Origin: Candidatus Eiseniibacteriota bacterium
Lineage (GTDB): Bacteria > Eisenbacteria > RBG-16-71-46 > CAIMUX01
Assembly: GCA_903844735.1 (NCBI GenBank)
Contig: CAIMUX010000087.1
Coordinates: forward strand, 4,738 to 68,737
Length of the DNA: 64,000 nucleotides
Reading direction: 5' to 3'
Shown: positions 1 to 64,000 of the stretch, piece after piece
Numbering within the stretch: the stretch's first letter is position 1
Layout of the letters: each line of letters begins with the position of its first letter
Program-made: the position numbers and the translations under genes
The notes under the pieces: generated by a model
Told to the model about the DNA's origin: nothing
The model's database searches: none
The model's input: the letters and a program-made list of their open reading frames with translations, nothing else

Positions 1-1693
1 TCGCGCGGCACCCGAACAACGATCCCGCCTTCCCCAATCGCACCCGGAGAGATGTCGCCGAGTTCCGTGCGTTGATCGCTGATCTGAAGACTCGCATCGT
101 CCAGCGAGATCCCCAAGATGACCCCGAAGGCCGGACCGGGCCCGGCGTTCTTGATGAAGACCTGGAGATCGATGACTTCCCCATTCTGAATGACTCCGTC
201 GCCGTTTCCGCTGGCCCGCCCTCCGCGGTCCTCCACCCGGACCTCTGCCACTTCGAGACGCGGACGTGTCAGACTCCGGACCTCCAAGTCCACAGGCACG
301 GCCATGGATGAGAACCCTCGGCTCTCCTCCATTGAGAAAACGAATCTGGCGTGCCCGTTGGCGACATCGGGATCTACCGCCACGGGTATGACCCACTTGG
401 CGCTTCGTCCGGGCTGGATGTTACCTGTTGTCACGGACGCCGCCACGTCCAGGGCGTCGTGGTCTTTGTTGATGCGAAGGACGGTGCCGTACGCGCAGCC
501 GGGGCCGGCGTTTGAGGCACGCACGGTGAAGGTCGCCTCCGTTTCGGCCCCATCGAGGGCATTGTTTGGAGTCGCGCAGGCACTATCACTGAATGCGATG
601 CTCAGCGTCAAATTGCACGGTTCATCCCGTCCCTGGGCAATTTCGGGGAGGGCGTCGACCAGCAGTGCTGCAGCGCCATTTTCGCCGCCCACTGCCATCA
701 GCTTCCCGTCGTTGCTAAATGATACGGACAGGAGCGCTCCACAACGTGATCTGAATACGTCGGTAGTGAAACGATCCTGATCGATTCCATAGAGAGTCAC
801 CGATCCCTTGCTCCCGCCGGCCAGAAGAAACCTTCCATCCGGGGTCAGATCGATGGAGGAAATCGACTGATCCGCGACCGGCTCGCGGGAGAGGAGGACG
901 CTTCCATCATGAAGGCCGACGGACACGATGCGGCCATCGTTTCCTCCCGAGAAGACCGACTCTCCAGTGACCTTCAATCCCGCGACAGCGCCCTTGTGGG
1001 CCGACCTGCGCCAGATTCTCTCTTCCGTTCCCGGTTTCCAGGCCGCTATCTCGCCGTCGGCCGACCCAGCGAGGAGGAGTTGACCGGAGGGATCGTAGGC
1101 AAGGGCCGTCGTGCTGCGCGAGGACGCAGAGATTGTGCGCACCAGATTGCAGGTCAGCGCATTGTCAGATGCCACAAGGAGATCATATTGCTGAACAATG
1201 CCGTTGCCGAAACCTATGGCGAGTTGTCTTCCGTCGGGACGGGCGGCAAAGGACGTCACTATGGTTTGCCCAGGAGTGAGTCGGCCGCATTGCCGATATG
1301 AACCCACATCCCAGAACCGGACCTCGCCGTCCCAGCTACCAGACACGAAAACGGTGCTGTTCGGCAACATGAGCAGGGTCCGCACATAGTCCGAATGCCC
1401 GAGCAGGCGGCCCAGGATCTCGCCCGACGGGACGGCGTGCACCGTGACATGGCTCTCGCTCGCGCAGGCCACGCGCTTCTCATCGAGTGCGAGTACAGCC
1501 CATACCGATTCGGCCGACTCCTGCAGCCAGGGCTTGCCTTGCCCCGAGGCTCCGTCCATGAGCTGCGAACTCGTGGACGCGGGTAGAAGCGACAACAGAG
1601 CGGCAAGGATTCCGACAACAGCGAGGGGCCGCGAGAGCCCACGCAAGAGCGTGGCCGGTATCGTCCTCGCAACTCGTCTCAGGCGGAACATGT
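1..1693 (-). CDS. WD40-repeat (beta-propeller) protein with N-terminal signal/anchor and C-terminal CARDB-like domains; partial, its C-terminus lies beyond the window start
   Basis: Reverse-complement translation from ATG at 1693 gives MFRLRRVARTIPATLLRGLSRPLAVVGILAALL..., followed by several WD40-like units (GSWDGEVRFWDV, SADGEIAAWK, GGNDGRIVSV), then GNGDGVIQNGEVIDL CARDB-like repeats. No stop before position 1; the six-frame track misses it because the ORF is open-ended. Confidence 0.6.
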
Positions 1694-1944
1694 TGGCCTC
1701 ACAGGTCCGACGTCGGGACCCCTTCCCACCAGACAGTGAATCCAATACCGAATGTCATGCCGCCAAGGGCGCGATAGTCATGCTCCAACCACTTCTGACG
1801 AACGTGGCTGAGGGCCGGCTTACGGCCGCGCCCGTCCAGAAAGAATCGATCTTCCAGCTCTCGAGGTCGCGGCGACCTCGAGTTTCCCTCTCGATCTCCG
1901 CGAGTGTTCCCTGCGCGGTTGTCAGATCCATGGATCCTCCTGGC

Positions 1945-4917
1945 TTACCAGGAGATCAGCGTTTCCCCGGCGTCCCGGAATAGGACGTAGGGAGTCTGCA
2001 CCACATTCCGGTTCTCGATGGCACGCTTCGGGACATTCGTCTGCAGGTAGTCCTGCATCTCCCAGCTTGTGATGCGTCGGTCGTGATTCGCATCTGCCCG
2101 TCCCTGGAGGGCCTCCAGAAGGCATCTCGTGAACACCCCGTGTCTACTCCCCTTGTCCCAGGCCGCGACCTGTCCTTCGTCGGTTGCCAGGAAGAGGTTG
2201 ATTCCCATGCGGACGGTGCCCGGTCGTGTGTCGATCATCTTCACCATGCTGACGTCGCTCACCAAGGGCTCCGGCGGACCGTCGTTGCTGAACACTTGGT
2301 TCGCGAAGCAGGCGTCCAGGAAGACCCAGACGCTTGCGGCCCCCACGTCTGCGACCATGTCGTAGAGTTCCTTCGTGGCGAGCGCGCTATCTTCAATGAA
2401 GTCGAGGTCGGCCTCAAACGGAAGAATGTACGACTGGTGATCGTTGAATCCGACCGATCCATGTCCCGAGAAGAAAAAGATACAGCGGGACTTCCCCGGG
2501 ACGATCAACTGCTTGACCTTGCGTAGCGCAATCCGAATCTGGTCCATGGTTGCCTCCGCATCGTTGAGACAGATGATGCGAGTCGCTGCAATCCCCATGG
2601 TCTGTTCGCAGTAGCGCTTGAAAGCCTTTGCATCCCGGACGGCGTACTCGACGGGGACGCGGGAGTTGCGATACGTCCGCACGCCGATCACGATCGCCAC
2701 GTCATCGGGTCCATAGACGGATCGGATGGTCGGATTCGGCAGATCGACATCGTCGATGACCGGCATCGGAGCGGCCTCGCCACGACTGTCGACGGAGTAC
2801 GCACCGATCCTCTCGAAGAACCCTTCCGGAATCTCAGCCCCCGGCTCGACTACCCCCGTCGTCGCCCGGGCCCCGACAACAGATATCGGCTGGTTCAAGC
2901 GAAGCGAGGAAAAATTCTGCTGCGTGACGTTCAACCTGTACTCAATCGACTCGGTGGCCAGAGCGCTGGGGATGGGGTCCAGTGTGAAGGCCTGGTTCCA
3001 CTGACTCTCGGGTTCGAGATTGCCGACGGTGTAGTCCTTCTTGAACCTGTAGACTTGGGGAGTCCCGTTCGACGTGGTGTAGGGCCTCTCCGCCTCCAGC
3101 GTCACGACCACGTCGCGTGCCATCAACGTCCCCTGGTTCGTGAGGATCGCCATGAGCTTGCCAGGACGGCCGAGTTCGAGGGGTCTCCCGTTGCTCGTGA
3201 GGAGGGAGATCGCCAGCTCCGGGCGGCGGATCTCGGCGGGAATGTACTCCTCCTTCCTCGCGCGCGGGTTCCCTTCGGAGGAGAGAGAGAAGACCAGCGT
3301 GGCTTCGGACTTGTCGTAGGACGGTGAAAGGGCGACCGTAATGCTCGTGATCGGACTGGTGGCGCCCTCGGGGATTCGCCCGAGAGCGATCTGGGCGGGG
3401 TCGATCTCGATGCCCGGGTCCGCCGTGATCGTGCATGCGCACTCGATGGCGTCCAACCCTCCATCATTGCTGACGGCAAACGCGATGTGTCCGGTCTCGC
3501 CGTTTCGGATCTTTTCCGGCCTTTCTTTGATGATCAGGGCAAGCTGCTCCGCGGCGGTTTGGATGTCAATCGGCCCCCTCGTTGCCTCGACCCCACCGAG
3601 GCGCTCCTCGTGGACGGCGAGGCTCCATTCCAGGCGGGTGCCCTGGATCCGCCGGTCGAGCGCAATTCCGTAACGTAGCATGACTTTGTCGTTGGCGATG
3701 AGCTGGGCGATGGTTGGCGCCCGACCTGTGAGAGTCGCCCCGGCGGTGTCTAGTCGCAACTCCGGTAGAAGTCCGAACGCGGGACCCTTGCCGATGTTCG
3801 TCAGTGGGATGGTCAGCTCGATTGTTTCGCCGTTTTGGACAACGCCATCTCCGTTACCGTCCGCCAGGCCGCTACCCCCGTCACTGATCGTCGGTACCCC
3901 GAACTCCAGCTTTGGAGGAGCCGGGACCCGCACGGGCACGGTCAGCCTGAACGGAGGGCTGTTGTAACCGCGTCCCTCTTCGGCGATGAACTCGAGGTCA
4001 GCTTGGTCACCCAGGAGCGCCCTGGAGGCCTTAAGGGTGACGTTGATGGTCTCTTCTCCATCCTTCGGGATGATGCGGAACTCCTGGACCGGGGCCTCGA
4101 TCTTGATCTCTGGATTGCTGCATGTCCAACGGAGCCGTATGTCCGTGGCCGAACCAGGTCCGGCGTTGCGGATGCGAACGCCGATGACCGCTTCCTCGGC
4201 TGGCTCAAGCGCATTGTCCGGGAAGTACGGGCCGTCGCCCTGCAACTCGGCCAGGATGTCCATCGCACACCCGCCGGGAGTCATCCCGCGGGAGGCGTCG
4301 GAGCAGAGAGCGACAGCCCGTTTCAGTGGTGCTTCATAATTTGCCTTCTGGAGCCTCGGGATCATGGACCCATTGATCGGCATCAGCCACGGAGCGGCGT
4401 CCTCAAACTCACAATTCACGATGGCTCCAACGATCCCGCTGGGAACAATGGTGACAATCGCCCATGGCCAATCGAAAAGGGCGCCCATCGTCATGAGAAC
4501 GGTGTACTTGTGGCCTTTCACCTCATCGACCGCGAGCAACTCGCCCGACGTGAGATTGACGGTGGTAATGCGGACCACTCGACCGGTTCCGAAGGCAGCA
4601 TGCTCGATGTGGATGAGAAATCTGGCGTGTCCAGACAGCGCGCGTATGGCGTCCTCAAGAATATCGTCGTCCTGAATGAACATGACGGTTCTGGGCACTG
4701 CGGCCTTCGTGATGACCTTCTTGAAATCGAAATACCACCCTTTCTGCTCCGGCTGATCCAGAGAGTCGCGGACGACGACGATGTCGTAGGGCGCTTTCGA
4801 CATGGAGCCGCGGACAAACTCGATCGACGAGTAGTTGAGGTCCTTGGTCATCTGCTTGCCACAACCCGAGAAGAGAACCAGTCCTAAAGCGAAGAATATC
4901 ACAACGTGCCGCTTCAC
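1945..4917 (-). CDS. Caspase-domain (peptidase C14, HetF/metacaspase-like) lipoprotein with central CARDB-like repeats
   Basis: 990 aa ORF with lipoprotein signal MKRHVVIFFALGLVLFSGCG. The C-terminal region carries the caspase His/Cys dyad context FFFSGHGS ... FLDACFA. The central part has GNGDGVVQNGETIELT CARDB-type repeats. Confidence 0.75.
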   Translation of the reverse strand: MKRHVVIFFALGLVLFSGCGKQMTKDLNYSSIEFVRGSMSKAPYDIVVVRDSLDQPEQKGWYFDFKKVITKAAVPRTVMFIQDDDILEDAIRALSGHARFLIHIEHAAFGTGRVVRITTVNLTSGELLAVDEVKGHKYTVLMTMGALFDWPWAIVTIVPSGIVGAIVNCEFEDAAPWLMPINGSMIPRLQKANYEAPLKRAVALCSDASRGMTPGGCAMDILAELQGDGPYFPDNALEPAEEAVIGVRIRNAGPGSATDIRLRWTCSNPEIKIEAPVQEFRIIPKDGEETINVTLKASRALLGDQADLEFIAEEGRGYNSPPFRLTVPVRVPAPPKLEFGVPTISDGGSGLADGNGDGVVQNGETIELTIPLTNIGKGPAFGLLPELRLDTAGATLTGRAPTIAQLIANDKVMLRYGIALDRRIQGTRLEWSLAVHEERLGGVEATRGPIDIQTAAEQLALIIKERPEKIRNGETGHIAFAVSNDGGLDAIECACTITADPGIEIDPAQIALGRIPEGATSPITSITVALSPSYDKSEATLVFSLSSEGNPRARKEEYIPAEIRRPELAISLLTSNGRPLELGRPGKLMAILTNQGTLMARDVVVTLEAERPYTTSNGTPQVYRFKKDYTVGNLEPESQWNQAFTLDPIPSALATESIEYRLNVTQQNFSSLRLNQPISVVGARATTGVVEPGAEIPEGFFERIGAYSVDSRGEAAPMPVIDDVDLPNPTIRSVYGPDDVAIVIGVRTYRNSRVPVEYAVRDAKAFKRYCEQTMGIAATRIICLNDAEATMDQIRIALRKVKQLIVPGKSRCIFFFSGHGSVGFNDHQSYILPFEADLDFIEDSALATKELYDMVADVGAASVWVFLDACFANQVFSNDGPPEPLVSDVSMVKMIDTRPGTVRMGINLFLATDEGQVAAWDKGSRHGVFTRCLLEALQGRADANHDRRITSWEMQDYLQTNVPKRAIENRNVVQTPYVLFRDAGETLISW

Positions 4918-5020
4918 CGCATCCCTCCAGTTTCGATCTCCCTGCCTCGATCGGAGACATAGAGTAGAAAACGGCCCGATGAGAGCAGCAGGAAGAGAAG
5001 TAGGGCGGCTGACGCAAGCC

Positions 5021-6226
5021 TCATTGATGATTTCCTGAAATGGCTCTCAGCCGCGCCAACACAAAGAGCGCCTCGGTGCCGGAGACATCTCCCGTGGGAT
5101 TGAATGCGCCCTTCAGGTCCCCTGACATGAGTCCGCGTGTGGTCACCACCTTGATGGCGTTCAGGGCGTAATGATCGCTCGGAACATCCCGGAACTCCGA
5201 TGCCGTTCCCACGAATCGGGTGGGGAGTCGGTCGTCATCGGCGATCCGTGTCAGAACCGACTCCAGGACCCTCGCGAAGTCCGCGCGCGAGATCGGCGCA
5301 AGGGGCAGGAAGTTTCCGTCCGGTGCCCTATCAAGCAGGCCGAACCCGAGCACCTTGTCGACATACAGCCGCGACCACCGACCCTCCAAGACGTCAGGAG
5401 GACGCGCCGCCGCGCCAGGGGTGATCGTCGCCGCCCCGCCGGGAGGGCGGAAGATCACCTGAGCGGATGGAGCGCTCCCGAATAGGTGGTCCAGGTCCAG
5501 TTCCTCAACCAGAAGGGCCGCCAGGTCCTCACGCGTGATGGCGGTCTTCGCGGCCACCTGGACGTATTCCGGAGGGGCACCCTTCGTTGCCGCTGCCTGC
5601 CGGGCCAGGCTGAGCAGCGCCTCCGTCGCCCTTTGATCGCCGGGGGCGAGTGCGAGAATGGCTCCGTACGAATCCCATGCATCCTGGGGAAGATTCAGCG
5701 CCTCCTGGACCTTCCCGATCCAATAGAGTCCATCGACGTTCTTGGGGTCCCGCTTGAGGGCCCCGGTCAGCGTCTTCTGCGCCTGCTCCGGTTTTCCCTC
5801 TGCGAGCTGCAGCCGGCCTTTGGCAATGATCGAGGCCGGATCGGAGCCGTCCAGCTTCAGTGCGCGGTCAATCGCCTTCTTGGCCGCGCGGAGGTCGCCC
5901 GACTCGATGCAAGCCAGACCAAGACCCCGGTGGCCGGGGGCGAACTGGTGATCGAGACCGACCGACCGTTCGAACTCGATCCGTGCAGCGGACGGGCGCC
6001 CGGCATCGAGTTCCGCCATTCCGCGAGAATAGGCGGTGGAAGGTGTGTCTAGAATCGACTCCGGGTGGACCATCACCTTCGGTGCGCAGCCGGCGAGCGG
6101 CAGCAGGACAAAGAAGGCAACAAGGCCTGCGAATCGCAGGGAACTGCATTTGAACCTGAGCACGGGATCTCTCCTTCTTTTGGGCGCCCATGCGAAGGCA
6201 AGGCGGTGTCCAGGGGCCCGGGTCAT
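5021..6226 (-). CDS. TPR-repeat lipoprotein with C-terminal SLH-like domain
   Basis: 401 aa with hydrophobic segment LVAFFVLLPLAGC and TPR-like repeats (LGLACIESGDLRAAKKAIDRALKLD ...). The C-terminus ADFARVLESVL...FRDVPSDHYALNAIKVVTTRGLMSG resembles S-layer homology. Its start overlaps the stop of the upstream gene (ATGA at 6223-6226). Confidence 0.55.
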   Translation of the reverse strand: MTRAPGHRLAFAWAPKRRRDPVLRFKCSSLRFAGLVAFFVLLPLAGCAPKVMVHPESILDTPSTAYSRGMAELDAGRPSAARIEFERSVGLDHQFAPGHRGLGLACIESGDLRAAKKAIDRALKLDGSDPASIIAKGRLQLAEGKPEQAQKTLTGALKRDPKNVDGLYWIGKVQEALNLPQDAWDSYGAILALAPGDQRATEALLSLARQAAATKGAPPEYVQVAAKTAITREDLAALLVEELDLDHLFGSAPSAQVIFRPPGGAATITPGAAARPPDVLEGRWSRLYVDKVLGFGLLDRAPDGNFLPLAPISRADFARVLESVLTRIADDDRLPTRFVGTASEFRDVPSDHYALNAIKVVTTRGLMSGDLKGAFNPTGDVSGTEALFVLARLRAISGNHQ

Positions 6227-6918
6227 GAGTAAATTGCCATCATTCTCTGCAAGTATATGCTGGCGAGGAGCTTCGCCAGTACGAGGGCAATGAGAACGAC
6301 AAAAACGACAGGCGTCTTGAGCTTCGAGAAGACCGTCTGAGCTATCCAGAGGAGAGTGAAGATCAAGTCAAGAGCCATCGCGATCGCTCCCAGGTTCGCG
6401 GCGTTCACATTGACGCCCATGGGCAGGACTACCGCGGTCTTCAAGTTTCGTGCGGCCCACTCAAGCTTCACGAGCGCGTCGCTATGGTCGCTGCTGGCCT
6501 CGTCGATGTGTCTGAGATGTTGAAAGGCTTTGGACGCGTCCCCCGTCTCCACATAGATGGAGCCCAGGTGGTAGTGCGCCTTCTGCACGTATGGGCTGGT
6601 CGGCAGGTACTCCGTGACCAGATCTTCCAACGGGCCGATCGCCGCCGTCTTGTTTCTCTGGAAGATGAGCCTGACCTCCCCCAGTTGCAGCAATGCATAC
6701 TGACGCAACTCCTCGTTTCCCGCTTCGCGAAGGGTGGCCTCCAGCCTTCCGGCGACCTCGTCGTATTTCCCCTCGCGAAGAAGGTCATCAACCGCGGAGC
6801 GTAGTGTGCTGAGATCCTCAACGCGGGACGGTGCGGGCACGATTCTGCTCGGTGCGGCCAGAAAGGGGGTCAGCATGAAAACAAGGAGAAACAACCCGTA
6901 GCGAGTGTGCCGGTTCAT
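6223..6918 (-). CDS. TPR-like secreted/membrane protein with C-terminal transmembrane helices
   Basis: 231 aa with signal MNRHTRYGLFLLVFMLTPFLAAPS, TPR-like helices and a hydrophobic C-terminal tail (LGAIAMALDLIFTLLWIAQTVF...VVFVVLIALVLAKLLASIYL). Translationally coupled to 5021-6226. Confidence 0.5.
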   Translation of the reverse strand: MNRHTRYGLFLLVFMLTPFLAAPSRIVPAPSRVEDLSTLRSAVDDLLREGKYDEVAGRLEATLREAGNEELRQYALLQLGEVRLIFQRNKTAAIGPLEDLVTEYLPTSPYVQKAHYHLGSIYVETGDASKAFQHLRHIDEASSDHSDALVKLEWAARNLKTAVVLPMGVNVNAANLGAIAMALDLIFTLLWIAQTVFSKLKTPVVFVVLIALVLAKLLASIYLQRMMAIYS

Positions 6919-6943
6919 GAGAGATGCGCCTCCCCAACCATTG

Positions 6944-8044
6944 CTACCGATACAACGGCATTCGGCCGTAGACCTTCCCGATATAGGCTTGCGTCTCAGA
7001 CGGCGTATGGGATTCCAGCAGCCGCAAAATGGAGCCGGGACTCACCCCCGCCAGATCCTCCAGGCCAAACCCCGCGCCGCGTAGGGCCCGCTCGACGTTC
7101 GCCGGGCCGCAGTTGTAACCCGCGATGACGAGATGGGTGTTCTTCTCGTCCTCCTGCGTGTTCCCGAAGTAGACGTCGCGAAGAAGCTTGAGATAGGTCG
7201 TTCCGACGAGCACGTTGTGTTCGGGACGGTACAGATCCTCCGCCGCCGGCTTGCCGCCAGGCAGATCGAGGAACCGGTAGGCATCCGCTCCCGCCATAGC
7301 GGGGACGACCTGCATCAGTCCGTAGGCAGGGACGGATGACCGCGCCAAAGGGTTGAACGCCGACTCCGTGTGGATGATCGCCATCACGAGGGCGGGAGAA
7401 AGGGCGTACCTCGAAGCGTGCCGCTGGACAATGGGGGCACAGATTTCCGCCCTATGACGCAGGTGCCCGTCCGCGAGGCGAATCGTGACGGCGCGGCGAA
7501 GCCTCTTCACGTGGTCCGCTCCGACGATCACCGTCGGTGGCTCGACCTTCGTGAGAAGGCTGTCACGAACATAGGTCCGCGCCTCGCCGCTCGAGAGATA
7601 CCGATCGCCCTTCCACTTGATCTGATTGGCCAACGGCACCTCACCCGAGGGGTTGTTGTTCGAAAGGACCCGGGTGAGTTCTGTCGCCAGGCGATCCTCC
7701 AGGATCTGGCGATCGGAGGACGGCTCGACCAGAACCTCCAGACGAACCTCGCCGTTCTCGAAGTCCACCTGAGAGTGACCATTCAAGCCGGCGCTGTAGC
7801 TCGACCAAACCTTCTGGGTGGACTCGTCGAAGGCCCCCCACACACCCTCGACCTCGCGGGCAAAGGCTTGAAACGCGGCGTCGGTTTCGGCGAGGTAACC
7901 GCGATAGTCCCCTTCCATTCTGGCGCTGAGGGAGTCGAATGCAGTGTCGATCTCCCGAAACGGATCGGGAGGAGGCTGAGCGCCCGCGGACGAAAAGCCA
8001 ACTACGCACGCAAGCGTGGCCAGCAGCAATCGAGACGTGGCCAT
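6944..8044 (-). CDS. Membrane-bound lytic murein transglycosylase (MltC-like; SLT domain)
   Basis: SLT catalytic motif ALVMAIIHTESAFNPLARSSVPAYGLMQVVP. The true start is probably the internal Met giving signal peptide MATSRLLLATLACVVGFSSAGAQ (ATG ending at 8044), rather than the 8179 ORF start, which overlaps the upstream gene. Confidence 0.75.
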   Translation of the reverse strand: MATSRLLLATLACVVGFSSAGAQPPPDPFREIDTAFDSLSARMEGDYRGYLAETDAAFQAFAREVEGVWGAFDESTQKVWSSYSAGLNGHSQVDFENGEVRLEVLVEPSSDRQILEDRLATELTRVLSNNNPSGEVPLANQIKWKGDRYLSSGEARTYVRDSLLTKVEPPTVIVGADHVKRLRRAVTIRLADGHLRHRAEICAPIVQRHASRYALSPALVMAIIHTESAFNPLARSSVPAYGLMQVVPAMAGADAYRFLDLPGGKPAAEDLYRPEHNVLVGTTYLKLLRDVYFGNTQEDEKNTHLVIAGYNCGPANVERALRGAGFGLEDLAGVSPGSILRLLESHTPSETQAYIGKVYGRMPLYR

Positions 8045-8052
8045 CGGCCGCG

Positions 8053-9102
8053 TCAGTCCACGACGAAAACGACGCGGCATTCCTGAAGAAAGGGCCGGAT
8101 CGTGTCCGCAGCCATTACCCGTGCCGCGTCGACCGGCTTCAACAGGACGGTGCCGCTGGCCGAACCCATCGTTCCGCACGCTTTGACGAGGAGGGGCTTC
8201 GAGCCGACGCGATCGGCAGACACCGTCTCGGGGCTCTTGGCCCAGCCAGCAATGCCGATCTGCGATACGTACTTCGGATCGACGGCGAGAACCCCGTACA
8301 CCTGCCTGCCCTCCTGGCCCTCAATGAAGACCTGCGGCGAGGCCACAGGGCGCATGAAATAGCCCCTCGTATCTACAACCAGACCGGTGTGGGTCGCCAA
8401 CTCCGGCTCGGTCGCCTTCAGAGCCTGGACGGCCCCCTCAGGCGGTCTCTCCGCCTGCTTGATCCCGATCTTCTTGTACTCATCCCGCAAGGTCGGCAGC
8501 ATGCGCGCCAGGATCCCCTCGTTGGGGTGCTCCTTGTTATAGAGCAGCAGCGCAATCGAGACCTCAGAGATCGCGATCGAGCTGTTTCTCTTGGCTGGAT
8601 GTTCCTCCTGGCGGAACGTCTCGCTCAGAATGGGACCAGTGCGCACAAGCTCAGGAGGCACGCTGATACTGATCTTCCATTTGTTCATGATGGCGTTCTT
8701 CTCGTCAAAGCTCCCGCCAGCTACCTGGCGGAGCCCTCGCTTCTCGATCTCATCTTCCCGACCGACGATGACCCCGTTCAGGAACTCCCGGGCCTTGACG
8801 TAGGCATAGTCACGGGCCTCCATCTTCAGGCCTTCCTCATCCATGAGGTCTTCGGACCTTGCGATTCCCTTGAACACCATCATCCCGTTTGACCAGTTGA
8901 CGAGCACGTCGGACGAGGATCCCGATTCCTCGAACGTGTAATGGGCCTTGGTCAGGTCGGTCTCATCCGTCTTGTAGGAGTCTGCCGATCCCCAGATGGC
9001 TCGCACGGCTTCGTCCCCGACCTGGGCCGCAGCGGACGCGGCCACGCAGCAAAGGACAATCAAGAGTCGCAGAAGAATCGCCACGATACCCTCCTTCATC
9101 AC
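8053..9102 (-). CDS. Secreted hypothetical protein
   Basis: 349 aa ORF with signal MMKEGIVAILLRLLIVLCCVAASAAAQ. Same strand and tightly spaced with neighbours (4-nt overlap with 9099-10037). No domain recognised by eye. Confidence 0.5.
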   Translation of the reverse strand: MMKEGIVAILLRLLIVLCCVAASAAAQVGDEAVRAIWGSADSYKTDETDLTKAHYTFEESGSSSDVLVNWSNGMMVFKGIARSEDLMDEEGLKMEARDYAYVKAREFLNGVIVGREDEIEKRGLRQVAGGSFDEKNAIMNKWKISISVPPELVRTGPILSETFRQEEHPAKRNSSIAISEVSIALLLYNKEHPNEGILARMLPTLRDEYKKIGIKQAERPPEGAVQALKATEPELATHTGLVVDTRGYFMRPVASPQVFIEGQEGRQVYGVLAVDPKYVSQIGIAGWAKSPETVSADRVGSKPLLVKACGTMGSASGTVLLKPVDAARVMAADTIRPFLQECRVVFVVD

Positions 9103-10037
9103 TTGGCTAGGACGACGAGAGGCACGGCTTTCATGATCCTCTCGCTGGGTCGAATCGAATGGATCTTGGCGTAGAGGTCACTGAACAGCTCCTCGGATAG
9201 CTGGGAAAAGTAAAACTCACCGCCGTCGTTCATCGTTCCGTTCCCCTTGGGATCGAGGAACAGGAACGGTTGCTTGGTGGCGATCACGCACATCTCCTCT
9301 TTGCTCATCTTCCGTTTCTCCGGCAGATAGGCCACGAGAGCGATGTGTGGATCCTCCGTTGATTCCGGAAAGCTGAAGGTGGAACCCGCGGAAACAGGCG
9401 CCTGCTCCTTGGTCCTGGCGTTGGGATAGAGCTGGTAGAAGACGGGGTTGCCTTCGTCGTCTGGAGTGATGTCGAGGATCGTGAGATAACAGTCGCGCGT
9501 CGGACGGACGTCAACCGTGAATCTCTCGCCGTCGTGGAGGGTCATCTGGTTGTTCCCATGTTCTGTTTCGATCGAGACATCCAGCGTGAAGTACTCGTCA
9601 ATCGATGCCTTATCGTCGCATGAGCATCGGGCGCAGAGGCGGACCAAGCACTTGACGGATGTTCGTCCCTCGACCACGACGGTGTCCTGAAGGACTCTCT
9701 TTTCGACGACCCATCCGTAGGAGTTGATGTTCAGGGCTTGGAAGCTGAAAGACTCGTCCTTGTGCTTAGCGTACCAGCGCTCCGACTGGGCGCGAACGCC
9801 GCACTGTTCCTCGACGGCCTTGCCTTCTGCCAGCCGCAATGCTGAATTGTGCGCCTGCTCCACGGCTGTCTGGTTGAGGTCGCCGACCGTGACCTGACTG
9901 CTGGCTTCGACTCGGCTCCATCCGTCGGGACAGTCTTGCAGGTTCGAGGCTGCGCTCTGTGCGCCACATCGTTGAGCGGCCAGAACCGATATCACAAGGA
10001 GCACCATCCTGAGCCCGCAGCAAATGCGATCCTTCAC
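9099..10037 (-). CDS. Secreted Cys-containing hypothetical protein
   Basis: 312 aa with signal MKDRICCGLRMVLLVISVLAAQRCGAQ and 4-nt overlap with the downstream gene. Function unknown. Confidence 0.5.
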   Translation of the reverse strand: MKDRICCGLRMVLLVISVLAAQRCGAQSAASNLQDCPDGWSRVEASSQVTVGDLNQTAVEQAHNSALRLAEGKAVEEQCGVRAQSERWYAKHKDESFSFQALNINSYGWVVEKRVLQDTVVVEGRTSVKCLVRLCARCSCDDKASIDEYFTLDVSIETEHGNNQMTLHDGERFTVDVRPTRDCYLTILDITPDDEGNPVFYQLYPNARTKEQAPVSAGSTFSFPESTEDPHIALVAYLPEKRKMSKEEMCVIATKQPFLFLDPKGNGTMNDGGEFYFSQLSEELFSDLYAKIHSIRPSERIMKAVPLVVLAK

Positions 10038-10914
10038 GGAGATCCCCCAGTGGCCCGCCGGAGAGACGTTTGAAAGGCAGGCGATGTAGCATGAACCGGC
10101 AGACCAGCGTTCACTCCGGAGGCGACTCTAGTGAACGACAGGAGACCGCGCAACCGCGTTCGTCCATCCTCACGGGTTATCGTCGGCCGAAGAACCCTCC
10201 TTGCGCGGCCGAGGCGGGTCGCACCGCGGCCAGCTACCTCAGTCGCGAACCGAACGTCTCGCTTCAAGAGCCCCGAACCCCAGGGGCCACGCCTGCAAGG
10301 CAGACGGGTCGAGTCCGTCACCTCCGTACAGAAATTTCTACGACGAGGTCAACAGGCGCTGCAGGACATCATCCCCCGCCCTCCTGCAGGTGTGACCCGC
10401 TTCATGATAAAGGAATGACGCGGTCATTCCAGACCGGGGTGAGCGAGTCCCAAGCGATAGACGGCCGACACGAGCCAGGGCCCCTCTCTCCGACCGCCTT
10501 GGAGCGGGCCGAGCTGATGCTGGAGGAGCCCGCGCCGACGCGAGTTCGTGGAGACGTTCCGGAGACTGGTGCCAGGCACTGTCTTAACTCGCTGTGGCAC
10601 AATACAATCGGGGCCGGCGGGACTCGAACCTTTCTGGCAACAAATCCATGACCCGTTGCTGAGGCATGACTTCGTTGCCTAACCGGTTTACTGCCAAGGT
10701 GTTGCTGCCGTCGATCTTGTCCCCTGGAGTCCCGCTGAGTTGATCCCGCCCCTTCGCTCCCCACAATTCACGTTTCCGCATCCATGAGCCACACATCTGC
10801 CACATGTCTGGCGTACAAGTAGTTATGCCGGCGCCAAGGGGCGGACGGCCCGTAGCAACCAAGAACCATCGCACTCGGCCTGGAAAGGCCTGGTGCCGGA
10901 AACGAGGTGACCGG

Positions 10915-11619
10915 ATGAGCACCAAAGCTACCCTTTCCATCCTCTCCATCGCACTGTCTGCAGTTGTGTTTTCGGCTCCTCTCGCGACACCCTCCCCCGC
11001 CGCGGCCGTTTCGCCCCCCAATCTGTCGGGAACCTGGAAGCTCGATCGCGCACGCAGCGACGCGCCCCGGGGAGGCATGGGCCGTTCGCAGGGTTCGGAG
11101 GCACCCTTGGGAAAGGACCGTCCCGAGGGAAAACTCGAAGACGAAGGCCGGGGCGGGCGCCGTGGTGCAGACGGGCGCGGACCCCGCGGCGAGATGGGTC
11201 CCGGGAACGGGGGCCCGCCGGAGGGACGTCGCGGGCGAGGTCCGGGGCGCCTGCCGGAATCCGTGATCGTGGTCCAGACCGTCGGCGGCGTCGAGTTGCA
11301 AGATAGCACGGGCGTCGTTCTGCGACGCATCACCACCGCCGACTCGACCGGCAACGCGACTGGTACCTCGACCGGCGCGAGCCAGCCCGATCTCTCAGCG
11401 GACCCGAAAGATCCGTCCGTGATCGAAACGTCCCGCGGAATCTGGGAGGACCAGAGCCTGGTCGTCCGGTCACCCAGGCCTGATGGGCCCCAGGCCACCC
11501 AGACCTTCAGCCTGGCCGATGACGGGCAAACACTGAAAGTCACAACCCATGTCGAAGCCTCCGGCGATCGACCCGCAGTCGAGTTCACGCGCGTCTATCA
11601 CAGGACGAGCAGCAAATGA
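10915..11619 (+). CDS. Small secreted protein with Gly/Arg-rich low-complexity centre
   Basis: ATG at 10915 is preceded by GAGGTGA. Signal [29 protein letters not shown]. The central region is [35 protein letters not shown]. Its stop overlaps the start of the ABC ATPase gene. The annotated 10804 start adds a non-signal extension and is unlikely. Confidence 0.45.
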
Positions 11620-12380
11620 TCTCTCCCGTCGCCCAGACCGCCGCGCCGATCATGGAAGACATCATCATTCGGACGCAGGGACTGCGCCGCGAGTACTTCA
11701 TGGGCGGGGAGTGCGTCCGGGCGTTGCGCGGCCTCGATCTCGTCGTGCGACGAAACGAGTACGTCGCGATCATGGGGCCTTCGGGATCCGGAAAGTCGAC
11801 CCTCATGAACATCCTCGGGTGCCTCGACACACCCACCGCCGGCGACTACTGGTTGCACGGCACCCTGGTATCCGGGATGACGGACAAGGTTCTCGCCCGC
11901 ATCCGCAACCGGGAGATCGGGTTCGTCTTTCAGACCTTCAACCTGCTTTCGCGCGCCTCGGCGCTCAAGAACGTGGAGCTTCCGCTTCTTTATGCCGGCA
12001 TCGGCTCCGTGGATCGCAAGAAGCGGGCGATCGCCGCCCTCGAGCGCGTTCAGTTGGGCGACCGGATGCAGCATCGGCCCAACGAACTCTCCGGCGGCCA
12101 GCGGCAGCGCGTGGCCATCGCACGGGCCCTGGTGACCCGTCCGTCACTCCTCCTCGCCGATGAGCCGACCGGAAATCTCGACAGCAAGACAGGAGAGGAA
12201 GTTCTCGCCCTTTTCGAGCGACTGCGGGAGGAGGGGCAAACCATCATCGTGGTGACGCACGACTCGGATATCGCCGCGCACACGCACCGGCGGATCCTGC
12301 TCCGTGACGGGGAGATCGCCTCGGATGATCGGACCGGGCCCACCGCGGCGGCGGTGATTTCCAGCGGGAGGGAAAGATGA
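11616..12380 (+). CDS. ABC transporter ATP-binding protein (MacB/LolD/DevA family)
   Basis: Walker [11 protein letters not shown]-loop, ABC signature [15 protein letters not shown], Walker [14 protein letters not shown]-loop VVTHD. The start could be the internal Met ([11 protein letters not shown], 11652). Confidence 0.85.
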
Positions 12381-13732
12381 GGTGCTCGGTGTTGTTTCTG
12401 GTGACGATGCTGTCAGCGGCGACCGCAACCGGAACCCCGCGAGCGTTTGCGGATCCGTCCGCCGGCGATACTCGAAGACCTGACGCAACGGCGCCGGCGC
12501 CCGGCACTCATGCTTCGGACGCCGGCGTGACTGTAGGCTCGTCGAGCGTGATCGACCCGGTCCCCCGCCCGATCACGCTGGAGGAAGCTGTGTCGATGGC
12601 GCGGCAAAACGCTGTGGCGGTCATCAAGGCCGCCGGGCAGAAGCAAACCAGCGACGCGGAGGTCCGCTCGGCCTACGCCGCTTTCTTACCGAGTGTCAGC
12701 CTCTCGGCGGGAACGCGTCAGTCGACCAGTGTGGCCGTCGGTTCGATCACGCTGTTCGAAGGGGGTCGGCGGATCTTCGAGCTGCAGCAGGCCCGGACGC
12801 GGCAGGCCTCGGCCGTGATCGACGGAACGACCCAAGCGTTTGTCGCAACCCTGGCGGCCAAGCAGCAGTTCTTCAACGTGCTGCAGGCGCGAGAGACCGA
12901 GATGGCGGCCAAGGCCCAGCTCGCTCAGGCCGAACAGCAGGGCCGCGTCGCCAATGCGAGGGTTCGGGCCAGAACGGCGACCCGTTCCGACTCCCTGCGG
13001 GCCGAGATCCAGGTACGCAGCGCCCGAATTGCGGTACAGAACGCGCGCGATGCAGCGAGCATGGCCGGCTCAGCGCTGACGCGCATCGTCGGTTCGCCGG
13101 ACCCGGTGACCGCCACAGAGGGTGACTCGCTCGGGTCTGCCGGCCTGGCGGTTACGGACGAGTCGCTTCGCGTCTTGGCCGAGAGTGGCCCGGATGTTCG
13201 CCAGGCGGAACAGGCGTTGTCGGCAGCCCAGACCGCGCGGCGCAGCGCGTGGGTCGGATACCTCCCGTCGGTGACCGCCTCCTACTCGCGTGGCACAGGC
13301 GGTGGGAGTGGGATCGCCTGGCAGGACGGAAGCGGTTTCTCCCCCACGGGTTCGATGCGGCTGTCGCTTTCGCTTCCCCTCTTCAATCAACTCCAACGGG
13401 AGGGACAGATCACGCAGGCGGAGGTCGCGGTCCACAACGCCGAAGCATCCCTGCGCGACGCGCGCCTGTCGGCCCGGGAGGTGATCTTCCAGTTGCTGGT
13501 CGCCTTCCGGTCGGCGCAGGACCGCGCCGCCTCGCAGGAACTCAATGTCGAAACCGCCGTGGAGGATCTCCGCGTGCAACAACTGCGCTACGCCGAAGGC
13601 GCGTCAACACTGCTCGATCTGCTCACCTCGCAGACCCAACTGGACCAGGCGCGCCGCGACTTGATCCAGGCCCGCTACGACCGGCGGGTGGTCAAGGCAC
13701 AGATCGAGGCGCTGGTGGGACGAGATCTCTAA
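12377..13732 (+). CDS. TolC-like outer membrane efflux protein (OEP family)
   Basis: 451 aa with signal [19 protein letters not shown]. Two coiled-coil/beta repeat halves typical of outer membrane factors ([15 protein letters not shown]..., [35 protein letters not shown]). 4-nt overlaps with both neighbours. Confidence 0.7.
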
Positions 13733-13743
13733 TGGAGGATGTG

Positions 13744-15201
13744 ATGCGACATAACAGCAAACGGCGACACCTGGTGCTATTCCTGGCCGGCCTCACGGTC
13801 GTGCCGGTCACGATCACTCTGGGGTGTGGCCTTCTGAAGCGCGGCGGGAAACAGCCCTCCGTCACCACGGAAGCCGCGGCCCGGCGTGACATCGCCGTGA
13901 CGATCGAGGCGACCGGCGTCGTCGAACCGGTGGACCTTGTGGAGGTGAAGTCCAAGGCATCGGGGCAGATTCTGCGGATGCCGGTGGAAGTCGGCTCCAG
14001 GGTGCGCGTCGGCGACCTGCTCGCGCAGATCGACACGGTGGACGTGCAGAACCAGTATGAACAGGCCTTCGCCGCCGAACGGGCTGCTCGGGCGAAGGTG
14101 GATGTCTCAGCCGCGCAGTTGAAACGGGCCGAGGAGTTGTTCGCCCAGCAGGTGATCACGGTGGTGGAGCACGAGAGTTCGACCCTGGACTACGCCAACG
14201 CGGAGTCGCAGCTCGTGAAAGCCCGCACCGATTTCGACACGGCGCGGCAGCGCCGGGCGGACGCCACCGTGCGGGCGCCCGTTGCGGGGACAGTCCTCCA
14301 ACAGCTCGTCTCGGCCGGACAGGTCATCGTTTCGGCCACCTCCTCGGTGAGCGGTGGCACGGCCCTGTTGCGCATGGCCGACTTGGCGCGGATCCGCCTG
14401 CGCGCTCTCGTCAGCGAGACCGACATCGGAAGCGTCAAGCCGGGCCAGGTCGCCACCGTCTCGATGGAAGCGTTCCCCCAGAGGTCGTTCCAAGGCACGG
14501 TCGAGAAGGTCGAGCCGCAGGCCGTGGTGCAGCAATCGGTCACCATGTTTCCGGTGCTCATCTCCATCACGAACGAGGATGGACTCCTCCTGCCCGGCAT
14601 GAACGGCGAGGTTTCGATGCAGGTCGATCATCGCGACAACGTTCTCGCCGTTCCTCTCGATGCGGTGCGCACGGTGCGCGAACTGCCTTCCGTCGCGGCG
14701 GCCCTCGGCATGAACGCCGACTCGGTGCAGGCGCAGTTGACGCGGCGTGTCGGAAGTCGCCGGATTCGGCCGCCTGGAACACCGGGAGATGCGGACTCGA
14801 CCCGCCGGCATGGCCCCGAAGGGTGGGGCGGCCGGAGTCGCGGCGCGGGCATGAACTCTCCGCCCAACGGTGGCCCCCCCACGGGTGCCGGCGGGACAGT
14901 GTCCGGGAACGGATCCCGCGGTGCTTCCGTTGAGGGCGCGAGCCGCGCTCAAGCGATCCTGATCAAGACGGCAAAGGGAATCGAGCCGCGGCTGGTCCGG
15001 CTCGGGCTCAGCGACTTTGATTATGCGGAGGTTCTGGGCGGCCTCGACGAAGGAGACCAGGTGGTGCTCCTGGGAGTCGTCGAGCAACAGACCAAGCGAA
15101 CGGATGAACAGAGCCAGATCCGGCAGCGCTTGAGCGGCGGTACGCCCGGCGCGCTGCCGGGCTCCGGCGGCGGCGGCCGGCCCTCCGGAGGAGGGCACTG
15201 A
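13744..15201 (+). CDS. Efflux membrane-fusion (periplasmic adaptor, HlyD/MacA family) protein with Gly-rich C-terminal tail
   Basis: GGAGGA RBS then ATG at 13744 (MRHNSKRRHLVLFLAGLTVVPVTI...), followed by a biotinyl/lipoyl-like and beta-barrel region (VTIEATGVVEPVDLVEVKSKASGQILRMPVEVGSRVRVGDLLAQID). The long six-frame ORF from 13249 is rejected because it overlaps the TolC-like gene. Confidence 0.75.
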   Translation: MRHNSKRRHLVLFLAGLTVVPVTITLGCGLLKRGGKQPSVTTEAAARRDIAVTIEATGVVEPVDLVEVKSKASGQILRMPVEVGSRVRVGDLLAQIDTVDVQNQYEQAFAAERAARAKVDVSAAQLKRAEELFAQQVITVVEHESSTLDYANAESQLVKARTDFDTARQRRADATVRAPVAGTVLQQLVSAGQVIVSATSSVSGGTALLRMADLARIRLRALVSETDIGSVKPGQVATVSMEAFPQRSFQGTVEKVEPQAVVQQSVTMFPVLISITNEDGLLLPGMNGEVSMQVDHRDNVLAVPLDAVRTVRELPSVAAALGMNADSVQAQLTRRVGSRRIRPPGTPGDADSTRRHGPEGWGGRSRGAGMNSPPNGGPPTGAGGTVSGNGSRGASVEGASRAQAILIKTAKGIEPRLVRLGLSDFDYAEVLGGLDEGDQVVLLGVVEQQTKRTDEQSQIRQRLSGGTPGALPGSGGGGRPSGGGH

Positions 15202-15202
15202 C

Positions 15203-16426
15203 ATGATGCTCGGCGAAACCATGACCGTCGCTGTCGAGGCACTGCGCTCGAACAAGCTCCGCTCGCTCCTCACGATGCTGGGGATCGTCATCGGCGTCGC
15301 CGCGGTCATCGCCATGGTCGCACTGGGACGCGGCGCTCAGCAGTCGGTGAATCAGCGGATCGCCTCGCTCGGCACCACCCTCCTGACGGTCGTGCCCGGC
15401 CAGGCCCGCGGACCGGGCATGATCGCTTCCGGGTCGGATCGGGCCGCGTTGACGCTCGACGACGCGGTTGCCCTCGAAGACCGGTCCACGCACATTCTCG
15501 CCGTGCAACCGGAGATGTCGCGCCAGCTCCAGGTGCAGTACGAGAGCAAGAACACCAACACGACAATCGTCGGAACCACCGCCAACTACCTCGCGGTGCG
15601 AAAGTTCGCCATGGCGTCCGGCCGGATGTTCACCACAGGCGAAGACACCGCCCGGCGGCGGGTCGCCGTGCTCGGCTCCCAGGTGGTGCTCGACCTGGGC
15701 GTTTCGCCGGCATCCCTGCTGGTGGGCCAGGAAATCCGGATCGGCGGGATCCGGTTCGAGGTCGTCGGTCTGCTGGCATCGAAAGGACAAGGCGGCGGAT
15801 TCCAGAATCCCGACGATCAGGTGCTCATCCCGATCCAGACCGCCCGCTATCGCCTGATCGGCGCCGATCGCCTGCGATCAATCAGCGTCCTGAGTCCGTC
15901 CGAGACCGAGATCCCGGCCACCATGGCCGAGATCGAAAAGATCCTTCGTCGCGAACACCGCCGGACCACCGGCCAGGTCAATGATTTCTCGATCCGCAAC
16001 CAGGCCGACTTCCTTGCGACCCTGGGCGAAACGACCAAGGTGTTCACCTACCTCCTGGCCGGGATCGCCGCCGTGAGCCTGCTCGTCGGCGGCATCGGGA
16101 TCATGAACATCATGCTGGTCTCCGTGACGGAGCGAACACGGGAAATCGGGGTGCGCAAGGCGCTCGGCGCGACGCAGGGCAACATCCTCCTGCAGTTTTT
16201 GATCGAAGCGATGGTCCTATGTCTGCTGGGCGGTGTGATCGGCATCGGCGTCGGAACCGGGGCGGCGACCATCCTGCGGATTGCGTTCAAGTGGAACACC
16301 TCCGTCGGTCCCTCGTCGGTGCTGGCGGCGTTTGGGTTTGCGGCCGTCGTGGGGATTCTCTTCGGGGTGTGGCCGGCGCGGAGAGCGGCGGCGCTCGATC
16401 CGATTGAGGCGTTGCGGTATGAATAG
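15203..16426 (+). CDS. ABC transporter permease (MacB_PCD + FtsX domain)
   Basis: 407 aa starting MMLGETMTVAVEALRSNKLRSLLTMLGIVIGVAAVIAMVALG. It has a large periplasmic domain and a C-terminal FtsX-like 3-TM bundle (REIGVRKALGATQGNILLQFLIEAMVL...). Confidence 0.85.
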   Translation: MMLGETMTVAVEALRSNKLRSLLTMLGIVIGVAAVIAMVALGRGAQQSVNQRIASLGTTLLTVVPGQARGPGMIASGSDRAALTLDDAVALEDRSTHILAVQPEMSRQLQVQYESKNTNTTIVGTTANYLAVRKFAMASGRMFTTGEDTARRRVAVLGSQVVLDLGVSPASLLVGQEIRIGGIRFEVVGLLASKGQGGGFQNPDDQVLIPIQTARYRLIGADRLRSISVLSPSETEIPATMAEIEKILRREHRRTTGQVNDFSIRNQADFLATLGETTKVFTYLLAGIAAVSLLVGGIGIMNIMLVSVTERTREIGVRKALGATQGNILLQFLIEAMVLCLLGGVIGIGVGTGAATILRIAFKWNTSVGPSSVLAAFGFAAVVGILFGVWPARRAAALDPIEALRYE

Positions 16427-16821
16427 ACAGAGGTTGTGGCGAAGACCGGTACCATCGCGCCTGATTCTCGACTACCCGAACGCCGGCAACATCGACGAGG
16501 CGGTTGCCTGTCGGAGGATCACGGAGGCGAAGGTCGCCGGCCTGCGCGCGGCCCTCGAGGCCGGGAGATGTCCTCCCTCGAACACCGCACTCGGAGGCGA
16601 CATTCTCATCCACGGACAGAACCCGAAGGTGACCGCGCAGCTCAGGATGGAGCGACGGGGCCGGCGGCGGCGCGCCGGGTCTGGAACCCGGCGACATGGC
16701 TCCGGCGACGCTGAAGCAGTTCTACAACTGGACGCTCGGCTGCATCGGGATGACCAACCCGGACATCCGGGATCTTTATCAGTACATTCTCGACGGGACT
16801 CCGGTGCAGATCGCGCCGTGA
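16419..16821 (+). pseudogene. Truncated and frameshifted YafK-type L,D-transpeptidase (YkuD_2) remnant
   Basis: Frame 0 from ATG 16419: LILDYPNAGNIDEAV...GGDILIHGQNP (compare E. coli YafK INIGFPNAYDRAHG...LMIHGDCVS). The catalytic-Cys motif TLGCIGMTNPDIRDLYQYILDGTPVQIAP (compare YafK IGCYAMTNQGIDEIFQFV) lies in frame +1 and ends at TGA 16819-16821. A roughly 103-nt GC-rich insertion (16629-16731) separates the His and Cys motifs, and the N-terminal roughly 100 aa of the family is absent. Confidence 0.45.
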
Positions 16822-16888
16822 GGCGCGCGCGGCTTCGCCGTCCTTTGTGGCGACGCATCCCCGACTCCGAGTCCGTCGCGCTCCCGCC

Positions 16889-19546
16889 TCAGATCTCGAA
16901 GTGGTGCGAGACCTTCACCATTACGATGTTGTTCGCCGGCGTCCGGCCCAGCGCGGACAGTGACGGCCGCAGGCTGAAGTCGCCGTCGCCCGTGAGACCC
17001 GTGCGGTCTTGCGTCCACACCACGTAGAGCGCCGAGCCCGGTGCGTACTCCCAGCGCAACACCGCGTCACCGCGCACCGTGCGGTACGTAAAATCCGGGT
17101 GTCCCAGGTCGATCGACGGCGCGGGACCCGCACCGTCCGGGTCGGCGATCACGTCCGCGTCGCCCGAGCCACCCGAAATCGTAGAGCCGCCGTCGCGCCC
17201 GTACGCGAGGAAATCGTACGCGCTCGCGCGGGCCAGTTCGCGGAACTCCGCGTAGCGCCCGGAAGACACGAGCGGCTGCACGTACAGTTGCACGGTCAGG
17301 TGCGACGTGAGCGAGCAGTCCAGACGCGCCGTGGCACCCATGGTGGTCTGCTTCAGTCGGGCAAACACATAGCGGCCGCCGTCGGTGGCCACGGCGAGCG
17401 GATCATCCGCCCGGGTCACGTACTGCGCGTCCTGGCGATTGAAGTCGAACGACGGCCCCGCCGAGAACGACAGGTTCGATGATGGCTTCCATGTCACCGC
17501 GGGATTGATCGGAATGTCCAGCGAGCCCACAACGTCCCCGCTCGGGTTCACCTCCGCGGAAGGGAATAGCCTGGACTGGCCGTTCGTGTCCCAGTACAGG
17601 TCGCCCCACCACGCGCGCGGCTGGAGCATCGCCGGCCCGCCGCGGGTCATGCGATCGCTGTAGGCGCGACCCATCCACCCACCGGAGGCCTGCCAGCTCC
17701 ACGCGTTGACCTGCTCAAGGCTCGACTTGAGGAACAACTGGTTCATCGTGTGCAGGCCGCCGAAATCCCAGCTCTGCGCCACCGCGCCGATCACCCACCA
17801 GTAGTTGCGCCACGCCTTGGGCTTGTCCCACATGTACCCGAAACCGACGTGGCCGTTGATGACGTCCGAGCGCGAGCCGAAGCCCAAGTCGTTGACATCA
17901 TAGCCGGGCGTGAGGAAGCCGACCGCGGAGTTGCTCATCCACGGCCCTTTCTGCCGGTTCACCCACACGCGAGCGCCCACGCCGGTGAGCGCGGTCGCGT
18001 TCGCGTCCACGCCGAGGTCGCCCCGCTCCGGGCGCTGGTAGTAGTGCTGCGGGCTGCGCTCAAGCGCCGCAATGCGCGCGGCGGTCCCATCGACGCGGGT
18101 GGCCGAGACGTGGCCGGAAAGCACCCAGGTCTTCTGCGGATCGAGGGCGGTCCAGCCGTCGACCGCCGTCACGAAACCGTTGCGGTTGAGCTGGTCCGGG
18201 AGCGATGTGCCCTCCAGCGCTCGCGCGGTCTCCATGGCCATGATCCCCAGCCCCTGCCGCTCGCCGTGGAACGAACACATGCCCCGCAGCACGCCGTAGT
18301 ACGTGAGCGGCTCAACGGTCGCCGAGTGCCGGCTGCCGTCCCCGAGCTGGTAGTCCGCCGCTTCCTCGCGCGTGATCGCGTGCAGCATGCCGACGTTCCA
18401 CCGGGGCGCGGGCTGCCCGGTGAGCTTGACCGCGCCAAGAATGTGCGTCGCGACGGGCATGTCGGCGTACACGGCGCCGCCGGGTACGCCGCCCTGCGGC
18501 GTGCGGCCGATGCGCCGCGTGTAGAAGAACGTCGGTTCGGGCCAGTCGAAGTTCCAGTAGTCGCTCGCACCGTTGTTCCCGCAGCGGAACACCGGCAGCC
18601 CATCGGTGAAGAACGGGCGCTTCTCGCCGTAGTAGGTCTCGACGTCGGACAGGTTCACGACTGCAGGATCGATCTCGACCTGTCCGAAGTCCGGATTGAG
18701 GGTGGCATTGAGCGTGAGGCGCGAACCGACGTTGGTGCGCAGGTCGCCGCCGATCGCGGGCGTGTAGTGGCCGCCGGCGCGGAACGGATCGCCGGGAGTG
18801 TGCACGAGGTAGGACGCCTTGCCCGTGGCGTACGGCGTCACCTCGACGACGTGCGAGGTCCTCACTCCATCAAGGCCGACGAGGTCGGGGAACCGCGACA
18901 CATAGCCGCTCTGGCCGCGCGGCGTGTAGACGATCTTGTCGTCCTCGCGCGTGCGGGAGATGGTGCGCGCGAAGTTGACGCCCCAGACCATGTGCTCGCC
19001 GCCGCGGCAGCGGATCTGTGAGAACGGGAAGCGCATTTCGGCGGTCCAGCCCAGCGAGTCGCGCTGCACACGGCCGTTCCACACGCCGTCCCACGAGTCG
19101 TCGCCCCAGTCATCGTTCATGAGCGTGCCGTCGAGCTGCGTCCCCGCCGCGGTCAGGGTGAGGTAGTAGGCCGTGCGGCGATCGCGGAACGTGTCGAAGG
19201 CGACGGCGAACGCGTCCGAGCCACCGTCGCTGTCGCGCCGCGAGAGTCTCGCCACGATCGAATCGGGGTGCGTGTCCCACATGCGCGCGCCAACGTAGAC
19301 CGCGTCGTCGTCGTATGCGATGCGCACCTCGGTGCGCTGCGAGGGCTCGCTGCCCTGGTGCGGGTCGTTCTGGCGGAACGCCATGACGGCGTCGGCCGAC
19401 CTCCACACCGGCTCGTCGAGGATGCCGTCGACGACGATCGGGCCGGTCCGGCGTACCGCACGCACGGGCTGCGGGCGCGAGGCATCCGTCGCGTACGCGA
19501 GGGCCGCGGCGGACAGCACAAACGAAAGGGCGAGTATCCAGCGCAT
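16889..19546 (-). CDS. CBM9-like/DUF5916-family secreted protein (putative outer-membrane-associated)
   Basis: Internal Met gives signal MRWILALSFVLSAAALAYA (ATG ending 19546). The N-terminal region VVDGILDEPVWRSADAVMAFRQNDPHQGSEPSQRTEVRIAYDDDAVYVGARMWD resembles the carbohydrate-binding family 9-like fold. The long beta-rich remainder ends in aromatic residues (HHFEI). Confidence 0.5.
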   Translation of the reverse strand: MRWILALSFVLSAAALAYATDASRPQPVRAVRRTGPIVVDGILDEPVWRSADAVMAFRQNDPHQGSEPSQRTEVRIAYDDDAVYVGARMWDTHPDSIVARLSRRDSDGGSDAFAVAFDTFRDRRTAYYLTLTAAGTQLDGTLMNDDWGDDSWDGVWNGRVQRDSLGWTAEMRFPFSQIRCRGGEHMVWGVNFARTISRTREDDKIVYTPRGQSGYVSRFPDLVGLDGVRTSHVVEVTPYATGKASYLVHTPGDPFRAGGHYTPAIGGDLRTNVGSRLTLNATLNPDFGQVEIDPAVVNLSDVETYYGEKRPFFTDGLPVFRCGNNGASDYWNFDWPEPTFFYTRRIGRTPQGGVPGGAVYADMPVATHILGAVKLTGQPAPRWNVGMLHAITREEAADYQLGDGSRHSATVEPLTYYGVLRGMCSFHGERQGLGIMAMETARALEGTSLPDQLNRNGFVTAVDGWTALDPQKTWVLSGHVSATRVDGTAARIAALERSPQHYYQRPERGDLGVDANATALTGVGARVWVNRQKGPWMSNSAVGFLTPGYDVNDLGFGSRSDVINGHVGFGYMWDKPKAWRNYWWVIGAVAQSWDFGGLHTMNQLFLKSSLEQVNAWSWQASGGWMGRAYSDRMTRGGPAMLQPRAWWGDLYWDTNGQSRLFPSAEVNPSGDVVGSLDIPINPAVTWKPSSNLSFSAGPSFDFNRQDAQYVTRADDPLAVATDGGRYVFARLKQTTMGATARLDCSLTSHLTVQLYVQPLVSSGRYAEFRELARASAYDFLAYGRDGGSTISGGSGDADVIADPDGAGPAPSIDLGHPDFTYRTVRGDAVLRWEYAPGSALYVVWTQDRTGLTGDGDFSLRPSLSALGRTPANNIVMVKVSHHFEI

Positions 19547-19837
19547 GCGACGGCTCCATTCGCTTCCGGTCGGCGTACCTGAGACGGGGCGCGCGGACGG
19601 CATCCCGCACCTACGGGCCTGACTCTTGAAGCGTACCGGAAAAGTGCCGGGCTGCGCCAGGAAGGTGCACGCCGCTTGCCGGGCTTCTTCGGCAACTCGG
19701 TTTCTGCTAGACTCCGCACCTGGGCTGGACGAGGAAACGAGAGCCTGCGTCCGTGGCCCTACGTAGCGATTCAGGCGGAAGTCGTGGGAGACTTGCGACT
19801 CTCGGCGAAGTCCCGGTTGCCCGAAGGGAGCGAGGAC

Positions 19838-20653
19838 ATGGGAGACATCGATCCGACCGTCCAGTATCACATTCACCTGAAGAAGGGCGACGTCGGCTGG
19901 TACGTTATCCTACCGGGTGACCCGGGACGAGTGCCGCAAATCGCGGCATTCTTCGATTCGGCGCACGAGGTCGCGTTCAATCGCGAGTTCCGCACGTACT
20001 CGGGCACCGTCGACGGCATCAAGGTCTCCTGCACCTCCACGGGTATCGGCTGCCCTTCAACGGCCATCGCGATCGAGGAACTGATCAAGGTCGGCGCCGA
20101 CACTTTCATCCGGGTCGGGACAGCAGGATCGCTGCAAGACGAGGTCGGGCTCGGGGATCTCTGCATCACGACCGGGGCCGTACGGGAGGAGGGCACGACG
20201 CGGCAGTACGTGCCTCTCAGCTACCCCGCGGTGGCGGACGTCGACGTGGTTTGCGCGCTGAGGGACGCCGCGCGTGGGCTCGGGTTCAAGCACCACACGG
20301 GCATTTCCCACTGCAAGGACGCATTCTTCATCGAGGGAGACTGCGATATCCCGATCGAGGACGAGAACCGATCGATGTGGAAGGCTTGGCGCCGGTCCAA
20401 TGTGCTCTCGACGGCCATGGAGTCGGCGGCGCTTTTTGTGGTGTCGTCGATCAGGTCCGTCCGCGCGGGCGAGATTCTCGCCGTCATCGGTCTCACGTTC
20501 GAGGACCGCCCGATTGTCGGCAAGATGGGTATCGATGACGCCATCAAGACAGCCATCGAGGCGATCAAGATCCTCGATCGATCCGATAGGATGCAATCGG
20601 GCCTCGGCCATCGTCCCCCACCGCCAAGCCCTAAGGAGGAACACCGACCGTGA
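19838..20653 (+). CDS. udp: Uridine phosphorylase (PNP/UDP family 1)
   Basis: ATG 19838 after GGGAGCGAGGAC. Clear similarity to E. coli Udp: AIVPGDPDRV, REFTTW, CSTGIGGPSTSIAVEEL...TFLRIGTTGA and FPAVADFE are matched here by ILPGDPGRV, REFRTY, CTSTGIGCPSTAIAIEEL...TFIRVGTAGS and YPAVADVD. The 19676 ORF start is an unsupported extension. Confidence 0.8.
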   Translation: MGDIDPTVQYHIHLKKGDVGWYVILPGDPGRVPQIAAFFDSAHEVAFNREFRTYSGTVDGIKVSCTSTGIGCPSTAIAIEELIKVGADTFIRVGTAGSLQDEVGLGDLCITTGAVREEGTTRQYVPLSYPAVADVDVVCALRDAARGLGFKHHTGISHCKDAFFIEGDCDIPIEDENRSMWKAWRRSNVLSTAMESAALFVVSSIRSVRAGEILAVIGLTFEDRPIVGKMGIDDAIKTAIEAIKILDRSDRMQSGLGHRPPPPSPKEEHRP

Positions 20654-22989
20654 GCCTCAAGTTCGTCGGCAAGAACATCACGCGCCCCGACGCCATCCAG
20701 AAGGCAACCGGCAAGGCGCGCTTCCTGGCTGACATCCATCTACCAGGCATGCTGTACGCCGCCATTCTGCGGCCCGGCTACGCCCACGCCCGGATCATTT
20801 CGATCGACACCACCGAGGCCGAGACGAGCGAGGGCGTCGTCAAGGTTGTCACCGGCAAGGGGTGCTCGGACAAGTACCGCTATGGCGACAACATCCGCGA
20901 TCTCGTACCCATGGCAGACGAGAAGGTCCGCTACATGGGCGAGCCCCTGGCAGCGGTCATCGCAGGAAACCCCCACCAAGCCAAGCAGGCGCTGAAGAAG
21001 ATCAAGGTCGAGTACGAGCCACTGCCGGTCTATACACAGGCCCTGGACGCGTTGGCTCCCGGGGCGGCCCTGATCCACGAGGACAGCGGCAGCTACTGGC
21101 ACCTGCCCGGCGTGGGTCCGAAACCGGGCACCAACATCGCGAACCACTACCGCCTGCGCAAGGGGGACGCCGAGAAGGGTCTCCGGGAATCGGATGTCGT
21201 CGTCGAGGCCGAGTTCAAGTACCCCTTCGGCTCCTGCGCGGCCCTCGAGCCGCACGGCGCGATCGTCTGGTTCCAGGAGGATGGGATGATCGAGATCTGG
21301 TCGTCCTCGATCTGCCCGTTCATCATCCGCGAGGAGGTCGCCCGCGTCTACGAGCGGCCGGAGTCGGACGTCCGCGTACACATCCCCGAGGTCGGCGGCT
21401 GCTTCGGCTACAAGTCCGACATCACGGTGGAGCAGACCATCGCCTACATCGCCGGCTTCGTGCCGGGACATCCCGTCAAGTGGGTCGCCTCCCGCAAGGA
21501 GGACTTCACCAGCACGCTTCTGGGCCACGGGATGATCATCCGCATGAAGATCGGTGCCATGAGCGACGGCCGGCTCATGGCCCTGAAGACGACCATTTAC
21601 CATTCCACCGGCGCGTATTCCGACACCGGGGTTCACGTTTCCATCGCCGCCGCGCACAACTCCACCGGCGCGTACGAGTACCCCCACTGCGATCTCGAAT
21701 CGATTCTCACCTACACGAACACGCCGGCGGTCGGTGCCTTTCGCGGCTACGGCCACCCCGAGGCTCAGTTCGCGCAGGAGCGGCTGATCGACATCCTGGC
21801 TCGCAAGCTGAAGATGGACCCGTTCGTGCTGAGGGAAAAGAACTACCTCGGTCCGGGCAAGGTAACCGCCCTCGGCGAGCGACTCCATCAGACCAACGGC
21901 GATCTGCGCAAGTGCTCGGACATCATCAAGAAGGCGGTCTTCGAGAAACCCAAGCAAGAGGAGGACAGCGAGTACTACTACGGTCGCGGCTTCGCCGCAG
22001 TCATGAAGTCGCCCAAGGGAGCGCCGTTCTCCTCGAAGAGCGCCTACGTCAAGTTCAACACCGACGGCAGCGTGGTCATCAACTGCGGCGGCGCCGAGGT
22101 CGGTCAGGGCCTGCGCAACGTGGTCCGCCTGGTCGCCGCCGAGACGCTCAAGATCGCGCCCGAGCGCATCCATGTTTATACCGAAATCGACACCCAGTTC
22201 TCCCCCTGGGAGTGGCAGACCATCGGCTCAATGTTCACCAAACAGGGCGGGCGCGCGGTCATGCGGGCGTGTCAGAAGACCATCGAGCAGATGAAGCACA
22301 CCGCCTCGCAGGTGCTGCGCTGCGACGTCGACCTCCTCGAATACGACGGCGAGTACGTCTACCTCTCGTCGGACCCGTCGATCCGCGTCGAGGTGACCAA
22401 ACTCGTCCGCGGCTACATGTACGAAAACGGCATGGTTGTCGGCGAAGTCGTGCAGGCCTGCGCCGATGCGCGTTTGCCGCGCTACTCGGGCTTCGACGAA
22501 AATGGCCAGGGATCGATGGGCGTTTCGTACACCTTCGGCGCGCAAGCGGCGGAGATCCGCATCGAGAAGAGCACGGGCAAGATCACGGTCGATCACTTCG
22601 CCTCATCCTTCGACGTCGGACGGGTCATCCAGCCGCAGCAGATCCGGGGTCAGGTGACAGGCGGCGTGATGATGACCATCGGCGCGGCACTCTTCGAGGA
22701 GGTGCGCTTCGACGAGACCGGCAAGTGCGTCAACCCGTATTTCTCGAAGTACCGATTCCCCACGATCAAGGACGCGCCGCTTAGGCAGACGGTGCAGATG
22801 GTCGAGACGCCGGGGACCATCGGTCCTTTCGGGGCGCGCGGCATCGGCGAACACCCGGTCATCGGACCGCCGCCGGCCATTCTGAACGCCATTTACGACG
22901 CGACGGGCATCGAGTTTTTCGAGATCCCGGTAACCCCCGACAAGATGAAGAAGGCTCTCGACGAGAAGGCAGCCGGAGGGAACACGTGA
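20650..22989 (+). CDS. Molybdopterin-dependent hydroxylase large (MoCo-binding) subunit, xanthine dehydrogenase/aldehyde oxidase family
   Basis: 779 aa with the Ald_Xan_dh N-terminal domain and MoCo-binding regions (GCFGYKSD, AVGAFRGYGHPEAQFAQERLID, GARGIGEHPVIGPPPAILNAI). 4-nt overlaps with udp and the small subunit. Confidence 0.85.
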   Translation: MSLKFVGKNITRPDAIQKATGKARFLADIHLPGMLYAAILRPGYAHARIISIDTTEAETSEGVVKVVTGKGCSDKYRYGDNIRDLVPMADEKVRYMGEPLAAVIAGNPHQAKQALKKIKVEYEPLPVYTQALDALAPGAALIHEDSGSYWHLPGVGPKPGTNIANHYRLRKGDAEKGLRESDVVVEAEFKYPFGSCAALEPHGAIVWFQEDGMIEIWSSSICPFIIREEVARVYERPESDVRVHIPEVGGCFGYKSDITVEQTIAYIAGFVPGHPVKWVASRKEDFTSTLLGHGMIIRMKIGAMSDGRLMALKTTIYHSTGAYSDTGVHVSIAAAHNSTGAYEYPHCDLESILTYTNTPAVGAFRGYGHPEAQFAQERLIDILARKLKMDPFVLREKNYLGPGKVTALGERLHQTNGDLRKCSDIIKKAVFEKPKQEEDSEYYYGRGFAAVMKSPKGAPFSSKSAYVKFNTDGSVVINCGGAEVGQGLRNVVRLVAAETLKIAPERIHVYTEIDTQFSPWEWQTIGSMFTKQGGRAVMRACQKTIEQMKHTASQVLRCDVDLLEYDGEYVYLSSDPSIRVEVTKLVRGYMYENGMVVGEVVQACADARLPRYSGFDENGQGSMGVSYTFGAQAAEIRIEKSTGKITVDHFASSFDVGRVIQPQQIRGQVTGGVMMTIGAALFEEVRFDETGKCVNPYFSKYRFPTIKDAPLRQTVQMVETPGTIGPFGARGIGEHPVIGPPPAILNAIYDATGIEFFEIPVTPDKMKKALDEKAAGGNT

Positions 22990-23465
22990 TGCCCGAGAAG
23001 ATCACCTTGACCGTCAATCATGTCCCCTGCACCGTCGAGATCGAGGGGTGGGAGAGCCTCCTCGACGTGTTGCGCGATCGCATCGGCTTGACCGGGACGA
23101 AGCAGGGGTGTGACGACCTGTCGTGCGGCGCCTGCACCGTCGTGGTCAACGGCGAGGCCGTCAAGAGCTGCAAGATGTCCGCAACGCGAGCCGCCGGCGC
23201 CGACGTGGTGACCATCGAGGGGCTCGCGCAGGGGACCACGCTCCACCCCATCCAGGAGGCTCTCATCGAGGCAGGCGCCGTGCAGTGCGGCTTTTGCATT
23301 CCGGGCATCGCCATGGGACTCTATGGTCTCTTCAATAAGAACCTCGACGCCGGCGATCAAGAGATCCTCGACGCGCTCGAGGGTCACCTCTGTCGCTGCA
23401 CCGGCTACGAATCAATCCTCGAGGGTGCGAAGCTCGCCCAGAAGAAGCTCAAGGCCCGGCTCTAA
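22986..23465 (+). CDS. [2Fe-2S]-binding small subunit of molybdenum hydroxylase (CoxS/XdhC family)
   Basis: 159 aa with both cluster motifs CDDLSCGACTVVVNGEAVKSC and QCGFCIPGIAMGLYG ... HLCRCTGY. Confidence 0.85.
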   Translation: MMPEKITLTVNHVPCTVEIEGWESLLDVLRDRIGLTGTKQGCDDLSCGACTVVVNGEAVKSCKMSATRAAGADVVTIEGLAQGTTLHPIQEALIEAGAVQCGFCIPGIAMGLYGLFNKNLDAGDQEILDALEGHLCRCTGYESILEGAKLAQKKLKARL

Positions 23466-23536
23466 CCCGGACGAACCGACTCAATCACTCTCACGGCCGA
23501 TCGCAAGACGCCGATCGCGCCAGAGGAGGCTCACCG

Positions 23537-24754
23537 ATGGCATTCGATATCGTCATTCAAAACGCGCGGCTCCGTCACCAGACGGGAACGGTCGACATCG
23601 GCATCGAGAAGGGCATCATCCAAGAGATCGGGAAGCTCGACGGCAAGGGCGCATCGGTCATCGACGCCGGCTCGAACCTGGTGACGGAGTCCTTCGTCAA
23701 CACCCACCTCCACCTCTGCAAGGTCTACACGCTGACCATGATGGACTCCCAGGCCCTCACCTCGTATCACGGCGAGGGAATGGGGGCGGCGATGACCGCC
23801 ATCGAACTGGCGGCGCGGATCAAGGAGCGTTACGACGAGACCTGGATCATCAAGAACGTGCGCAAGTGCCTGAAGTTGGCGGCGATCAACGGCAACACCC
23901 ACATCCGCGCCTTCGCCGATGTCGACTCGAAGGCCAAACTTATCGGCCTCAAGGCGCTGCTCCGGGCCCGCGAGGAATTCAAGGGAATCGTCGACGTGCA
24001 GGTGGTCGCGTTCCCGCAGGACGGCGTGGTCCGCGAGCCGGGCACTGTCGACCTCATCAAGGAGGCGATGGACCTCGGGGCCGACGTCGTCGGCGGCATC
24101 CCGTGGATCGAGTACACCGAGGCCGACGAAAAGACACACATCGACGAGATGATGAAGATCGCGCAGAAGCACGATGCCGACATCTCCATGCTCGTCGACG
24201 ATGCCGGCGACCCCGGGCTGCGCACTCTCGAAATGCTGGCCGTCAAGACCATCGAGACCGGACGCATCGGACGCTCGCTCGCCCACCACGCGCGGGCCAT
24301 GGCGCTCTACCCGGAGCCCTACTTCCGCAAAGTCGCGGCGCTTCTCAAGAAGGCGCAGATGGGCGTGGTCTCGGATCCCCACACCGGTCCGCTGCACGCG
24401 CGGGTGCGCGATCTCCTGGCCAACGAGAACCTCGTCTGCCTCGGGCAGGACGACATCTGCGATGCCTACTACCCGTTCGGTCAGAACAGCATGCTCGAGG
24501 TCGGGTTCCTCAACGTCCACCTTCTGTGGATGACCACCTTCCCGGAGATGGAAACGATCTATGACATGCTGACGGTGAACGCCGCGCGCTGCATCAACCT
24601 CAAGAACTTCACCCTACAGGTCGGCGCGCCGGCCAACATCGTCGTCCTCGACGGCCGCTCGGTCTACGAGGCACTCTGGTACCACCGCCCGCCGCTTTAC
24701 GTCGTCAGCCACGGCAAGGTCATTGACCGCAAGGCCATGGAGTCGGAGGAGTAG
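23537..24754 (+). CDS. Cytosine deaminase-like amidohydrolase (CodA family)
   Basis: Metal-binding HxH (FVNTHLHL) and a long collinear match to E. coli CodA: IDLQIVAFPQEGIL...LGADVVGAIPHFEF is matched by VDVQVVAFPQDGVV...LGADVVGGIPWIEY, and FGHDDVFDPWYPLG by LGQDDICDAYYPFG. Confidence 0.8.
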   Translation: MAFDIVIQNARLRHQTGTVDIGIEKGIIQEIGKLDGKGASVIDAGSNLVTESFVNTHLHLCKVYTLTMMDSQALTSYHGEGMGAAMTAIELAARIKERYDETWIIKNVRKCLKLAAINGNTHIRAFADVDSKAKLIGLKALLRAREEFKGIVDVQVVAFPQDGVVREPGTVDLIKEAMDLGADVVGGIPWIEYTEADEKTHIDEMMKIAQKHDADISMLVDDAGDPGLRTLEMLAVKTIETGRIGRSLAHHARAMALYPEPYFRKVAALLKKAQMGVVSDPHTGPLHARVRDLLANENLVCLGQDDICDAYYPFGQNSMLEVGFLNVHLLWMTTFPEMETIYDMLTVNAARCINLKNFTLQVGAPANIVVLDGRSVYEALWYHRPPLYVVSHGKVIDRKAMESEE

Positions 24755-24786
24755 CGGCCGCGCCGGCGAGGCGGCCGGCCCGATAC

Positions 24787-24870
24787 CACGAAACCCCGGG
24801 GGTCACCCCGGGGCTCGGGTTGACGGTCTGGGCGACCTGAACTGGTGGGCCAGGAATCGTGGCTTCCCGC
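24787..24870. repeat. Copy A of a roughly 85-90 nt hairpin-containing repeat element (diverged, about 75% to copies B/C)
   Basis: cacgaaaccccgggggtcaccccggggctcgggttgacggtctgggcgacctgaactggtgggccaggaatcgtggcttccc aligns with 31008-31095 and 56094-56181. It keeps the first hairpin (CCCCGGGGG/CCCCGGGG) with a compensatory change, and the second hairpin (CTGGGC...GGCCAG). Confidence 0.6.
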
Positions 24871-25062
24871 TCGTCCCCGTACGCGAACCACCCTCGGCGG
24901 TCGGGACAACGGCTCTCACACCGCCAACCGATTTCGGGACCGAGAATGTGGCGAGAGATCACGGGGGGCCGGGGGCGGCGGGAAGGACAGGTGGATGGCC
25001 CTCGGTCCCAAGCCTGCGATTCCCATGACGCTCGCCCACCGGCCAACCATGCCGACAAACAG

Positions 25063-25473
25063 CTATAGCTCTTCTCTCACGTAGCTCCCGGGACTCCTGG
25101 CAACCGCCGGGAACGCCGCAAGAACCTGGCGATCCGACGTCACCAGGGGAACGCCGAGTTGTTCAGCCAAGGCGACGAACTCGCAGTCATAGGCAGAACA
25201 GACTGATTCCGAGACCAAGCGAAGCACTCGCTCCGATCGCACCAGGTATTCTCGACCCAGAAGCAGACTCTCAGCCTTCCGCTGCAAGGATAGCGCGTCC
25301 GTCAGGGATACTTCCCGCTTGCGGACATACTGGGCCAGGACACTGCGAAACTCACTGCGCCACAAGAAGGGGGCCGCCCACTCCGGGTCGCGGAGGAAGA
25401 CCTCCCGCGCGAGGACCGTGCCGGAACCTCCAAGAAGCAGGTGGGCCAGCAGGTTCGTGTCGGTGACGATCAA
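25063..25473 (-). CDS. vapC: PIN-domain ribonuclease toxin VapC
   Basis: PIN N-terminal motif (L)IVTDTNLLAHLL with acidic residues further on. The probable TTG start overlaps the vapB stop (TTGA). The longer annotated ORF start at 25611 overlaps vapB and is rejected. Confidence 0.65.
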   Translation of the reverse strand: MIVTDTNLLAHLLLGGSGTVLAREVFLRDPEWAAPFLWRSEFRSVLAQYVRKREVSLTDALSLQRKAESLLLGREYLVRSERVLRLVSESVCSAYDCEFVALAEQLGVPLVTSDRQVLAAFPAVARSPGSYVREEL

Positions 25474-25712
25474 GGCCGACCCTTGGCTTTGGCACGCCGG
25501 ATGGCAGTGTCGGTCAATGGGCTCAGAGCCACGCGGCGTCGGAGTCGATCGACTTCGGCCAACCATGCCTTGGGATCGACGACCGGGGCGTTGGCCGCCT
25601 GTTCCAGGCATGTGATGATCTCGCTGTTGAGACTCCGGCGATGGAGCACCGCCCTGCGTTTGAGCCGGCCGAACAGCTTGTCGGGGATGCCCTTGATGGT
25701 TACGCTGGGCAT
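25470..25712 (-). CDS. vapB: Ribbon-helix-helix antitoxin VapB (Arc/CopG/FitA-like)
   Basis: 80 aa MPSVTIKGIPDKLFGRLKRRAVLHRRSLNSEIITCLEQA, typical of RHH antitoxins. Sits directly upstream of and overlapping the PIN gene. Confidence 0.7.
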   Translation of the reverse strand: MPSVTIKGIPDKLFGRLKRRAVLHRRSLNSEIITCLEQAANAPVVDPKAWLAEVDRLRRRVALSPLTDTAIRRAKAKGRP

Positions 25713-25966
25713 GATTCCTACCTCCGGTTAGGTTCCACTATGCAACCATGTTGGAACCGTAGCATGGCACCGGCGTCTGGACAAGGTCATCGAGCCCATG
25801 AGGTCATCTCCAACCGTTCCGTAGCTCTCGGCCACCGTGACCGTGCTGTTGCCCGGCTGGCCGTCGACAGGGCGTCGGACGTTGGTTCGGCGTGCGCTTC
25901 GATGAAGGACTCGGTCTGGGAGACGTAGTTGCCCCAGCCCCGGAAGAAGATCTACTGCGCCCGCGC

Positions 25967-27490
25967 CTACTCGCGCGGGGGAAGCGCCAGGCACTTCTCG
26001 TAAAACTCCACGCGCCGAGGCTCGAGGATCGGGCGCGGGGCCACGGCTGCACCCAGCTCCAGTAGCCGCGGCTCGCCGGGATCGAACGCCGGCCACTCCG
26101 GCAATCCCGGACCGTTCGGATCTCCCGTCCGGGCGAAGCGGACCCAGTACGCCGCGAGCGTCTCGGACAGGCGGCGATCGGCATCCTGCCAGGGACGCTG
26201 CAGCAGCCGGAGGTTCGCGAATGCATAGGGCACGTCCGAGGTGTGGAACGCGCCGAACTCCGGATGCTCGGGCCAGGGGATGCCGCGCGTGAAATAGTAC
26301 GCGTGCAGTGGCGCGTGGTCCCGCTCGGCGCGCGTGCGCGCCCACTGCAGGGTCCGGAGGAGCTCGAAGTCGCGCCTGCTCTGCTTCTGCGCGAGCCCGG
26401 CCTGCTCGTCGTTCGAGAACGGATAGAGCTGCAACGCCTCGTCCGCCAGCGTGTCCGGGAGCGAGCGTGCAAACGCCTCGAATGCCGCGGCCGTGACCTT
26501 TCCGTACGTGGGATCACTGCTGCCTTCGTCCGCGGTCATGCCATAGAGGATCGGCACGTCGTTCACCGGAGCGGTCGGTCCGTTCGCGGGAAGGCACCAG
26601 CCGTCCGCCACGAGCCCGAAGGGCCCACCGACCATGGTCCCGGAGGCCGCCAACCCGCGCAGCGCCGAGAGTGAGCTGTCCGGGAACGTCCTCGCCCACG
26701 CCGCACCCGCCTGCTCCGCCTCGGCGAGCGGCGGGTATCCGTCGGACGCGCCACCACTCATCAGGATGACGCGGTGAAAGAGCCCGGTCGCCAGGGGCGA
26801 GCGAATCAGCGCGGCGGCCAGCTCGGCGCCCGAAGACTGCCCGGCGAGCGTCACGCGATCGGGGTCACCACCGAAGGCCGCAATGTTCCGCCGGACCCAC
26901 TGCAGGGCGGCGATGCAATCGAGCAGCCCGTAGTTCCCACAGACGTGCCGCGGGGACTCCGCGCTCAGCCCTGGATGCGCGAGAAAGCCGAGTGCGCCCA
27001 GGCGGTAGTTGACGGTCACCACCACGAGGCCGCGACGAGCGAGTTGGGCGCCGTCGTACACAGCCACCGCGCCGGATCCTCCGGTCAGCGCGCCGCCGTG
27101 CAGCCACACGAGCACCGGGCGCTTCGCACTGTCTGGAGATTGCGCGGTCCAGAGGTTGAGGTCGAGGCAGTCCTCACTCGTCCGCTCCTGCGTGACGAAC
27201 TCCGCCGTCCAAGGCGGCGCGGACCATGGCACCTGCTGGCAGCACGGAGCGACGCTGTCGGCCTTGCGCACACCGCTCCAGGCCAACGGCGGCTGCGGCG
27301 GCTGCCACCGGAGCTCCCCGACCGGCGGCCGCGCATAGGGCACCCCCCTGAAGACGAGGACGCCGGGCACGCCGCTCGGGACGCCTTCGATCCCCCCGCT
27401 CTCGATATGCACCACGGCCGCCTGCGCCGGGGACGGCGACGACCCCACCAGCGCCAGTGCGAGAAGCCGGGCGACGACCCGAGCTCGCAT
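25967..27490 (-). CDS. Secreted carboxylesterase (type B carboxylesterase/lipase family)
   Basis: Internal Met gives signal MRARVVARLLALALVGSSPSPAQA (start 27490). Motifs FRGVPYARPPVGELRW, oxyanion WLHGGAL, and catalytic GESAG-like LAGQSSGAE. Confidence 0.8.
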   Translation of the reverse strand: MRARVVARLLALALVGSSPSPAQAAVVHIESGGIEGVPSGVPGVLVFRGVPYARPPVGELRWQPPQPPLAWSGVRKADSVAPCCQQVPWSAPPWTAEFVTQERTSEDCLDLNLWTAQSPDSAKRPVLVWLHGGALTGGSGAVAVYDGAQLARRGLVVVTVNYRLGALGFLAHPGLSAESPRHVCGNYGLLDCIAALQWVRRNIAAFGGDPDRVTLAGQSSGAELAAALIRSPLATGLFHRVILMSGGASDGYPPLAEAEQAGAAWARTFPDSSLSALRGLAASGTMVGGPFGLVADGWCLPANGPTAPVNDVPILYGMTADEGSSDPTYGKVTAAAFEAFARSLPDTLADEALQLYPFSNDEQAGLAQKQSRRDFELLRTLQWARTRAERDHAPLHAYYFTRGIPWPEHPEFGAFHTSDVPYAFANLRLLQRPWQDADRRLSETLAAYWVRFARTGDPNGPGLPEWPAFDPGEPRLLELGAAVAPRPILEPRRVEFYEKCLALPPRE

Positions 27491-27861
27491 ACCAACCTCC
27501 AACGCGCAGCACAAACTCGTCTGCGGATCAGCGACTTCATCACCCCCGGGCGCCCCTCGCCCCACTGCGAACCGCCGAACAGGACTATGACCGACCTCCG
27601 GGGGCGAATGGAAGACCCATCCCCCGACGGGGAGCGCGGCGAGAAACCACTCGCCGGGTGCATTTCGCTGGATGCACCACCAGCCCTGATGACAGGGCGA
27701 GTGTTTGGAGCGGATGATCTTCTTCGGGGAGAGTCCGTTGAGAAACGCCGCCATGCTACTCTTCCCGGGGCGGGCGAAGGGATGCGGCCCGATGAGGCGA
27801 GGGAACAGAGACACGGCCGGACGGCGCGAGCGAGCAGGGAGCCGGCACAGAGGAGGATGCG

Positions 27862-29115
27862 ATGACCTGCTGCCAGCGTGTGGTGTTCGGAGTGCTGCTG
27901 ATGATCGCCACGGCGAGACCCGGCCTGTCCCAACCGCCGGAGCCGGCCGCGAAGGGGGAACCGGCGGCCGCCGCGTCGGCTGTGCCGGTTTCCGGGACCA
28001 TCCAAGTGCCGGGCGGGTTGCTCTTCTACGAAGTGATGGGGCAGGGCGACTGGCTGGTCCTCATCCACGACGGGATGCTCCACCGGGAGACCTGGGACGC
28101 GCAGCTTGCCCCCTTCGGCCGGTACTTCAAGGTGGTTCGCTACGACCGGAGAGGCTACGGACGCTCCCCCGCTCCCACCGCGCCGTTCTCGGACCTGGAT
28201 GACCTGTACGCTCTCTTCACCCAGTTGCAGATCGACAAGGCTTGTCTGGTCGGCATGTCCGCCGGGGGAGGGCTGTCGATCGACTTCACCCTGGCTCATC
28301 CGGAAAAGGTAGACGCGTTGGTTTTGGTCGGAGCCGTCGTCAGCGGCTATGGATACAGCATGCACATGGCCACCCGGGGCGGACATCTGACGAGGGAAAT
28401 ACTGTCTGATCCAGTACGAAACCGGCAGTACTGGTGCGCGGAGGATCCCTACGTGGTCGCACCCCAGAACACCGCCGCCCGGGAAAGAGTCAAGGCGCTG
28501 CTCGAGGCCAATCCTCAGAACCTGGACAACACGGCGGGTGCCCAGGCCCAACCGCCTCCGCGCCCGGCCCTAGGGTTCCTCGGGGAGATCACGGCGCCCA
28601 CCCTGATCCTTGTCGGGGAGCAGGACATTCCCGATGTGCATGCCCACGCGGGGGCCATCCAGGCCGGGATCCATGGCTCGCGCCGGGTCATCATCTCCGG
28701 AGCAGGACATCTGATTCCCCTGGAGCAGCCCGAGGCTTTCAATGCCGAAGTCCTGTCGTTCCTCCAGGCCCGCGGCCTGGAAGCCGCCCTCGATGCGGGC
28801 AAGACCGAGGACATCCAGCGCATCCTTCGCCGGATCCGGGAACAGGACCCGGCGCCCAGCCCTCGGCTCGAGGCGACGGTGAATCTGCGGGCCTACCGGT
28901 TTCTCCAGGATGGGCACACCGACGACGCCCTGGCACTGTTCCGGATCGCGGTGGAGATCTTCCCGGATTCCTGGAATGCCTACGACAGCCTGGGTGAAGG
29001 CTACGCGGCCAAGGGACAAAAGGAGCTCGCCGTGAAGGCGTACAAGAAATCGCTGGAGCTGAACCCGGCGAACGACAACGGGCGGGAGGCGCTGAAGCGT
29101 CTGGAGGGTCCGTAG
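27862..29115 (+). CDS. Secreted alpha/beta-hydrolase-fold protein with C-terminal TPR repeats
   Basis: GGAGGA RBS and signal MTCCQRVVFGVLLMIATARPGLSQ. Hydrolase core VLIHDGMLH and nucleophile elbow GMSAGG. The C-terminus has TPR-like repeats (AYDSLGEGYAAKGQKELAVKAYKKSLELNP). Confidence 0.75.
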   Translation: MTCCQRVVFGVLLMIATARPGLSQPPEPAAKGEPAAAASAVPVSGTIQVPGGLLFYEVMGQGDWLVLIHDGMLHRETWDAQLAPFGRYFKVVRYDRRGYGRSPAPTAPFSDLDDLYALFTQLQIDKACLVGMSAGGGLSIDFTLAHPEKVDALVLVGAVVSGYGYSMHMATRGGHLTREILSDPVRNRQYWCAEDPYVVAPQNTAARERVKALLEANPQNLDNTAGAQAQPPPRPALGFLGEITAPTLILVGEQDIPDVHAHAGAIQAGIHGSRRVIISGAGHLIPLEQPEAFNAEVLSFLQARGLEAALDAGKTEDIQRILRRIREQDPAPSPRLEATVNLRAYRFLQDGHTDDALALFRIAVEIFPDSWNAYDSLGEGYAAKGQKELAVKAYKKSLELNPANDNGREALKRLEGP

Positions 29116-29735
29116 GCGGGCGCAGAAGACCACGTGCGTAATCCATCGAGTCGCCGTTCCGGAACCGCGCCAGGATTTGCCGCCACTCGCTCTCCGTCCG
29201 CTTGCGGCGGCCGTTCGACAACACCTGCATCCAGCCGTCCTCGTCGAAAGCCGAAGGAAACGAGCGCGCGGGCGCGGCTGGAGATCCCAGCCCTCGATCA
29301 GAAGGCGCTCGCGGGCCTCGTGGACCACATCGAGCTTGTCCTGGCCGAGGCAACCAGTGGACTGTGGCCTCCTGGGCCAGGTCGCCGTCGCCCTCGGAAT
29401 CCACTCGGCGAGTCCTTTCAGACCGGACACCGGTTGGTCTTCTCGCCCGACCGGTCAGGACCTAGCTGGAGACATCCCTTCTCGCCCAGGCGGGGCAGCG
29501 GCGATCGAACGAAGATCGAAGCACTCGCCCCTGCCTGGGTGAAGCGGCTATGCTACCCAGGTTCCGCTAGCCGGAGGCCGAGTCGTGCACCGATCCGCCG
29601 AGGGGGGAGGCGATACTCGGTGGTGGTCCGTTCTGCAGCACAGGATACCTTTGCGATGCCAGGCAGCTCAGTCCGGGCCGGAGGTTGGATGCTTGCCCGC
29701 TTCGCGTTCGACCGGAAGGCCAGGAAGTGAAAGTC

Positions 29736-30314
29736 ATGCCGCGTTTGATTCTTCTGGGTGGTCCCAACGGCGCGGGCAAGACGACCGCCGCGATGCGGAT
29801 TCTGCCGGGCTTTCTCTCGTTGCGCGAGTACGTGAACGCGGACACGATTGCTGCCGGGATTTCCGCGTTTGTGCCCGAATCGGTGGCCGTGGAAGCAGGG
29901 CGCGTCATGCTGCGGCGCCTGCATGAGCTGGCCGAAATGGGCGCGGATTTCGCTTTCGAGACCACCCTTGCCTCCCGGTCGTTTGCCCGATTCTTGCGGA
30001 ACCTGCAGGGGAACGGCTACGATGTGCAAGTGGTCTTCCTCTGGCTTCGGAGTGCGGATCTTGCTGTCGAGCGAGTGCACACCAGGGTTCAGGCAGGCGG
30101 GCACGAGATCCCCCAGCAGGTCGTCCGGCGCCGTTATGCCGCTGGCTGGCGCAACTTCCTGGAGCTGTATCAGCCGATTGCGGACAGTTGGCAGGTGTAC
30201 GACAACTCGGGCATGGAAGAGCGGTTGGTAGCCGAAGGGTGGAGCGGCGAGAAGACCGAGGTCCACGATCTGGAGCTCTGGTCTTTCATAGAAGAAGGAC
30301 CCACCAAGCCATGA
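29736..30314 (+). CDS. Zeta-toxin-family P-loop kinase (COG4185-like)
   Basis: ATG 29736 after GGAAGTGAAAG. Walker A LLGGPNGAGKTT with short kinase fold. The annotated 29685 start adds 17 residues with no support. Confidence 0.6.
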   Translation: MPRLILLGGPNGAGKTTAAMRILPGFLSLREYVNADTIAAGISAFVPESVAVEAGRVMLRRLHELAEMGADFAFETTLASRSFARFLRNLQGNGYDVQVVFLWLRSADLAVERVHTRVQAGGHEIPQQVVRRRYAAGWRNFLELYQPIADSWQVYDNSGMEERLVAEGWSGEKTEVHDLELWSFIEEGPTKP

Positions 30315-30490
30315 ATTACGAAGAGAAGCGGAAACAGCACGCGCAGATCCAGGCCGGGATGCACGTCGCGATCGCCGAGGCGGTCGAAGAGCACCGCCGC
30401 GCCGGGCGCAAGATCGCCATTTGGAGAAACGGCGAAGTGGTGCGAGTGACGGTCGAGGAAGCCAGGGAGCCCGATCTGCCGGCCACGTAG
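30311..30490 (+). CDS. Small (59 aa) protein translationally coupled to the zeta-family kinase; possible antitoxin/partner
   Basis: ATG overlaps the kinase stop (ATGA at 30311-30314). Sequence MNYEEKRKQHAQIQAGMHVAIAEAVEEHRRAGRKIAIWRNGEVVRVTVEEAREPDLPAT. Confidence 0.4.
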   Translation: MNYEEKRKQHAQIQAGMHVAIAEAVEEHRRAGRKIAIWRNGEVVRVTVEEAREPDLPAT

Positions 30491-30553
30491 TGGGGCCTCC
30501 ACCCCGGCCGCATCTGTTGCTTCCCCTCTCGCACCCAGACCTGACCGCGCGAG

Positions 30554-30757
30554 ATGACCCGTTCGCCGCCCGTAGAGTCACAATGGGGATACGACCGCAT
30601 CCTGGGAGCTCTCGCCAACCTCGGGCACAACATCTCGGACACGACGGTCGGCAACATCCTTCGAGAGCACGGCGCCGGTGTGAAAGCGGTCCGCCTACCC
30701 GCTCGTTCGCCCAATCTGAATTCCCACTTGGAGCGGTTCATGAGGAGTTTTCCCTGA
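30554..30757 (+). mobile_element. Internally deleted IS3/IS481-type (rve/DDE) transposase remnant
   Basis: 67 aa ORF. WGYDRILGALANLGHNISDTTVGNILREHG resembles the segment preceding the DDE core (compare PRWGYRRIHALLRREG). It is fused directly to the C-terminal rve motif RLPARSPNLNSHLERFMRSF (compare P.SPq.NG.vERf). No intact catalytic core remains. Confidence 0.5.
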
Positions 30758-31007
30758 CCCTTGGCTCAAGAGCCCCTGTGATCGGCCGGAGCTGGCCTCA
30801 TCGAATCGGCCGAAGTCCCGAATTCTCTGGATCCTAGGCTTCGCTCCAGTATTTTCCCCTTACGGGGTGACCGGTTGGAGCAGCCGGTCACGATGCCGCT
30901 TCTGTTGCTCCATGTAGTGCTCGATGAGCCTTTCCGGATCGTGCGCGCACTCCGCCGAGATTCTCTCGCGGAGAACGCCGAGAAGTGCGCAGTTTCTGGC
31001 GAAGACG

Positions 31008-31095
31008 CGAGAAGCCCCGAGGCATCGCCCCGGGGCTCGCGTTGACTGCCTGGCCGACCAAACCTGGTGGGCCAGCCATAGTGGCTCCCCGGACC
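31008..31095. repeat. Copy B of the hairpin-containing repeat element
   Basis: gagaagccccgaggcatcgccccggggctcgcgttgactgcctggccgaccaaacctggtgggccagccatagtggctccccgg is about 97% identical to 56094-56181 over the first roughly 85 nt. Its 3' end agtggctccccgg matches the tRNA-Asn 3' end region at 57483-57495. Confidence 0.65.
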
Positions 31096-31559
31096 CGCCT
31101 CCATACGAACCGCTCGGCGCGATTCGAGCAAGTGCTCTCAGGCCGCTAACCTAATCCGGGACAGACGATTCGGACAGAGACCATCGAGGGCCGCAGAGAA
31201 CGACCCACCATTGACCAATTCATCTGTTGGCGGGCATCAGTCCCGCCGGAGCTGGGGTTCCTCTGCCTTAGGAGCATCTCTGATCGGCCGCCCCGCGATG
31301 GAAACGAGCGGGGCCGTGGCCTCCGGATCCCCCTGGCCTGGGCAAGTGCGCCCTCTGCTGAAGAAGGAAGCGGACCAAAGTCCACGCGAATGCCTGAACA
31401 TAACCCGCTGCATTTCCGCCAATTCAGCCCGGCCGACTATTGGCACACTACGAGGTAGGTGACCATTCCCTTCGCCATCCAGCCATCCGGAACGAAGGCG
31501 TCCGACGTCCTGTCAGACCACAGGGCAACACGCGCGGGCCCACGCCGCGTGCCCGTGCA

Positions 31560-33545
31560 TCATGGCAGGCGAACCGTGGCCAACTCCCGATCCCCCCGGC
31601 ACGCTGCGCCACCCCACGCGCTGACCTCGCGAAAGTCCCCTGAGGTCCCGCGCGCCCGCCGGTGCTCTATGAGCCGATGAAGCCGGATGCTCCCCTGCTT
31701 GCCCCGACAGCTCCGATCGTAGAGCCCGATGCTGTTCTCGACGTGGACGGAGTCGGGAAGGTCATCGATCAGCCAGCCCTCGGGCAGGACGACATCGGCT
31801 TCGGTCTCCATGCGGGCGGGTGCGCCGAGGAGAGTCTCCCGCGGTGTGGCATCCGGCAGGCAGGTCGGGCTTTCCCAGGTGAGGAAGTCCGGCTGGAGCA
31901 ACAGCAGGTTTCCGACGCGTTGTCCGGGCAGGGGGGCCTCGAACCGGAACCGCCAGGAGATCGAGTCGGCGACTTCCTCCAGGCCGGAGATGGCGAGGTC
32001 GCTGATACGGGCGCCGGGCAGGGACCGCGCGAGTTTCTCCCGGAAGCGGTCTGGCCGCCGCGCGGGTTCGATCCCGTTCAGCCACTCGCGCCAGGCCCAG
32101 GCGGTCGCGCCCGAGAGGAAGCTGGATACCTCGCCGCGCGCGTTCGCGGCGTCGAGTCGCAGCGTGCCCCGGTGCCGGACCGTGTTCTCCGCCGGGCGGT
32201 CTTCGGGAAGCGGCACCAGGTTGGCTACCGCGTCCTTTCCAATCACGAGCGCCCATGCCCCGTCCAGAGCGGTCGGAAGGCGGCCGAACGGGACCGACTT
32301 TGCGGTCGGGTCGAAGTAGAGAATCGAGCCGTCCGGGCGGGCGAGTGCCGTGATGCAGTGATCGAAGAACGGGGACGGTATCTCCCGTCGCACGAAGCCG
32401 CGGCCGCCGGCGCTGGTCAGCACCGGCCAGGCCTGGAACCCCGCGGAGCGGAACAGCGCAACGCAGAGGTGAGCCATGTCCTTGCAGTCGCCGTAGCGCG
32501 CGCGGCGGGTCTCCCCGACGGGGTGGGGTCGGATCTCGCCGTCCTTCAAGTAGACCTGGACGTACCCGACGCTACTACGAACCCAGGTTCCGAGCCGGGC
32601 CGCTCGTTCGTCGGCAGGCACATCGGCCGACGCCAGCTCGTGCACCAGGGCAGCGAATCCGGCCGTGTCGGCCAGCGCCTCTCGGTCGAGCGCTGCGTAC
32701 CAGGAAGCGACGGCGGGCCAGGAATCCAACGCGGGCGCGGGAGTCTCGCCTGGCTCCCGATAGCGCACGAAGAAGGCCGGCGCAGCCTCGGCCGCGGGCG
32801 GAGCGAACGCCGCCTTGTCCTGTTCTGCCGCAATCGGACCCCGCGCCCAGGACTGCCAACCATCTACCCCGGGTGTCGCCGGGGCGTCCGTGAGATCCGA
32901 CATGGCCGACTCGGCCCATGCCGCCTGGCTCGCCCAGCCCGCTGGCAGATGCAGGCGGTAGGTCCATCGAGTCACGGGAAGATCCCCGCGGCCCACCCGA
33001 ATGTCCGTTCGCAGGCCCGGGAAGCGGGTCTCGACCTCTACCAGGAACCCGAAGATGTCGCCGGGAGAGGGGTCCGGGATCTGCACGATGGCGTCGCGGC
33101 AGTCGGAGTAGAGCGCGGAGTTGAGCAGGGTGGTTCGCGTGATCGTGTCGACTTCGCGGGCGACCTTGATGGCGGCGATCTGGCCGCTGGAGGTCATTCC
33201 GCCCGCAGCCGTGCCGCCGTGCCCGACCCATCCGTGCATCGATTCAACGTGTACCCGCGAGTTCTCGGAGAAACGGAAGTAGGCATGTTCCGCGGCGCTG
33301 CCGCGGCGCAAGTGGTAGACGATCCGAATTTCCTCGCGGGATCGACCGTCCGCGTCCACCTCGACCCGGTAGTCCCGGGAGAGCTCCACGAGGTCGGCCT
33401 TGGGGAACGCCGCCTCGCCTTCCGCGATTCCGACGGCGTAAAACCAGTCCGGCAGGTCGCCGGCCTGGGCTGGAACGGCGAAGACGCCTACCGCCAGTGT
33501 GAGGCACGCGTCGCGAAACAGGCGCGCGATCCAAGGACGCCTCAT
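31560..33545 (-). CDS. Secreted DUF3857/transglutaminase-like domain protein (catalytic Cys present)
   Basis: Internal Met gives signal MRRPWIARLFRDACLTLAVGVFAVPAQA. Transglutaminase-like core RYGDCKDMAHLCVALFRSAGFQAWPV with downstream His/Asp context (FFDHCITAL). Paralog of 33677-35737. Confidence 0.6.
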   Translation of the reverse strand: MRRPWIARLFRDACLTLAVGVFAVPAQAGDLPDWFYAVGIAEGEAAFPKADLVELSRDYRVEVDADGRSREEIRIVYHLRRGSAAEHAYFRFSENSRVHVESMHGWVGHGGTAAGGMTSSGQIAAIKVAREVDTITRTTLLNSALYSDCRDAIVQIPDPSPGDIFGFLVEVETRFPGLRTDIRVGRGDLPVTRWTYRLHLPAGWASQAAWAESAMSDLTDAPATPGVDGWQSWARGPIAAEQDKAAFAPPAAEAAPAFFVRYREPGETPAPALDSWPAVASWYAALDREALADTAGFAALVHELASADVPADERAARLGTWVRSSVGYVQVYLKDGEIRPHPVGETRRARYGDCKDMAHLCVALFRSAGFQAWPVLTSAGGRGFVRREIPSPFFDHCITALARPDGSILYFDPTAKSVPFGRLPTALDGAWALVIGKDAVANLVPLPEDRPAENTVRHRGTLRLDAANARGEVSSFLSGATAWAWREWLNGIEPARRPDRFREKLARSLPGARISDLAISGLEEVADSISWRFRFEAPLPGQRVGNLLLLQPDFLTWESPTCLPDATPRETLLGAPARMETEADVVLPEGWLIDDLPDSVHVENSIGLYDRSCRGKQGSIRLHRLIEHRRARGTSGDFREVSAWGGAACRGDRELATVRLP

Positions 33546-33676
33546 CTCGGCGCACGGCATCCCCACTTGCCGAATCCCCGGGTGCGGGTCTTCTGCGCAC
33601 CGCACCCCTGTCGACCTAGCCTCCGCGGGCCCTATCCGCGTGGGGTCGACTCCCGTGCGCCTGATCCCCGCGCGCC

Positions 33677-35737
33677 TCACGGCCCGACCTTCGCCGGCGC
33701 CAGGACCAGCGGCTTGCCGTCGATGTCGCGCACCTCCTGGAACAGCCGCCGCAGCGTGTCGGCCCCCGCCGAGAGGAAGATGTTGTACAAGAGGTCGAGC
33801 TCCCGCTCCCGGACGATCGTCTTCCCGGCGCCGGAACCGGTGCAGCGGAACCGGAAGAACTCCGTCGACAGCGAGTCGGCCGACGACGACGCCAGCGCGT
33901 AGCCGTCGGGGACCGCCAGCTCGACGCGCGAGCGGGTCATTCTCGGGTACTGGAAGTGGATCTGGGATTCCCGCGGCTGGTCGGGAAGGGAGTAATCGTC
34001 CGCTCGAAACGAACCGAGGTTGACGATGGTCCGGCTTCCTGCCGATTGCACCTGGCCGCCCACGCGCAGGCTGCAGGCGTAGACGACGCCGGTGCTGTCT
34101 GCGCCGGCCGATTCGTCCCAGACGCGGAAGGAGGGGCCGATGCCGCCCAGCCGCGCCCTCAGGTAGTCGGCGGCCCCCTGTCCCTGCTGCCGGGTCACCT
34201 CGCGGCGCAGATCGGGGTCGCTTTCACATCGCCAGGTAGCGTGGAGTTGCCCCGAGAGATGGCCCTGTGGCTCCACGCGCAGCGTTGTCACCAGGTCGAC
34301 CCGGTTGTCGCAAGCCTCGGCCATGGGAACGAGTGCGGTCAGGGGGAAACGGACGGCGATCTTCTGGTTGCTCGATCGCTCCAGGATCGCAGTCCCGTCC
34401 TGGGCCATCCAGGGCAACGTCCGGATGGTGCTGCCCTGGAACGAGGGGAATATCCAGCGGATCTTGTTCCCGGAGTCGGCGACCGCCGTGCCGCACAGCG
34501 TCAGTTGGGAGGGATTCTCCCACTGTTTGATAAAGATCCCGTCCTCGCGACTGGGCGCGTGGAACACCGTCGCGGCGTAGCCGAGGCGGCGGAGCATTCC
34601 GGTGTAGAGGGAGGCCAGGCGGTCGTCCGAGCCGCGCCCGGCTTCGAGGACCTTCCTGGCGCTGTCGTAGTTCGGCAGGTCCTCCGGGAGTTCCGCCTCC
34701 GGAAGGTCGCGCAGGTTGCGGACGGTGCGGTGCAGGAGCGCGAGGCAATCCTCGATATCGCGGTCCAGGTCCCGGGGCCGGCCGATGATCTCCTTCATCC
34801 GCGCCTCCAGGCCGCGGTCGTCACGCATGAAGTTGTCGGTCTCCTTGCCCCAATCATCGGCCACCCGCTGCCAGAACGGCGCCAGCGAGTCCTTGCGGGG
34901 GAAGCCGTACCATCCGACGAAGTAGGTCGCAATCTCGCCCTCCGCGGCCAGGTACGGCTCGTCGGGCAGGGCCGAGAGGTTGTACATCGTGATCTGCAGG
35001 TGGTCAGGCGGGGCGTTTTCGGGCAGGGCCTTCGCCTTGACCCCCGTCGCCGGCGGATTGGCGAGCAGGTAGTGCGGCTGGTAGATCAAGTCCCGCAGCA
35101 GTAGCGGGTCGCCCACGATCGCCTCGATCACCGGATACCACCAGGTCAGCTCCGCGCGAACGGTGTAGTGCCGCTGCCGGAACTGAATGCGGGGGATCCC
35201 GCCCCACGCGCGCTCGACGGTGTACCGCCACTCCAGGATGTCGCCGGGGTCAACCGAGGGGAAGGCGAGCGTCTCGGCCTTGAGGACATCCCCGGCCCGC
35301 GAGAGAACCTTCTTCTCCCGGATTTCCCGCTTTTCGACCTCGATGACCCGTCCGTCAGGCTTCATCACGCGCGCCGCCAGCTCCGCGATCCGGCCGGCGA
35401 CAGGCCCCCGGATCTCGATGGTTCGATACGCCTCGATCCCATCGGCATCGAAGACCCGGACCCGGTGGTAGTACGAGTACCGGACCTGTTTTCCCTCGAT
35501 CCCCGGTCGTTCGTCGATCTGCGTCCCATCGAAGATCCGCACGGCGTGCCGGATACCCAAGGCCTCGTTGGCCGGGGCGCTCCAGTCCGTGTCGGTCAAA
35601 GGCAGCCAATCGGAGTAATCGCCATCTCGGGCGAGCGATGCCCGCGGAGCGAGAATGAGCGATGCTGTAGCGACGAGAAGAACCAGGAACGCACGCGGAA
35701 GGAGAGCACGGCGGACGAGGGTCATGATCGCCTCCAT
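33677..35737 (-). CDS. Secreted DUF3857/transglutaminase-like paralog with Ser at the nucleophile position
   Basis: Signal MEAIMTLVRRALLPRAFLVLLVATASLILAPRASLA. The homologous core reads RGSDDRLASLYTGMLRRLGYAATVFHAP, that is GSDD in place of GDCKD. Confidence 0.55.
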   Translation of the reverse strand: MEAIMTLVRRALLPRAFLVLLVATASLILAPRASLARDGDYSDWLPLTDTDWSAPANEALGIRHAVRIFDGTQIDERPGIEGKQVRYSYYHRVRVFDADGIEAYRTIEIRGPVAGRIAELAARVMKPDGRVIEVEKREIREKKVLSRAGDVLKAETLAFPSVDPGDILEWRYTVERAWGGIPRIQFRQRHYTVRAELTWWYPVIEAIVGDPLLLRDLIYQPHYLLANPPATGVKAKALPENAPPDHLQITMYNLSALPDEPYLAAEGEIATYFVGWYGFPRKDSLAPFWQRVADDWGKETDNFMRDDRGLEARMKEIIGRPRDLDRDIEDCLALLHRTVRNLRDLPEAELPEDLPNYDSARKVLEAGRGSDDRLASLYTGMLRRLGYAATVFHAPSREDGIFIKQWENPSQLTLCGTAVADSGNKIRWIFPSFQGSTIRTLPWMAQDGTAILERSSNQKIAVRFPLTALVPMAEACDNRVDLVTTLRVEPQGHLSGQLHATWRCESDPDLRREVTRQQGQGAADYLRARLGGIGPSFRVWDESAGADSTGVVYACSLRVGGQVQSAGSRTIVNLGSFRADDYSLPDQPRESQIHFQYPRMTRSRVELAVPDGYALASSSADSLSTEFFRFRCTGSGAGKTIVRERELDLLYNIFLSAGADTLRRLFQEVRDIDGKPLVLAPAKVGP

Positions 35738-36415
35738 TTCACGGCATGTTCGGATGGACGCGGTTTTGGTGTCCGAAGTGTTTACAGGGCTACCAGGTCA
35801 AGACCGCCCGCACCGAGGCGGTCTCCTGTCCCGCCGTCACCCGGACGAAGTATTCGTATCCCCAGGCCACGACGGTCCCGTCCGACTTGAGGCCCAGAGC
35901 GTGACACTAGCCCGCCGCGACCGCAAGCCGACAAGCATCATGGGGGTTGCCGGAGCAGCACTTACAACGCCTTCCGCTTTGCTGCCGGGTCGATGTCTGG
36001 TGAATCGGTCGCGCGGTGTGTTCACCGCGATGGGTTAGCTTGTACTATGTTGGGGAAATCATGTCAAGCGTCGGGTGAGCCGCCGACCGAGCTCCGCGGC
36101 TTGTCACCCTCCCCGTCCTCGGCGGGATTCATCACGACTATCGCCTCGCGGCGGAGACCTCTGTTCCGTCGCTTCGATCGTGGACTTCTCTGCCGGGACA
36201 AGTACGCCCTGCTCGCACCTCAGCACCGAACAATCCCGTTGAACGAGTCGGCCGCGCCCGACAACGCGAATGAGCAATCCCTTGGAGACTGTTGTTCCGG
36301 GGCGCCTTGGGTGGAAATGTTCGCCGATGGAATAATCGCGGAGCACGGCCTAATCCGCCGTCAGGCTTTGGGCTGTCCCGGGGTCCGCGGTCTGTCCTGC
36401 TCGGTCCTGGCGCCG

Positions 36416-38704
36416 TCAGTCTCCCACCACGGCCACATCGTCCAGGAAGTACCCGATTCCGGCCACCATGGGATCCGAGTGAAACCGGAACCGGACTTGA
36501 ACCCGGTGGCCGGAGAGGGTCCCCAGCGGGATGGAAGCAAGGTGCCAGGCCCTGCTGTCGCCGGTGTACGATTGAAGCGTGGTTTCCTTCCCGTCTTCAT
36601 CGAGAATGGAGATGGACACGTCATCGCACCGCTCGTGCGGGCACTGCTCGAGGGAGAACCAGGACCAGAACTCAAGCCTGGGGTTGGTGCCGGGAACCCG
36701 GAACGAGGGCGAGGTCAGAGACCCGTCCCAGTTTCCGGGGTAGATCGTGTTCATGTCGGTTCCCCAGCAGCGAAGGCCGGAGTGAGCGCCGCCCGGTCCG
36801 ATGCTCGGGATGCCGAGCTCCCAGCCGTTTCCCCGGGACGTCCAGAGATCCGCCTGTTCGAAGTCATCGGTCAATCCGCCCCTGGGAATGACAAAGGGCG
36901 GGCTGTCGTAGCCGGCGGGATCGAAGTTGTCCGAACGATCGGCCAGCGTCCGCCACCGCAGGGCGATTCGGGTCCCGCCCACTTTCTGGTTCGCCTGGAG
37001 ATCCCAGCGTAGGGTGCCGGATCCGCGCCGCGCTCCCCATTCCCACGTTGCCTGGGCCGGATACAGAGGATCGACCCCGGACGGCTGATCCAGAATCCGC
37101 ACCTCGGGACCCGGCTCATCGGCGCGGATGTACTCGCTGAAGAGAACACGGATGCGCATGGGGCGCGGATCCGGTGCGGGGTTCTCCGAGAAGTCGGTCT
37201 GCTCCATCCGAAGGACCGTCGGCGGGATTTCATCCCGCACCCGTAGAATCGGATGGATCCCGCCGGGCCACGGGGTCGCGGCCTGATGGGGCACGACGCA
37301 GAACCTGATCTCGATTCCCGCCAGAGGTGTCGCGAGAGTGTCGTCCACGAAGCGATCAAAGCTGAGGGGGAGGACGACCGAGGCGTTCAACCTTCCCAAG
37401 GCCGGGTCGGATGGCTCTCTGTGCAACCAGATCCAGTCGGGGTGGCGGTCATCGTCACAAACGTAGATCTCGTAACCGCCGGCTCCGGTCACGGACGACC
37501 ACTCCAACGCGAATTCGCGGGTATCAAAGTCGGCTCGGGCGGGTCCGGTCAGGCGCAGATCTTGGACCGATTCGGTGCAGGGGCCGGGCTGTGATCCCGA
37601 TGCGCACGCACCGGGGACGCTCCACGTGAGGTCCCGCCACAGCCTCCACCGGCGGCCCCCGCCGCCGACCAGTTGCAGCTCGAGTTTCATGGCTGTGCCC
37701 GGCTCTGGGAGCGGCCGAATCGGGAGTAGCTCTAGGGCCGAGGTCGAACTCCAACGGGCGGCCAGGGGCGTGTCGTACGCCCCTCCATCCGTCAGTGACA
37801 TCGAGCTGCCGTTCGCGGCGCTGGTGTCCATGGGGGACGAGAAGAGAAAACGGAGCGAGCAGGAAGTCACCTTTGGAATGTCGTGGAATGCTCCCTCCGG
37901 GATGTTCGTTTCAACCAGGCCCGGCTCGTCCGCGAGAGCGCCCGTCAAGGTGACCCGCGTGGTGGCACCGACCACCAGAGCTCCCGTCCAGGAAGGGAAG
38001 GAAACCGGGCCGCGGGGCCCGTCTTGCTCCGCGTCCCGGGGCGCCACGGTCAGCTCTACCAGCGCCGGGGGGAGATGGCGCAGTTCCACGCGTCCGGCCG
38101 AATCGGTCCAAGCCGTTCCCGGGAGACCGTCGGTCACCAGCTCGTGGCCGCTGAAGAGTCCCACCGGCCGGCTCGGGTCGAACCCCTTCCAGTTGAGTCT
38201 CACCCGCCGGCCGACAGCGGCAAACGCCGAATCGCCTCGAAGCGGATTCACCTCCAGGACCTGAAGATCGAGCGCGGCCTGAGCTTCGAGCAGGTGCACC
38301 GCAAGCGAGATCTCTCCTTGCCAGGCGGAGGTGTCCAACTCCGCCCCCAGGGAGGAGTCCGGCCGTGTGACCGGGAATGTGTACAAGACTCCCGCGTGGC
38401 CGGCGGCCGAGATCTGCGTGACGTATCGGCCCCGGGGTAGGCCCCGAAAGAGCACCAGGCCCCGGGCATCCGTGGTCTCCTGCCTGGCCGGCTCGATCAG
38501 ACGACACGCGGCGCGCTCGATCTCGCGCCCGGCCGGCCAGGACACCACCCGGACGGCCACGTCGGCGCTGGACGCCGGGAGGGGCTTGGTGATGTCGCGC
38601 GTGATCTCCTTCGAGCACCCAAGGGCCACCAAGAGACAGAGCGGGAGCAGGGCTGGGAACCGAAGGAGCGGGCGACGGGCGTCCCTGGTTCGGCGGGAGC
38701 TCAT
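36416..38704 (-). CDS. Large lipoprotein with carboxypeptidase-regulatory-like/Ig-like repeats and C-terminal MAM/lectin-like (choice-of-anchor-J-like) domain
   Basis: Internal Met gives lipoprotein signal MSSRRTRDARRPLLRFPALLPLCLLVALGCSKE (start 38704). The C-terminal roughly 160 aa (W/G-rich, YPGNWDGSLTSPSF...GYFLDDVAVVGD) is jelly-roll lectin-like. The 942-aa ORF extension up to 39244 overlaps the upstream ORF and is rejected. Confidence 0.55.
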   Translation of the reverse strand: MSSRRTRDARRPLLRFPALLPLCLLVALGCSKEITRDITKPLPASSADVAVRVVSWPAGREIERAACRLIEPARQETTDARGLVLFRGLPRGRYVTQISAAGHAGVLYTFPVTRPDSSLGAELDTSAWQGEISLAVHLLEAQAALDLQVLEVNPLRGDSAFAAVGRRVRLNWKGFDPSRPVGLFSGHELVTDGLPGTAWTDSAGRVELRHLPPALVELTVAPRDAEQDGPRGPVSFPSWTGALVVGATTRVTLTGALADEPGLVETNIPEGAFHDIPKVTSCSLRFLFSSPMDTSAANGSSMSLTDGGAYDTPLAARWSSTSALELLPIRPLPEPGTAMKLELQLVGGGGRRWRLWRDLTWSVPGACASGSQPGPCTESVQDLRLTGPARADFDTREFALEWSSVTGAGGYEIYVCDDDRHPDWIWLHREPSDPALGRLNASVVLPLSFDRFVDDTLATPLAGIEIRFCVVPHQAATPWPGGIHPILRVRDEIPPTVLRMEQTDFSENPAPDPRPMRIRVLFSEYIRADEPGPEVRILDQPSGVDPLYPAQATWEWGARRGSGTLRWDLQANQKVGGTRIALRWRTLADRSDNFDPAGYDSPPFVIPRGGLTDDFEQADLWTSRGNGWELGIPSIGPGGAHSGLRCWGTDMNTIYPGNWDGSLTSPSFRVPGTNPRLEFWSWFSLEQCPHERCDDVSISILDEDGKETTLQSYTGDSRAWHLASIPLGTLSGHRVQVRFRFHSDPMVAGIGYFLDDVAVVGD

Positions 38705-38709
38705 GACCT

Positions 38710-39630
38710 TCACGACGACGCCTTCCGCCCTTGATATCTGCGGGGATCGGTGCCGGCCGCGCTTTCTCCGTTCCTGCAGGGCCCCGCCCGGAACACCACC
38801 GAGTCGCACGGCTCGCCCGGCGACCAGAGGAACGGACCCGCGCCCGACGTGAACTCGTCGCCTAGAGACGTGAATAACCGGAGATGCACCCGGCAGCTCA
38901 CCTCCCGGCCTCGGAGGACGGGTGCCGTCACCTCCAGCCTCGAAGGCACGATCCAGCGCGGCCGGACCGGCGTCGGGTCGTTTCCCGGCTGCAAGAGCAG
39001 ATCCACCCTGGTGCGGACCAGGGTCGTGTCCATGTTTCGATTGAACTCCCAAAACAAGGTGCAGCTTCGCAGGGAATCGCCCGGGGCTTCCGGAACATTG
39101 GTGGTGTTCACCCTGATCTCGATTCTGCGTACCTCGATTCGAATACGTACGGTGTCTGCCGCGGACAAGTCCACCCGCAGACTGTCGGTCTGATCCAAGT
39201 CTCCGCGGCCGTCGTGGTCGAGATCCGCCTGGGTGCAGACCCATGCCTGCGCCGCGGGCAGGCTGTCCACCATGATCACCCCATTCTGGTCCGCCGTGCG
39301 CTCGAAGGGCAGTCCGGCGTTGTCGAGGAACTGATCCTCAGAGGCGTCTCTCCGTTGCCACCGGGCAAAGCGGAGGACGGCATGAGGCAGATTCCACCCG
39401 CTCGACCGGTCGATCACTTCGGCCCGAAGGCCCGATCTTCGTTCCGCCAGGCGCACGAGGCGGGTGACAACGAAGGAACCCGAGGTGACGGTCTCCGAAC
39501 CGATTTCGACTCGCAGGCGGGTGGTGGCGTATCCCGGCGCGGCAACAGCAACCTCGCAAAGCCCGCCGCTCAGATTCTTGAAGGAGGCGTTGCCGACAGG
39601 ATCCGTTATCTCCGAGCGGTCCGTACCCAA
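38710..39630 (-). CDS. Carboxypeptidase-regulatory-like domain protein with no canonical start (TTG only); possible pseudogene or frameshift fragment
   Basis: ITDPVGNASFKNLSGGLCEVAVAAPGYATTRLRV resembles the CarboxypepD_reg fold. A TAA stop lies immediately upstream in frame, with no ATG/GTG before the domain and no signal peptide. Confidence 0.3.
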   Translation of the reverse strand: MGTDRSEITDPVGNASFKNLSGGLCEVAVAAPGYATTRLRVEIGSETVTSGSFVVTRLVRLAERRSGLRAEVIDRSSGWNLPHAVLRFARWQRRDASEDQFLDNAGLPFERTADQNGVIMVDSLPAAQAWVCTQADLDHDGRGDLDQTDSLRVDLSAADTVRIRIEVRRIEIRVNTTNVPEAPGDSLRSCTLFWEFNRNMDTTLVRTRVDLLLQPGNDPTPVRPRWIVPSRLEVTAPVLRGREVSCRVHLRLFTSLGDEFTSGAGPFLWSPGEPCDSVVFRAGPCRNGESAAGTDPRRYQGRKASS

Positions 39631-40066
39631 GAGACTGCAGACCGCCCCCGGCTGGTCATGTTAAAGCGAACCGTCCGGCGCCCGCCCGGAAAGCCACACT
39701 GAGGGGCCTGTCCGCGCTCGAGCAACAGTTCCCTGGGACCATGACGACTCCTCTCTCGGCGTTCCGTGGGCCATCTTGGCCGCCGTGCCGGGAAGTCACT
39801 ACTCGACCGTGCGCACGGGAACCCGAATCATCGCCGGAGTGAAGGCCATAGATGGGCATGGTCGGACGACCCGACTCCTGCCTAGCCGCGCGATGCCTGC
39901 CGCTGGCCCCCGTCGGAGCCATGGGCCCGCCGCCTGACACCCGCTTGGGCCATGTTGCCATCGCGGACGGGAATGCGGGTCGCAGACCGCTTCGGGTGAC
40001 CGGGTGAAGGCTGGAGCGGAGAGGTGCAATCCGTCTTGATGGAACTACAAGGAGAGAGGTATCGGC

Positions 40067-40816
40067 ATGAAGGTGAAACTTCTCGGGAGAGCGGACTCGA
40101 AGGATGTGCTGCGAACGATTGGAGGGGCGCAAAGGCGTGTTGAGCGGGGACCTCTTGGGAGCCGGGTTATAGGGACCGGCAATCCCCTCTATCGAGACGC
40201 CTCGAGGCTGGTTGTTATCGGCGCCGATACGAAGCCAATGATGTCCGACATACCCTACGTTTGGGTTTTTCGAGGCTGGGCGCTTCGGGTCGAAGGGGTA
40301 GACGTTGAGGGAGCAAGACTCCTGGTCCGAGGAGCCGTCTTGAAGGCCGAGGGGAAGCGAGCCAAGCATGCCAATCTAGAGCAGAGAGTGAAGCTGTTCG
40401 GGAGCCTGGAGCAGCGGCTGCTGGCAGAGGAGAAGGAGCAGCAGCGGCAGGCCAAGCTGGTGCGGCAACTGAAGGCCGAGCTGAAGCAGAATGAGACCGA
40501 GTTGGAGCATCTGCGGGGGGAACAGCTGGAGCTAAAGGAGGCCAAGCTGGCGCAGCTGCAGGCCGAGGCGGAGGAGCGGAAGCAGATCGAGCTGCAGAGA
40601 GAGGAGCGGCGGCAGAAGGCGGAGCAACGACGGCAAGCAGACCCGGCCAAGGAACAGCTGCGGAAGCAGGCAGCGAAGCAACGGCGAGCCGAGGCGAAGC
40701 TGGCCGAGCAGCAGCGGCGGCGGCAGGCAGACCCGGCATATCGGCAGGAAGCCGAACGGAACGATGAGGAGGAAAGGGAGCGGAGGCGACTCAGACGAAG
40801 TCCGCTGGGCTTCTAA
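40067..40816 (+). CDS. Glu/Arg/Lys/Gln-rich coiled-coil protein with small N-terminal domain
   Basis: AGGAGAGAGG RBS before ATG 40067. The C-terminal 150 aa are low-complexity heptad-like (LEQRLLAEEKEQQRQAKLVRQLKAELKQNETELEHLRGEQLELKEAKLAQLQAEAEERKQIELQREERRQKAEQRRQ...). Confidence 0.45.
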   Translation: MKVKLLGRADSKDVLRTIGGAQRRVERGPLGSRVIGTGNPLYRDASRLVVIGADTKPMMSDIPYVWVFRGWALRVEGVDVEGARLLVRGAVLKAEGKRAKHANLEQRVKLFGSLEQRLLAEEKEQQRQAKLVRQLKAELKQNETELEHLRGEQLELKEAKLAQLQAEAEERKQIELQREERRQKAEQRRQADPAKEQLRKQAAKQRRAEAKLAEQQRRRQADPAYRQEAERNDEEERERRRLRRSPLGF

Positions 40817-40844
40817 CAGCAAGACGCTAAGCCAGCACGCTGAC

Positions 40845-40880
40845 ATGGCGGCCAGGAGGCCAAGAGACCGTTGCCGCCAT
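40845..40880. terminator. Inverted repeat between convergent genes (possible bidirectional terminator)
   Basis: ATGGCGGC ... 20 nt ... GCCGCCAT between the end of 40067-40816 (+) and the end of 40932-43838 (-). No U-tract, so weak. Confidence 0.2.
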
Positions 40881-40931
40881 CCTCCTCATCGCTCCCCTCA
40901 ATGGTCAAGGGACAGTAGCGCCTCCGACTCC

Positions 40932-43838
40932 CTACTCTCCCCCCTCGAACTCCGAATCCCGGAACCCAAGCGTCCTCGCATTCTCTCGAATCGTCCGCTG
41001 GAGATTCTCGTCAAAGCCGGCCGCCGACTCGGCATGGATCTCGACCGTGATCTGCACGTTCACTCCGGGCCGCTCGGTGAAGCGGATCACGAGTTCATCC
41101 ACGAGGTCAGCGAACCTCTTCTTGGCCTGGACGGCATCCAGACTGATGGTCCCGTAGAAGCGTCGCTGTACCGGTGCCTTGGCACCTCCGCCCGTGCGGC
41201 CCGCGCCTCCGCCGGGGCCGAGGCCCCCTCCGCCAGTCCCGCGACCAGTGCCACCGGGGGGGTCCGCGATGACCCCTTCGCCGCCCCCGCCCCCGACCGT
41301 CCCGCCGGGCTTACCCGTGGATGCCGCCGCCTCCGCCGCCGCATACTCCCGCGCCACCCTCGGCTCGATGATCAGCAGCGAGCCATCGAACACCGGCGCG
41401 GGTAGCTTCCCAAAGCTGAACCCCGTGTACTTCCCCGCCTCCTTGCCATACGCAAACCCAAAGAAGTCCGTACTCCCCGCCCCCGCCACCAGCGCCCGCC
41501 GAAACACCTCCTCGTCCTTCAGCCGCGGCAGATACAGGTACTGGCATGTCTTCTGCCACACCTCCAGCGCCCCGACCTCGACGACCTCCGCCTTCCAGAA
41601 CCAGGTCGTCAGCATCTTGGCGAGGTGAATTGGCGCCCACTCACTGATCACGAGCTCGTTCTCTCTGAGCACCAGCGCCAGTTCCTTCCCGAGGTCAGGA
41701 CTGCTGGGGTTGAGCGGGAACGCCTCCCACTTGATCTCGGAGACACCGCCGACTCCCGTGCCCTCGAATGCGGGTGTCCCCCCGGAGGCGGCCTTGACCC
41801 CTTTGGGAGGCAGTGCTTCCTGCATCGGCGCGAGCAGCCACCTGTAGACCTCGCGAACCATCCGGGTCAGTGTTTCGCGGGCCTGCGCCAACGCGGCCTC
41901 GGCGTTCCTTGCCATCAGGTTGTCCAGCACGATCCGGTTGTCCCGGTAGTCATTCACGATCGACTGCCACGCCAGCAGCGTCCGGACCAGATCCTTGAGT
42001 CGGGACACACTGTCGTAATCAGCCGCCAGGAACAGAAGCCGGTTCTGCTTCTGTCGCGGCTGTTCGCCCCGGTGTTTCAGGATCTCCGCGGCGCCTTGAA
42101 TCGCAAGGCCGTGGCCGGCGCGGTTGTAGGCTGCCTCGGTCGGCAAGACCACGAGTCGGAGCGACCAATCATCTGGGATATCCGCGGCGGGGGTGAACAC
42201 ATGGACACCACCGAACAAGCCGGGGGTGAGACTCTTCTGAAGACGCTCCCGGATGACGGGAAGGATGTCCTCCCGGTCCTGGAAGCGCTTCTTCCGCTCC
42301 TCCATTTCGCGGCGGAGGTTCGGCCGGGTGTCGAACCAGTATCGGTCGTTGGCCTGGTTGAGATAGTGCAGCCGGTCGACGAGCCGGTTGAGTGCGTCCT
42401 CGTAGAGGCTGAGCTGCTGGTCGGGCTGCAAGCAGCCAAGCAGGACTTGCCCCACCTCCAGGCCGCGCACTCTTTGTCCCGTGGTCGTGGGGGCACTCCC
42501 GAGGAAGATCGCTCGCGCCGCCCGCCGGCACCCCTGCACGCTCCCCAGGCGCGGTTCCTTGTTTTCGATCTCGGTGGTCTCGGCCCGCTCGCCGTCGATG
42601 TCGCTCTCCACCACCGGGTCCCAGCCCGGCGGCAGGTAGTAGATCACCTCGTTGCGCACGTCGGCGTCGTAGAGGGGCAGGTTGGCCGGGAGGATCAGCA
42701 GGTCGTTGTTCCCATCCTTCCAGAGCCGGTAGATCACCTTGGCCATGAGCTTCAGGACACCGCGTGTGCGCTGGAACGACTCGAGCGTCGACCAGTCCTC
42801 GTACAACCGCCGAAACACTTCTGGGTGGATCGGATAGGCGTCGCGCATCCGAGACGTGTACCGGCTGTCCTGGGTCTCCTGGGGCAGGCTGGGGTTGGCG
42901 ACGTAGAGCTCCGCGAAGGCGCGACAGACGGCATCCGCGGCCGCGGCATCGTTCACCTTCGTGAAGAGACGGCGGCGGACGATCTCGAACGCCTCCTCGG
43001 TTCCGACCGGCTTCCAGAGCGCCTGGACGCGGCCGAAGTAATGCTCCAGGGCGTTCAGTGCTCCCTGTCCGCGTTGGCTTCCGGCCTCGCGGTCCGACTC
43101 GGGAAGTGAGGCAAGCAGCACCGCGCTCGGAACCATCTTCAGCGCTTCGGTAAGCGCCTGGATGAACGAGAGGTTCGAGTCGTAGGTCCCGCCCGCGTAC
43201 GACTTCCCCTCCTCGAATTGCCGGATGTAGGCGACAAGTTCGTCCACGAGGACGACGCACGGGGCGTGGCCGCCGAGCAGCCGGGCCAGGACATCCTTGC
43301 CAGGCGACGTGCCGCTCTCGTCGGCCTCGCGGACCAGGGCGTACCCAGACTCGCCCCCGAGCTGCCAAGCCAGCTCTCCCCAGAGTGTGCGCACGGTGAG
43401 CCCGTCGCGCTTGCGGGGCATGTTCGGGGCCAACTGGTTGCCATCGAGGACGGCGATCGTGGCCCGCGGCAGCTCGGTGATCTTCGCGGCGTCGAGGATG
43501 GGCGGGATGCCGGCAAGGTCGGCGGAACTTGCTGTCCCCTTCGCCAGGTGGTAGACCGCCAGCATGGTGTGCGTCTTGCCGCCGCCGAAGGCGGTCTGAA
43601 GCTGGATCACCGGGTCCCCGCCGCGTCCGGCGATCCGCTTCACGACCGAGTCGAGGAGGAGTTTCATCCCCTCGGTGATGAAGGTGCGCTGGTAGAAGAG
43701 CACCGGGTCTTGGTACTCGGGTGTGGCGGTGCCGTCGTGGACGCGCGAGAGGTCGGCGGCGAACTCGGCTTGCTGGAAGGTGCCCTTCAGGACATCCTCG
43801 TGGGGGATGGCGACTTCGCGCCAGGGTTTCAGGGTCAT
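40932..43838 (-). CDS. DUF499-family P-loop ATPase (defence system component; BrxC/PglY-related)
   Basis: Internal Met [36 protein letters not shown] matches my recollection of conserved DUF499 N-termini. Walker [19 protein letters not shown]. About 969 aa from 43838, and the ATG overlaps the stop of the upstream gene (43835). The 160-aa G/R-rich N-terminal extension in the six-frame ORF is rejected. Confidence 0.65.
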
Positions 43839-45391
43839 GGGTTGGATCCCTTTCGTTGAACTGCGGGGTGCCTCGTCTGGCTGGCCAAGGTCTTCTGACC
43901 CTTCTTCGTCAGGCGGTACTTCTGCAGGCGGCTGTTGGGCTTGTCGGGGACCGTGAACTCGACACGTGCGCCTGTCAGGAGCGTCTTCAGCACAACCTTG
44001 AGCTGTCCAGAGACCCGTTCCTGCCCCAGTTGCTTCGAGATGACCGCGATGGGAAGGGCACCGTTGCTCAACAGAGCCAGAACGCGGTCTTCCAGTGACT
44101 GGTACTGGACTGGTACTGGACTGGTACTGGACTCCGGCTGTGTCTCCGGCCGTGACCCTACCCCCGACTCCACCTTTGCCCCTACCTCGGCACCAGCCGT
44201 CTCCCCCACGCGCACCCGGAAGGTCACCACCGCCGCCCCGGTGATCTCCTCGAACTTCGGCTGAGCGATCCCCGCGTCGCGGCACATTTCGACCACGCGG
44301 TTCGTCCCGCGCCCCCACTTCTCGATGAGGCCGGTTCGATGGAAGACGTCCGCAATCAGTGGGTTCCGCTGGACCGACAGGTGGTTCTGCGTCAGGGATC
44401 GGGGCGTGATGCCCTTGGGAAAACCTCCCGCGCTCCAGACCTCCACGCGATCGTCGAAGATCGCCAGCGAAACCGCGCCCCCCGCGATGGAGTAGTCGCG
44501 GTGGATGAGGGCGTTGACCAGGATCTCCCGCATGGCGTCCGGTGGGATGAGCAGCGTTTCCACCCGCCTCATTTGGCCCGGGACGATCCTCGCGGGCATC
44601 GGGAAATGGCGCTGGCAGAAGATCTCTGCTTCCTCCAAGAGCTTGAATGCCGGGCCGCGCACCTGGCGCTGGTCAAGGAACTCGGTCTTGGTCGTCCCCC
44701 GGAAGCGGGCCATGCGAAGCTCGCACTGCGGGTAGTCCGGCATGAACGTCTTGCCAAAGAGGACCACCGCGCCCTGGAGGATGCGGCCATCCGTGCGGAG
44801 ACCCAGCCGGGTCAGCACATCGGGAAGGCTCCGGCCCACGGGTCCGACCAGACGTCCGACCGAGCGGGCGATGTCCACGATGCGGAAGACCTCATCGCGG
44901 TCGATGCCCTTGATGGCCATCCCCTCGGCGGGCTCGTTTTCCCAGCGCCGCTTCGTGTGGGCGCGGGCGAGGAGGAGATTCTCGTACTTCTCCTGGGACA
45001 TCTTGCGCGTGGTGCTGGCTACCCGTTCATACGGGCGACCATCGAAGGTGAACGGAGCCGAATCCAGGGTCTTCGTGGTGCGAAGAATCAGAATCTCCCG
45101 TCCGTTCTCCAACGACAGCCGTTCTATCGGGAGATCCACCGGCGGCTCGAAGCGCTCAAACGCCTGCGCGATATCGCGGAGCGTCTGATCCGAGACCTGC
45201 TGCCCCTCGGGCTGACCGTCGGGACGGACCCCGAAGAGCACCATCCCGCCCGAGCCGTTCAGGAAGGCGCAGATGGTCTGCAAGCCCTCGCGCAGTTCGC
45301 CGGTCGAGCGCTTGATCTCCAGGTTCGGACCCTCTCCCGGTTTCAGGAGCCGGGCGAGGTCGTTCTCACTCGCGGGGATCTTCGGGATCAT
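43835..45391 (-). CDS. AlbA_2 (Schlafen-like 'divergent AAA') + HATPase_c_4 + C-terminal wHTH protein, paralog 1 (embedded in defence locus)
   Basis: 518 aa. N-terminal [44 protein letters not shown] (AlbA_2 family), then a GHKL-like region ([14 protein letters not shown]...GRGTNRV). The linker is encoded by a 12-nt x3 tandem repeat ([11 protein letters not shown]). The C-terminal HTH is diverged from paralog 2. Confidence 0.6.
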
Positions 45392-45486
45392 GCAGCCTCC
45401 ACTTCAGCCGCGGACGGTCACGACCACAGTGTCCGTGGTCTCAATGCATTCCACCGCGGCGATGCCCGGTCTGTCGATCCAGCTCG

Positions 45487-46971
45487 TCACGGGACCACCT
45501 CCCAGCGTCCGCCCTTGTCGGGCCCGATTCGGCGGACTCGATTCTGCCCCTGAAGTGTCCTGAGATTGCGTTCAATCGTCCTGGCACTGACGCCGATAGC
45601 CGCGGCCAGATCGGCGATGGTGGCATCCGGGTGGTCGGCCAGCATGGAGAGAATGCGGCCCGGGGTCTTCTTGGCCGTTTTCTCCGACATTTCCTCCGAC
45701 GTTTTCTCCGACGTTTTCTCCGACCTCTTCTCCCGACCCTCCTCTGGTAGGTTCCCGGGGCGCGCCGGAACGATCGGGGCCCGAAACGTCACCACGACCC
45801 AACCTTCGCGCTCCTCGAACAGCGGCGGGGGAACGCCGTGAGCCAGGCACTCCGCGATCACCCGGTTCGTACCACGCCCCCAAACCTCCACCGCCCCTGT
45901 CCGGTGAAAGGCTTCGGCGATCAGCGGATTGCGAAGTTCGGATCCGTGCGACGTCGATAGCTGTTCCACCGTCACGCCGGTCGGCAGGCGGCCGTAGCTG
46001 CGGATTTCGACCCGGTCGTCAAAGACGACGATGGCGACATGACCTCCGTAGTAGGAATAGTCCCGGTGCATGACGGCGTTGAGCAGGATCTCCCGCAGGG
46101 CGTTCGGAGGAACCGGAAAGCGATCTTCCCGGAAGATCTGGCCCTCGGGAAAACGCGCCCCCAGAGGGAGCGTTCGCTCGAGGAAAGCCATGCCCTCGCG
46201 GACCATGGCGAAGGCATGGATGTGTTCCTGGCGATTGTCCACGATCTCGCCGGTGATCTCCGTGCCACGGAAACGCCCCATCTTCAGGTGGCACTGGGGA
46301 CAGTCCGACAGGAAGCTCTTCCCGTAGAGAACAAGGGCGGCCTGCGTGAGAACCCCGCCCACCCGCAATCCCAGCCGGTCCAAGATGTCGCCCGCGTCTC
46401 TGCTTGTGTCTGCGGAGATCCGGCTCTGCTGAACGGCCAGGTCCCGAGTGCGCAGAATCTCCTCGCGGTCCAAGTCGTCGAGCGTCAGCCCCTCCGAAGG
46501 GAGGTTTTCCCACCGTCGTTTGGCGTGTCCCCGCTCCAGGAGAAGCCGTTCATACGTCTCCTGTGACATCTTGCGCGTGGTGCTGGCGATCCGCTCATAG
46601 GGACGGCCATCGAAGGTGAACGGAACCGAATTCGAAGCCCCTGCAACGCGGAGAATCAGGACCTCCCGTCCGTTCTTCAGAGACAACCGCTCTATCGGGA
46701 GACTCACCGGCGGCTCGAACCGTTCGAGCGCCTGCGCGATGTCGCGCAGCGTCTGATCGGAAACCTGCTGTCCCTCGGGCTGACCATCGGGACGGACTCC
46801 GAAGAGCACGATCCCGCCCAGACCGTTCAGAAACGCACAGATCGTCTGCAGGCCCTCGCGTAACTCGCCCGTCGAGCGCTTGATCTCCAGGCTGGGCCCC
46901 TCTCCCGGTTTCAGGAGCAGGGCGAGCTCCTCCTCGCTCGCGGGGGATCTCGGGATCAAGGCAACCTCCAC
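45487..46971 (-). CDS. AlbA_2 (Schlafen-like) + HATPase_c_4 + wHTH protein, paralog 2
   Basis: 494 aa. The first roughly 300 aa are near-identical to paralog 1 at protein and DNA level. The linker is encoded by a 15-nt tandem repeat (EKRSEKTSEKTSEEMSEKTAKK). C-terminal wHTH (ADLAAAIGVSARTIERNLRTLQ). Confidence 0.6.
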   Translation of the reverse strand: MEVALIPRSPASEEELALLLKPGEGPSLEIKRSTGELREGLQTICAFLNGLGGIVLFGVRPDGQPEGQQVSDQTLRDIAQALERFEPPVSLPIERLSLKNGREVLILRVAGASNSVPFTFDGRPYERIASTTRKMSQETYERLLLERGHAKRRWENLPSEGLTLDDLDREEILRTRDLAVQQSRISADTSRDAGDILDRLGLRVGGVLTQAALVLYGKSFLSDCPQCHLKMGRFRGTEITGEIVDNRQEHIHAFAMVREGMAFLERTLPLGARFPEGQIFREDRFPVPPNALREILLNAVMHRDYSYYGGHVAIVVFDDRVEIRSYGRLPTGVTVEQLSTSHGSELRNPLIAEAFHRTGAVEVWGRGTNRVIAECLAHGVPPPLFEEREGWVVVTFRAPIVPARPGNLPEEGREKRSEKTSEKTSEEMSEKTAKKTPGRILSMLADHPDATIADLAAAIGVSARTIERNLRTLQGQNRVRRIGPDKGGRWEVVP

Positions 46972-46989
46972 TTCAGCACGGGATCCTCC

Positions 46990-49881
46990 TCAGATATCCA
47001 GATCTGTCTGCGTCCCCACCTGCCCCGCCCGATGCGAAGCCGCCTCAATCGCCGCCCATGTCGTAATCAGCTCGTTGCACGCCCGCGCATCCTCCGCCCA
47101 CCCCTTGCGCTCACATAGCGTATACAGCCGATACGCCAACTGCCGAATCGGCTCCATCCGCCCCGGCATCCGCGCCACCAGCGCCCCCGCCGCCATCTCT
47201 CCACCGGAGGTCAGCGCCCGCAGAAGGTGGTGCATCGCCTCCCAGATCGGCGTGCGCTGATCGTGCTCCGGCGACCAGTCGGTCGGGTACTCGGCGGGCC
47301 GCAACAGACGCACGGAACCCCGGCCCGAGGCGACGACCCCGGCTTGTACAACCCCTTCGACGCTGGTCCCCTTGGCGCGGGCGAGCACGTCGGCCTCGCC
47401 GAACTTTCCCTCGTCCCAGGCGTGCTCCTCGAACCAGTGCAGGCAGAACCTCGTGTCGGCGTCGAAGTCGTCCTCCGAGAAGAAGCGGTTTATGAGCTGC
47501 AGTGCGGTGCGCACGCTCATCGGCGTACCGTCGGCCTCCAGGACCGCGGTGTACTTCGAGAAGACGGCCATGCCCGGGCCGATGATCGCCTGGGAGAGGT
47601 CCACCGGCGCCACCGGCGAGTACTCGGCCCCGCGCGTCATGTCATCGAGGGCCTCAGGGAGAGCGGCATTGAGCTCGCGAAGGAACTCCCGCCGGGAGAC
47701 CGAAGGGGCGGTAGCCTCGCGACGGCGGCAGACGATGATGATGCTGGAGGCAAGGACGTTGGTGCCCGAGCCAATCATGCGGTTGCCTAGTTCTGTCCGC
47801 ATCGGCCAAGTGCCGCTTACGGAGAAACCAGCGCGAATCACCGCTTCGAGGAAGGTTTCCCAGCCAGTACTGGCAGTCCCTTCGGTGCATTCGGTTTCCG
47901 ATTGCTTGAACGCGTAGTAGATCGTGACCGGAAACGCTCGATGGGCGTGCTCGGCCAGGCGGTGCATCGCCTGCGTCATGCCGTCGAGGAAGAAGGTTTC
48001 GGCCTTCTCCTTGCTGCCGTGGCGATAGGGCGTGGCTACCAGCTCCTCGGCCTTGGGTACCACCAGCGTGGCGAAGAGGTCCGGAAAGACGGGCTTCAAC
48101 GACCGGCGCAGCCAGACGTAGAAGAAGTCCGACAGGTCGGCGTAGCCGATGTTGTCGTAGTAGGGTGGGTCGGTAGAGATGACCGAGCCATCGGTGATTG
48201 TCTGGGACTGCGCGTCTGCCTGAACCGCATATCCCGCCAGCGTAGCAGGCAACTGGTCTACCACACGCATCATGTTCTTGAGAGAGACGAGCGGATCACC
48301 GGCCATGTCACCGAAGGCATTGGCCTCGGAGTAGTCCCAAACCATCGGCAGCGCTTGCCGTCCGAATGTTGCGATGGACTGATCCATAGTGGTCTTCCAG
48401 CGACAAAGTGATGACTGGGCATCGGACATCTTGCTGATCGCCATCCCGAGATACACCCCCACCGCATCCGAGTAAGCAGTGGCGCCGGTGCCGCCAGCGT
48501 CGAGACTCTTCCCGTCATCGGCGAGGCCAGCGGCAAGGGCGTCGTGCCTCACACGCTCGCGCGCTTCCGAGACCAGATCGGCGAAGGTCGTCAGCGCCAC
48601 GAGCTGACGTGGGGTGAAGAGGTCGGCAAACGTCATTAGACCGTAGTTCGGCGTCTTGAAGTCACGCGGGTTCACGGGCAAAGCGACTTCCGGTCTCCAC
48701 TCCGGCTTCGCCGTGCGCGCCACCGCCTCCATCTCCAAGGTTGGCGGCAGATAGATCCGCCCGCGTCCGCCCTCTGCGACGATGGCCATGAGTCGTGCGC
48801 CCATTTGGCCAGACTTGCCCGCCTCGCGGATGTGATCGTAGGGCACCGGGACACCCGACATTAGGCAACGGAAGGCGGCGCGCTTGCCAGCCGTGGTGCC
48901 GAGCTTCGCAGCCTCGGCGTCCTTCGGGCTGCCCACCTTCACTGTGAAGCGGTAGCCGCCGCCGCCGACTACTGGCTCGACATACGTTTCCTTGCCCGCC
49001 TTCGTGGAGAGCATGAAAGTGGAGACAAGCGGCACGTCGATCTCCGAGTACGCTGGGTTGGGACTCTTCACAGTCCGCGCCCAGAGCCACGCGATGACGT
49101 TGAGCTTCTGGCCAACCAGCGGTTTCAGATCCGGCCGCGGATTGCCCGGATCGCGGACCATCTCCGCGGTAATCGCGACCTTCGGGTACAGGTGGCCGAT
49201 CCGCTTCTCGGCCTCGCCCCACATGAAACCGCCGTAGTACCGCACATCCTCTGCCAAACCCTGCGCGCCGCGCCAGTTCCTCGCGACAAGTGATTTCTCA
49301 CTACGGGCCGCTGGGTTCACCGGCCGTCTCCCGGCGAACTTCGGCGGGATCTCGATCATCGCCTTGTTGATCAGCACTGCCACCGGGTTCAGGTCGCTGG
49401 CGTGGGCTTCCAGCCCCAGCCGCTGCGCCTCCAGCGGCAGCGCACCTCCTCCCGCGAACGGATCGTGGAACGCCGGAAGGTGGTCCGGATCGAACAGCGT
49501 AGCGGCTTGCGGATGGTCGCGGTTCAGGTGGCAGGTCTCCCGCCAGCTCCGGCGGATCTCCGCGCGGGCTTCCTCCAGCACCTCCTCGTTCGTAGTGTTC
49601 TCCCAAAGCACGAGCTTGCGGATGATTCCGAAAAGCCGTTCCCGCTCGCTAGCGGCCTCCTTCTTGTTGACTCCGCGGCCCAGACCACGTTCGTAGCCAG
49701 GGTCGTTCACCATCTGCGCGAAGATCACGGCGCGAGCCGCAGCGAGGGGCCGCCGCGCCCACCAGAGGTGCAGCGTCGAAGGATGCCCGTGACGGATCGA
49801 CTTTTCCTTCGCAGCAGCGACATTGATGTCATCCAGCGGCAGGGCGACCTCGATGAGCTTCTTGGGGCACTTGACGGTCAT
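46990..49881 (-). CDS. DUF1156-domain DNA methyltransferase (DPPY-type N6-adenine/N4-cytosine)
   Basis: Internal Met [52 protein letters not shown], with [11 protein letters not shown] recalled as DUF1156. AdoMet motif [13 protein letters not shown] and catalytic [21 protein letters not shown]. The start ATG overlaps the stop of the CBS-HEPN gene (49878-49881). Confidence 0.7.
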
Positions 49882-50723
49882 GGATTCCTTTCTCGCTGGG
49901 ACGACTCTGCCCGCGCGAGCAGTTCGTCGCGCGTCCCGCACTCCGACTTCAGAATGTCGAACAGGCTGATCCACTTCTCCGCCGCCAGCACTCGGGCGAT
50001 GCACGCATCAAAACCGAAGTTGTTCGCATGAGCCAGGCCGTTTCTCAACTTCTCGATGCCGACTAGCTCCCGCTTGAACCCCGTCACTTGCTCTCTGCCC
50101 CATAGTGCCAGGCGGCCGACGACCTTGCGCTTGTCGCAGAACTCCGACGCCTCTATGAGATCTACATCCTCGGAATTAGCTCCCAGCTTCTCCCAACGCT
50201 CCACAAGATCACTTTCGCGTTTCTTAGTAAGAGTCGATAACCACTTCTTGCTTGGCGATGGATACACGAGCCGCATCACGTCTGCCATCTGCATTTCCAG
50301 GTGCGTGATCACGGCAAACGCCAGGAGGCGCACGGGGAGCTTCTGCAAGTCACTTCGGGTTACGATTCCACATGCACCCTGGCCAGTGTGCACTAACGCG
50401 TACGGAGTGTTTCCGGCTTCACGAAGGTAGGTGATTAGAGGCGTCTCCGCAGCGACCAAGCGAACTTCACGAAACGCCTTCATCTGTGAACCTGCGTCGC
50501 CGTCGTCGCTCGTGGTCTTCAGATGCAGCACACCTACAATCTTACGGCCACGCTTCACCGGAACATGGTCGATTACCTGCGGAGACATACTTCGGCGAAC
50601 CTCTCCAACCAGATCGTCGGCCTTGCAGGTCACGAGACCAAATAACGCAATGTGGCGGACATGGAGACCGGTTTCAAGCCCTCTGAGCGTCTCCTCACAC
50701 ACGCTGCTACTTGCCGCCCTCAT
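49878..50723 (-). CDS. CBS-pair + HEPN-domain protein (embedded in defence locus)
   Basis: ATG 50723 is preceded by AGGAGG at -7. Two CBS-like units ([20 protein letters not shown]; [20 protein letters not shown]). The C-terminal [10 protein letters not shown] fits the HEPN R-x4-H motif. Confidence 0.55.
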
Positions 50724-50797
50724 GACACAGCCTCCTATTCATCAACAAGCATCGGTCGGCATTCTCCGGACAAGCCCGTGGACCGGTGCTGCCCGCT

Positions 50798-51280
50798 TCA
50801 TTCGTCATCATCAGGGTCAGGTCTTTCCAGGTCGATCATGAATCCCTTCGACACATCCTGGGCGATGATCGCACCCGCCACGTCGCCGATCCGAGGCGGC
50901 GCGGCCGCATCCGGGTACTCTGCAAGGATCCTGGCATGGAGAGCGTCCGCCCCGGCCCGATCCAAGCTCAGAAAGTACCCGGCGCCCATGCACATGGGAC
51001 AGATGGCATACGAGTTATCGGCCGGCTGATCCAGGAGACCGTTCCCCTTGCAGTAGAAACACCTCGTGCGGCACTCCGCATACAGACGGTCAGCAAGGGG
51101 GCGATGAGGCCCGACAGGCCGGAGGCCATAGATATTCTGGTAGACGGCCATGGACTCGAGTCGATCGTACTGCCACCCCACGTACTCGCCCGGCCTGCCA
51201 CACGTCGAACACAATTCCGACGTGGTCAGAATCTCTCCGTCTTCGGCACAGCACGTGTACCGCCACCTCTTCATCGGCAT
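50798..51280 (-). CDS. Cys-rich zinc-ribbon protein (embedded in defence locus)
   Basis: 160 aa with paired CxxC motifs (CSTC, C-x3-C-x2-C in [18 protein letters not shown]). Its start overlaps the helicase gene end by 10 nt. Confidence 0.5.
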
Positions 51281-54200
51281 CGGTAACCCTCCGCCCGCCC
51301 GAGCAGCTCATCCAGATCCAAGTTGATGCTGGTCACCGCCCAATCCGGCTCCTGCGTAAACGGCCGGCGCACATAGAACGGCCCCTCGCACCGCTCCTCG
51401 TCAACCAGCACGATCGCTAACAGAAACTTCTCCGCCTGATTGAGCCCGTAGATGATCTCATTGCGCGACACCGTGATCGTCGTCTGTCCTTTGGCCCGTC
51501 CCTTGACCTCGAGATGCCGACACTCCGCCAGCCGCCCCTCTGTCGCCCTCAACGTGCTCGTCACGTCCCACCCGCACTTCTGCGCCGAGACATCCACCAC
51601 CTCGTGTCCGAGGGCGCGTTCAGCGGCCATCACCGTCTCCATGGCGAGCTGCTCGATCCGCGCGCGGGCGAGCGCATCGACGGCCCAGCGCGTGTCGCAG
51701 CGGCGCTGGGCCAGAAGCCCGGCCGGGATGACGAGCGCGCCACCCGCGACCACCGGCGTGGCCGAGATGACGTGGCGCATCGCCTGCAGCTCCTTCGTCC
51801 GCGACTCCAGCCGCACGGTCAGCTCGTCGATCGTCCGACGGGCGTTCTCCAGCGACAGGCGCACGTCGCGCCCGGCGGCCAGGTCGTCCTTCAGCTTGAT
51901 ATACCGGTCGGAGCACGTGTTGATCTCGCGGACCAGCCGCTCGTGGACGGCGGCCAGGGTCTTGTCCACGTGCCGCTCGCGCCGTCCGCGCACTTCGTCG
52001 AAGTGGTCCGGCACGAGGTGGGCCGAGGCGTGGGACAGCGCCACCTGCTCTAAGTCCCGGGTGATCCAGGGCGCCTCGAGGATGTCCTCCACCGATCGCA
52101 GGTCAAACGCGCCGATCGGTTCCAGATCAAGATGCGGCGCCCAGCCGGCGTCGATCGAGTTCCCCTCGGCGTCGATCGCCACGAACTGCATCCGCCGCGA
52201 AACCTCCCGCGACGGGTCGTGCCCTTCTTTCACGGAGTGATCGAGGATGAACATCACCCGCGGCACGACACCCGGGTCGTGGGGGTCCACCAGTACCGCC
52301 CCCTGCTTGAGCTTGTTGCGGTGTTGCTCGAGGGCGAGGTCGGTGACCGCATGCATCAGGGGGTGGCCGGGGTGGAGCAGCTCCGCCCGTGGAGCCCCCG
52401 CCCGATCGAGGAGCCGCACATACTCCTTCTCGAAGCAGACTCGCTCGTACCGGCGCAAGACCGGGTTGAGGCTGCCCCGGTCGCGGCCGGTGATCTGCCG
52501 GTCCCGCTCGCGGATCACGGCCGGGACGTGGGTGATCTCCCAGCGACCGGTCTCCCGGGGACGCAGCTCGCCTCCCAGGCCCTGGAACACCTTGGCAAAG
52601 AACGAGCGGATGAAGAACGGCTGGAGCTTGCGGGCCTCGGCCTTCTCCATCTCCTCCTTGATCGCGAAGAGCCGTTCTTCGTCGATCACCTCGTCGCAAA
52701 GGGCGTTGCGGTGGATGATCGCCCGGAGGTGCTCGGTGTCGAGGACCCCTTCCACCCGGCGCAGGAGCCGGGCGCGGATCTCGGGATCGTCGCCGTAGCG
52801 GACCGCCTCGATCAGGAGTTCGCGCAGGCTCTTCTCCTCGAAGATCTCGCCGAGGATGTCGAAGACCCGGCCGCCGAGCGCCTGACGCTCAACCTCCAGC
52901 TTGTCGAAGAGCCGCTGGAAGACATCTCCCTCCCGCGTCTCGTTGGCCACGAGATTCCATAGGTGGCAGACCTCGGTCTGGCCGATGCGGTGGATGCGGC
53001 CGAACCGCTGCTCCAGCCGGTTGGGGTTCCACGGCAAGTCATAGTTGACCATCAGATTGGCGTTCTGGAGGTTCACGCCCTCGCCCGCGGCGTCGGTGGC
53101 CACGAGGATGCGTGCGGCCGGGTCGTTGCGGAAGATCTCCTGAACCTTGCGCCGCTCCTCGCGCTTCACGCCGCCGTGGATGGTGACGATCGCTTCCGGT
53201 GTGCCGAGCAGTCCGCCGATCTTCTCCTCGAGGTAGTGGATGGTGTCGCGGTGCTCGGAGAAGATGATTAGCTTCCGCTGCCGCCCTTCGGCGTCGCGCA
53301 TCTGTGGGGTGTTCTGGAGCAGCCGCGACAGCTCCTCCCACTTGCGGTCCTGACCGCAGTGGACGAGCACCCGGGCCTGCTCCTCCAGGTGTTCCAGGAT
53401 GAGGATCTCCGCCTCCAGCTCCTGGATCGTCTCGGCGGCGGTGGCGTCGTCCACCAGCGCCGACTCGATCGTCTCCTGCTCCTCGGCGTTCAGGTCATCC
53501 GTGTCGTCGGGTACCGACCACTGCGGCATCTGTGCTAAGACGCTGTCGCCCCGCCGGCCCAGCTTCTCCTCCTCGACCTTCCGCTTGAGCCGGTGGTGGC
53601 GGCGGCGGAGCGACTGGTAGATTGCCTCGGGACTTGAGGCCAGGCGGCGCTGCAGCGAGGTCAGCGCGAAGCCGACCGACCCCTTCCGCTTGCCGTCCGC
53701 CATCTGGTCGACCTTCTTCCACTCCTCCTTCACGTACCCGGTCACCGCCTGGTAGAGCGCGGCTTCGAGGTCGGAGAGCTTGTAGTTGACGGTGTAGGCC
53801 CGCCGCTCCGGGAACAGCGGCGTCCCATCGAACCGCAGCATCTCTTCCTTGACCATCCGCCGCATCAGGTCGCTGACGTCCACCTTGTGCGCCCCGTCCC
53901 TCGGCTTGCCGTAGAAGCGGTCTGTGTCGAGCAGCGACAGGAAGAGCTGGAAGTCCTCCTCCTTGCCGTTGTGCGGCGTCGCGGTCATGAGCAGCAGGTG
54001 GCGGGTGGTCGAGCCGAGCAACTCCCCCAGGTGAAAGCGCTGGGTCTTGTTGATCTTGTTGCCGTAGTAGGTGGCAGCCAGCTTGTGCGCCTCGTCCACG
54101 ACCACGAGATCCCAGCGCGTCTGGGCCAGCTTCTCGTGCAGGTCCTCGTTCCGCGAGAGCTGGTCCAAGCGGGCGATCACCAGCTCGTGATCGTCGAACG

Positions 54201-54783
54201 GGTTGCCCGTGCGGGACTGCTCGACCTGCTCCCGCGTGAAGACCAAAAACGAGAGGCCGAACTTCTCATACATCTCGTCCTGCCACTGCTCGACCAAGCT
54301 GCCGGGGGCCACGATCAACACCCGCCGGGCGTCCGCCCGCATGATCAGCTCGCGGATGTAGAGGCCCGCCATGATCGTCTTGCCGGCGCCGGGGTCGTCC
54401 GCCAGGACCAGCCGCAGCGGTTGTCGGGGCAGCATTGTCTCGTAGACGGCCGTGATCTGGTGGGGCAGCGGCTCCACGTTCGAGGTGTGGATCGCCATCA
54501 TCGGGTCGAAGAGGTGGGCCAGGTTGATCCGGTAGGCCTCGGCGGCGAGCTTGAACTCCTCGCCGGGGGCGTCGAAGGCCCAGGGGCGTCCGGCCTCGGC
54601 CAGGGAGAGGTTGGGCTCGTCGGTGCGGAAGAGCATGCGTTCGAGGAGGCGACCGTCGGCGGTCTTGTAGTAGACCGTCAGGGCGTCGGGGCCGACGGGT
54701 TCGGTCGTGACGACCCGGACCACTAAGTTGGGCTCGATGCCCGTCACGGCGGCGTTCTTGCGGATGTCTTCGAGTTTCAGCAT
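51271..54783 (-). CDS. SNF2-family helicase with C-terminal PD-(D/E)xK-like (DUF3883-like) domain
   Basis: 1170 aa with SNF2_N motifs ([14 protein letters not shown]-like VVVDEAHKL), Helicase_C ([45 protein letters not shown]), and C-terminal [13 protein letters not shown]...CRHLEVKGR resembling a restriction-endonuclease-like fold. Confidence 0.75.
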
Positions 54784-55278
54784 CCGGGGTCGGGCTCTTG
54801 GGTGGTCAGGGGGCCTCCTTCGGTTTCGGGGTCAGCCGGATCCGGGCTGGCCGCGTGCGTCGATCGTTGGGGGATCGTAGGGGATCCTTGGCTGCCGCTC
54901 TAGTGCCGGTTCTTGGCGGTGGACCGGAAACGCGCTGACATCATGCGGGAGGGGGTACGACAGGCGCTGACGGCCCCTCCGAAAACTGCTGGCGCTGGGC
55001 GCGTCATCATCCTCCCTTAGCGGCCACGTCGCTGCGACCATATCGCACAACCTAGTCACCTGGAATGCTGCCATCCGATGGATACGGATGGTCAGCCCGG
55101 CAAGAGCGACCCTGCGGACGCTGCTCTCGCCCGCCACCCTCCCGTGCGAAGCCGCGCGACGACCCGGTCCGCCGCTCAGACTCAAAAACCCGCCGCGCAG
55201 CCCCTCCGGCGATGCCGGTGAGTGCGGGGAGATCTCGGGCGAGCCGGGAGCATGATCGGCGAAAGGGCGGATCGTTTC

Positions 55279-55830
55279 GTGCACCTGCCAGTACGGAAAT
55301 TTACACTGTGAAATGCGATTCAGCATGAAGCGATGCCGAGTCCCCAAAGCCGGCCGCAGCGGAACAAAGACCAGTCTGACGATCTGCACCGGCGGGCGCA
55401 CCAGTGCAGACGGGAGTTCGGAAACCGGCCCGGGTGCGTGCACGATGGCGCGCACCGGTTCAAGAAGTCATCCGACCCTCTGCGAAATGGCGCGAACCGG
55501 TACGGAAATCCGCCCGAGGCTTTGCACAAATGCACCCACCGGTACAAAGATCCGTCGGTCCTCCGCACGATTGCAAACGCCGGTACAAAAAGGCGGCGGG
55601 CCTCCGGCTCGAATGCTTCTACCGGTGCGAAACGTCGCCCGACCCTCCGCACAAATGCGCGAGCCGGTAGAAAACTCGTCCGCTCCTGTGCACAAATGCG
55701 CCCGCCAGTACCAAAAGCTGTCCGACCCTCCGCACGATCGCTTCCCTCATTGCAGAAAGTCGCCCGACCCTCCGCGCGATCACTTCCGTCAGTGAAGAAA
55801 CCCGACCGACCCCGCGCGCTATCCCATTTC
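55279..55830. repeat. Array of about 12-13 degenerate 41-42 bp tandem repeats
   Basis: Units such as gcacaaatgcacccaccggtacaaagatccgtcggtcctcc / gcacaaatgcgcgagccggtagaaaactcgtccgctcctgt / gcacaaatgcgcccgccagtaccaaaagctgtccgaccctcc, with consensus about GCACAAATGCGCNNACCGGTACAAAANNNGTCCGACCCTCC. Open in several frames but with no RBS or start, and no unique spacers, so not CRISPR. Confidence 0.7.
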
Positions 55831-56093
55831 ACTTTTTGAATCTCCACCCGAGCCGGGTCCAGGACGCAACGGGTCTTCCTCCCGCTCGGACCGCCTGCTG
55901 TCAGGCGGAGCCTGCTTCTATGCCGTTCACTGTGAACGGGCCTCTGGCGCTCTCTCCCCGGCAGGCACGAGAGAGAGCCCAAACAGACAAGACCGGGACG
56001 CATCCGGACGCGGTCGTGCTCTCTGCCGAGTAAATCCTTGGATGGTGTCGATGGTGGCGAGCGCGGAAAAGCCCGCGATTACCGGTCGAATAG

Positions 56094-56181
56094 CACGAAA
56101 CCCCGAGGCATCGCCCCGGGGCTCGCGTTGACTGCCTGGCCGACCAAACCTGGTGGGCCAGCCATAGTGGCTCCCCGGGCA
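56094..56181. repeat. Copy C of the hairpin-containing repeat element, with a 3' end identical to the tRNA-Asn 3' end (att-like)
   Basis: cacgaaaccccgaggcatcgccccggggctcgcgttgactgcctggccgaccaaacctggtgggccagccatagtggctccccgggca. The last 16-17 nt (agtggctccccgggca, 56166-56181) are identical to 57483-57498 (reverse complement of the tRNA-Asn 3' end plus 2 flanking nt). Confidence 0.65.
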
Positions 56182-56502
56182 ATACCGTTCTCGAACCGTC
56201 CGGGCGTTCGTGGCAGCCCTCGTTGCGGCCTAACTGATTAGGGATCAATATGGTAAGTCTCACGCTTTGGCGATGACGCCTCCGGTACAGGGCGCGAGAG
56301 ACTGGTTCGCAACCGATCGCGCTCGGCTGACTTCGCGCACACAACCCCGTCCGGGGCGGAAACAGACCGAAGATCCACGGCACGGCTGCTCATCGCTAAC
56401 CGTGCATGCTGTAGTTCAGGACGGAGCAGCTCATGCCACCCTGCGGTCCACCGTGATAGACTAATAGATGCTGCCCCTGGGGGCGCAGGATTGGAGGCAC
56501 AG

Positions 56503-57177
56503 ATGCGATACGCACTTACGCTCAGTTTGGGCGCGCTGCTCCTGGCTGCCGGACCCGCCGATGCCGGCTTCCAGGAGAAGGGCTACATTCCCGGTTCCAT
56601 GCCGGAGAGCCCGAACCTCCCCAGCCCGCCGGTCATGGAGATGAACGGGGATTTCCTGAGCCCTGAGGTGGTAGTCGTCAACCCCCACGACGGCCAGATG
56701 GAAGTTGGAATGGTCGAGTTGGGATCGAGCCAGATCAGTTGGATTCACGTGATGAACTGGCCCGAGCCGCCGGATCGCATCTACTACCTCGACGTGGACG
56801 ATGATGGACTGCTGGACGCAATCATCTCGGCCACGTGCGGCGTGCTCATCGTCGGGTGGTCAGACGAAGCAAGCGCACTTGAGCCAGATGCCGGAGGAGC
56901 GGTGCGGCTCTCGGCCACGGTACGTTCCAACCCCGCCCATGACCAGTGCCAGGTCGCGTTCTCGAACTCTCGCTCCGGACCCGTCTCTGTGGTGCTCTTC
57001 GACTCCTCCGGGCGCCGCATTCGCGAGATCCTGTCCGGGTCTATGCCGCCCGGCTTCTACAGCCCCACCTGGGACGGCCGGGACGACTCCGGAACCGAGG
57101 TTTCCTCCGGGGTCTACTTCGCCAAGATCACGACATCCGAGGGGGAGCAGACGGCGAAGGTGGTGCTAACCAGATGA
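56503..57177 (+). CDS. Small secreted protein with T9SS-type C-terminal sorting domain
   Basis: Signal MRYALTLSLGALLLAAGPADA. The C-terminus VVLFDSSGRRIREILSGSMPPGFYSPTWDGRDDSGTEVSSGVYFAKI...VVLTR fits the Por secretion C-terminal domain pattern and is shared with the M14 peptidase CTD. Confidence 0.6.
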   Translation: MRYALTLSLGALLLAAGPADAGFQEKGYIPGSMPESPNLPSPPVMEMNGDFLSPEVVVVNPHDGQMEVGMVELGSSQISWIHVMNWPEPPDRIYYLDVDDDGLLDAIISATCGVLIVGWSDEASALEPDAGGAVRLSATVRSNPAHDQCQVAFSNSRSGPVSVVLFDSSGRRIREILSGSMPPGFYSPTWDGRDDSGTEVSSGVYFAKITTSEGEQTAKVVLTR

Positions 57178-57484
57178 GGTCGTGTCGTGGTGGGCGTATT
57201 CGTGCCGCCGAGGCGGGGCGCCGCTGGGACCAGAGCTGTATGCTGCGAGAGTGATGTTGAGGAGAGAATCGGACGGTCCCCAGGCGGCTCCTCTGGCCGC
57301 GGGGGGAAGACCCGTGTTTCCCACCGGACCCCCCGGTCGCCCGGTTTCGAACCAGAGATCGCACACGGCCGATGAGAGCCGCGCGAGAATCCCTGCAGAA
57401 GCCGCACACGAAGAAGCCCCGAGAACTCTCGCTCTCAGGGTTCTCCGCTAACAGGCAAATCGCTGAAAGGACGCGAGCTAAGAG

Positions 57485-57559
57485 TGGCTCCCCGGGCAGG
57501 ACTTGAACCTGCAACCCTGCGGTTAACAGCCGCATGCTCTACCATTGAGCTACCGAGGA
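57485..57559 (-). tRNA. tRNA-Asn (anticodon GUU), CCA encoded
   Basis: Reverse complement TCCTCGGTAGCTCAATGGTAGAGCATGCGGCTGTTAACCGCAGGGTTGCAGGTTCAAGTCCTGCCCGGGGAGCCA folds as a 75-nt cloverleaf with 7-bp acceptor stem, 4-bp D-stem, anticodon loop CTGTTAA and GTTCAAGT T-loop. Confidence 0.9.
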
Positions 57560-57819
57560 ACAAACCTGTCGGTGCAAAGATCGTCACCGGCGGGCGCGAC
57601 CTTAAGCCGTGCATCGCCAGGACGCCATCGCGCACCGGAAGATCAAGGCTACAGTCAGCCCCTCTCGATGTCAACCCTCCCCTTCTGGACCTGAGATTCG
57701 GAGCAGGATTCGGGCTTCAGGCTTCGGGAGGGCAGGCCACGAGCTAAGGACCCGTCTGGGCCGGTGGAGATGGCCTTCCACGAATGGCTTAGGGGGACCC
57801 GCCGACGTCCGGTCCGTGG

Positions 57820-59907
57820 CTACCGCACCACCGTGACCCGTCGCGAAGTCGTCTCGTTGCCCGCCTCAAGACGGATCCAGTAGGTCCCCGCCTCCACAGC
57901 TCTGCCGCCCGCATCGCAGCCATCCCAGAGCTCCTGTTGGCCCCGGCCCGCCGCCCGAGGGGTGCCGGCCAGGATCGCCCGCACCTTCCGCCCCGCCACA
58001 TCGTAGATCGCCAGCGAAACAGGGCCTGCCTGTACCAGATCGAACGTCACGCGCAGGGAGGACGTCGTCCGGTCAAGCGGGTTGGGGGACGACGTCAGCC
58101 ACAGCCGCGCCACCGTGGTGTCCGTCGGCGGAACGTCGGTGGAGTCGATCACGAGCGGGAAGTTCAGCGCCTTGGGCCCGCCGAGCGTGACCGGCTGCGT
58201 CAGAGGCGTGTAGCCCGACGCAATCGCCTTCACATCGTACATCGACGAAACGAGCGTCAGGCTGTACTGGCCGGTCGCCGGATCGGTCTGCGTCGTCCCG
58301 ATGATCTGGTCGTTCCCGGGGCGCCTCGCCTCGATCGTGGCCGCGAGCGGTACCCCGGTGCCGGCGGCGGTGACCGCACCGGTCAGCGCATAAGTAGAGG
58401 TGGGCTGGAGCGCCGCGCCGCGCACCGTCATCTGCCCGTCGACCACGGCGACACCGGTGAATGTGAGAGTCTCGTAACCGCTCTTGGTGAAGGTCAGCGT
58501 GTAGATCCCGGGCATGAGCAGGCGGTGATAGTCGCCTACTTGGAGGTCGCTCTTGATGACTTTATTCACCTGCGTGACGTTGACGTCTGCCTCGATGGGC
58601 AGGCCTGTGACCGTATCCGTGACGACACCTTTCACGCCGGTGGCGATGACTCGGTTCATATACCAGAGCATCGAGTCGCGGTTCTGGTTCCAGAACGTAT
58701 CCATCAGGCTCCAGGCGGGCCACTTCGTGGTCGAGACCTCGATGCAGATGTGCAGTTCGTTGCGCCAGTTGTACGACCAATCCTGGAAGCCGCCGTGAAC
58801 GACGTACCAGGCGGCGCCATTGGTGACGCCGTGGACGAAGGGAGGGGTGTTGTTGGCATACATGGGCGGGTTCAAGATGGAGTATCCGATGCCCAACTGC
58901 CAGAAGAGGGCGTCGTCCGGGGCCAGGGCCGTCCGGCAGTCCCACGGGAGGTTCATCACCAGTTCGCCGCTGTGGTAGTTGGCGCCGAGGATGAAGTTCC
59001 GCGGGTACTGGAAGTTCATCAGGTGCTGCACTTCGATCTCGCGCCCGGTCGTCGTGTCGTTCGGATCGCTGACGGGGTCGGGGAAGTTCCGGTTGAGATC
59101 GACGCCGTTTGCGTTGTAGCGCGTCCCGGCGGTCATCCCGTCGGGGTTGCTCATCGGGCAGAACCAGAGCTCGGCGCCGTTGACCAGGTTGGCGATGGCC
59201 GGGTCCGTGCTGTAGTTGTCGATCAGGTAGTGCATCATGCGGCGCGTCAGCTCCATCCCCGTGACCTCGTCGCCGTGGAGGCTCGAGCTGAACTTGAACT
59301 CCGGCTCGTTCTCCTCAATCGTGGCGTTGTCGGAGATTTTCACAAACCAGACGGGGCGGCCCAGGACGCTGTTCCCGATGTTGACGAGCTGGACAAGAGC
59401 GGGGTTGGCGGCGGCGAACTGCTGCAGTTCGGTCGTGAGCTCGGGGTAGGAGTACCAGCGGGTCCAAGTGGCGTCCTTGTTCGGTTTGACGGTGGCCGGG
59501 TCCAGCGCCCCCTCGGCCTCCCATTGACGGTAGACCTGCTCCCACATCTCCTTCGCCTGGTTCGGAACGGGGGTCACGGTGTAGCCGACCGACTGCAGCG
59601 TGGCTCGTTCCGTCTCATTCACGTAGGCGGAGACGGTGCCGGGCCGATCGGGACCGTCGGCGAGGGCCACGCCGTCAACATCGATGTTGAACGTCTCCAG
59701 CATCCGCACTTGTTCGATGTTCTTCACCGGAATCTCGACCGGATAGCGGTCGGAGAAAGCCCCGGCTGCTTCCGGACCGACGCCGACAGCGTGAGCGGAG
59801 GTGACCGCCAGAGCTGCCGCGTTAAGCAGGAACAGGGCGAACAGCACGAGGCCCGCCGCGGCACCCTTGATCTTCGTCCATGGTTCCCGCAGCCCTCGGG
59901 TGCCCAT
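57820..59907 (-). CDS. Secreted M14-family zinc carboxypeptidase with carboxypeptidase-regulatory-like domain and T9SS-type C-terminal domain
   Basis: Internal Met with GGAGGGA RBS gives signal MGTRGLREPWTKIKGAAAGLVLFALFLLNAAALA. M14 motifs SSLHGDEVTG, NPDG and NANGVDLNRNF. C-terminal LAIYDVAGRKVRAILAG...WDGCDAGGRAVEAGTYWIRLE...VTVVR. Confidence 0.8.
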   Translation of the reverse strand: MGTRGLREPWTKIKGAAAGLVLFALFLLNAAALAVTSAHAVGVGPEAAGAFSDRYPVEIPVKNIEQVRMLETFNIDVDGVALADGPDRPGTVSAYVNETERATLQSVGYTVTPVPNQAKEMWEQVYRQWEAEGALDPATVKPNKDATWTRWYSYPELTTELQQFAAANPALVQLVNIGNSVLGRPVWFVKISDNATIEENEPEFKFSSSLHGDEVTGMELTRRMMHYLIDNYSTDPAIANLVNGAELWFCPMSNPDGMTAGTRYNANGVDLNRNFPDPVSDPNDTTTGREIEVQHLMNFQYPRNFILGANYHSGELVMNLPWDCRTALAPDDALFWQLGIGYSILNPPMYANNTPPFVHGVTNGAAWYVVHGGFQDWSYNWRNELHICIEVSTTKWPAWSLMDTFWNQNRDSMLWYMNRVIATGVKGVVTDTVTGLPIEADVNVTQVNKVIKSDLQVGDYHRLLMPGIYTLTFTKSGYETLTFTGVAVVDGQMTVRGAALQPTSTYALTGAVTAAGTGVPLAATIEARRPGNDQIIGTTQTDPATGQYSLTLVSSMYDVKAIASGYTPLTQPVTLGGPKALNFPLVIDSTDVPPTDTTVARLWLTSSPNPLDRTTSSLRVTFDLVQAGPVSLAIYDVAGRKVRAILAGTPRAAGRGQQELWDGCDAGGRAVEAGTYWIRLEAGNETTSRRVTVVR

Positions 59908-60224
59908 AGATCCCTCCCGTGAGTACCTGAAGATGGGTCGTGTCGGATTTCGAGCGCCACTGGCTGGGCGCCTGGACAGAGGATCCTCTATAAGCATAGC
60001 AGATGAAGTGCGCTCCCCCAACGCGGAGATCGTGATTCCGAGGCATCGCGGCGCCCCGATTCCGCCCGATTCCGGTCGCCGGAGCACAGCATCGCCCGCC
60101 GGATCGGCCAGGCTCGGGACCGTTGGGGCGTTGCAGCGGGATCGACGCGCCGATAGACTGCGGGTGGTCTGGACTCGCCCCGTGGAGCAGTCAGACCTCA
60201 TGGAGGTGCGTCGCGGTGGGAAGT

Positions 60225-61100
60225 GTGGTTGCTTGGACGCGGGCTGGAGTTCGCCTCACCTGCCTTCTGATCATCTCTCTGGAAGTAGTATCGGTGGCTT
60301 CGGCCCGGATGAGTCCTGATGCCCCATCGCCCCCTCCCGCCGAATCAGTCCCGTCGACGCCGAGGATCCCGGGTGCCGCAGGCGCGTCAGATTGGCTGCC
60401 TGGCAGTCCGGCCGCCGCGGACTCGGCGGCTGCTGACCGGGCTGCCTCGGGGCGGCCTGGGGCGACCGCGGGGGACGCCCTGCGGCCAGGCGAGGTGATC
60501 GCGAGCGAAGGCAACAAACCCACGACAGGCGCAACCGACACCAAGGCCTCCGCCCCCGGCCGGACGCCGGCGAACCTGTCGAACCTCCCCGGCTCCGCTG
60601 CCGACTTCACGCCTGACTCCTCGACCGGTGTCGCTACTCCCTCCTTTGCCGGCCCTCCCCTGAGCCCTACAACCGCAGACCGCTTCTTGCGGCTGCCCCC
60701 CAACACTGCCACGGGCATCTCGGTCGGCTACCCCGCCTATCCGGGACTCTTCGTCGTGGCCCCGGCCGATGGTCCACTCGCGTTTCGCAGCGGTTTCACC
60801 GGGTTTCCCACCATCGGTCTGCTCTGGACCCCGGGCCTGGAGTACCGCTTCGGCCAGGAGCCGAGCACCCTTTCCCAGAACGGCGTCTATGCGTTCGGCA
60901 ACGCATTTCTCGGTCGAACCTATCTGGAACACGATCGCGGATACGCGGGCGCGGAGGCCGGACTCGGATTTCGCTGGTTCATCGACGACCGGCGCGGGGT
61001 CCGCTGGATCGCGGCCTTGGAGGCGGGCGGCTACTGGCGGGGCGATCCTGTGCGGCCGCGGCATCCCTGTTTGCGATTTCTCTGGACTCTCGTGGAATGA
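60225..61100 (+). CDS. Hypothetical secreted/outer-membrane-like protein with Pro/Ser/Ala-rich N-terminal region; start uncertain
   Basis: In-frame GTG at 60225 would give a signal-like RLTCLLIISLEVVSVASA. The C-terminal region has alternating aromatic beta-strand-like segments (GVYAFGNAFLGRTYLEHDRGYAGAEAGLGFRWFIDD). Confidence 0.35.
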   Translation: MVAWTRAGVRLTCLLIISLEVVSVASARMSPDAPSPPPAESVPSTPRIPGAAGASDWLPGSPAAADSAAADRAASGRPGATAGDALRPGEVIASEGNKPTTGATDTKASAPGRTPANLSNLPGSAADFTPDSSTGVATPSFAGPPLSPTTADRFLRLPPNTATGISVGYPAYPGLFVVAPADGPLAFRSGFTGFPTIGLLWTPGLEYRFGQEPSTLSQNGVYAFGNAFLGRTYLEHDRGYAGAEAGLGFRWFIDDRRGVRWIAALEAGGYWRGDPVRPRHPCLRFLWTLVE

Positions 61101-61159
61101 CGCCATCCGGGCGACCTCGGACCTCCGTCGCCGGGAAACCCGATCGCGCCTGCGCAGCC

Positions 61160-62485
61160 CTACTCCGGCGCCGCCAGCCAAGGGCCACGCCACGCGGCCT
61201 CGACGGCCCGCACTGAGCCCGGTTTCCTTCTCACATGGTCGTAGGCGAAAAGGCAGACTCCCGAGGGGGAACGCCGCCGGGCCCAGCGGAGTTGCTCCCC
61301 TAGCCCACCGGATTCCACCCGATCGGCGCTAAGGCCATATATGAGACGCAGACTGTCGGCCCCGGCGAATACGGACCGGCGGCGAAGATCATCGAGCTTG
61401 AAGATCGATGCGGTGTAAGCCATCGGAATGGCGCGGTCGATCCAGCCTTCCCGCAGCCACTGTACCCAGTCCTGCCTCACCGCCGTGACAGCCTCCTGTG
61501 GGTCGGGACGCACCGCCGCACTCAGGAGGATCCGCGGCCGGAGGGCCCGGGCGAGTTGGGCAGCCTCCGCCACGAATCGGCTTACTGCGTCCCGCTGCGA
61601 CCGCGCCCGCGTGGTGTCAGCGATGATGTCACCACCGGGATCGGCTGGGTCGAGACAGGAGTCGGACGGATAGCGGACATAGTCCCAATGCAGACCGTCG
61701 AGCGGGTAGGCACGAACAAGTTCGTCGACGAGGGCCAGGAGATGCCGGCGCACATCGCCCGAACCGGGCGCGAGGTAGGCTCCCTCCAGACGGGCCCGAC
61801 GCCGCTCCCCGGACGACAACCCCAGGCTCGACCGGCCGTCCGCCAGACGAAGTGCCCATCCCGGGTGCTCGCTGAGGGCATGTCCGGGCGGCGGATCACC
61901 CGGACCCGACCAGGCCACAAAGCAGTTGAACCAGGCGTGCACCCGCAAGCCTCGCGCGTGTGCTTCTTCGATGAAGAGCCGGAGAGGATCACGAGTGAGA
62001 ACCTGCAGCGCAGATCCATGTATCGCTGTGAGCGCGGGCGAGGCGGGCACCAGGCGAGAAGGATAGAGCGCGTCACCGCGCACGCGGACCTGCACGAGAA
62101 GGTCGGAGGCGCCCCAAGCCGCCGCATCGCGCACCGTCTCGCGGATCGATCGGTCGGTAGCCAACTGGTCGGCCTTGACCCACACCGCCTTCCACGCTTC
62201 GGACGGTGGTGCCGCGCGGTCCGGCACAATCAGGGCGGCCGGGAGGGCGGAGGTGAGGGCGGCCGTAGTCTCCCCGGCTGTCACTGCCGGCGCGCCGGCG
62301 GACGCGACGGAGACCTCGGAGGCGAGCGGGCCGACGAAAACAGCGGAGGCGATGGAGGTAAGAACAAGCAGGGTGAAGGCGACGGCCGGACCATCCCAAG
62401 GCAGCCGCCCCGCGCGGGAGATATGACGCGGGCGGAAGGACCGTCGTCCTCCCGCCCGCATGGCCATGAGAAAACCCCAGGTCAT
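61160..62485 (-). CDS. Glycoside-hydrolase-like family 10 (GHL10/DUF187-type) protein
   Basis: 441 aa with N-terminal TM/signal (AVAFTLLVLTSIASAVFVG) and TIM-barrel-like motifs (LLVQVRVRGDALYPS, GLRVHAWFNCF, GLHWDYVRYP). The first ATG overlaps the rplQ stop (TCAT at 62482-62485); internal Met at 62467/62461 are alternative starts. Confidence 0.55.
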   Translation of the reverse strand: MTWGFLMAMRAGGRRSFRPRHISRAGRLPWDGPAVAFTLLVLTSIASAVFVGPLASEVSVASAGAPAVTAGETTAALTSALPAALIVPDRAAPPSEAWKAVWVKADQLATDRSIRETVRDAAAWGASDLLVQVRVRGDALYPSRLVPASPALTAIHGSALQVLTRDPLRLFIEEAHARGLRVHAWFNCFVAWSGPGDPPPGHALSEHPGWALRLADGRSSLGLSSGERRRARLEGAYLAPGSGDVRRHLLALVDELVRAYPLDGLHWDYVRYPSDSCLDPADPGGDIIADTTRARSQRDAVSRFVAEAAQLARALRPRILLSAAVRPDPQEAVTAVRQDWVQWLREGWIDRAIPMAYTASIFKLDDLRRRSVFAGADSLRLIYGLSADRVESGGLGEQLRWARRRSPSGVCLFAYDHVRRKPGSVRAVEAAWRGPWLAAPE

Positions 62486-63135
62486 TGTCCGCGCTGGGAT
62501 CCTCGCGTCTTCTTCGGCGCAGAACCAGGACCGGTCTTGCCCTTCGTCCAGTTCCGGCCGCCCTTGTCGGCATTATCTTTGGCCCGCACCTTCCCCGACT
62601 TCTTTTCGGTGGTCTTCGCCTTCGGCTTGTCCTTCTCGGTCACAGCGTCTGTGTCCGCAGCCGCGGCAGCGGGCGCCTCCTCCTTCTTTCCTCGCCCGAA
62701 GAGGCCTCGTTTCTTTGGCTGTTCCACCGTAGCAGCCTCAGCCTCCTCGCGCCGCTTCCGGTCGGCGTCCTTCTGCTCGCGCGTCTTCACCAGCTCAAGG
62801 ATCCCCATCTGCCCGGCGTCCCCCAGGCGAATCCTCGTCTTCAGGATGCGCGTGTAACCACCTTCGCGGGTGGCGTAGAGGGGAGCGATCACGTCAAAAA
62901 GCCGCTGCACCGCCTCGGGCTCGAAGAGCACGGCCGCGCAGAGCCGGCGCGAGTGGAGATTGTTCCTCTTGGCGAAGGTGATCAGGCGCTCGGCGAGCCG
63001 TCGCGCCTCCTTGGCCTTGGCCACAGTGGTCTCGATGCGCTCGTGCATGAAGAGCGCGGTGACGAGGTTGCGCAGCAGAGCCTTCCTATGGGAGGCGGTA
63101 CGGCTGAGCTTGCGATGATCAAGACGATGTCTCAT
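62482..63135 (-). CDS. rplQ: 50S ribosomal protein L17 with about 95-aa Lys/Ala/Glu-rich C-terminal extension
   Basis: MRHRLDHRKLSRTASHRKALLRNLVTALFMHERIETTVAKAKEARRLAERLITFAKR...GGYTRILK is canonical L17. The tail is EQKDADRKRREEAEAATVEQPKKRGLFGRGKKEEAPAAAAADTDAVTEKDKPKAKTTEKKSGKVRAK... Confidence 0.9.
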   Translation of the reverse strand: MRHRLDHRKLSRTASHRKALLRNLVTALFMHERIETTVAKAKEARRLAERLITFAKRNNLHSRRLCAAVLFEPEAVQRLFDVIAPLYATREGGYTRILKTRIRLGDAGQMGILELVKTREQKDADRKRREEAEAATVEQPKKRGLFGRGKKEEAPAAAAADTDAVTEKDKPKAKTTEKKSGKVRAKDNADKGGRNWTKGKTGPGSAPKKTRGSQRGQ

Positions 63136-63183
63136 AGCTTACTTCCCTTCCCCGGGCCTGGACGCGGAAACGGCGCCGGCCTC

Positions 63184-64000
63184 TCAGATGTCCTGATCGG
63201 CATCCTCAGCGTCGTCGCCGTCCTCGACGTCGCCATCGTCCGCCAACTCCGCCAGATCCTCATCGGCATCTCTGCCGGCCGCGGGTCCCATGACCCCAAG
63301 GTAGCGAGTGACGTCCATGCCGAAGTGCAAGCCCATGGCGACCAACAGGTCCGCGATTTCCTTCAGAGACTTCTTGCCAAAGTTGCGGTACTGGAGCATC
63401 TCGGCCTCGGACTTCTGGACCAGCTCGCCGAGAGACCCGATCTTGGCCGCCCGGAGGCAATTTGCCGAGCGGACCGACAGCTCGAGCTCGTCGACGGTCT
63501 TCTCCAGCTTGGCCTTCACCTCCAGATACTCCGTGTCGACGATCTCCTCCCGCTCTTCCTCGAACGGCTCCTCGAAGCGCACGAAGAGCTTGAAGTGGTC
63601 GCTCAGAATCCTGGACGCCATGGCGAGCGCGTCCATCGGCAGCATGGATCCGTCGGTCCAGAGTTCGAGGGTCAGCTTGTCGAAATCGATACGCTGGCCG
63701 ATCCGCGTGTTGTCCACCGAGAAATTGACCTTGCCCACCGGGGAGAATGCGGTGTCGAGGGCGACCCAACCGATGGGGCGTTGATCCGCACCTGGCTGCT
63801 GCTCGTAGGGAACGAAACCCTTTCCAGCCGCCACCTCGATCTCCAGCTTGAGTTCGCCGCCTTTGTTCACGGTTGCAACCGGCATAGCGGGGTTGAGCAC
63901 CTCGATGTCAGATGAGATCTCGAGATCCCCCGCGGTCACCACCTTCGGACCCTTGGCATGAAACATCCCGCGCCTTGGCCCATCCCCATGGTGCTTGAAA
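63184..64000 (-). CDS. rpoA: DNA-directed RNA polymerase alpha subunit, 3' portion (the N-terminal part lies beyond the window end)
   Basis: The C-terminal domain [56 protein letters not shown] matches the alpha-CTD, and the body matches the alpha-NTD insert regions. The reading frame stays open to position 64000. Acidic C-terminal tail. Confidence 0.85.

Follow-up and report, generated by a model that had tools for sequence, protein, structure and literature searches.

What is a bacterial gene cluster for, in which caspase-type proteases with N-terminal export signals stand beside TPR proteins? In the window, by which we mean the whole stretch of 64,000 nucleotides that was analysed from a Candidatus Eiseniibacteriota bacterium, four co-directional genes on the minus strand (6918..6223, 6226..5021, 4917..1945 and 1691..<1) had been predicted to encode two TPR scaffolds, a HetF-like caspase lipoprotein and a WD40 membrane protein, which together would form a programmed-cell-death or signalling module. 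The four genes are indeed present, and a single ATGA overlap, at 6223-6226, joins the two TPR genes (hereafter TPR/TM and TPR/SLH). As an observation, the original prediction is partly confirmed, given that a second caspase and three upstream genes had been missed; its interpretation is partly supported as well.

Organization of the gene cluster

All genes of the cluster lie on the minus strand according to the ORF calls in the window. The co-directional run extends upstream to position 10037, which adds genes for a DUF4384 protein, a 349-aa protein (unk349) and an MltC-like lytic transglycosylase of the SLT type (Table 1). The order is thus DUF4384, unk349, MltC-like transglycosylase, TPR/TM and TPR/SLH, with the caspases at the end of this five-gene block. 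By hydropathy scan, six of the nine products carry an N-terminal hydrophobic signal or anchor segment, that of the DUF4384 protein among them. Signal peptides were assessed by eye and by hydropathy only, and the starts that carry export signals agree with independent NCBI/ENA gene calls.

The 58-codon ORF is probably a decayed copy, judging by its sequence, of a 113-aa gene that sits after caspase 2, outside the window. The two share about 125 nt at ~80% identity, a stretch that takes in the RBS and the first 32 codons; the codon-position GC is atypical in the ORF and gene-like in the 113-aa copy, and homologues of the ORF are absent from 80 related loci.

Table 1. Positions of the cluster genes and of caspase 1 features in the window.
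Feature	Position (nt)	Strand	Evidence
DUF4384 protein, secreted, 312 aa, first cluster gene	9099..10037	-	PF14326, 37.6 bits vs cut-off 27
unk349, secreted, 349 aa, family none	8053..9102	-	ORF; start overlaps DUF4384 gene stop
MltC-like lytic transglycosylase	6944..8179, likely ATG at 8044	-	PF01464 SLT, 83 bits
TPR-like membrane protein (TPR/TM), 231 aa	6223..6918	-	Hydropathy and TPR-like middle
TPR + SLH lipoprotein (TPR/SLH), 401 aa	5021..6226	-	Pfam SLH and TPR, lipobox LPLAGC47
Caspase 1, lipoprotein, 990 aa	1945..4917	-	Peptidase_C14 (Pfam), lipobox Cys19
Caspase 1, four Ig-like domains, residues ~215-685	2863..4275	-	AlphaFold
Caspase 1, C-terminal Peptidase_C14, residues ~735-990	1948..2715	-	AlphaFold/Pfam
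Caspase 1 catalytic dyad, His819 (nt 2461-2463) and Cys870 (nt 2308-2310)	2308..2463	-	Alignment; codons checked
Caspase 1 S1-pocket aspartate D762	2632..2634	-	Alignment
Caspase 1 S1-pocket aspartate D868	2314..2316	-	Alignment
58-codon ORF 3' of caspase 1	1755..1931	-	Similarity to 113-aa gene
Caspase 2, N-terminal 563 aa of 1218	1..1691	-	Translation; rest past window's left edge

Architecture of the two caspases

The description of caspase 1 as a lipoprotein with a C-terminal protease holds: residues 740-942 match Peptidase_C14 (PF00656; E 2e-14, 54.3 bits versus a cut-off of 21.4), the N-terminus is of the lipobox type (..LVLFSGC19), and the NCBI/ENA gene calls give the same length of 990 aa. 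In the AlphaFold model, a low-confidence N-domain precedes four Ig-like beta-sandwich domains, a disordered linker and the catalytic domain, with a pLDDT of 85-95 over the Ig-like and caspase parts and mostly above 90 over residues 735-990. Foldseek matches the model to the caspase domain of MALT1 (3v4o_A, TMt 0.72, E 1e-9), and on this modelled structure the catalytic part is predicted to have the caspase-hemoglobinase fold. The N-domain contains a hydrophobic stretch at residues 140-171, where the model is uninformative; if the chain crosses the membrane only once, at this point, stalk and protease would both lie in the cytoplasm. The curated family NCBIfam NF047832 (EACC1-associated caspase) scores 54 bits, under its cut-off of 140.

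The WD40 gene is cut by the window edge, and is found whole on a 14.5-kb contig, L001 (L001:8352-12008), which differs from the window by one mismatch across 10,042 shared bases. It encodes 1218 aa in the order signal sequence, WD40, Ig-like repeats and C-terminal caspase, the last being a Peptidase_C14 match at residues 969-1207 (E 1.3e-13, 51.6 bits versus 21.4). The predicted WD40 domain (PF00400, 89 bits versus 27; propeller-family matches across residues 57-341) and membrane segment (a signal/anchor at residues 15-42 by hydropathy) are thus both present. However, the propeller is not a separate partner of a caspase, but the N-terminal module of a second one, caspase 2.

Several alignments show that caspases 1 and 2 are paralogues. 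The two caspase domains are 31% identical (E 3e-29), and the proteins further share a tract with 39% identity over 162 aa (E 5e-22), or 26% over 473 aa in a longer alignment (E 5e-28). The Ig-like tract common to both comprises about four tandem domains, and caspase 2 has one further. Shared repeats had been foreseen on the strength of the motif GNGDGV(V/I)QNGE(T/V)I(E/D)L; the common Ig-like tract bears this out, although the motif is not itself the repeated unit. It occurs once per protein, at residue 354 of caspase 1 and residue 495 of caspase 2, and marks the second of the shared domains. Assignment of the repeats to the CARDB type is marginal: against the PF07705 cut-off of 22.7 bits, caspase 1 scores 19.5, and full-length caspase 2 scores 24.1 with no single stretch passing alone, while the homologue at the related locus L087 reaches 27.7. 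The Ig-like tracts also match positions 565-767 of TIGR03900, the model for the MXAN_5808 Prc-type serine peptidase (E 4e-19 and 3e-13).

Catalytic residues and expected specificity

The original prediction had staked itself in advance on the His/Cys dyad of caspase 1. His819 (in FFFSGHG) and Cys870 (in FLDACFAN) do align with the catalytic residues of metacaspases, and the claim therefore stands. The dyad and D762 align with the YSGHG, DSCHSG and NDA motifs of the solved metacaspases Yca1, CgMCA1 and AtMC9, D762 falling on the Asp of NDA, while D868 lies two residues ahead of the catalytic Cys. All four residues are invariant in an alignment of 38 family members, and the family profile (ysGhG / idaCfsG) aligns with YSGHG / FDSCHSG of the solved enzymes, the match being distant (low identity, profile E about 1e-6). 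Neither caspase matches CHAT (PF12770) at E <= 0.1 in a Pfam search. Judged by these motifs and profiles, both proteins are assigned to Peptidase C14, of the caspase/metacaspase/orthocaspase type.

Cleavage by orthocaspases falls after basic residues, and their pocket contains two Asp residues (PMC6426788). Given that the S1 aspartates align with the metacaspase pocket residues, the same Arg/Lys specificity is expected of both caspases here, and since each keeps the dyad and both aspartates, limited cleavage after Arg or Lys is predicted. Caspase 1 is divergent, with DACFAN in place of DACFSG and an identity to other caspase domains of 35.5% at most; its activity could be impaired.

The five-gene block in related loci

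The MltC-like enzyme gains a signal peptide (MATSRLLLATLACVVGFSSAGA) when started at ATG 8044. It matches NCBIfam MltC (NF008670) over most of the model at 121.8 bits, below the equivalog cut-off of 375, and by sequence we class it as MltC-like, not as MltC. Its orthologues (E 1e-50 to 1e-58) lie beside caspases at related loci L054, L041, L057, L047, L010 and L051; among 80 loci anchored on the SLT gene alone, eight contain caspases of this family. No match to unk349 was found in Pfam, NCBIfam or PADLOC, and its AlphaFold model is poor (pLDDT 58). Orthologues of unk349 at L082 (53% identity), L087, L041, L047, L051, L131 and L148 are always beside an SLT gene and/or a DUF4384 gene.

The prediction of two TPR proteins is secure for one. 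The 401-aa TPR/SLH protein is above cut-off for TPR_2, TPR_14 and TPR_16, whereas the TPR matches of the 231-aa TPR/TM protein fall below the Pfam cut-offs; a homologue of the latter at L047 reaches that of TPR_6. Hydropathy places one N-terminal (8-28) and two C-terminal (173-198 and 195-227) hydrophobic segments in TPR/TM, whose orthologues are found at L082 (48% identity), L087 (42%) and L047. TPR/SLH does have the SLH domain foreseen for it (PF00395, 49.4 bits versus 20.8, in two stretches with the best at 345-386), and its orthologues are found at L082 (47% identity), L047, L131 and L148. SLH domains bind cell-wall polymers, and to call the protein S-layer-anchored over-reads the domain.

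That the neighbourhood would be conserved proved true in so far as the genes co-occur in relatives, but not throughout. L082 is the closest relative found, with the five block proteins at 36-53% identity and in the same order, yet it has no caspase within 10 kb of the block and a phosphodiesterase gene at the caspase place. Likewise, L131 and L148 have no caspase in the available flank. The caspases are thus optional for the block, and since the block exists without them, its own role is probably housekeeping. By gene order in relatives, the TPR genes have their closest ties with DUF4384, unk349 and SLT.

It could then be argued that these are unrelated neighbours: the caspase pair would be a separate insertion with a role of its own, its adjacency to the TPR genes would be meaningless, and the DUF4384 protein would be its sole true partner. 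The intact block at L082 fits this view. So does the gap of 103 bp between TPR/SLH and caspase 1, compared with overlaps or at most 25 bp inside the block. At L087, furthermore, the gene that precedes the caspase encodes a PD40 propeller rather than TPR/SLH. Nevertheless, a caspase adjoins block members, in varied order, not only in the window but also at L087, L047, L041, L051, L054, L057, L010, L095 and L097 (WD40-caspase, DUF4384, SLT, unk349 at both L041 and L051; at L087, the order DUF4384, unk349, SLT, TPR/TM recurs, with a caspase after it), and a search of the intergenic region revealed no terminator-like site between TPR/SLH and caspase 1. We consider chance adjacency somewhat unlikely, though it is the alternative that survives best.

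A widespread family and its DUF4384 partner

The layout of the twin caspases, with a variable N-module, Ig-like repeats and a C-terminal caspase, recurs in no fewer than 323 cluster representatives and in at least 564 genome loci from many phyla. It is frequent in Bacteroidota, Marinimicrobia, Calditrichia, Ignavibacteriota and Gemmatimonadota. The caspase domain is C-terminal in 77 of 93 caspase ORFs of related loci, and 25 of 36 family homologues have a lipobox or a hydrophobic N-terminus. The twin caspases belong to a large, widespread and unstudied bacterial family. An envelope-localised form had been thought unusual; the envelope location is supported, but an exported Ig-repeat protein with the protease at its C-terminus is the norm of the family. 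In some loci, DGR-type reverse transcriptases and FGE-sulfatase proteins are encoded close to members of the family.

At 48 of 80 caspase-anchored loci, a DUF4384 protein of ~300 aa is encoded near the caspase on the same strand. Of the 49 DUF4384 ORFs that are separate genes at these loci, 25 are found within 300 bp of the caspase. The DUF4384 protein of the window belongs to this caspase-accompanying family. Among the DUF4384 proteins, no linker showed a conserved basic site, a point against the reading set out in the Discussion. The caspase-like Csx29 has Csx30 as its substrate, and DUF4384 is also one of the classes of C-terminal domain in Csx30, a class noted as often fused to proteases (bioRxiv 10.1101/2022.08.17.504292). 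The DUF4384 neighbour can hence be read as a substrate or an adaptor.

Discussion

An exported caspase family with a DUF4384 protein and a wall-cutting enzyme as neighbours points to regulated envelope proteolysis rather than to a cytoplasmic cell-death switch. Our leading reading, which we hold tentatively, is that the locus encodes a module for proteolysis in the envelope, which has a DUF4384 protein as its partner and is tied to the remodelling of peptidoglycan. Two paralogous cysteine proteases of the orthocaspase/metacaspase type would be exported to the envelope, caspase 1 anchored by an N-terminal lipid and caspase 2 by a signal/anchor helix followed by the WD40 propeller, each with its C-terminal catalytic domain borne on an Ig-like stalk. 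Both would make limited cuts after Arg or Lys. The secreted DUF4384 protein may be substrate, adaptor or regulator of the protease, the TPR proteins may tether or scaffold the proteases near peptidoglycan, and proteolysis would in this way control cell-wall remodelling, in the manner of E. coli NlpI-Prc.

NlpI-Prc, described as degrading MepS, MltD and MltG, resembles the cluster in that it joins a TPR lipoprotein to a periplasmic protease and to peptidoglycan hydrolases, the lytic transglycosylases MltD and MltG among them, in one functional unit, and the Ig-like tract in the window matches a Prc-type peptidase family (TIGR03900). However, Prc belongs to the serine proteases and has no relation to caspases; the likeness is one of logic only. 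The nearest enzymes by catalytic domain are the orthocaspases and type I metacaspases (C14B: cyanobacterial, Yca1, AtMC4/AtMC9), with the same PF00656 domain, the dyad in YSGHG / D-x-C-x-S-G and two acidic S1 residues. WD40, TPR and DUF4384 are on record as their accessory domains (PMC6426788, PMC7475262). The window proteins differ in placing the catalytic domain at the C-terminal end of a chain that begins with an export signal and continues through a variable N-module into several Ig-like domains; this exported, Ig-stalked architecture is absent from the same two accounts, where the only export feature is a Tat-like signal proposed for pseudo-orthocaspases.

In Craspase (type III-E CRISPR), a caspase-fold protease is likewise encoded with a partner protein, Csx29 with Csx30. 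Csx29, however, is a cytoplasmic TPR-CHAT protease under an RNA-guided complex, while the window proteases are C14 and exported, and no CRISPR genes are found in the window cluster. HetF of Anabaena is another protease of the caspase fold that has TPR and is anchored in the membrane; it degrades PatU3, and septal peptidoglycan remodelling needs it (PMC8406250, PMC9457339). A single HetF chain runs from an N-terminal CHAT domain through TM to TPR (PMC8406250). Given that both window proteases are PF00656 without a CHAT match, with the protease at the C-terminus and the TPR in separate genes, the predicted HetF-like identity is not supported.

Could the caspases instead be degradative proteases, displayed on the surface or secreted, which digest external proteins for nutrition, predation or adhesion from a lipid-anchored Ig-like stalk, with the neighbouring envelope genes merely aiding export or anchoring? 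Gingipains (C25) and clostripain-like C11 lipoproteins such as fragipain offer a precedent, being extracytoplasmic caspase-fold cysteine proteases, Arg/Lys-specific and often lipoproteins or equipped with Ig-like domains. They belong to peptidase families other than C14, their Ig-like domains follow the catalytic domain, and PDB searches gave no sequence match to these exported clan CD proteases. CARDB/Big-type Ig-like domains are typical of extracellular proteins, and the lipoprotein-type N-termini and the phyla in which the family is frequent fit this explanation too. Nevertheless, tight pairing with one secreted DUF4384 protein suits a dedicated partner better than bulk digestion, and enzymes of the metacaspase type whose S1 pocket is acidic usually perform limited, regulatory cleavage. 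Furthermore, we saw neither secretion-system genes nor a C-terminal sorting domain, the latter because the caspase itself forms the C-terminus. A degradative role is, in our judgement, unlikely.

The cell-death or signalling module originally proposed lacks support: the cluster encodes no NTPase, most of its products carry an N-terminal signal or anchor, and PADLOC 2.0 returns no component set that defines a system. Its generic 'caspase' model matches both caspases and six other proteins are blank; caspase 2 also matches HEAT-ARM_XIII (39.8 bits over ~100 of 1972 positions), and TPR/SLH weakly matches PDC-M16B. The nearest surviving form of that proposal is programmed lysis in defence, in which WD40 or DUF4384 would sense danger and the caspases would kill the cell, either by activating the transglycosylase or by destroying proteins of the envelope. 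Elsewhere in bacteria, systems such as Csx29-Csx30 do use caspase-fold proteases to bring about death or arrest, a wall-cutting enzyme is a plausible and repeatedly adjacent executioner, and the reverse transcriptases and FGE-sulfatase proteins near some family members, like a defence-like gene trio elsewhere in the window, would suit it; yet that putative trio lies more than 36 kb from the cluster, which has no nuclease, pore-former or toxin gene either, the block occurs without caspases, and the PADLOC matches are generic or weak and partial, all of which makes programmed lysis very unlikely.

Returning to envelope proteolysis, a bolder and, for now, rather improbable extension is that stalk-mounted, exported metacaspase-type proteases and their DUF4384 proteins constitute a periplasmic system for signalling or proteolysis that is widespread in diderm bacteria and has so far gone unrecognised; in it, cleavage of DUF4384 would control peptidoglycan hydrolases and envelope remodelling. 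If true, this would be an extracytoplasmic counterpart of Craspase and of the caspase-gasdermin protease-substrate pairs.

Organization of the gene cluster

The original prediction placed a HetF-like caspase lipoprotein, a WD40 partner and two TPR scaffolds at 1-6918. The cluster was found to extend past this interval, up to window position 10037, with every gene on the minus strand. Pfam support was obtained for Peptidase_C14, WD40, TPR, SLH, SLT and DUF4384, and database sources label the cluster proteins "hypothetical protein". Genes of the upstream block (DUF4384, unk349, SLT, TPR/TM and TPR/SLH) either overlap or are separated by no more than 25 bp, and a gap of 103 bp is present 5' of casp1. 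The NCBI/ENA gene calls for the two caspases (990 and 1218 aa) use the same starts as those bearing export signals. An Rfam scan of the window matched tRNA alone, promoter and terminator scans gave nothing informative, and the AlphaFold model of unk349 was poor (pLDDT 58).

Genes at the left end of the window
Feature	Position	Strand	Support or remark
Secreted DUF4384 protein, 312 aa	10037..9099	-	Pfam
unk349, secreted protein, 349 aa, no family match	9102..8053	-	
MltC-like lytic transglycosylase	8179..6944, likely start 8044	-	Pfam SLT
TPR-like membrane protein (TPR/TM), 231 aa	6918..6223	-	
TPR + SLH lipoprotein, 401 aa	6226..5021	-	ATGA overlap with preceding gene; Pfam
casp1, caspase lipoprotein, 990 aa	4917..1945	-	Pfam Peptidase_C14
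58-codon ORF	1931..1755	-	
casp2, WD40 protein, runs off window edge	1691..<1	-	Pfam WD40

Two paralogous caspases

The remainder of casp2 is provided by L001, a 14.5-kb JGI contig that differs from the window's left 10,042 bases by one mismatch. The whole protein has 1218 aa: a signal/anchor segment is followed by a WD40 propeller and then by Ig-like domains, and a Peptidase_C14 domain (969-1207, E 1.3e-13) forms the C-terminus. The supposed separate WD40 partner is thus the N-terminal module of a second caspase. casp1 and casp2 share 26% identity over 473 aa of the Ig-like tract (E 5e-28) and 31% identity in the caspase domain (E 3e-29); as judged from these alignments, they are paralogues whose sole difference is the N-terminal module. 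The motif GNGDGV.QNGE..(E/D)L, previously taken for a CARDB-type repeat, occurs once in each protein and belongs to the second Ig-like domain, of which it is a family-wide signature (consensus GLAxGNGNGIPENGETIEL; E364, N374 and G376 invariant in a 38-member alignment).

In the AlphaFold model of casp1 (mean pLDDT 76), residues 215-685 form four confident beta-sandwich domains; 685-721 is a disordered linker, and the caspase domain (735-990) is again confident. The first 200 residues have no resolved structure in the model. Foldseek searches with this model returned tandem Ig-like proteins and the caspase domain of MALT1 (TMt 0.72). The Ig-like tract has a further match, to part of the model of MXAN_5808, a Prc-type serine peptidase, which suggests a stalk common to periplasmic proteases.

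The N-domain of casp1 (window 4497-4917, residues 1-171) contains a hydrophobic stretch of about 30 residues (140-171) with a central Pro/Gly, and a stretch of this type is also seen in a few homologues (P0006, P0007, P0016, P0027 and P0040). It may dip into the membrane as a hairpin or cross it once, which bears on topology.

A small ORF follows each caspase gene, the second copy being at L001:12086-12427 (+). The ribosome-binding site and first 32 codons of the two copies are about 80% identical in DNA, compared with 31% protein identity for the flanking caspases, and the shared stretch holds a GC-rich palindrome, CTCGAGGTCGCCGCGACCTCGAG. The codon-position GC pattern is gene-like in the 113-aa copy but not in the 58-codon copy. 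The ORF has no family match, and 80 related loci yielded no homologue; the shared stretch may have arisen by duplication of a gene start, or it may be a conserved DNA/RNA element. Past the window's left edge, tandem secreted proteins lie beside the WD40-Ig-caspase gene (L001:12463-13872 and 13808-14167, both minus strand). A similar pair is present at L054:4198-6744, and it is this locus whose WD40-caspase relative is the closest (26% identity, E 6e-21). These proteins, of about 420-470 aa and without a Pfam match, may also belong to the module.

Catalytic site

H819, C870, D762 and D868 (casp1 numbering) are invariant in the 38-member family alignment. Family profiles match Yca1 (4f6o), Candida glabrata MCA1 (7qp0), AtMC9 (8a53), AtMC4 (6w8s) and the paracaspase MALT1, and three motif pairs coincide in the profile alignment: ysGhG with YSGHG, idaCfsG with FDSCHSG, and rDA with the metacaspase NDA. 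Because these residues are invariant and the three motifs align with solved metacaspases, the catalytic His/Cys pair and the two acidic residues of the S1 pocket are in place at the level of sequence. Orthocaspases with such a pocket cut after basic residues (PMC6426788). casp1 itself deviates from the family motifs (DACFAN, HGVFTRCLL). Family profiles were required for these matches, as a PDB search with the caspase domain as a single sequence gave no relevant match; with a human caspase-3 sequence, hhalign produced only a weak alignment in the p10 region (probability 0.2%), which was set aside. The caspase identity originally proposed holds, although the HetF label does not, given that the C14 match comes without CHAT and the protease is C-terminal.

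A family of putatively exported caspases

An exhaustive HMMER search (E <= 1e-30) yielded at least 323 cluster representatives. The members inspected are built alike: the N-module varies, being a lipoprotein domain, TPR or WD40, and it is followed by Ig-like repeats and, at the C-terminus, the caspase. When one genome from each GTDB species was scanned with a 10-sequence caspase-domain alignment, at least 564 loci were confirmed. Carriers include Bacteroidota, Gemmatimonadota, Marinimicrobia, WOR-3, Desulfobacterota, Calditrichia, Ignavibacteriota, Elusimicrobiota and others; the cultured ones are Flexithrix dorotheae, Rapidithrix thailandica and Flammeovirga (Bacteroidota). In the best 80 of these loci the caspase domain is C-terminal in 77 of 93 caspase ORFs. 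Of 36 family homologues, 25 have an N-terminal hydrophobic or lipobox segment. On these counts, a C-terminal protease with a predicted export signal is the family norm and not the unusual layout it had seemed, and the envelope location first proposed is upheld by signals assigned from sequence and hydropathy alone.

Within the family, casp2 looks typical, its caspase domain being 40-44% identical to those of ten homologues; casp1 is divergent, with at most 35.5% identity to any other caspase domain. A word-indexed protein search with the caspase returned only itself and one WD40-caspase, while unk349 found three relatives, to which its profile added none. Orthocaspase surveys name WD40 and DUF4384 as accessory domains, and our literature searches found no study on the exported stalk-type architecture.

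Conservation of the neighbourhood

Among the best 80 of the at least 564 caspase-anchored loci, a set biased towards caspase presence, profile iteration found a same-strand DUF4384 protein (about 280-330 aa) in 48. The DUF4384 ORFs that are separate from the caspase number 49; in 25 the distance to the caspase gene is within 300 bp, and the majority are just downstream. MltC-like orthologues (E 1e-50 to 1e-58) adjoin the caspase in six of the 80 loci, and unk349 in three.

A first metagenome scan anchored on unk349 gave zero confirmed loci. The closest relative among unk349-anchored loci, L082, carries DUF4384, unk349, SLT, TPR/TM and TPR/SLH in the window's order (36-53% identity), with no caspase inside 10 kb. 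In 80 SLT-anchored metagenome loci, which are unbiased as to caspase but on short contigs (median 6.7 kb), a family caspase was present in 8, a DUF4384 protein in 7 and unk349 in 6. One of the related loci, L087, has DUF4384, unk349, SLT and TPR/TM as in the window, then a PD40 propeller gene and an Ig-repeat C-terminal caspase; in L047 (Gemmatimonadota), genes for a caspase, a WD40-caspase and a DUF4384 protein are close to TPR/SLH, unk349, SLT and TPR. Thus, the genes do co-occur in related genomes, as had been anticipated. That the caspases are merely adjacent to the TPR genes is unlikely in our estimate. In the caspase-, unk349- and SLT-anchored surveys, gene order indicates that the two TPR genes are primarily members of a five-gene envelope block, which caspases join repeatedly, in varied orders and several lineages, if not always, and that the caspase's most consistent partner is the DUF4384 protein. 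LPP20 was confirmed for neighbours in locus L076 only; when the N-domains of the DUF4384 proteins and unk349 were compared for LPP20 likeness, the sequence sets overlapped, and no such assignment is made for the window proteins.

A reverse transcriptase that looks DGR-type by its motifs occurs in caspase loci L015, L016, L047 (8822-9877, minus strand) and L050, and putative FGE-sulfatase proteins (C-type-lectin fold) adjoin the caspase in 12 of 80 loci; these neighbours hint at hypervariable ligand-binding partners. The rest of the window holds no DGR, FGE-sulfatase or further caspase copy. A four-gene order conserved in Bacteroidota (L002, L007, L008, L011, L013, L018, L022-L024, L035 and L049) comprises a caspase, a lipoprotein of about 240 aa, a DUF4384-like protein of about 315 aa and a protein of about 510 aa, whose terminal motif resembles a transglutaminase or cysteine-protease core and which has no Pfam match.

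Elsewhere in the window, adjacent genes for DUF499 (1128 aa), DUF1156 (1004 aa) and SNF2/ResIII helicase + NOV_C (1170 aa) proteins at 40932-54783 (minus strand) look like a restriction-modification or defence island, near a tRNA-Asn gene (57485-57559). At 31560-35737 (minus strand), two overlapping neighbours encode a 706-aa transglutaminase-like protein and a 686-aa DUF3857 protein.

Proposed function

Bacterial caspase homologues are usually treated as cytoplasmic death or signalling enzymes. Here, casp1 and casp2 are co-encoded with proteins predicted to be secreted or membrane-bound, among them the wall-cutting MltC-like enzyme and a TPR lipoprotein whose SLH domain would bind the wall. 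We propose that both proteases act in the envelope and would cleave after Arg/Lys. In the window's lineage, a link between this proteolysis and peptidoglycan remodelling is probable, on the pattern of NlpI-Prc, by which MepS, MltD and MltG are degraded. By analogy with Csx30, which can have DUF4384 as its C-terminal domain and is a target of the caspase-like Csx29 (bioRxiv 10.1101/2022.08.17.504292), the DUF4384 protein may be a substrate or adaptor; a conserved Arg/Lys site was looked for in a linker of DUF4384 proteins and none was seen. Envelope proteolysis with a DUF4384 partner, linked to peptidoglycan remodelling, is the reading we tentatively prefer, at somewhat short of an even chance, and we hold the specific substrate claims with less confidence still. 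A degradative protease at the cell surface is, in our judgement, rather improbable. A programmed-lysis or defence module is very unlikely, as PADLOC gave a generic caspase match and weak partial matches, and there is no NTPase or toxin gene.

Taken together, the original observation is real, more than chance and incomplete: exported, stalk-mounted, DUF4384-partnered C14 orthocaspase-type proteases are a widespread, uncharacterised form. The window locus and its hundreds of relatives point to a large caspase class working in the cell envelope, with a fixed order of parts (membrane anchor, Ig-like stalk, C-terminal protease), a dedicated DUF4384 partner and, in several phyla, an adjoining wall-cutting enzyme. 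As cultured carriers exist, the idea of envelope proteolysis is open to direct test. If the protease cleaves the DUF4384 or the MltC-like protein, this would give DUF4384 a function and reveal a new control of peptidoglycan remodelling.

Follow-up and report, generated by a model that had tools for sequence, protein, structure and literature searches.

An operon for a nucleoside phosphorylase, an FAD-less molybdenum hydroxylase and a CodA/AtzC-like amidohydrolase, and its possible role in oxygen-independent pyrimidine oxidation

The window (the whole stretch of DNA analysed, 64 kb) contains an operon for a phosphorylase of the uridine phosphorylase (UP) family, a two-subunit molybdenum enzyme of the xanthine dehydrogenase (XDH) family and an amidohydrolase, here called Amh. 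Our data support that this operon is a nucleoside/nucleobase catabolic unit. It quite plausibly serves the oxygen-independent oxidative breakdown of pyrimidine bases from scavenged nucleosides, with substrates and reaction direction deduced from gene identities, conserved synteny, the absence of an FAD subunit, altered active-site residues and neighbouring genes. The features of the operon are:

19838..20653, + strand: udp-like nucleoside phosphorylase; PF01048 (PNP_UDP_1)
20633..20653, + strand: coupling junction, with the Shine-Dalgarno sequence AAGGAGG within the phosphorylase gene and a GTGA stop/start overlap; read directly from the sequence
20650..22989, + strand: XDH-family Mo-binding large subunit (Mo-large), 779 aa; PF01315, PF02738, PF20256 (Ald_Xan_dh_C + MoCoBD_1 + MoCoBD_2)
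22986..23465, + strand: [2Fe-2S] small subunit, 158-159 aa; PF00111 + PF01799 (Fer2 + Fer2_2)
23466..23536, + strand: intergenic spacer of 71 nt, without overlap; ribosome-binding site GAGGAGG
23537..24754, + strand: Amh, CodA/AtzC-like amidohydrolase, 405 aa; PF07969 (Amidohydro_3)

All four open reading frames have the same direction. A preliminary description of this DNA had listed the same genes (udp, Mo-large, Fe-S subunit and a CodA homologue), and our data confirm these genes and their positions and add the Pfam domains given above. It had also proposed coupling by 4-nt overlaps throughout: this holds for the phosphorylase and Mo-large genes (GTGA) and for the Mo-large and Fe-S genes, which overlap at GTGATG by 4 nt with a GTG start at 22986 and by 1 nt with an ATG start at 22989, but not for the Fe-S and Amh genes, which are separated by the 71-nt spacer with its own GAGGAGG. 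An Rfam search of the window returned a single tRNA, a search for riboswitches in the window and seven orthologous loci found none, and a promoter/terminator scan gave nothing beyond the expectation from shuffled sequences.

Orthologous loci repeat the order Mo-large, Fe-S, Amh; there are 32 of them in about ten uncultured phyla, among them Riflebacteria, Elusimicrobia, Hydrogenedentota, Verrucomicrobiota, Chloroflexota, Caldisericota and Muiribacteriota; the host phyla are mostly anaerobic. The Fe-S subunit is present in 29, Amh in 24 and a phosphorylase orthologue within 10 kb in 12 of the 32 loci. Mo-large orthologues are 62-86% identical between phyla, and identity then falls to 38% or less. 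Such repetition in many phyla argues for a grouping beyond chance and, together with the tight coupling of the phosphorylase and Mo-large genes, for the pyrimidine reading. The partner that accompanies the Mo enzyme most regularly is Amh. Of the 17 Amh-family loci with good flanks, 11 encode a Mo subunit no further than 10 kb away, usually as a direct neighbour, and six do not. The Mo subunits beside Amh-family proteins belong to several different clades, some of them PucD-like with the XDH residue Glu802 retained, and this diversity of partners speaks against the pyrimidine reading. In four loci a Cys-rich protein of 131 aa with no family match takes the place of Amh. The neighbouring genes in Caldisericota are V-type ATPase genes and have no bearing on the module.

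The phosphorylase matches PF01048 with 3.9e-37 and reaches 277.3 bits against TIGR01718, just below the cutoff of 280.3. Its nearest solved structure is S. pyogenes UP (SpUP; 3qpb, 1e-66, 47.6% identity); the base-pocket loop insertion has the same length in both proteins and Lys162 is conserved, all of which points to a pyrimidine substrate. Lys162 of SpUP binds uracil O2, and Gln168/His169 (Gln166/Arg168 in E. coli UP) are the contacts to N3 and O4. In the base-pocket motif of the operon enzyme, CKDAFFIEGD, Gln168 is Glu and His169, the equivalent of E. coli UP Arg168, is Gly: the position-4 side of the pocket is altered and only the Lys remains of the uracil-reading residue set of the UP clade. 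All 13 Mo-associated phosphorylase orthologues have the same three residues (3qpb numbering checked against the chain index). The protein preliminarily labelled 'udp' is UP-type, with the length of the insertion and Lys162, but the residues that read uracil O4 are missing and it is therefore not a proven uridine phosphorylase. Whatever its substrate, the changed base pocket makes this UP-like phosphorylase an enzyme puzzle.

Mo-large and its partner have the make-up of an XDH-family Mo hydroxylase: an a/b-hammerhead, two Moco-binding domains, a catalytic Glu and a [2Fe-2S] subunit whose translation holds both cluster motifs (C-x4-C-x2-C-x11-C and C-x2-C...C-x-C). The catalytic Glu (position 1261 in the bovine enzyme) lies in GIGEHP, which aligns with Glu869 of Desulfovibrio gigas aldehyde oxidoreductase (MOP) and with VGEPP of canonical XdhB. 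The best NCBIfam match is XdhA; the four scores against XdhA, PucD and XdhB models are 461/780, 422/916, 394/784 and 254/850 bits, and no equivalog is reached. Of the PDB matches, 4-hydroxybenzoyl-CoA reductase (4-HBCR), Kdh, CoxL and Qor are about equidistant (about 1e-82 to 1e-70), with the alpha subunit of 4-HBCR as the best match, and XDH follows at 1e-51. XDH Glu802 is replaced by Ser, Arg880 by Ala and Phe914 by Tyr (802 and 880 in bovine XDH numbering); in the alignment to the XdhB equivalog of a purine/urate cluster (L091), GGKE reads GYKS and NDRTMFH reads SIAAAHN. A Mo subunit that lacks the purine-orienting Glu802 and Arg880 and keeps the catalytic Glu favours a pyrimidine as substrate.

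The FAD-binding medium subunit had been described as missing, and this is true for the 64-kb window (tblastn with four FAD subunits and E. coli XdhB/YgfM) as well as for the whole clade: none of the 32 orthologous modules has one, and the sole match in these loci is part of another, paralogous set in L013. In paralogous loci the FAD subunit is nearly always present. With no FAD, no Glu802 and no Arg880, canonical XDH is rejected. The operon enzyme shares superfamily, domain set, catalytic Glu and nucleobase-catabolic context with XDHs of the R. capsulatus XdhAB, E. coli XdhABC and B. subtilis PucCDE types, but differs in the absent FAD subunit, in the three exchanged residues, in its scores (254-461 bits at cutoffs of 780-916) and in its separate branch in a crude NJ tree. 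In this tree, the Mo-large clade groups with other uncharacterised enzymes of such contexts and stands apart from E. coli XdhA/XdhD, canonical XdhB, PucD-like proteins and a CoxL-group enzyme, a position that fits the pyrimidine reading; judged by sequence, Mo-large appears to be a distinct uncharacterised clade of XDH-family hydroxylases. The phylogeny that had been suggested as a check thus separates the large subunit from XdhB and the CoxL group, but had no uracil dehydrogenase to compare it with: the literature searched yielded neither sequence nor gene of a characterised uracil/thymine dehydrogenase and, to our knowledge, the uracil dehydrogenase gene is unassigned. An identity as CO dehydrogenase was rejected, because the CSFR loop is missing: Mo-large has GAFRGYGH in place of VAYRCSFR, the CoxL active-site loop that carries the Cu-binding Cys, and scores 303-305 bits against CODH models with cutoffs of 950-991.

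In its cofactors (Mo, two [2Fe-2S], no FAD) the enzyme equals MOP (PDB 1sij/1vlb), whose motifs GGTFGYK and FRGYG resemble GGCFGYK and FRGYG of Mo-large. From these likenesses it could be argued that there is no shared pathway at all, with the phosphorylase and Amh acting in pyrimidine salvage and the Mo enzyme being a MOP-like aldehyde oxidoreductase that is co-transcribed by chance. We consider this very unlikely: Mo-large, Fe-S and Amh are adjacent in about ten phyla, often without the phosphorylase, the majority of the well-flanked Amh loci have a Mo subunit close by, and the probe panel detected no upp in the window. Moreover, MOP is not the nearest structure (1e-64 versus about 1e-82 for others). 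MOP also differs in being a single polypeptide with an N-terminal Fe-S domain; here two genes encode first the large and then the small subunit, in a context of nucleoside catabolism.

Amh is related to AtzC (1e-49) and CodA (1e-44) in the PDB and misses all curated cutoffs, including those of the cytosine-deaminase subfamily models (254/438 and 220/483 bits). Its motifs are HLHLCK, AFPQDG, SMLVDDAG, AHH and GQDD. With E. coli CodA and Pseudomonas AtzC it shares the amidohydrolase fold, HxH, Gln156/Gln160, His246/His249 and Asp313/Asp303; Asp314 is CodA-like and Lys65 is AtzC-like. Amh thereby retains Gln156, His246 and Asp313-Asp314, the CodA residues that hold a 2-oxo-4-aminopyrimidine, which is a further argument for pyrimidines. 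The family differs from both enzymes at the third metal ligand on strand 5 (CodA His214, AtzC His217), which is Leu in 24 of 24 genome orthologues, and at CodA Glu217, which is Asp in every family member with the motif read; the motif SMLVDDAG could be read in 81 of the 83 relatives from metagenomes, and HMMER, MAFFT and BLAST alignments all pair the Leu with His214. Of the four-ligand metal set of CodA (His61, His63, His214, Asp313), HxH and the Asp are present. AtzC binds the metal with His60, His62, His217 and Asp303 and the substrate with Lys65, Gln160, His219 and Asn304 (PMC4577212); Lys65 and Gln160 are kept in Amh, but His217 is replaced by Leu and both His219 and Asn304 by Asp. The proposed 'CodA homologue' has Gln156, His246 and Asp314 of CodA, but AtzC is as close as CodA and, with two CodA-essential residues (His214 and Glu217) missing, Amh is not a proven cytosine deaminase. 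A large CodA/AtzC-like family that lacks one metal-binding His is puzzling irrespective of what it acts on. Two apparent relatives were discarded: the amidohydrolase of the Bmp-ABC cluster on pADP-1 is 20% identical, retains His/Glu and is unrelated, and a Chloroflexi enzyme from a study that profiled uncharacterised CodA-cluster enzymes (PMC12828455) is AtzC-like (His-His); the common substrate in that study, 'compound 15', is cyanuric monochloride and thus uninformative.

The genomic context favours pyrimidines as substrates. Cytidine deaminase equivalogs (TIGR01354/NF004064) are found near the module in L017, L009 and L035, a gene with a Pfam cytidine/dCMP-deaminase domain in L003/L034, and a CodB cytosine-permease equivalog directly 3' of Amh in L017 (528 bits, cutoff 326). 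Extended clusters in related genomes add a Bmp-type nucleoside ABC importer or a UraA-type permease, and further a cyclase-family hydrolase, FdrA/AllG carbamoyltransferase-like genes, a CN-hydrolase, a CoA-transferase and a thiolase. The permeases (L133, L155, L157, L040) have a GEN..AITR motif, the equivalents of UraA E241/H245/E290 and 35-37% identity to UraA versus 22-24% to XanQ. Cytidine deaminase, CodB and UraA-type permeases as neighbours all support the pyrimidine reading; against it, a cytidine deaminase would be redundant beside a putative cytidine-preferring phosphorylase.

The oxidative pyrimidine pathway of Rhodococcus/Mycobacterium-type aerobes consists of cytosine deaminase, uracil/thymine dehydrogenase (EC 1.17.99.4), barbiturase and ureidomalonase. 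The operon follows the same logic, in which a cytosine-deaminase-type enzyme is paired with a Mo hydroxylase for the base, but has no FAD subunit, an Amh without His214 and Glu217, hosts from uncultured lineages, and no barbiturase-family or amidase-signature gene. The preliminary description had noticed the absence of barbiturase and ureidomalonase nearby, and rightly so: tblastn (E<=1e-3) with AtzD, AtzE and AtzF, the latter two as stand-in for ureidomalonase, found no such genes in the 64-kb window; the three probes had no match in the orthologous loci and no AtzD/barbiturase homologue was found in about 170 related loci, so the classical arrangement, with barbiturase and ureidomalonase encoded beside the dehydrogenase, is absent. 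The window also has no FdrA, AllG or cyclase gene, and this lack, like that of barbiturase, counts against the pyrimidine reading. A cluster of Embleya (Streptomycetaceae) encodes a canonical CodA (560 bits, cutoff 483) with a RutG/UraA-like permease, FAD-FeS-Mo subunits, a CN-hydrolase (49% identical to that of L168), FdrA, an AtzD/barbiturase-family hydrolase, carbamate kinase and a CoA-transferase (45% identical). The operon Mo enzyme is just 27% identical to that of Embleya. XDH-family Mo enzyme, pyrimidine-type permease, CodA-type deaminase, CN-hydrolase, CoA-transferase and FdrA are common to this cluster and the extended modules, which include L026 from the orthologous group, and on enterobacterial plasmids FdrA, DUF1116, DUF2877 and carbamate kinase are encoded beside an AtzD-family ring-opening hydrolase. 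Both the common families and the plasmid neighbours are in line with pyrimidine breakdown.

A purine version of the pathway is kept alive by L091, a certain purine/urate cluster with XdhA/XdhB equivalogs, a near-cutoff guanine-deaminase homologue and SsnA-like, YgfK and YgeW-like genes: it contains an Amh orthologue (70-71% identical) and no adenine enzyme, and another orthologue (L097) lies beside an SsnA-like gene. The phosphorylase would then act on a purine (6-amino) nucleoside, the Mo enzyme would be a purine hydroxylase that makes, for example, isoguanine (2-oxoadenine) from adenine or xanthine from hypoxanthine, and Amh would deaminate an aminopurine (isoguanine to xanthine, a reaction also of E. 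coli CodA). The annotation of E. coli codA as cytosine/isoguanine deaminase, XdhA as the best NCBIfam match of Mo-large, the PucD-like Mo subunits with Glu802 that adjoin Amh, and the Gln to Glu exchange in the phosphorylase, which would also suit a 6-amino purine, are all compatible with such a pathway. We nevertheless judge it rather unlikely. No purine-specific gene (guanine/adenine deaminase, DeoD/PunA, xanthine permease) was seen in the 32 orthologous loci, where cdd and CodB do occur; the insertion of the phosphorylase is UP-type and its Lys for O2 is present, Glu802 and Arg880 are missing from the Mo subunit, and the permeases of the extended clusters are not XanQ-type. Guanine deaminase was rejected as identity of Amh, as L091 has its own GuaD-type gene and Amh has the CodA-type Gln156 and not the GuaD-type Gln. 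The reductive urate cluster of E. coli (XdhD-YgfM, YgfK, SsnA; PMC12507026) likewise combines an XDH-family enzyme and an amidohydrolase under anoxic conditions, and L091, with its Amh orthologue, is such a cluster; the operon differs in its Mo clade, in the missing FAD subunit and in having no YgfK or SsnA in the window or the 32 orthologous loci (in those probe searches that covered the two), and YgeW and YgeX were not seen in the window.

Under the pyrimidine reading, the phosphorylase would cleave uridine and/or cytidine to ribose-1-phosphate and the base, and the Mo/[2Fe-2S] enzyme would hydroxylate the base at C6 with water, from uracil to barbiturate or from cytosine to 6-aminouracil. 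As there is no FAD subunit, the electrons would pass from the Fe-S clusters to a low-potential carrier (ferredoxin or flavodoxin), as in the FAD-less MOP. Amh would strip off the exocyclic amine. It could do so ahead of the hydroxylation, turning cytosine into uracil, or subsequently, turning 6-aminouracil into barbiturate in a carbon analogue of the AtzC reaction from ammelide to cyanurate; action on a common base would suit the six Amh loci with no Mo enzyme within 10 kb. Within the window the pathway would stop here, and the genes of the extended clusters would fit a conversion of ureidomalonate (ring-opened barbiturate) to carbamoyl phosphate and malonyl/acetyl-CoA. The original proposal that cytosine and uridine are funnelled to barbiturate thus gains from the evidence for a catabolic unit, the pyrimidine neighbours and the Embleya cluster, but Amh and the 'udp' protein lack key residues, Mo-large is below all cutoffs and an Amh orthologue sits in the purine cluster L091.

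Two further alternatives change the role of one enzyme. Amh might not be a deaminase but the barbiturate ring opener that yields ureidomalonate in place of the absent barbiturase, which would agree with the lack of AtzD/barbiturase homologues, with Amh being the steadiest partner of the Mo enzyme, with a catalytic set unlike that of deaminases (His214 to Leu, Glu217 to Asp) and with SsnA, which performs ring cleavage and is described as an amidohydrolase related to PydB (PMC12507026). This is unlikely, given the Amh loci that have no Mo enzyme nearby, the retention of Gln156 and Asp314, which hold the exocyclic amine/oxo pattern, and the separate cyclase-family hydrolase of the extended clusters, which could open the ring itself. 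Alternatively, the Mo enzyme could work in reverse, as a ferredoxin-driven dehydroxylase (like 4-HBCR or E. coli XdhD) that takes an oxo group off a nucleobase and weakens the ring for hydrolysis by Amh. The best PDB match and the mostly anaerobic host phyla would fit, and so would XdhD, which reduces urate to 2,8-dioxopurine before an amidohydrolase step (PMC12507026). However, 4-HBCR and XdhD have FAD-type electron-input subunits that are missing here, there is no conserved reductase partner and the similarity to 4-HBCR is no higher than to several oxidising enzymes; we hardly expect this alternative to be true.

Taken further, the pyrimidine reading leads to a tentative proposal that we regard as possible but doubtful: the Mo-large clade would be a form of the orphan uracil/thymine (or cytosine) C6-hydroxylase that needs neither oxygen nor an FAD subunit and is linked to ferredoxin, Amh a new CodA/AtzC-like aminohydrolase with only three protein metal ligands and the phosphorylase a UP-family enzyme adapted to cytidine, with its 4-amino pyrimidine. 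Completed by the hydrolases (cyclase-family and CN-hydrolase), FdrA/AllG, CoA-transferase and thiolase that related genomes encode, these would make up a full barbiturase-free oxidative pyrimidine pathway. Its products would be carbamoyl phosphate (ATP) and acetyl-CoA, and it would be common both in soil bacteria and in uncultured anaerobic phyla.

The activity of uracil/thymine dehydrogenase has been known since the 1950s, and the oxidative pyrimidine route is regarded as a speciality of aerobic actinomycetes. If the module is an FAD-less uracil/thymine dehydrogenase, it would provide the genes for an orphan EC number. Fermenters of at least ten poorly known phyla would then be capable of oxygen-independent oxidation of pyrimidine rings as they scavenge nucleic acids, and thousands of annotations as 'CO/xanthine dehydrogenase' and 'cytosine deaminase' would be corrected.

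The four genes of the operon are co-directional and, as the preliminary description had it, exactly fill the span 19838-24754:

19838-20653, + strand: phosphorylase (PNP_UDP_1), 271 aa; ORF and Pfam match
20650-22989, + strand: XDH-family large subunit (Mo-large), 779 aa; PF01315, PF02738 and PF20256
22986-23465, + strand: two-cluster [2Fe-2S] subunit, 159 aa; ORF
23537-24754, + strand: amidohydrolase Amh (Amidohydro_3), 405 aa; ORF and Pfam match

Coupling by 4-nt overlaps had been proposed for all genes. It is found at the first junction, where stop and start overlap in GTGA and AAGGAGG precedes the overlap, and, with an overlap of 4 nt or 1 nt depending on the start codon chosen (GTGATG), at the second, but not at the third: the Fe-S and Amh genes do not overlap but lie 71 nt apart, and the spacer carries a GAGGAGG site of its own. 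Both flanks are on the opposite strand and unrelated:

16889-19876, - strand: ORF of 995 aa with DUF5916 and a weak CBM9 match, upstream neighbour of the operon
25063-25473, - strand: PIN-domain gene, just downstream of Amh
25470-25712, - strand: FitA-like RHH gene, beside the PIN gene

The 995-aa ORF has no NCBIfam match and its true start is probably further in, as the listed start overlaps the start of the phosphorylase by about 39 nt. The PIN and RHH genes are a probable toxin-antitoxin pair, found too on an identical short contig (L087). A tblastn panel run against the whole 64 kb found no FAD subunit, upp, uraA, xanQ, guaD, ssnA, cdd or codB, and likewise no Bmp transporter, FdrA, AllG, cyclase-family hydrolase or AtzD; the barbiturase is thus indeed missing nearby, as had been claimed. 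Other features of the window are:

13249-15201, + strand: MacA-like membrane-fusion protein, partner of the MacB-type permease, with an N-terminal extension of about 190 aa ahead of the conserved part
15203-16426, + strand: MacB-type permease, forming an efflux pair with the MacA-like protein
26774-27865, + strand: ORF of 363 aa without family match, overlapping the next gene by 4 nt
27862-29115, + strand: alpha/beta-hydrolase fused to TPR repeats
57488-57559, - strand: single tRNA gene, the sole Rfam match in the window

Mo-large has hundreds of relatives with 67-98% identity in MAGs of Riflebacteria, Elusimicrobia, Lentisphaerota, Hydrogenedentota, Kiritimatiellae, Anaerolineae, Myxococcota and others. 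A species-level genome scan returned 32 orthologue loci at 62-86% identity, followed by an abrupt fall to 38% or less. The Fe-S gene is directly 3' of the Mo gene in 29 of these 32 loci and Amh is next in order in 24; a phosphorylase orthologue is present within 10 kb in 12, and a Bmp-type nucleoside ABC transporter adjoins the core in six. At four orthologue loci (L016 12823-13230; L019 3133-3531; L020 6506-6814; L038/L005 13022-13330), the usual place of Amh after the Fe-S gene is taken by a 131-aa Cys-rich protein with three CxxC pairs and no match to any family. In L005/L038 an ORF of 55 aa additionally separates the Mo gene from the Fe-S gene. A metagenome scan seeded with Amh added 80 further loci, and the 17 with at least 5 kb on both sides were counted as well-flanked: in 11 of these, a large subunit of the XDH family is encoded no more than 10 kb from Amh. 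The distance from Amh to the Mo subunit, across all Mo-linked Amh loci, is usually 40-150 nt.

Mo-large reaches the cutoff of zero curated equivalogs (best scores, as score/cutoff in bits: XdhA 461/780, 4-hydroxybenzoyl-CoA reductase (4-HBCR) 443/995, glyceraldehyde dehydrogenase 412/790, CODH about 305/950), and it is about equidistant from the solved structures of 4-HBCR, 6-hydroxypseudooxynicotine dehydrogenase, CoxL and quinoline oxidoreductase. Glu869 of the D. gigas aldehyde oxidoreductase MOP is matched in the alignment by the catalytic Glu of Mo-large, and the signature of the Mo-large clade, GGCFGYKS, resembles the GGTFGYKF of MOP. Compared with a canonical XdhB (the 1290-bit equivalog of L091, a uric-acid cluster), Glu802 is replaced by Ser, Arg880 by Ala and Phe914 by Tyr (bovine XDH numbering). 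The proposed phylogeny of the large subunit, a crude NJ tree without support values, separates the clade from XdhA/XdhD of E. coli, canonical XdhB, PucD-like enzymes and a CoxL-group enzyme of Embleya; the clade and a 50%-identical Wallbacteria relative nest among uncharacterised enzymes with these same contexts. The missing FAD-binding medium subunit is confirmed for the 64 kb and extends to the orthologues: FAD subunits are found beside nearly all Mo-large paralogues and beside none of the orthologues, and the absence is therefore a property of the Mo-large clade. The sole FAD-subunit match in an orthologue locus (L013) is part of a second, paralogous set.

The phosphorylase scores 277.3 bits against TIGR01718 (cutoff 280.3), is 47.6% identical to the uridine phosphorylase (UP) of S. 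pyogenes and retains both Lys162 and the UP-length pocket loop. For the next two base-reading residues of the S. pyogenes enzyme, Gln168 and His169 (the latter the equivalent of Arg168 of E. coli UP), all 13 Mo-linked orthologues have Glu and Gly instead. Hydrogen-bond donors would thereby be exchanged for an acceptor at the position-4 side, which would suit a 4-amino base, for example cytosine, by analogy with the Asn/Asp switches of purine nucleoside phosphorylases.

Amh is about equally close to AtzC (1e-49) and CodA (1e-44). HxH, Gln156, His246 and Asp313-Asp314 (CodA numbering) are retained, together with Lys65 of AtzC; Leu takes the place of the strand-5 metal ligand (CodA His214, AtzC His217), and Asp that of CodA Glu217. 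These two changes are present in 24 of 24 genome orthologues, and the motif SMLVDDAG was read in 81 of 83 metagenome relatives. Amh may act on cytosine, giving uracil, ahead of the Mo enzyme, or may follow the Mo enzyme and turn 6-aminouracil into barbiturate, the AtzC-like option. The six of 17 well-flanked Amh loci with no Mo enzyme nearby speak for a common substrate, for instance cytosine, while the AtzC-like Lys and the altered catalytic set point elsewhere. Judged by sequence, none of phosphorylase, Mo-large and Amh is a textbook member of its named family: all differ at defining residues. Annotation as uridine phosphorylase, as xanthine/CO dehydrogenase and as cytosine deaminase should await assay.

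The oxidative pyrimidine pathway of the preliminary description is still the best available reading, on the grounds of pyrimidine context: in L003/L034, L009, L017 and L035 a cytidine deaminase borders either the core or the phosphorylase (TIGR01354/NF004064 equivalogs for L017-type genes, a Pfam-domain match for L003/L034), and the gene directly 3' of Amh in L017 is an equivalog of the cytosine permease CodB (528 bits, cutoff 326). In L007, the closest relative of the window, a 33-aa stretch (9856-9954) between phosphorylase and Mo gene is 58% identical to cytidine deaminase and looks like the relic of a lost cdd gene. Five whole loci of the Amh-seeded metagenome scan (L133, L139, L145, L149, L168) are extended clusters with the order permease, FAD-FeS-Mo, Amh, second Mo subunit, Bmp-ABC, PF04199 cyclase-family hydrolase, 229-aa conserved unknown, thiolase, FdrA, AllG (DUF1116), CN-hydrolase and family-III CoA-transferase; they combine two or three different XDH-family enzymes, and thiolase plus DUF35 are also among their members. 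Their permeases are UraA-type: the motif is YGENNSLMAITR (YGENIGVMAITR in UraA, FAQNNGVIQMTG in XanQ), the equivalents of UraA E241/H245 are retained, and identity is 35-37% to UraA and 22-24% to XanQ.

What does not fit is L091 (GCA_947259725.1, 1529-17232), the main observation at odds with a pyrimidine substrate. Here, as also in L097, an Amh orthologue has an SsnA-like gene on one side and canonical XdhA/XdhB (equivalogs in L091) on the other; YgeW-like genes, two YgfK, a homologue of guanine deaminase that scores near the cutoff and an unknown of 159 aa complete the cluster, which is the pathway of reductive urate breakdown reported in PMC12507026. PucD-like Mo subunits with Glu802 retained adjoin Amh elsewhere. 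The E. coli annotation names CodA an isoguanine deaminase too, and a purine route from adenine via isoguanine to xanthine is therefore a less likely alternative. Yet the 32 orthologue loci hold zero purine-specific genes, the phosphorylase is UP-type and the permeases are UraA-type; we consider the purine route unlikely. A pyrimidine C6-hydroxylase acting with an aminohydrolase, argued from context, has in our estimate a roughly even chance of being correct, and the probability left over after this and the purine route is split among the other variants considered.

The AtzD/barbiturase family represents the one enzyme of the oxidative pathway with a known sequence; neither the window nor any of about 170 related loci has a homologue. 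Plasmid records were searched with AtzD too: on enterobacterial plasmids, an AtzD-family hydrolase keeps company with carbamate kinase, FdrA, DUF1116, DUF2877 and a permease of the NCS2 family. One such cluster, IS26-bounded and with a QN-type motif in the permease, is on Klebsiella aerogenes plasmid NZ_CP103667.1 (L177, 10713-19642); its 56%-identical AtzD-family gene recurs on numerous Citrobacter, Klebsiella and Enterobacter plasmids. On the atrazine plasmid pADP-1 (L172, 42491-48738), a distant CodA-like amidohydrolase adjoins a BMP-family ABC transporter, the same gene pairing as at the studied loci but with the canonical His/Glu active site.

The AtzD search of plasmid records also led to an unannotated region of Embleya sp. 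(Streptomycetaceae; L179, NZ_CP108785.1, about 8200-43900), which looks like a candidate cluster for the classical route from cytosine via uracil to barbiturate: it encodes XdhC, FdrA, a PucR-like regulator, a RutG/UraA-like permease, FAD-FeS-Mo (large subunit NF040766 'CoxL group 5', 1512 bits), CoxG, an AtzD-family hydrolase, carbamate kinase and a canonical CodA (560 bits, cutoff 483). Families common to this region and the extended clusters are an XDH-family Mo enzyme, a permease of pyrimidine type, a deaminase of CodA type, FdrA, a CN-hydrolase (49% identical to that of L168) and a CoA-transferase (45% identical). AllFGH acts on oxalurate, of which ureidomalonate is the one-carbon homologue, and cleavage of ureidomalonate to carbamoyl phosphate and malonamate by an FdrA/AllG enzyme would therefore make chemical sense; the next steps could fall to an amidase, a CoA-transferase and an enzyme of thiolase type. 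The tail of the extended clusters recurs in the orthologue group in L026 (14153-19433: CoA-transferase, Bmp-ABC, Mo, Fe-S, Amh, unknown, thiolase, DUF35, FdrA, CN-hydrolase), and the extended clusters and L026 possibly represent a complete nucleobase pathway that is free of barbiturase. The Embleya region, in turn, is a hint that pyrimidines are the substrates of some 'form II/group 5 CO dehydrogenases'.

Follow-up and report, generated by a model that had tools for sequence, protein, structure and literature searches.

A probable Hma-type antiviral operon with cargo genes at both core junctions in a Candidatus Eiseniibacteriota bacterium

Hma (helicase–methylase–ATPase) systems and the "guilt-by-embedding" approach were reported by Payne et al. 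(10.1101/2024.01.29.577857), who found the systems to be typically solitary, with embedded genes in 62.7% of 1485 of them, and showed that 7 of the 9 tested cassettes defend. Antiphage activity has been shown for the Halomonas HmaA, whose helicase and nickase were both required against T4; hmaA alone defended, and HmaB gave T4 no detectable modification-type protection (PMC11232893). The R-M-like logic of the Hma core is thus still unproven. DS-11 (WP_000257686.1), a one-gene CBS + HEPN defence validated in E. coli in 2026, requires CBS Y157 and HEPN R330/H335 (DefensePredictor, Science 2026, PMC13092281). The "Schlatpase" is a named supradomain whose mechanism was worked out in SLFN-pAgo (10.64898/2026.05.29.728809), and SLFN-HisK-wHTH proteins are a catalogued effector class whose association with BREX/BR loci spans at least 1017 taxa. 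Defence by the standalone SLFN-HisK-HTH architecture has not been reported; protection in the single published screen came only from DUF262- and Ig-fused pSlfns. The pipeline of Payne et al. recorded 46 sightings of a tandem AlbA_2/HATPase_c_4 cassette in BREX/DISARM/RM-I loci and rejected it as a candidate (10.1101/2024.01.29.577857).

We analysed a 64,000-nt stretch of contig CAIMUX010000087.1 (hereafter the window), in which a first-pass annotation had described a DUF499/DUF1156/SNF2 operon of the Hma type, with embedded candidate defence genes, at 40932-54783. All seven predicted minus-strand open reading frames were present (Table 1). The reading was borne out by full-length PADLOC matches of the three core proteins (E = 0), A-B-C synteny and variable inserts in 80 related loci. 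We therefore regard the locus as probably an Hma R-M-like anti-virus operon, equivalent to a Type-1 "DUF499-centred BREX-related" (BR) system, with both core junctions filled by cargo. The Hma cluster, its embedding habit and three of the cargo genes, from RNA-cutting defence families described in recent work, are already known; only the small zinc-binding gene is uncharacterised. The annotation had described the system and its embedded genes correctly (Payne et al., 10.1101/2024.01.29.577857), although the publications consulted attribute the first description to Anantharaman et al. 2013 rather than to Makarova 2011.

Table 1. Genes of the Hma-type operon, in order of transcription (positions in the window).
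Gene	Coordinates	Strand	Product	Supporting features
hmaA	51271..54783	-	SNF2/Swi2 helicase with C-terminal NOV_C (DUF3883) PD-(D/E)xK nuclease	PADLOC HmaA 2056 bits, residues 1-1165 of 1170
Znr	50798..51280	-	160-aa zinc-binding protein, undescribed family	
CBS-HEPN	49878..50723	-	281 aa, CBS pair + HEPN	R227-N-G-L-A-H232
hmaB	46990..49881	-	DUF1156-type N6-adenine DNA methyltransferase	PADLOC HmaB 1698 bits, residues 2-962 of 963; Pfam DUF1156 106 bits
Slfn1	45487..46971	-	SLFN_AlbA_2 + GHKL (HATPase_c_4) + MarR/HTH_24-type wHTH ("Schlatpase-HTH")	E24x4E29xK31; GHKL E294/N298
Slfn2	43835..45391	-	Slfn1 paralog with Fic-like_C-type wHTH tail unrelated to that of Slfn1	E20x4E25xK27; GHKL E289/N293
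hmaC	40932..43838	-	DUF499 ORC/Cdc6-like AAA+ ATPase	PADLOC HmaC 1453 bits, residues 1-965 of 968; Pfam DUF499 113.7 bits

The seven co-directional genes appear to form one transcription unit. Reading the junctions showed that the hmaA stop overlaps the Znr start (ATGCCGATGA) and that ATGA is shared both by the CBS-HEPN stop and hmaB start and by the Slfn2 stop and hmaC start; these overlapping stop and start codons argue for coupling within a single operon. Znr and CBS-HEPN are separated by 74 nt, with an AGGAGG ribosome-binding site of its own upstream of the CBS-HEPN start, and the two remaining gaps are about 30 nt and 95 nt. Neither a promoter nor a terminator could be assigned to the operon.

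HmaA is the predicted primary DNA-targeting effector. It carries the helicase motifs GAGKT at 132 and DEAH at 230, and the expected SNF2_N, Helicase_C and DUF3883 domains were matched by SNF2-rel_dom (66 bits), Helicase_C (86 bits) and NOV_C (68 bits), the last being the new name of DUF3883. The first-pass annotation had seen no classical restriction endonuclease in the locus; this proved wrong, as the NOV_C tail of HmaA retains all four PD-(D/E)xK catalytic residues (D1073, E1092-x-K1094 and E1109), and these correspond in alignment to D1084/E1104/K1106/E1121 in the experimentally tested HmaA from Halomonas. The assignments of DUF1156 to hmaB and DUF499 to hmaC were likewise recovered by Pfam. 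HmaB, the predicted self-marking enzyme, has motif I (DPFAGGG) at 140 and motif IV (DPPY) at 571 and is 59-72% identical to its counterparts in 80 loci from many phyla. HmaC contains Walker A (GGGKT, 85-89) and Walker B (VVLVDE, 195-200) motifs. Its C-terminal ~140 aa are hypervariable, and similarity ends near residue 826 in 57 of 70 related loci.

A comparison of gene order gave the pattern anticipated for a scaffold with embedded genes: the A-B-C order is kept throughout the 80 related loci and the inserts vary. Gaps longer than 300 nt separate A from B in 50/62 loci and B from C in 46/70, and both gaps are below 300 nt in only 5 of the 57 loci in which both junctions could be measured. The relatives hold 141 embedded ORFs, mostly of known defence families (AAA_21/PtuA/HEC-01, 35; NYN/HEC-09, 8; HATPase_c_4, 8; GmrSD, 7; SLFN, 6), and the four-gene cargo combination of the present locus was found in none of the 80. 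It seems very improbable that the locus is not primarily antiviral and instead serves epigenetic purposes or DNA maintenance, or survives as an inactive relic, with inserts that are only selfish passengers of a permissive hotspot. It is flanked by peptidase genes and a gene for a secreted protein rather than by a classical defence island, as such a reading would have it, but Hma is usually solitary. HmaB lacked an R-M-like effect in the sole experimental study (PMC11232893); however, antiphage activity has been measured for HmaA and seven Hma-embedded cassettes. Moreover, every ORF of the locus is intact with complete catalytic motifs, hmaA (dN/dS 0.075) and Znr (dN/dS 0.18) are under purifying selection, and the inserts of relatives are overwhelmingly defence families.

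All embedded genes had been proposed to be uncharacterised. This holds for the zinc-binding protein, whereas the Slfn pair belongs to a catalogued class and CBS-HEPN resembles DS-11. The CBS-HEPN assignment was supported in part by the searches: Pfam gave a sub-threshold CBS match (23.7 bits against a cut-off of 24) and no HEPN match in the 281-aa protein. Its architecture was established by the conserved R227-N-G-L-A-H232 motif, an AF2 model (pLDDT 90.4) in which the N-terminal half resembles CBS pairs that bind AMP/ATP (E about 1e-6), and an hhalign comparison with DS-11 (95.4% probability, E 1.8e-8, 219 colinear columns). The protein is a predicted ligand-gated RNase. The family comprises 39 proteins with conserved RNxxAH, E143 and D197-K198. 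Of 10 contexts, 6 place the CBS-HEPN gene between hmaA and hmaB, and the other 4 lie outside Hma, next to type I RM, McrBC or a ResIII nuclease, a distribution expected of an autonomous module. In two near-identical loci the CBS-HEPN allele has been swapped, the replacement being 48% identical and the flanks 84-99%, implying that the gene behaves as a cassette and not as a co-evolving subunit.

The two tandem AlbA_2/Schlafen-like paralogs with HATPase_c_4 domains were correctly recognised at first pass, and Pfam found SLFN_AlbA_2 and HATPase_c_4 in both. They are 55% identical overall and 82% in the SLFN domain, where dS is 0.69, compared with 1.06-1.85 elsewhere; DNA repeats D1, D3, D5 and D6 support the paralogy. 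The true start of Slfn1 is most likely TTG 46959 (490 aa), since the duplicated ribosome-binding site and start align with those of the Slfn2 ATG and gene callers chose the same codon. EggNOG files the family as transcription-related, category K.

The embedded genes could instead be dedicated accessory or regulatory subunits of Hma, with the Schlatpases regulating transcription or sensing DNA for hmaC and CBS-HEPN serving as a nucleotide- or SAM-sensing partner of HmaB. We consider this unlikely. Translational coupling of CBS-HEPN to hmaB and of Slfn2 to hmaC would suit such a role, as would the position of CBS-HEPN, which occupies the A-B gap wherever it occurs in Hma (six loci), is the last gene before hmaB in 5/5 loci with a visible junction and overlaps hmaB in 4/5. 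Nevertheless, CBS-HEPN is dispensable in all of the 80 closest Hma loci, a Slfn gene is present in just about 10 of them, and the relatives outside Hma, the allele swap and the single-gene function of DS-11 point to autonomy. For the Slfn pair, the wHTH ends, the EggNOG category and the rejection of the AlbA_2/HATPase_c_4 cassette by Payne et al. favour subunits, whereas the nuclease motifs of Slfn1, Slfn2 and CBS-HEPN all remain intact.

Znr was described as a zinc-ribbon protein. This was corrected: the protein has an N-terminal "MPxxxWxHxC...CxxCG" site, a "YGLKPxGPHR" core, a CC...CxxC site and two DnaJ-type CxxCxGxG motifs at 74 and 94. Its family contains 217 clusters (E ≤ 1e-10), whose members adjoin helicase-nuclease, BREX and methylase genes or are GGDEF fusions. 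The structure model was confident, and no solved structure with the same fold was found. Because Znr and CBS-HEPN are neighbours in one junction, the A-B insert might be a single two-gene system, either a sensor/antitoxin with an RNase toxin or a chaperone-like zinc finger gating the HEPN. Other small genes do stand directly upstream of CBS-HEPN, encoding a 178-aa protein in locus L084 and a 208-aa NYN protein in L087, but the former is not related to Znr, and L090 and L093 have CBS-HEPN immediately after hmaA. The validated Hma-embedded HEC-08 joins HEPN and zinc-finger-like domains in one protein; in contrast, CBS-HEPN genes are absent from all 44 Znr-family loci surveyed, and in L091 a 92% identical Znr is still linked to hmaA while CBS-HEPN has been swapped. 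A joint module is thus quite improbable.

For an Hma operon with autonomous cargo, protein families and published work on homologues suggest a model in which each activity and trigger is predicted. HmaB would methylate adenines in host DNA, HmaC, an ORC/Cdc6-like AAA+ ATPase whose C-terminal domain is hypervariable, would recognise invaders, and HmaA would translocate along DNA and nick it with its PD-(D/E)xK tail. The cargo would supply distinct second-line effectors within the operon, mostly directed at RNA. As in DS-11, a ligand of the adenine-nucleotide type probably controls the CBS-HEPN RNase. By analogy with SLFN-pAgo, ATP binding by Slfn1 and Slfn2 would drive oligomerisation and assemble a tRNA-cleaving Schlafen nuclease; hetero-oligomers may form, since the two paralogs lie in tandem and have almost the same SLFN domain but differ in their wHTH tails. 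Znr, the travelling companion of hmaA, is most likely a protein- or nucleic-acid-binding sensor or adaptor.

Type-3 BREX (BrxC/BrxXI/BrxHII) and DISARM (DrmD) contain a homologous triad of ATPase, methylase and SNF2 helicase, with HmaA scoring 419 bits against DrmD and 317 against BrxHII. However, its score against the NCBIfam DrmD model (382) was below the cut-off of 610, and the locus lacks PglZ, BrxA, BrxB and BrxL of Type-3 BREX and DrmA, DrmB and DrmC of DISARM. In HEC-08 (Payne et al. 2024), too, a HEPN RNase that relies on its Rx4-6H histidine and has zinc-binding elements is embedded in Hma. Its HEPN is of the DUF3644 type and everything is contained in one protein, whereas the locus studied here joins its HEPN to a CBS pair and encodes the zinc protein, from an unrelated family, as a distinct gene. 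No gene of the window matched any PADLOC HEC model.

Like Schlatpase or pSlfn-HisKinase-HTH proteins (10.64898/2026.05.29.728809; 10.1101/2025.07.24.666596), Slfn1 and Slfn2 combine SLFN_AlbA_2 (PF04326), a GHKL ATPase (PF13749) and a short C-terminal HTH, show both the nuclease motif (Ex4ExK) and the E/N pair of the GHKL domain, and lie within an R-M-like system, a setting reported for such proteins in BREX, BR and type I RM. They differ in occurring as a tandem pair of paralogs whose SLFN domains have been homogenised and whose HTH tails are unrelated, and in lacking a pAgo, Ig or DUF262 sensor domain, a standalone architecture without a published defence phenotype. In CBS-HEPN, as in DS-11, a Swt1-like HEPN bearing an RNxxxH motif follows the CBS pair, and both are single-gene units that also occur outside larger systems. 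Pairwise identity is only about 21% (BLASTP E 0.013), an additional N-terminal stretch of ~120 aa is confined to DS-11, the present protein has Ile in the column of the Tyr157 essential to DS-11, and the present family, unlike DS-11, is strongly tied to the hmaA-hmaB junction.

The closest match remains Hma (PADLOC; Payne et al. 2021/2024), or Type-1 DUF499-centred BR (NAR 2026, PMC12839542). About 56% of Type-1 taxa have an HmaC with an N-terminal HEPN (PMC12839542), which the present HmaC lacks, and the usual Septu/ABC-ATPase pairs, NYN and GmrSD cargo is absent. As in Hma, however, all three core proteins match over their full length in the same A-B-C order: an SNF2 helicase with a C-terminal active-type REase, a DUF1156 N6-MTase with DPPY and a DUF499 AAA+ ATPase with a hypervariable C-terminus, with genes embedded at both junctions.

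Seven co-directional ORFs on the minus strand fill the locus. The stop codon of hmaA overlaps the start codon of the gene for a 160-aa zinc-binding protein (Znr) in the sequence ATGCCGATGA, a junction that was read directly. The start of hmaB is overlapped by the stop of the 281-aa gene for a predicted RNase (CBS-HEPN), and that of hmaC by the stop of the second Schlafen-like gene, in both cases through ATGA. The other intergenic gaps are 74 nt (with AGGAGG ahead of the start), about 30 nt, and 95 nt. This layout is operon-like.

The three core proteins gave end-to-end PADLOC matches to Hma models (HmaA, 2056 bits; HmaB, 1698 bits; HmaC, 1453 bits over residues 1-965), indicating that the main interpretation in the first-pass annotation was right and the finding real. 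The Pfam searches proposed there all succeeded: DUF499 was detected in HmaC (113.7 bits), DUF1156 in HmaB (106 bits), SNF2-rel_dom, Helicase_C, and NOV_C (the present Pfam name of DUF3883) in HmaA, and SLFN_AlbA_2 plus HATPase_c_4 in both Schlafen-like paralogs (Slfn1 and Slfn2). The GAGKT and DEAH motifs of HmaA, the DPFAGGG and DPPY motifs of HmaB, and the Walker A (GGGKT) and Walker B (VVLVDE) motifs of HmaC are intact. Family and motifs identify HmaB as a putative DUF1156-type N6-adenine methyltransferase and HmaC as a putative DUF499 AAA+ ATPase.

The same annotation had stated that the locus contains no restriction endonuclease. This was incorrect, because the C-terminus of HmaA is a PD-(D/E)xK domain in which all catalytic residues are present (D1073, E1092-x-K1094, and E1109), with the same spacing as D1084/E1104/K1106/E1121 in the HmaA of Halomonas meridiana, which needs its nickase activity to defend against T4 (PMC11232893). 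The phage resistance on record comes from this Halomonas HmaA alone, in E. coli (PMC11232893).

The NCBIfam sister models "antiphage DUF499/DUF1156" and DrmD gave only sub-threshold matches, implying that the locus is Hma and not DISARM or the PLD-helicase variant. PLD, DUF3780, and PglZ were not matched by any of the seven proteins in Pfam or PADLOC. A 2026 comparative study renamed such loci "DUF499-centred BREX-related systems" (PMC12839542). Its Type 1, which has an active C-terminal REase on the helicase and lacks HKD, DUF3780, and PglZ, fits the locus described here, which represents the variant whose ATPase has no N-terminal HEPN. At the other end of HmaC, 57 of 70 related loci lost similarity near residue 826 of 968. 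The C-terminal domain is hypervariable, in agreement with what has been reported for the C-terminal RRM-like sensor domain of DUF499 ATPases.

Scanning with HmaB, at one genome per species, recovered 592 relatives, and the best 80 of the 592 were mapped with the window proteins. In these 80, HmaB identity was 59-72%, the hosts came from many bacterial phyla plus one archaeon, and the co-directional A-B-C order seen in the window was essentially invariant. Junction lengths varied widely. Of 62 A-B gaps, 50 were longer than 300 nt, as were 46 of 70 B-C gaps; among the 57 loci in which both junctions could be measured, both gaps fell below 300 nt in only 5. In some loci, a B-C "gap" of about 515-570 nt is the N-terminal HEPN extension of HmaC and contains no separate gene. 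The 141 same-strand ORFs found in the junctions belonged mostly to known defence families, including Septu/HEC-01-type ABC ATPases (35), NYN/HEC-09 (8), HATPase_c_4 (8), GmrSD (7), and SLFN_AlbA_2 (6). These variable, defence-rich junctions reproduce the published picture of Hma, in which embedded genes occur in 62.7% of 1485 systems and seven of nine tested cassettes defend (10.1101/2024.01.29.577857); the Halomonas study gives a similar figure of 66.5% (PMC11232893). None of our four embedded proteins matched a HEC or PDC model of PADLOC, and the same model library recognised HEC-09, HEC-01A, and PtuA in the related loci. A separate comparison locus, L087 (JGI Ga0598272_0001626, 47-14410), is an Hma locus carrying DUF4917 (345 aa), NYN (208 aa), and CBS-HEPN genes in the A-B junction; its hmaB is followed by genes for an HTH_GRAD protein and an HSP70-like protein, and then by a second DUF1156 gene.

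The Pfam CBS score of the CBS-HEPN protein fell just under the cut-off. Pfam alone is inconclusive, and the identification rests on the family alignment, an AF2 model, and a profile match to DS-11, a single-gene CBS+HEPN system that was found in 2026 to defend E. coli and to need a CBS tyrosine and the HEPN R/H pair (PMC13092281). The family search found 39 proteins; across the 36 that were aligned, LRNxxAH was near-invariant, and E143 and D197-K198 were also conserved. R227-NGLA-H232 was at least 90% conserved in the 36 members and occupied the same columns as R330/H335 of DS-11, pointing to a C-terminal HEPN domain with a catalytic Rx4-6H motif. In the AF2 model (pLDDT 90.4), the N-terminal half matched AMP/ATP-bound CBS pairs (Foldseek E about 1e-6) and the chain was all-helical from about residue 129 onward, so that the model predicts an N-terminal CBS pair (Bateman module). 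In hhalign, 219 columns of the family profile were colinear with DS-11 (probability 95.4%, E 1.8e-8). Pairwise BLASTP was weak (21% identity, E 0.013), indicating that the kinship is distant. At the column of the essential Tyr157 of DS-11, the window protein has I51 (VIDHVPV), whereas most family members have F or Y (FDQIPV).

Ten distinct genomic contexts of this family were inspected. In six, the gene lay in the hmaA-hmaB gap, and in the five of these where the junction was visible hmaB followed it directly, with an overlap in four. The other four contexts were outside Hma: beside a type I RM system, near McrBC, by a ResIII/RE_endonuc gene with an integrase, and mixed. No CBS-HEPN gene was present in the best 80 of the 592 Hma loci. 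A near-identical comparison locus, L091, shares 84-99% DNA identity with ours over the 3' half of hmaA and Znr. The CBS-HEPN ORF and its counterpart (L091:2272-3108) share only 56-70% DNA identity and 48% amino-acid identity (dS 1.13), and high identity is regained at the hmaB start, which places the breakpoints in the Znr/CBS-HEPN spacer and at the start of hmaB. The two loci thus differ by a precise allele replacement of CBS-HEPN alone. Such single-gene replacement is more in keeping with an exchangeable defence cassette than with a co-evolving subunit. We also considered that CBS-HEPN stands in for the HEPN domain absent from our HmaC; this was rejected, as three other loci have both CBS-HEPN and a HEPN-fused HmaC.

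Both Schlafen-like paralogs contain PF04326 (62 bits), then PF13749 (82-83 bits), then a wHTH. The SLFN Ex4ExK motif (EGPSLEIK and EGPNLEIK) and the E...N pair of the GHKL domain for Mg and the γ-phosphate (REILLNA and REILVNA) are kept in both. SLFN plus GHKL plus HTH is the commonest prokaryotic Schlafen form (10.1101/2025.07.24.666596). Named the "Schlatpase" supradomain, it accounts for 60,692 of 103,533 SLFN proteins (bioRxiv 10.64898/2026.05.29.728809), and at least 1017 taxa are reported to carry it in close linkage with BREX/BR loci. The tandem cassette was met 46 times by an earlier pipeline and rejected as a candidate (10.1101/2024.01.29.577857). In the SLFN-pAgo RzAgo, ATP binding by GHKL leads to tetramerisation, and paired SLFN domains rebuild a bilobed nuclease that cleaves tRNA (bioRxiv 10.64898/2026.05.29.728809). 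Such ATP-driven oligomerisation and tRNA cleavage have been shown only for RzAgo and other pSlfn fusions, and the standalone HisK-HTH form has no published defence phenotype (10.1101/2025.07.24.666596).

The SLFN domains of Slfn1 and Slfn2 are 82% identical (dS 0.69), compared with 28-55% identity outside this domain (dS 1.06-1.85), and the wHTH tails are unrelated to each other. The duplication takes in the RBS and start codon, and the start of Slfn1 was therefore placed at TTG 46959. Slfn genes occur in approximately 10 of the related Hma loci, in no case as a tandem pair. It is attractive to infer from these sequences that Slfn1 and Slfn2 may form a hetero-oligomer with two different DNA-binding tails. 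Within Slfn1, a periodic repeat encodes a low-complexity (S/E/K/T)-rich linker between GHKL and wHTH that Slfn2 lacks.

Znr belongs to no family in Pfam, NCBIfam, or PADLOC. A word-indexed search returned only its own cluster, as if it were an orphan, but exhaustive HMMER found relatives in 381 cluster representatives (217 at E ≤ 1e-10). Members share a conserved N-terminal domain of ~130 aa that follows the pattern MPxxxWxHxC...CxxCG...YGLKPxGPHR...CxxCxGxG...CxxCxGxG...PDA; C27, G57, H59, C74, C77, C94, C97, and P123 are invariant. C-terminal extensions occur in 57 of the top 150 members. Znr is under purifying selection (dN/dS 0.18). Its AF2 model is very confident (pLDDT 95.1) and found no fold match in the PDB. 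Znr did not show the combination taken to mark a DnaJ CXXCXGXG domain, namely PF00684 above the gathering score with four repeats. A phage origin was rejected, since no relative occurred on viral contigs and BFVD gave no fold match beyond a local CR-type zinc finger; homology to a 178-aa gene at the same position in another Hma comparison locus (L084) was likewise dismissed (BLASTP E 0.92).

A metagenome scan for the Znr family, which used a tighter alignment (A5), yielded 44 loci, none with Hma, CBS-HEPN, or Slfn genes, and neighbours were read on the only ~19 contigs of sufficient length. One neighbourhood reads PglX-PglZ-Znr, and another reads SF1 helicase, Znr fusion, UvrD/PD-(D/E)xK, and type III methylase, in that order. 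Znr also adjoins a further UvrD/PD-(D/E)xK gene, lies two genes from PDC-S28 elsewhere, and is near IS110 or PrimPol genes in other contexts. In three proteins (L102:592-1968, L108:1046-2422, and L110:2080-3825), the domain is fused to a C-terminal GGDEF diguanylate cyclase, which implies that the zinc-binding module can be an input domain for nucleotide signalling. In another contig (L104), a SAM synthetase gene (MetK-like, 5231-6373) lies directly upstream of a Znr-family gene (6479-7018) in the same orientation. From the ~19 contexts, we offer as a lead and not as a result that Znr is an uncharacterised zinc-dependent sensor/adaptor tied to DNA-translocase/nuclease immunity.

Elsewhere the window is ordinary chromosomal sequence from a bacterium with a GC content of about 65%, with genes for peptidases, an efflux system, a xanthine-dehydrogenase-type enzyme, and a T9SS-type secreted protein. 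These neighbours agree with the usually solitary habit reported for Hma (10.1101/2024.01.29.577857). The tRNA-Asn gene and the 16-nt copy of its 3' end look like an att-site remnant. The tRNA gene was rejected as an integration site bounding an Hma island, since the sole 16-nt copy fails to bracket the locus. Tandem repeats occupy part of a 2.7-kb apparently non-coding stretch upstream of hmaA; they had no Rfam match, and ORFs called there had no family matches. Between 39 and 58 kb, the Rfam scan found the tRNA alone, and a scan for promoters and terminators gave nothing over shuffled expectation. Far from the operon, a gene encodes a 990-aa protein that could be another conflict-system protein.

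Coordinates of the locus and of features in its surroundings
Feature	Position	Strand	Remark
Caspase-domain gene	1945-4917	-	C-terminal Peptidase_C14; large N-terminal region without family match
Hma operon	40932-54783	-	
HmaC C-terminal region	40932-41360	-	~140 aa
Periodic repeat in Slfn1	45660-45731	-	12-nt period
Degenerate tandem repeats	55440-55823		41-42 nt, about 7-9 copies, 61-81% alike
Exact direct copy of tRNA-Asn 3' end	56166-56181		16 nt, single copy, 1.3 kb from tRNA
FlgD_ig/Por_Secre_tail ORF	56491-57177	+	bracketed by tRNA-Asn and 16-nt copy
tRNA-Asn(GTT)	57485-57559	-	2.7 kb upstream of hmaA

Two broader readings, which we consider unlikely, would make Znr a new, structurally unprecedented defence-associated module and CBS-HEPN an exchangeable guard at the hmaA-hmaB junction. 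Znr would then be an N-terminal sensor/adaptor domain with no Pfam model or PDB fold match, one that recurs by HmaA, PglZ, UvrD-PD-(D/E)xK, PDC-S28, and type III methylase and can couple to GGDEF output. CBS-HEPN would, like a specificity cassette, be exchanged between Hma loci that are otherwise identical, and it might sense an adenosyl metabolite (for instance SAM or ATP-derived signals) linked to the neighbouring methylase.

The operon is a clean natural example of layered immunity, combining a DNA-targeting R-M-like core with three RNA-directed or unknown modules, and its source is an uncultured high-GC bacterium that lies outside the usual model phyla. As candidates it offers a DS-11-like CBS-HEPN family in which near-identical loci have exchanged alleles, a tandem Schlatpase pair with which to ask whether SLFN domains hetero-oligomerise, and a hitherto undescribed zinc-binding domain family with links to helicase-nuclease defence genes. 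Both Hma and the presence of defence genes inside it were already in the literature, and three of the four embedded genes belong to families described or validated in 2024-2026. Compared with these systems, what is new in detail is this combination of cargo, the preference of the CBS-HEPN family for one junction together with its allele swapping, the partly homogenised tandem Schlatpase pair, and the zinc-binding family itself.

Follow-up and report, generated by a model that had tools for sequence, protein, structure and literature searches.

Two Schlafen-GHKL-winged-helix genes of different classes, with a putatively exchanged 5' segment, inside the Hma operon of a Candidatus Eiseniibacteriota bacterium

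The window analyzed here is a stretch of 64,000 nucleotides from Candidatus Eiseniibacteriota bacterium (GCA_903844735.1, CAIMUX010000087.1:4738-68737). Two adjacent genes in it, termed A and B, each encode a Schlafen AlbA_2 domain, a GHKL ATPase domain, and a winged helix. Sequence comparison indicates that A and B are anciently diverged relatives with an exchanged front end, not fresh duplicates. The reading favored here, at a probability of about 0.5, is that they form a Schlatpase/pSlfn-HisKinase-HTH pair inside an Hma/type-1 BREX-related operon, would serve beside Hma as auxiliary or back-up (abortive-infection) effectors with different tuning, and have exchanged their 5' parts. Publications from 2026 had already described the Schlafen-GHKL-winged-helix architecture and tied it to BREX-type and Hma loci; the locus is an ordinary example of this recently described kind, with no new system type. 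It shows in a clean natural form how Schlafen-GHKL-wHTH genes, the commonest pSlfn class, are built and rebuilt, with a freely recombining nuclease domain, a two-class middle "sensor", and exchangeable winged helices on tetrapeptide-repeat spacers.

Operon Context

A complete set of HmaA, HmaB, and HmaC genes, all on the minus strand and spanning 40932-54783, was identified with PADLOC at the scores listed in Table 1, in agreement with the defense context proposed in the earlier note. The hmaC product scores 197 bits against NCBIfam DUF499_antiphage, under the cut-off of 1200. Genes A and B are placed between hmaB and hmaC. The start of gene B is 30 nt past hmaB, and the stop of gene A overlaps the start of hmaC in an ATGA sequence; the same overlap joins the orf281 stop to the hmaB start. 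Genes A and B are probably co-transcribed with the Hma operon. Promoter and terminator consensus scans across the region gave signals at chance level only, and an Rfam search of the region for structured RNA gave no match.

Table 1. Positions of the features described, counted from the first nucleotide of the window.
Feature	Position	Strand	Description
hmaC	40932-43838	minus	DUF499 AAA+ ATPase; PADLOC HmaC 1453 bits; Pfam DUF499
Gene A	43835-45391	minus	518 aa; AlbA_2, HATPase_c_4, disordered linker, Fic-like_C winged helix
Gene A, Fic-like_C winged helix	43907-44086	minus	Pfam
Gene A, repeat	44097-44133	minus	11-nt unit TCCAGTACCAG (coding strand) x3.4, 100% identity; encodes conserved peptide just upstream of winged helix
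Gene A, disordered linker	44102-44194	minus	
Gene A, GHKL HATPase_c_4	44219-44482	minus	Pfam
Shared 5' segment, copy in A	44867-45412	minus	~20 nt upstream including GGAGG, and codons 1 to ~175; repeats D1, D2, D8
Gene A, Schlafen AlbA_2	44996-45334	minus	Pfam
Remnant ORF	45404-45490	minus	28 codons (VTSWIDRPGIAAVECIETTDTVVVTVRG*); homologous to gene A residues ~371-393; repeat family D4
Gene B	45487-46959	minus	AlbA_2, HATPase_c_4, HTH_24/MarR winged helix
Gene B, HTH_24/MarR winged helix	45505-45660	minus	Pfam
Gene B, repeat	45676-45733	minus	12 nt x4.8 (TRF); SEKT-type tetrapeptides
Gene B, GHKL HATPase_c_4	45784-46047	minus	Pfam
Shared 5' segment, partner in B	46435-46980	minus	
Gene B, Schlafen AlbA_2	46564-46902	minus	Pfam
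hmaB	46990-49881	minus	DUF1156 N6-adenine DNA methyltransferase; PADLOC HmaB 1698 bits; Pfam DUF1156
orf281	49878-50723	minus	weak CBS-like match; 96% identical in L007/L008
Cys-rich ORF	50798-51280	minus	160 aa, zinc-ribbon-like; between hmaA and orf281; from ORF listing; same-place gene in L007
hmaA	51271-54783	minus	SNF2 helicase with C-terminal NOV_C nuclease; PADLOC HmaA 2056 bits; Pfam SNF2-rel_dom, Helicase_C, NOV_C

As in the described Hma systems (PADLOC 2021, PMC8565338; Liu et al. 2024, PMC11232893), the HmaA helicase-nuclease, HmaB, and HmaC are encoded in one direction. Extra genes lie between the core genes, as they do in two thirds of hma loci (66.5%, PMC11232893); the present locus differs in having two Schlafen-HK-wHTH genes with a remnant, and zinc-ribbon-like and CBS-like ORFs between hmaA and hmaB. 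Anti-phage activity of hma has been demonstrated only for Halomonas HmaA (PMC11232893). Genes combining Schlafen, a minimal histidine kinase, and wHTH have been linked to BREX and BREX-related (BR) loci in at least 1017 taxa, and a Schlafen-HK-wHTH auxiliary effector is a listed association of the type-1, DUF499-centered BR systems (NAR 2026, PMC12839542). The DUF499 protein encoded here differs in having no HEPN fusion, the predicted RNase being a separate, translationally coupled gene.

Among the 80 genome loci, Hma-like genes were found in a few only. Other contexts of homologues include BREX type 1 (L102), SNF2/N6_N4 methylase/ResIII genes (L009), an adjoining UvrD gene (L104), and a locus with no obvious context (L002). 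Because homologues occur in many unrelated neighborhoods, the functional tie of A and B to Hma remains putative.

Domains and Motifs of Genes A and B

The ORF of gene B is open up to a GTG at 46971 (45487-46971). Its start is most likely the TTG at 46959, since this codon aligns with the ATG of gene A and with that of the L007 orthologue.

Both genes are intact minus-strand ORFs. Using the Pfam gathering score as threshold, SLFN_AlbA_2 was found at 61.6 bits in A and 62.4 bits in B (cut-off 25.3), and HATPase_c_4 (PF13749), C-terminal to the Schlafen domain in the same chain, at 83.4 and 81.6 bits (cut-off 26). A winged helix follows in each, and the two are unlike, Fic-like_C in A and HTH_24/MarR in B. 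Domain and fold searches thus agree with the tandem Schlafen/GHKL genes and diverged C-terminal winged helices described in the earlier note. An NCBIfam search assigned neither A nor B to a family, and PADLOC gave partial matches only, to Argonaute-associated SLFN/GHKL models.

The AF2 model of gene A has a mean pLDDT of 80.9, with residues 400-430 below 50. Foldseek matched the N-terminal ~145 residues to SLFN5/11/12/13/14 and the SAMD9 tRNase domain (probability 1.0), the middle part to histidine and PDK kinases, and the C-terminus to MarR/PadR. The sole solved structure matching the whole length is DIP2311 of Corynebacterium diphtheriae (PDB 3LMM, E = 3e-23), an uncharacterized structural-genomics protein with ~17% identity and a sequence match over the GHKL part.

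The nuclease motif of Schlafens, Ex4ExK, is conserved in both proteins, and so is Ex3N, the ATP/Mg motif of the GHKL domain. The former is at residue 20 (GEGPNLEIK in A, GEGPSLEIK in B); no variation was seen at E20, E25, and K27 in alignments A1 and A2, and the three residues line up with the TESTHVEFK site of SLFN14. The Ex3N motif lies in REILVNA, with E289 and N293 in A and E290 and N294 in B, and is invariant in A1. Its match to E314/N318 of RzAgo is by motif spacing and not by direct alignment. The motifs of the GHKL part are divergent; ATP binding by A and B is putative.

Ex4(E/D)xK is the catalytic motif of bacterial pSlfn (PMC13056530). Mammalian Schlafens have a third acidic active-site residue, the Asp of GVDD. 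At the aligned positions A and B have GVRPDG, which is variable, with no acid conserved there in the family. The definition of the bacterial Ex4(E/D)xK family does not demand this Asp.

The commonest pSlfn architecture is pSlfn-HisKinase(-HTH) (Perez Taboada et al., Nat Microbiol 2026, PMC13056530). In the Schlatpase RzAgo, the PF13749 GHKL domain binds ATP and drives tetramerization; it also brings the SLFN domains into pairs and makes tRNA cleavage possible (bioRxiv 10.64898/2026.05.29.728809). Genes A and B share with these proteins the three-part architecture, Ex4ExK, Ex3N, the fold matches, and a defense-island location. They differ in that two members, from two middle-region classes, stand in tandem in one operon, and in that the characterized examples have Ig-like, DUF262, or Argonaute partners where A and B have a winged helix.

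The Shared 5' Segment

The part shared by A and B covers ~140 codons (~420 nt), with 83% protein and 81-86% DNA identity. DNA identity falls from 86% over nt 1-300 to 75% over nt 301-450 and 64% over nt 451-900; protein identity is 83% over codons 1-150, 47-48% over codons 151-400, and 54% overall. The similarity as such, noted earlier, is confirmed by direct repeats D1, D2, D5, and D8, spaced 1565-1569 nt apart. Its extent was overstated as near-identity over the first ~300 codons, which are 74% identical as DNA. The segments compared in the earlier note, 45300-45391 and 46880-46971, are offset from the correct register by 12 nt and are 33% identical; 45300-45391 properly pairs with 46868-46959 (85-87% identity). 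Over the shared part, synonymous divergence amounts to ~0.4-0.8.

An assembly artifact is unlikely, since the copies are at most 86% alike and the B-to-A junction, together with the repeat count, recurs in L001, another assembly, at 99.9% identity with no gaps.

Genes A and B each have more than 100 orthologues that are closer to them than the neighboring gene is. Orthologue identity, in many phyla, is 60-87% for A and 60-95% for B, against 54% between A and B, and on this ground the recent duplication that the earlier note had suggested was rejected. Residues 151-400 fall into two sharp classes, with 78% identity within and 47% between. The N-terminal domain has no class signal, with 61% identity between classes, 60% within class A, and 67% within class B. 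With 83% identity, the A-B pair ranks among the highest 0.35% of the 13,800 pairs compared across classes for this domain. A second tandem pair (L034) has 70% N-domain identity within the pair and 57-61% to the same-class gene of the window. Thus, in two independent tandem pairs, the Schlafen domain is most alike between co-resident genes.

A Schlafen domain that ignores the classes and is most alike in co-resident pairs points to recombination or gene conversion. These comparisons support the view that the shared 5' ~420 nt came about by exchange between co-resident genes of two deep classes, as the earlier note had in part proposed. Purifying selection alone was rejected as the cause because the N-domain evolves faster than the middle among orthologues (~62% vs ~78% identity), yet the reverse holds between A and B (83% vs 47%). 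The exchange is judged to be old from the synonymous divergence. Gene conversion since the split from L007 was not detectable: where gene B of the window and that of L007 differ, A agrees equally often with the one and with the other (13 vs 8 sites within nt 1-300, 15 vs 10 within nt 1-450), and very recent conversion is not supported. The N-domain similarity could also reflect host lineage rather than intragenomic conversion.

Linker Repeats

Each protein has a disordered linker of tetrapeptide type. As first reported, both linkers contain a short tandem repeat; the units are those of Table 1 and not 12 nt x3 in A and 15 nt x3-4 in B. Tetrapeptide-repeat linkers are typical of the entire family. 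Relatives of gene A with the 11-nt element were located by DNA-pattern scan or by peptide motif. The element has three units in the window, L001, L100, L102, and nine pattern-scan loci (L090-L097 and L099, counted as those encoding a gene A relative), and about four in L098, where no homologue was detectable. No copy-number variants were found among these gene A relatives at the contig level. With regard to a possible constraint on the DNA and not the peptide, the element in L100 and L102, which are unbiased, has synonymous changes at a rate not clearly below that of its flanks; the metagenome pattern scan is biased by design. The SEKT repeat of gene B is identical in L007 and L008.

The linkers had been described as hypervariable and slippage-prone. 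The constant three units in every gene A relative found, the conserved peptide that they encode, and the fixed gene B repeat in L007/L008 speak against this. Toggling of the reading frame by copy number between close strains, as in a contingency locus, was not seen in the available contigs. Among more distant gene B orthologues the number of (S/R/K)EKx tetrapeptide units differs (2-5), so the linkers appear to vary over evolutionary time and not as a switch.

The window and L001 have only two internal differences, both inside the 11-nt repeat. On paper, removal of one 11-nt unit joins gene A and hmaC into one in-frame ORF of 1482 aa. In the 65% G+C DNA of this locus, 45% of off-frame codons belong to open stretches of 95 codons or more, so no meaning attaches to the open hmaC frame. 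Phase variation or a programmed A-HmaC fusion was rejected on this basis and because no copy-number variant was found.

The type I restriction subunits HsdS of EcoR124I/II have linkers whose length is set by a 12-bp TAEL repeat. Gene B likewise has a 12-nt tetrapeptide spacer between modules, with copy number varying among relatives. The protein families are unrelated, and the likeness is an analogy; an effect of repeat number on specificity would be hypothetical here.

Turnover of the Locus

The GTG of the 28-codon remnant overlaps the gene B stop. In the closely related sister strains L007 and L008 the first ~372 codons of gene A are missing, and a different linker/winged-helix allele is present. 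A 1194-nt deletion between the remnant and gene A would be the simplest account of this truncation, and the direction of the event is inferred to be loss. The window and its sister contigs differ in the presence of gene A and have different alleles of three regions, the methylase, the winged helix, and the HmaC C-terminus. Short ORFs with only a linker and winged helix follow full-length genes in L007/8, L009, and L104. The C-terminal winged helices are supported as swapped modules, and the locus appears to turn over quickly. The window and sister contigs form a ready-made comparison set for what accessory genes add to Hma defense.

Proposed Function and Alternatives

Under the effector reading, A and B would have been inserted in succession between the hmaB methylase and hmaC DUF499 ATPase genes. 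The paired Schlafen domains are predicted to form an active tRNA-cutting nuclease, for which the middle region and winged helix would be the sensor. HisKinase fusions tried in E. coli gave no defense (PMC13056530).

It is possible, if somewhat doubtful, that A and B have this same molecular activity as autonomous defense genes without a link to Hma, having settled in the known insertion hotspot between hmaB and hmaC. The diverse homologue contexts (L002, L102, L009, L104), the rarity of Hma-like genes among the 80 loci, the frequency of inserts in hma loci, and the dispensability of gene A in L007/L008 fit such hitchhiking. The tight ATGA coupling of A to hmaC and the 30-nt spacing of B from hmaB fit it poorly, as does the repeated occurrence of such genes within methylase/ATPase operons and not beside them (L009, L102; PMC12839542). 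A role as regulators of hma transcription, with the winged helices on operator DNA like BrxR/CapW and Schlafen/GHKL for ligand sensing only, is very doubtful. It would explain the likeness of the C-terminal domains to MarR/HTH_24/DeoR/PadR and the database names "transcriptional regulator" and "putative DNA binding domain-containing protein". Against it, Ex4ExK and Ex3N are invariant across the aligned homologues, the genes are in mid-operon and neither upstream nor divergent, promoter-like signals are not above chance, and characterized pSlfn are effectors (PMC13056530).

A contingency locus, formed by recent tandem duplication and C-terminal diversification, in which slippage of the linker repeats tunes or switches specificity, is highly improbable. 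It is suggested by two paralogues that stand in tandem, resemble each other at the 5' end, and both have linker repeats, together with the 1482-aa fusion and the position of the window/L001 differences, but both genes are nearer to foreign orthologues than to each other, and even the shared part has a synonymous divergence of 0.4-0.8. The conserved peptide and three units of the 11-nt element, the invariant gene B repeat, and the common occurrence of open off-frames also stand against it.

It is unlikely that the Schlafen segment has been kept alike for function, either in mixed A/B oligomers or as a recombination handle for sensor cassettes. If mixed oligomers form, class-specific GHKL dimers would be joined via a shared Schlafen interface, giving one tRNase core with two sensors. 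If the segment is a recombination handle, the remnant and the short linker and winged-helix ORFs (L007/8, L009, L104) would be 3' modules that were displaced, comparable to orphan toxin tips in Rhs/CDI loci.

Genes A and B in the Hma operon

The tandem Schlafen-GHKL-winged helix genes A and B are real and were rightly assigned to defence biology by the earlier note, as the genes flanking them form a complete Hma system (PADLOC). Both the architecture and its link to operons of this kind have been published before. The new points are modest: a two-class middle region, an apparent exchange of Schlafen domains between co-resident genes, family-wide tetrapeptide linkers, and a presence/absence polymorphism of gene A.

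All relevant genes at the locus are on the minus strand. The gene A stop and hmaC start overlap as ATGA, the orf281/hmaB junction has the same overlap, and 30 nt separate hmaB from the B start; the genes thus make one tightly packed unit. The 160-aa ORF and orf281 are both conserved in the closely related loci L007 and L008, and this Hma variant may use them as additional components. For gene B, TTG is the most likely start: a GGAGG precedes it, and the ATG codons of gene A and of the L007 B orthologue fall at the same aligned position. No promoter or terminator signals above chance and no Rfam match were found in the region.

Features of the A/B locus and of its relatives (window positions unless a locus is named)
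Feature	Coordinates	Strand	Description
HmaA	51271-54783	minus	SNF2 helicase + NOV_C nuclease; PADLOC 2056 bits
Cys-rich 160-aa ORF	50798-51280	minus	zinc-ribbon-like; between hmaA and hmaB
orf281	49878-50723	minus	281 aa; between hmaA and hmaB; weak CBS match
HmaB	46990-49881	minus	DUF1156 methylase; PADLOC 1698 bits
Gene B	45487-46959	minus	490 aa from TTG 46959 (ORF open from GTG 46971); SLFN_AlbA_2 + HATPase_c_4 + HTH_24/MarR-type winged helix (Pfam)
B linker repeat	45676-45733	minus	12 nt x4.8, 86% identity
Remnant after B	45404-45490		28 codons; homologous to part of gene A
Gene A	43835-45391	minus	518 aa; SLFN_AlbA_2 + HATPase_c_4 + Fic-like_C winged helix (Pfam)
A linker repeat	44097-44133	minus	11 nt x3.4, 100% identity
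HmaC	40932-43838	minus	DUF499 ATPase; PADLOC 1453 bits
Island 1, hmaB centre	49250-47650		identity to L007 down to 57%
Island 2, A linker + first half of winged helix	44190-43906		71-73%; ESQP repeats in L007
Island 3, hmaC 3' end	41355-40939		72-79%
150-aa ORF	L007 11482-11934; L008 5326-5778		GTG overlaps B stop, end overlaps hmaC

In both proteins, SLFN_AlbA_2 and HATPase_c_4 scored above the Pfam gathering scores. The AlphaFold2 model of gene A has a mean pLDDT of 80.9, with residues 400-430 below 50. Searched against the PDB with Foldseek, the entire chain matched the uncharacterised DIP2311 (3LMM), the first ~145 residues mammalian SLFN5/11/12/13/14 and the SAMD9 tRNase domain, the middle histidine and PDK-type kinases, and the C-terminus MarR/PadR regulators. 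Ex4ExK (E20, E25, K27), which aligned to the SLFN14 active-site glutamates, and Ex3N of the GHKL fold (E289/N293) are invariant. The third Asp of mammalian Schlafens shows no conservation in the aligned homologues of A and B.

Similarity between genes A and B

The similarity begins ~20 nt 5' of the start codons, in GCTGAAGTGGAGG. Identity at the DNA level is 86% over nt 1-300, 75% over nt 301-450, and 64% over nt 451-900; the 5' similarity described in the earlier note is real but overstated, and the 5' halves are not near-identical. The coordinate pair offered there was 12 nt out of register (33% identity as written, 85-87% once corrected). At the protein level, codons 1-150 are 83% identical, codons 151-400 48%, and the C-terminus 29%; the overall figure is 54%.

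The recent duplication that had been proposed does not hold: each gene has more than 100 orthologues elsewhere at 60% identity or more (60-87% for A, 60-95% for B), against 54% between A and B. The hosts include Planctomycetota, Nitrospira, Myxococcota, Omnitrophota, NC10, Acidobacteriota, and other phyla. The copies are too different for collapse or expansion, and the ENA contig L001 reproduces window positions 42769-45940 with 3 mismatches and 0 gaps, which makes an assembly artefact unlikely.

Two of the three differing positions in these 3172 nt lie within the 37-nt repeat of gene A (44103 and 44133). Each is an A-to-T change that alters the amino acid (E to V, Y to F); the cause could be a hotspot here for mutation or conversion, or else selection acting on the linker peptide. 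The remaining mismatch lies 9 nt from the end of the contig.

Apparent exchange of Schlafen domains

Aligning 236 homologues separates residues 151-400 into two sharp classes, A and B, with a mean identity of 78% within and 47% between (sd 1.4). This split is absent from the Schlafen domain (residues 1-150), where pairs from different classes are 61% identical, those within A 60%, and those within B 67%. Among orthologues this domain evolves faster than the middle region, yet the 83% identity of the A and B Schlafen domains ranks in the top 0.35% of the 13,800 between-class pairs; purifying selection cannot account for such a value.

A second, independent tandem pair, B then A, shows the same pattern in L034, a Betaproteobacteria MAG. 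Within this pair the N-domains are 70% and the middle regions 47% identical, while each gene compared with the same-class window gene gives 57-61% and 75%, respectively. Such a pattern, with N-domains most alike within the pair and middle regions most alike within the class, is the signature of a 5' segment that gene conversion or recombination has exchanged between co-resident genes. In the window this exchange is not recent, as dS between A and B is ~0.4-0.8 in the shared part (1.2 or more downstream) and the sites separating window B from L007 B show no bias towards A.

The L034 genes are ~460 nt apart (9486-9950) and carry ESQP x4 and APQV x3 linker repeats. An SNF2 helicase 35% identical to HmaA precedes them.

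C-terminal modules and linker repeats

Class-B cores end in either HTH_24 or Fic-like_C, so the winged helix is an exchangeable module. Many matches 73-80% identical over 80% of B carry PF21247. The linkers are 16-118 residues long (median 31), and their repeats had a period of four residues in 13 of the 13 clear cases found. Repeat type tracks winged-helix type: (S/R/K)EKx units precede HTH_24 ends and ESQP/ESRP or QVTx units precede Fic-like_C ends, each in 2-5 copies that differ among orthologues.

The earlier note had misjudged both window repeats in unit and copy number (corrected in the table) and had called the linkers slippage-prone. This does not hold, as every gene-A relative found with the element has exactly three 11-nt units and the SEKT repeat of B is identical in L007 and L008. 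The three units of A total 33 nt, keep the frame, and encode a non-periodic peptide, whose motif occurs in 7 of 240 homologues spanning both core classes. The DNA element itself is present in ten metagenome contigs, nine of which encode relatives only 38-70% identical to A. L100 and L102, found via protein similarity alone, differ at 4 and 5 of the 33 positions, some synonymously. With three units kept even there, the element is an old and fixed part of the coding sequence rather than a switch that works by slippage.

The tenth contig, L098 (Ga0099819_1003503), has about four copies of the unit at ~2199-2220, though no gene A homologue was detectable on it. One unit fewer would let A be read from the repeat (44097-44133 to 43838) into the hmaC frame as a 1482-aa fusion ORF; no allele with a deleted unit was seen, and 45% of off-frame codons lie within equally long open runs in this 65% G+C DNA.

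Turnover in close relatives

L007 and L008 are ~90% identical to the window, with the genes in the same order and the flanking peptidase gene also in place. They contain hmaA, the small ORFs, hmaB, a B orthologue (95% identical), and hmaC, and lack window positions 45411-44274, the first ~372 codons of A. A 150-aa ORF is left, whose start (VTTRIDKPGIA) matches the 28-codon remnant after B and whose remainder corresponds to A from residue ~377 onwards. This is most simply explained if 1194 nt were deleted between remnant and A, at a short GG(G/C)ATCGC stretch common to both; we infer the direction of the event.

Sliding identity between the window and L007 is 88-99% outside the three islands. 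The centre of the HmaB methylase, notably 48210-48500, is 57-83% identical and resembles a target-recognition segment that has been swapped. Over its C-terminal ~140 codons, HmaC is 72-79% identical (~95% upstream), in keeping with the 'hypervariable C-terminal RRM' of DUF499 ATPases in the literature. Synteny stops exactly at the hmaC stop.

A full-length gene followed by a short ORF of linker plus winged helix was also found in L009 and L104, with remnants in L095. These ORFs, made up of no more than the linker and a Fic-like_C winged helix (L009 4570-4791; L104 1864-2268; L095 1339-1755 and 2021-2533), like those of L007 and L008, either directly follow full-length family genes or are degraded copies, and often overlap the stop or start codons of neighbours. 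One possibility is that they are 3' modules that were displaced; another is that they are small proteins with a function.

Possible function and relation to Hma

A and B are securely identified as pSlfn/Schlatpase genes of an Hma operon. Bacterial Schlafens have a catalytic Ex4(E/D)xK motif and cut tRNA once a fused sensor detects phage; HisKinase (34%) and HisKinase-HTH (19%) are their commonest architectures, and the HisKinase fusions tested in E. coli gave no defence (PMC13056530). When the PF13749 domain of a Schlafen-GHKL-Argonaute protein binds ATP, this drives tetramerisation, which brings Schlafen domains together in pairs as an active tRNase (bioRxiv 10.64898/2026.05.29.728809). Together with the invariant Ex4ExK and Ex3N, these facts suggest that A and B would be ATP-gated RNases, activated by oligomerisation, with different sensors and acting beside Hma.

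In at least 1017 taxa, genes with Schlafen, minimal histidine kinase, and wHTH domains are associated with BREX and DUF499-centred (Hma) loci, where they were proposed to act as back-up suicide effectors; HEPN RNases are frequently fused to DUF499 itself (PMC12839542). A serious rival to a functional tie is that A and B are autonomous 'hitchhikers' in the operon, since their homologues occupy many other contexts. Two thirds of hma loci hold inserted genes (PMC11232893).

In L102 (JGI 3300055072 contig, 1-16800), a type-1 BREX locus contains a class-A gene immediately 5' of pglZ, as well as DuOB and DUF488 genes. In loci L003-L006 this DuOB/DUF488 set occurs with a DUF1156 methylase and an SNF2 helicase.
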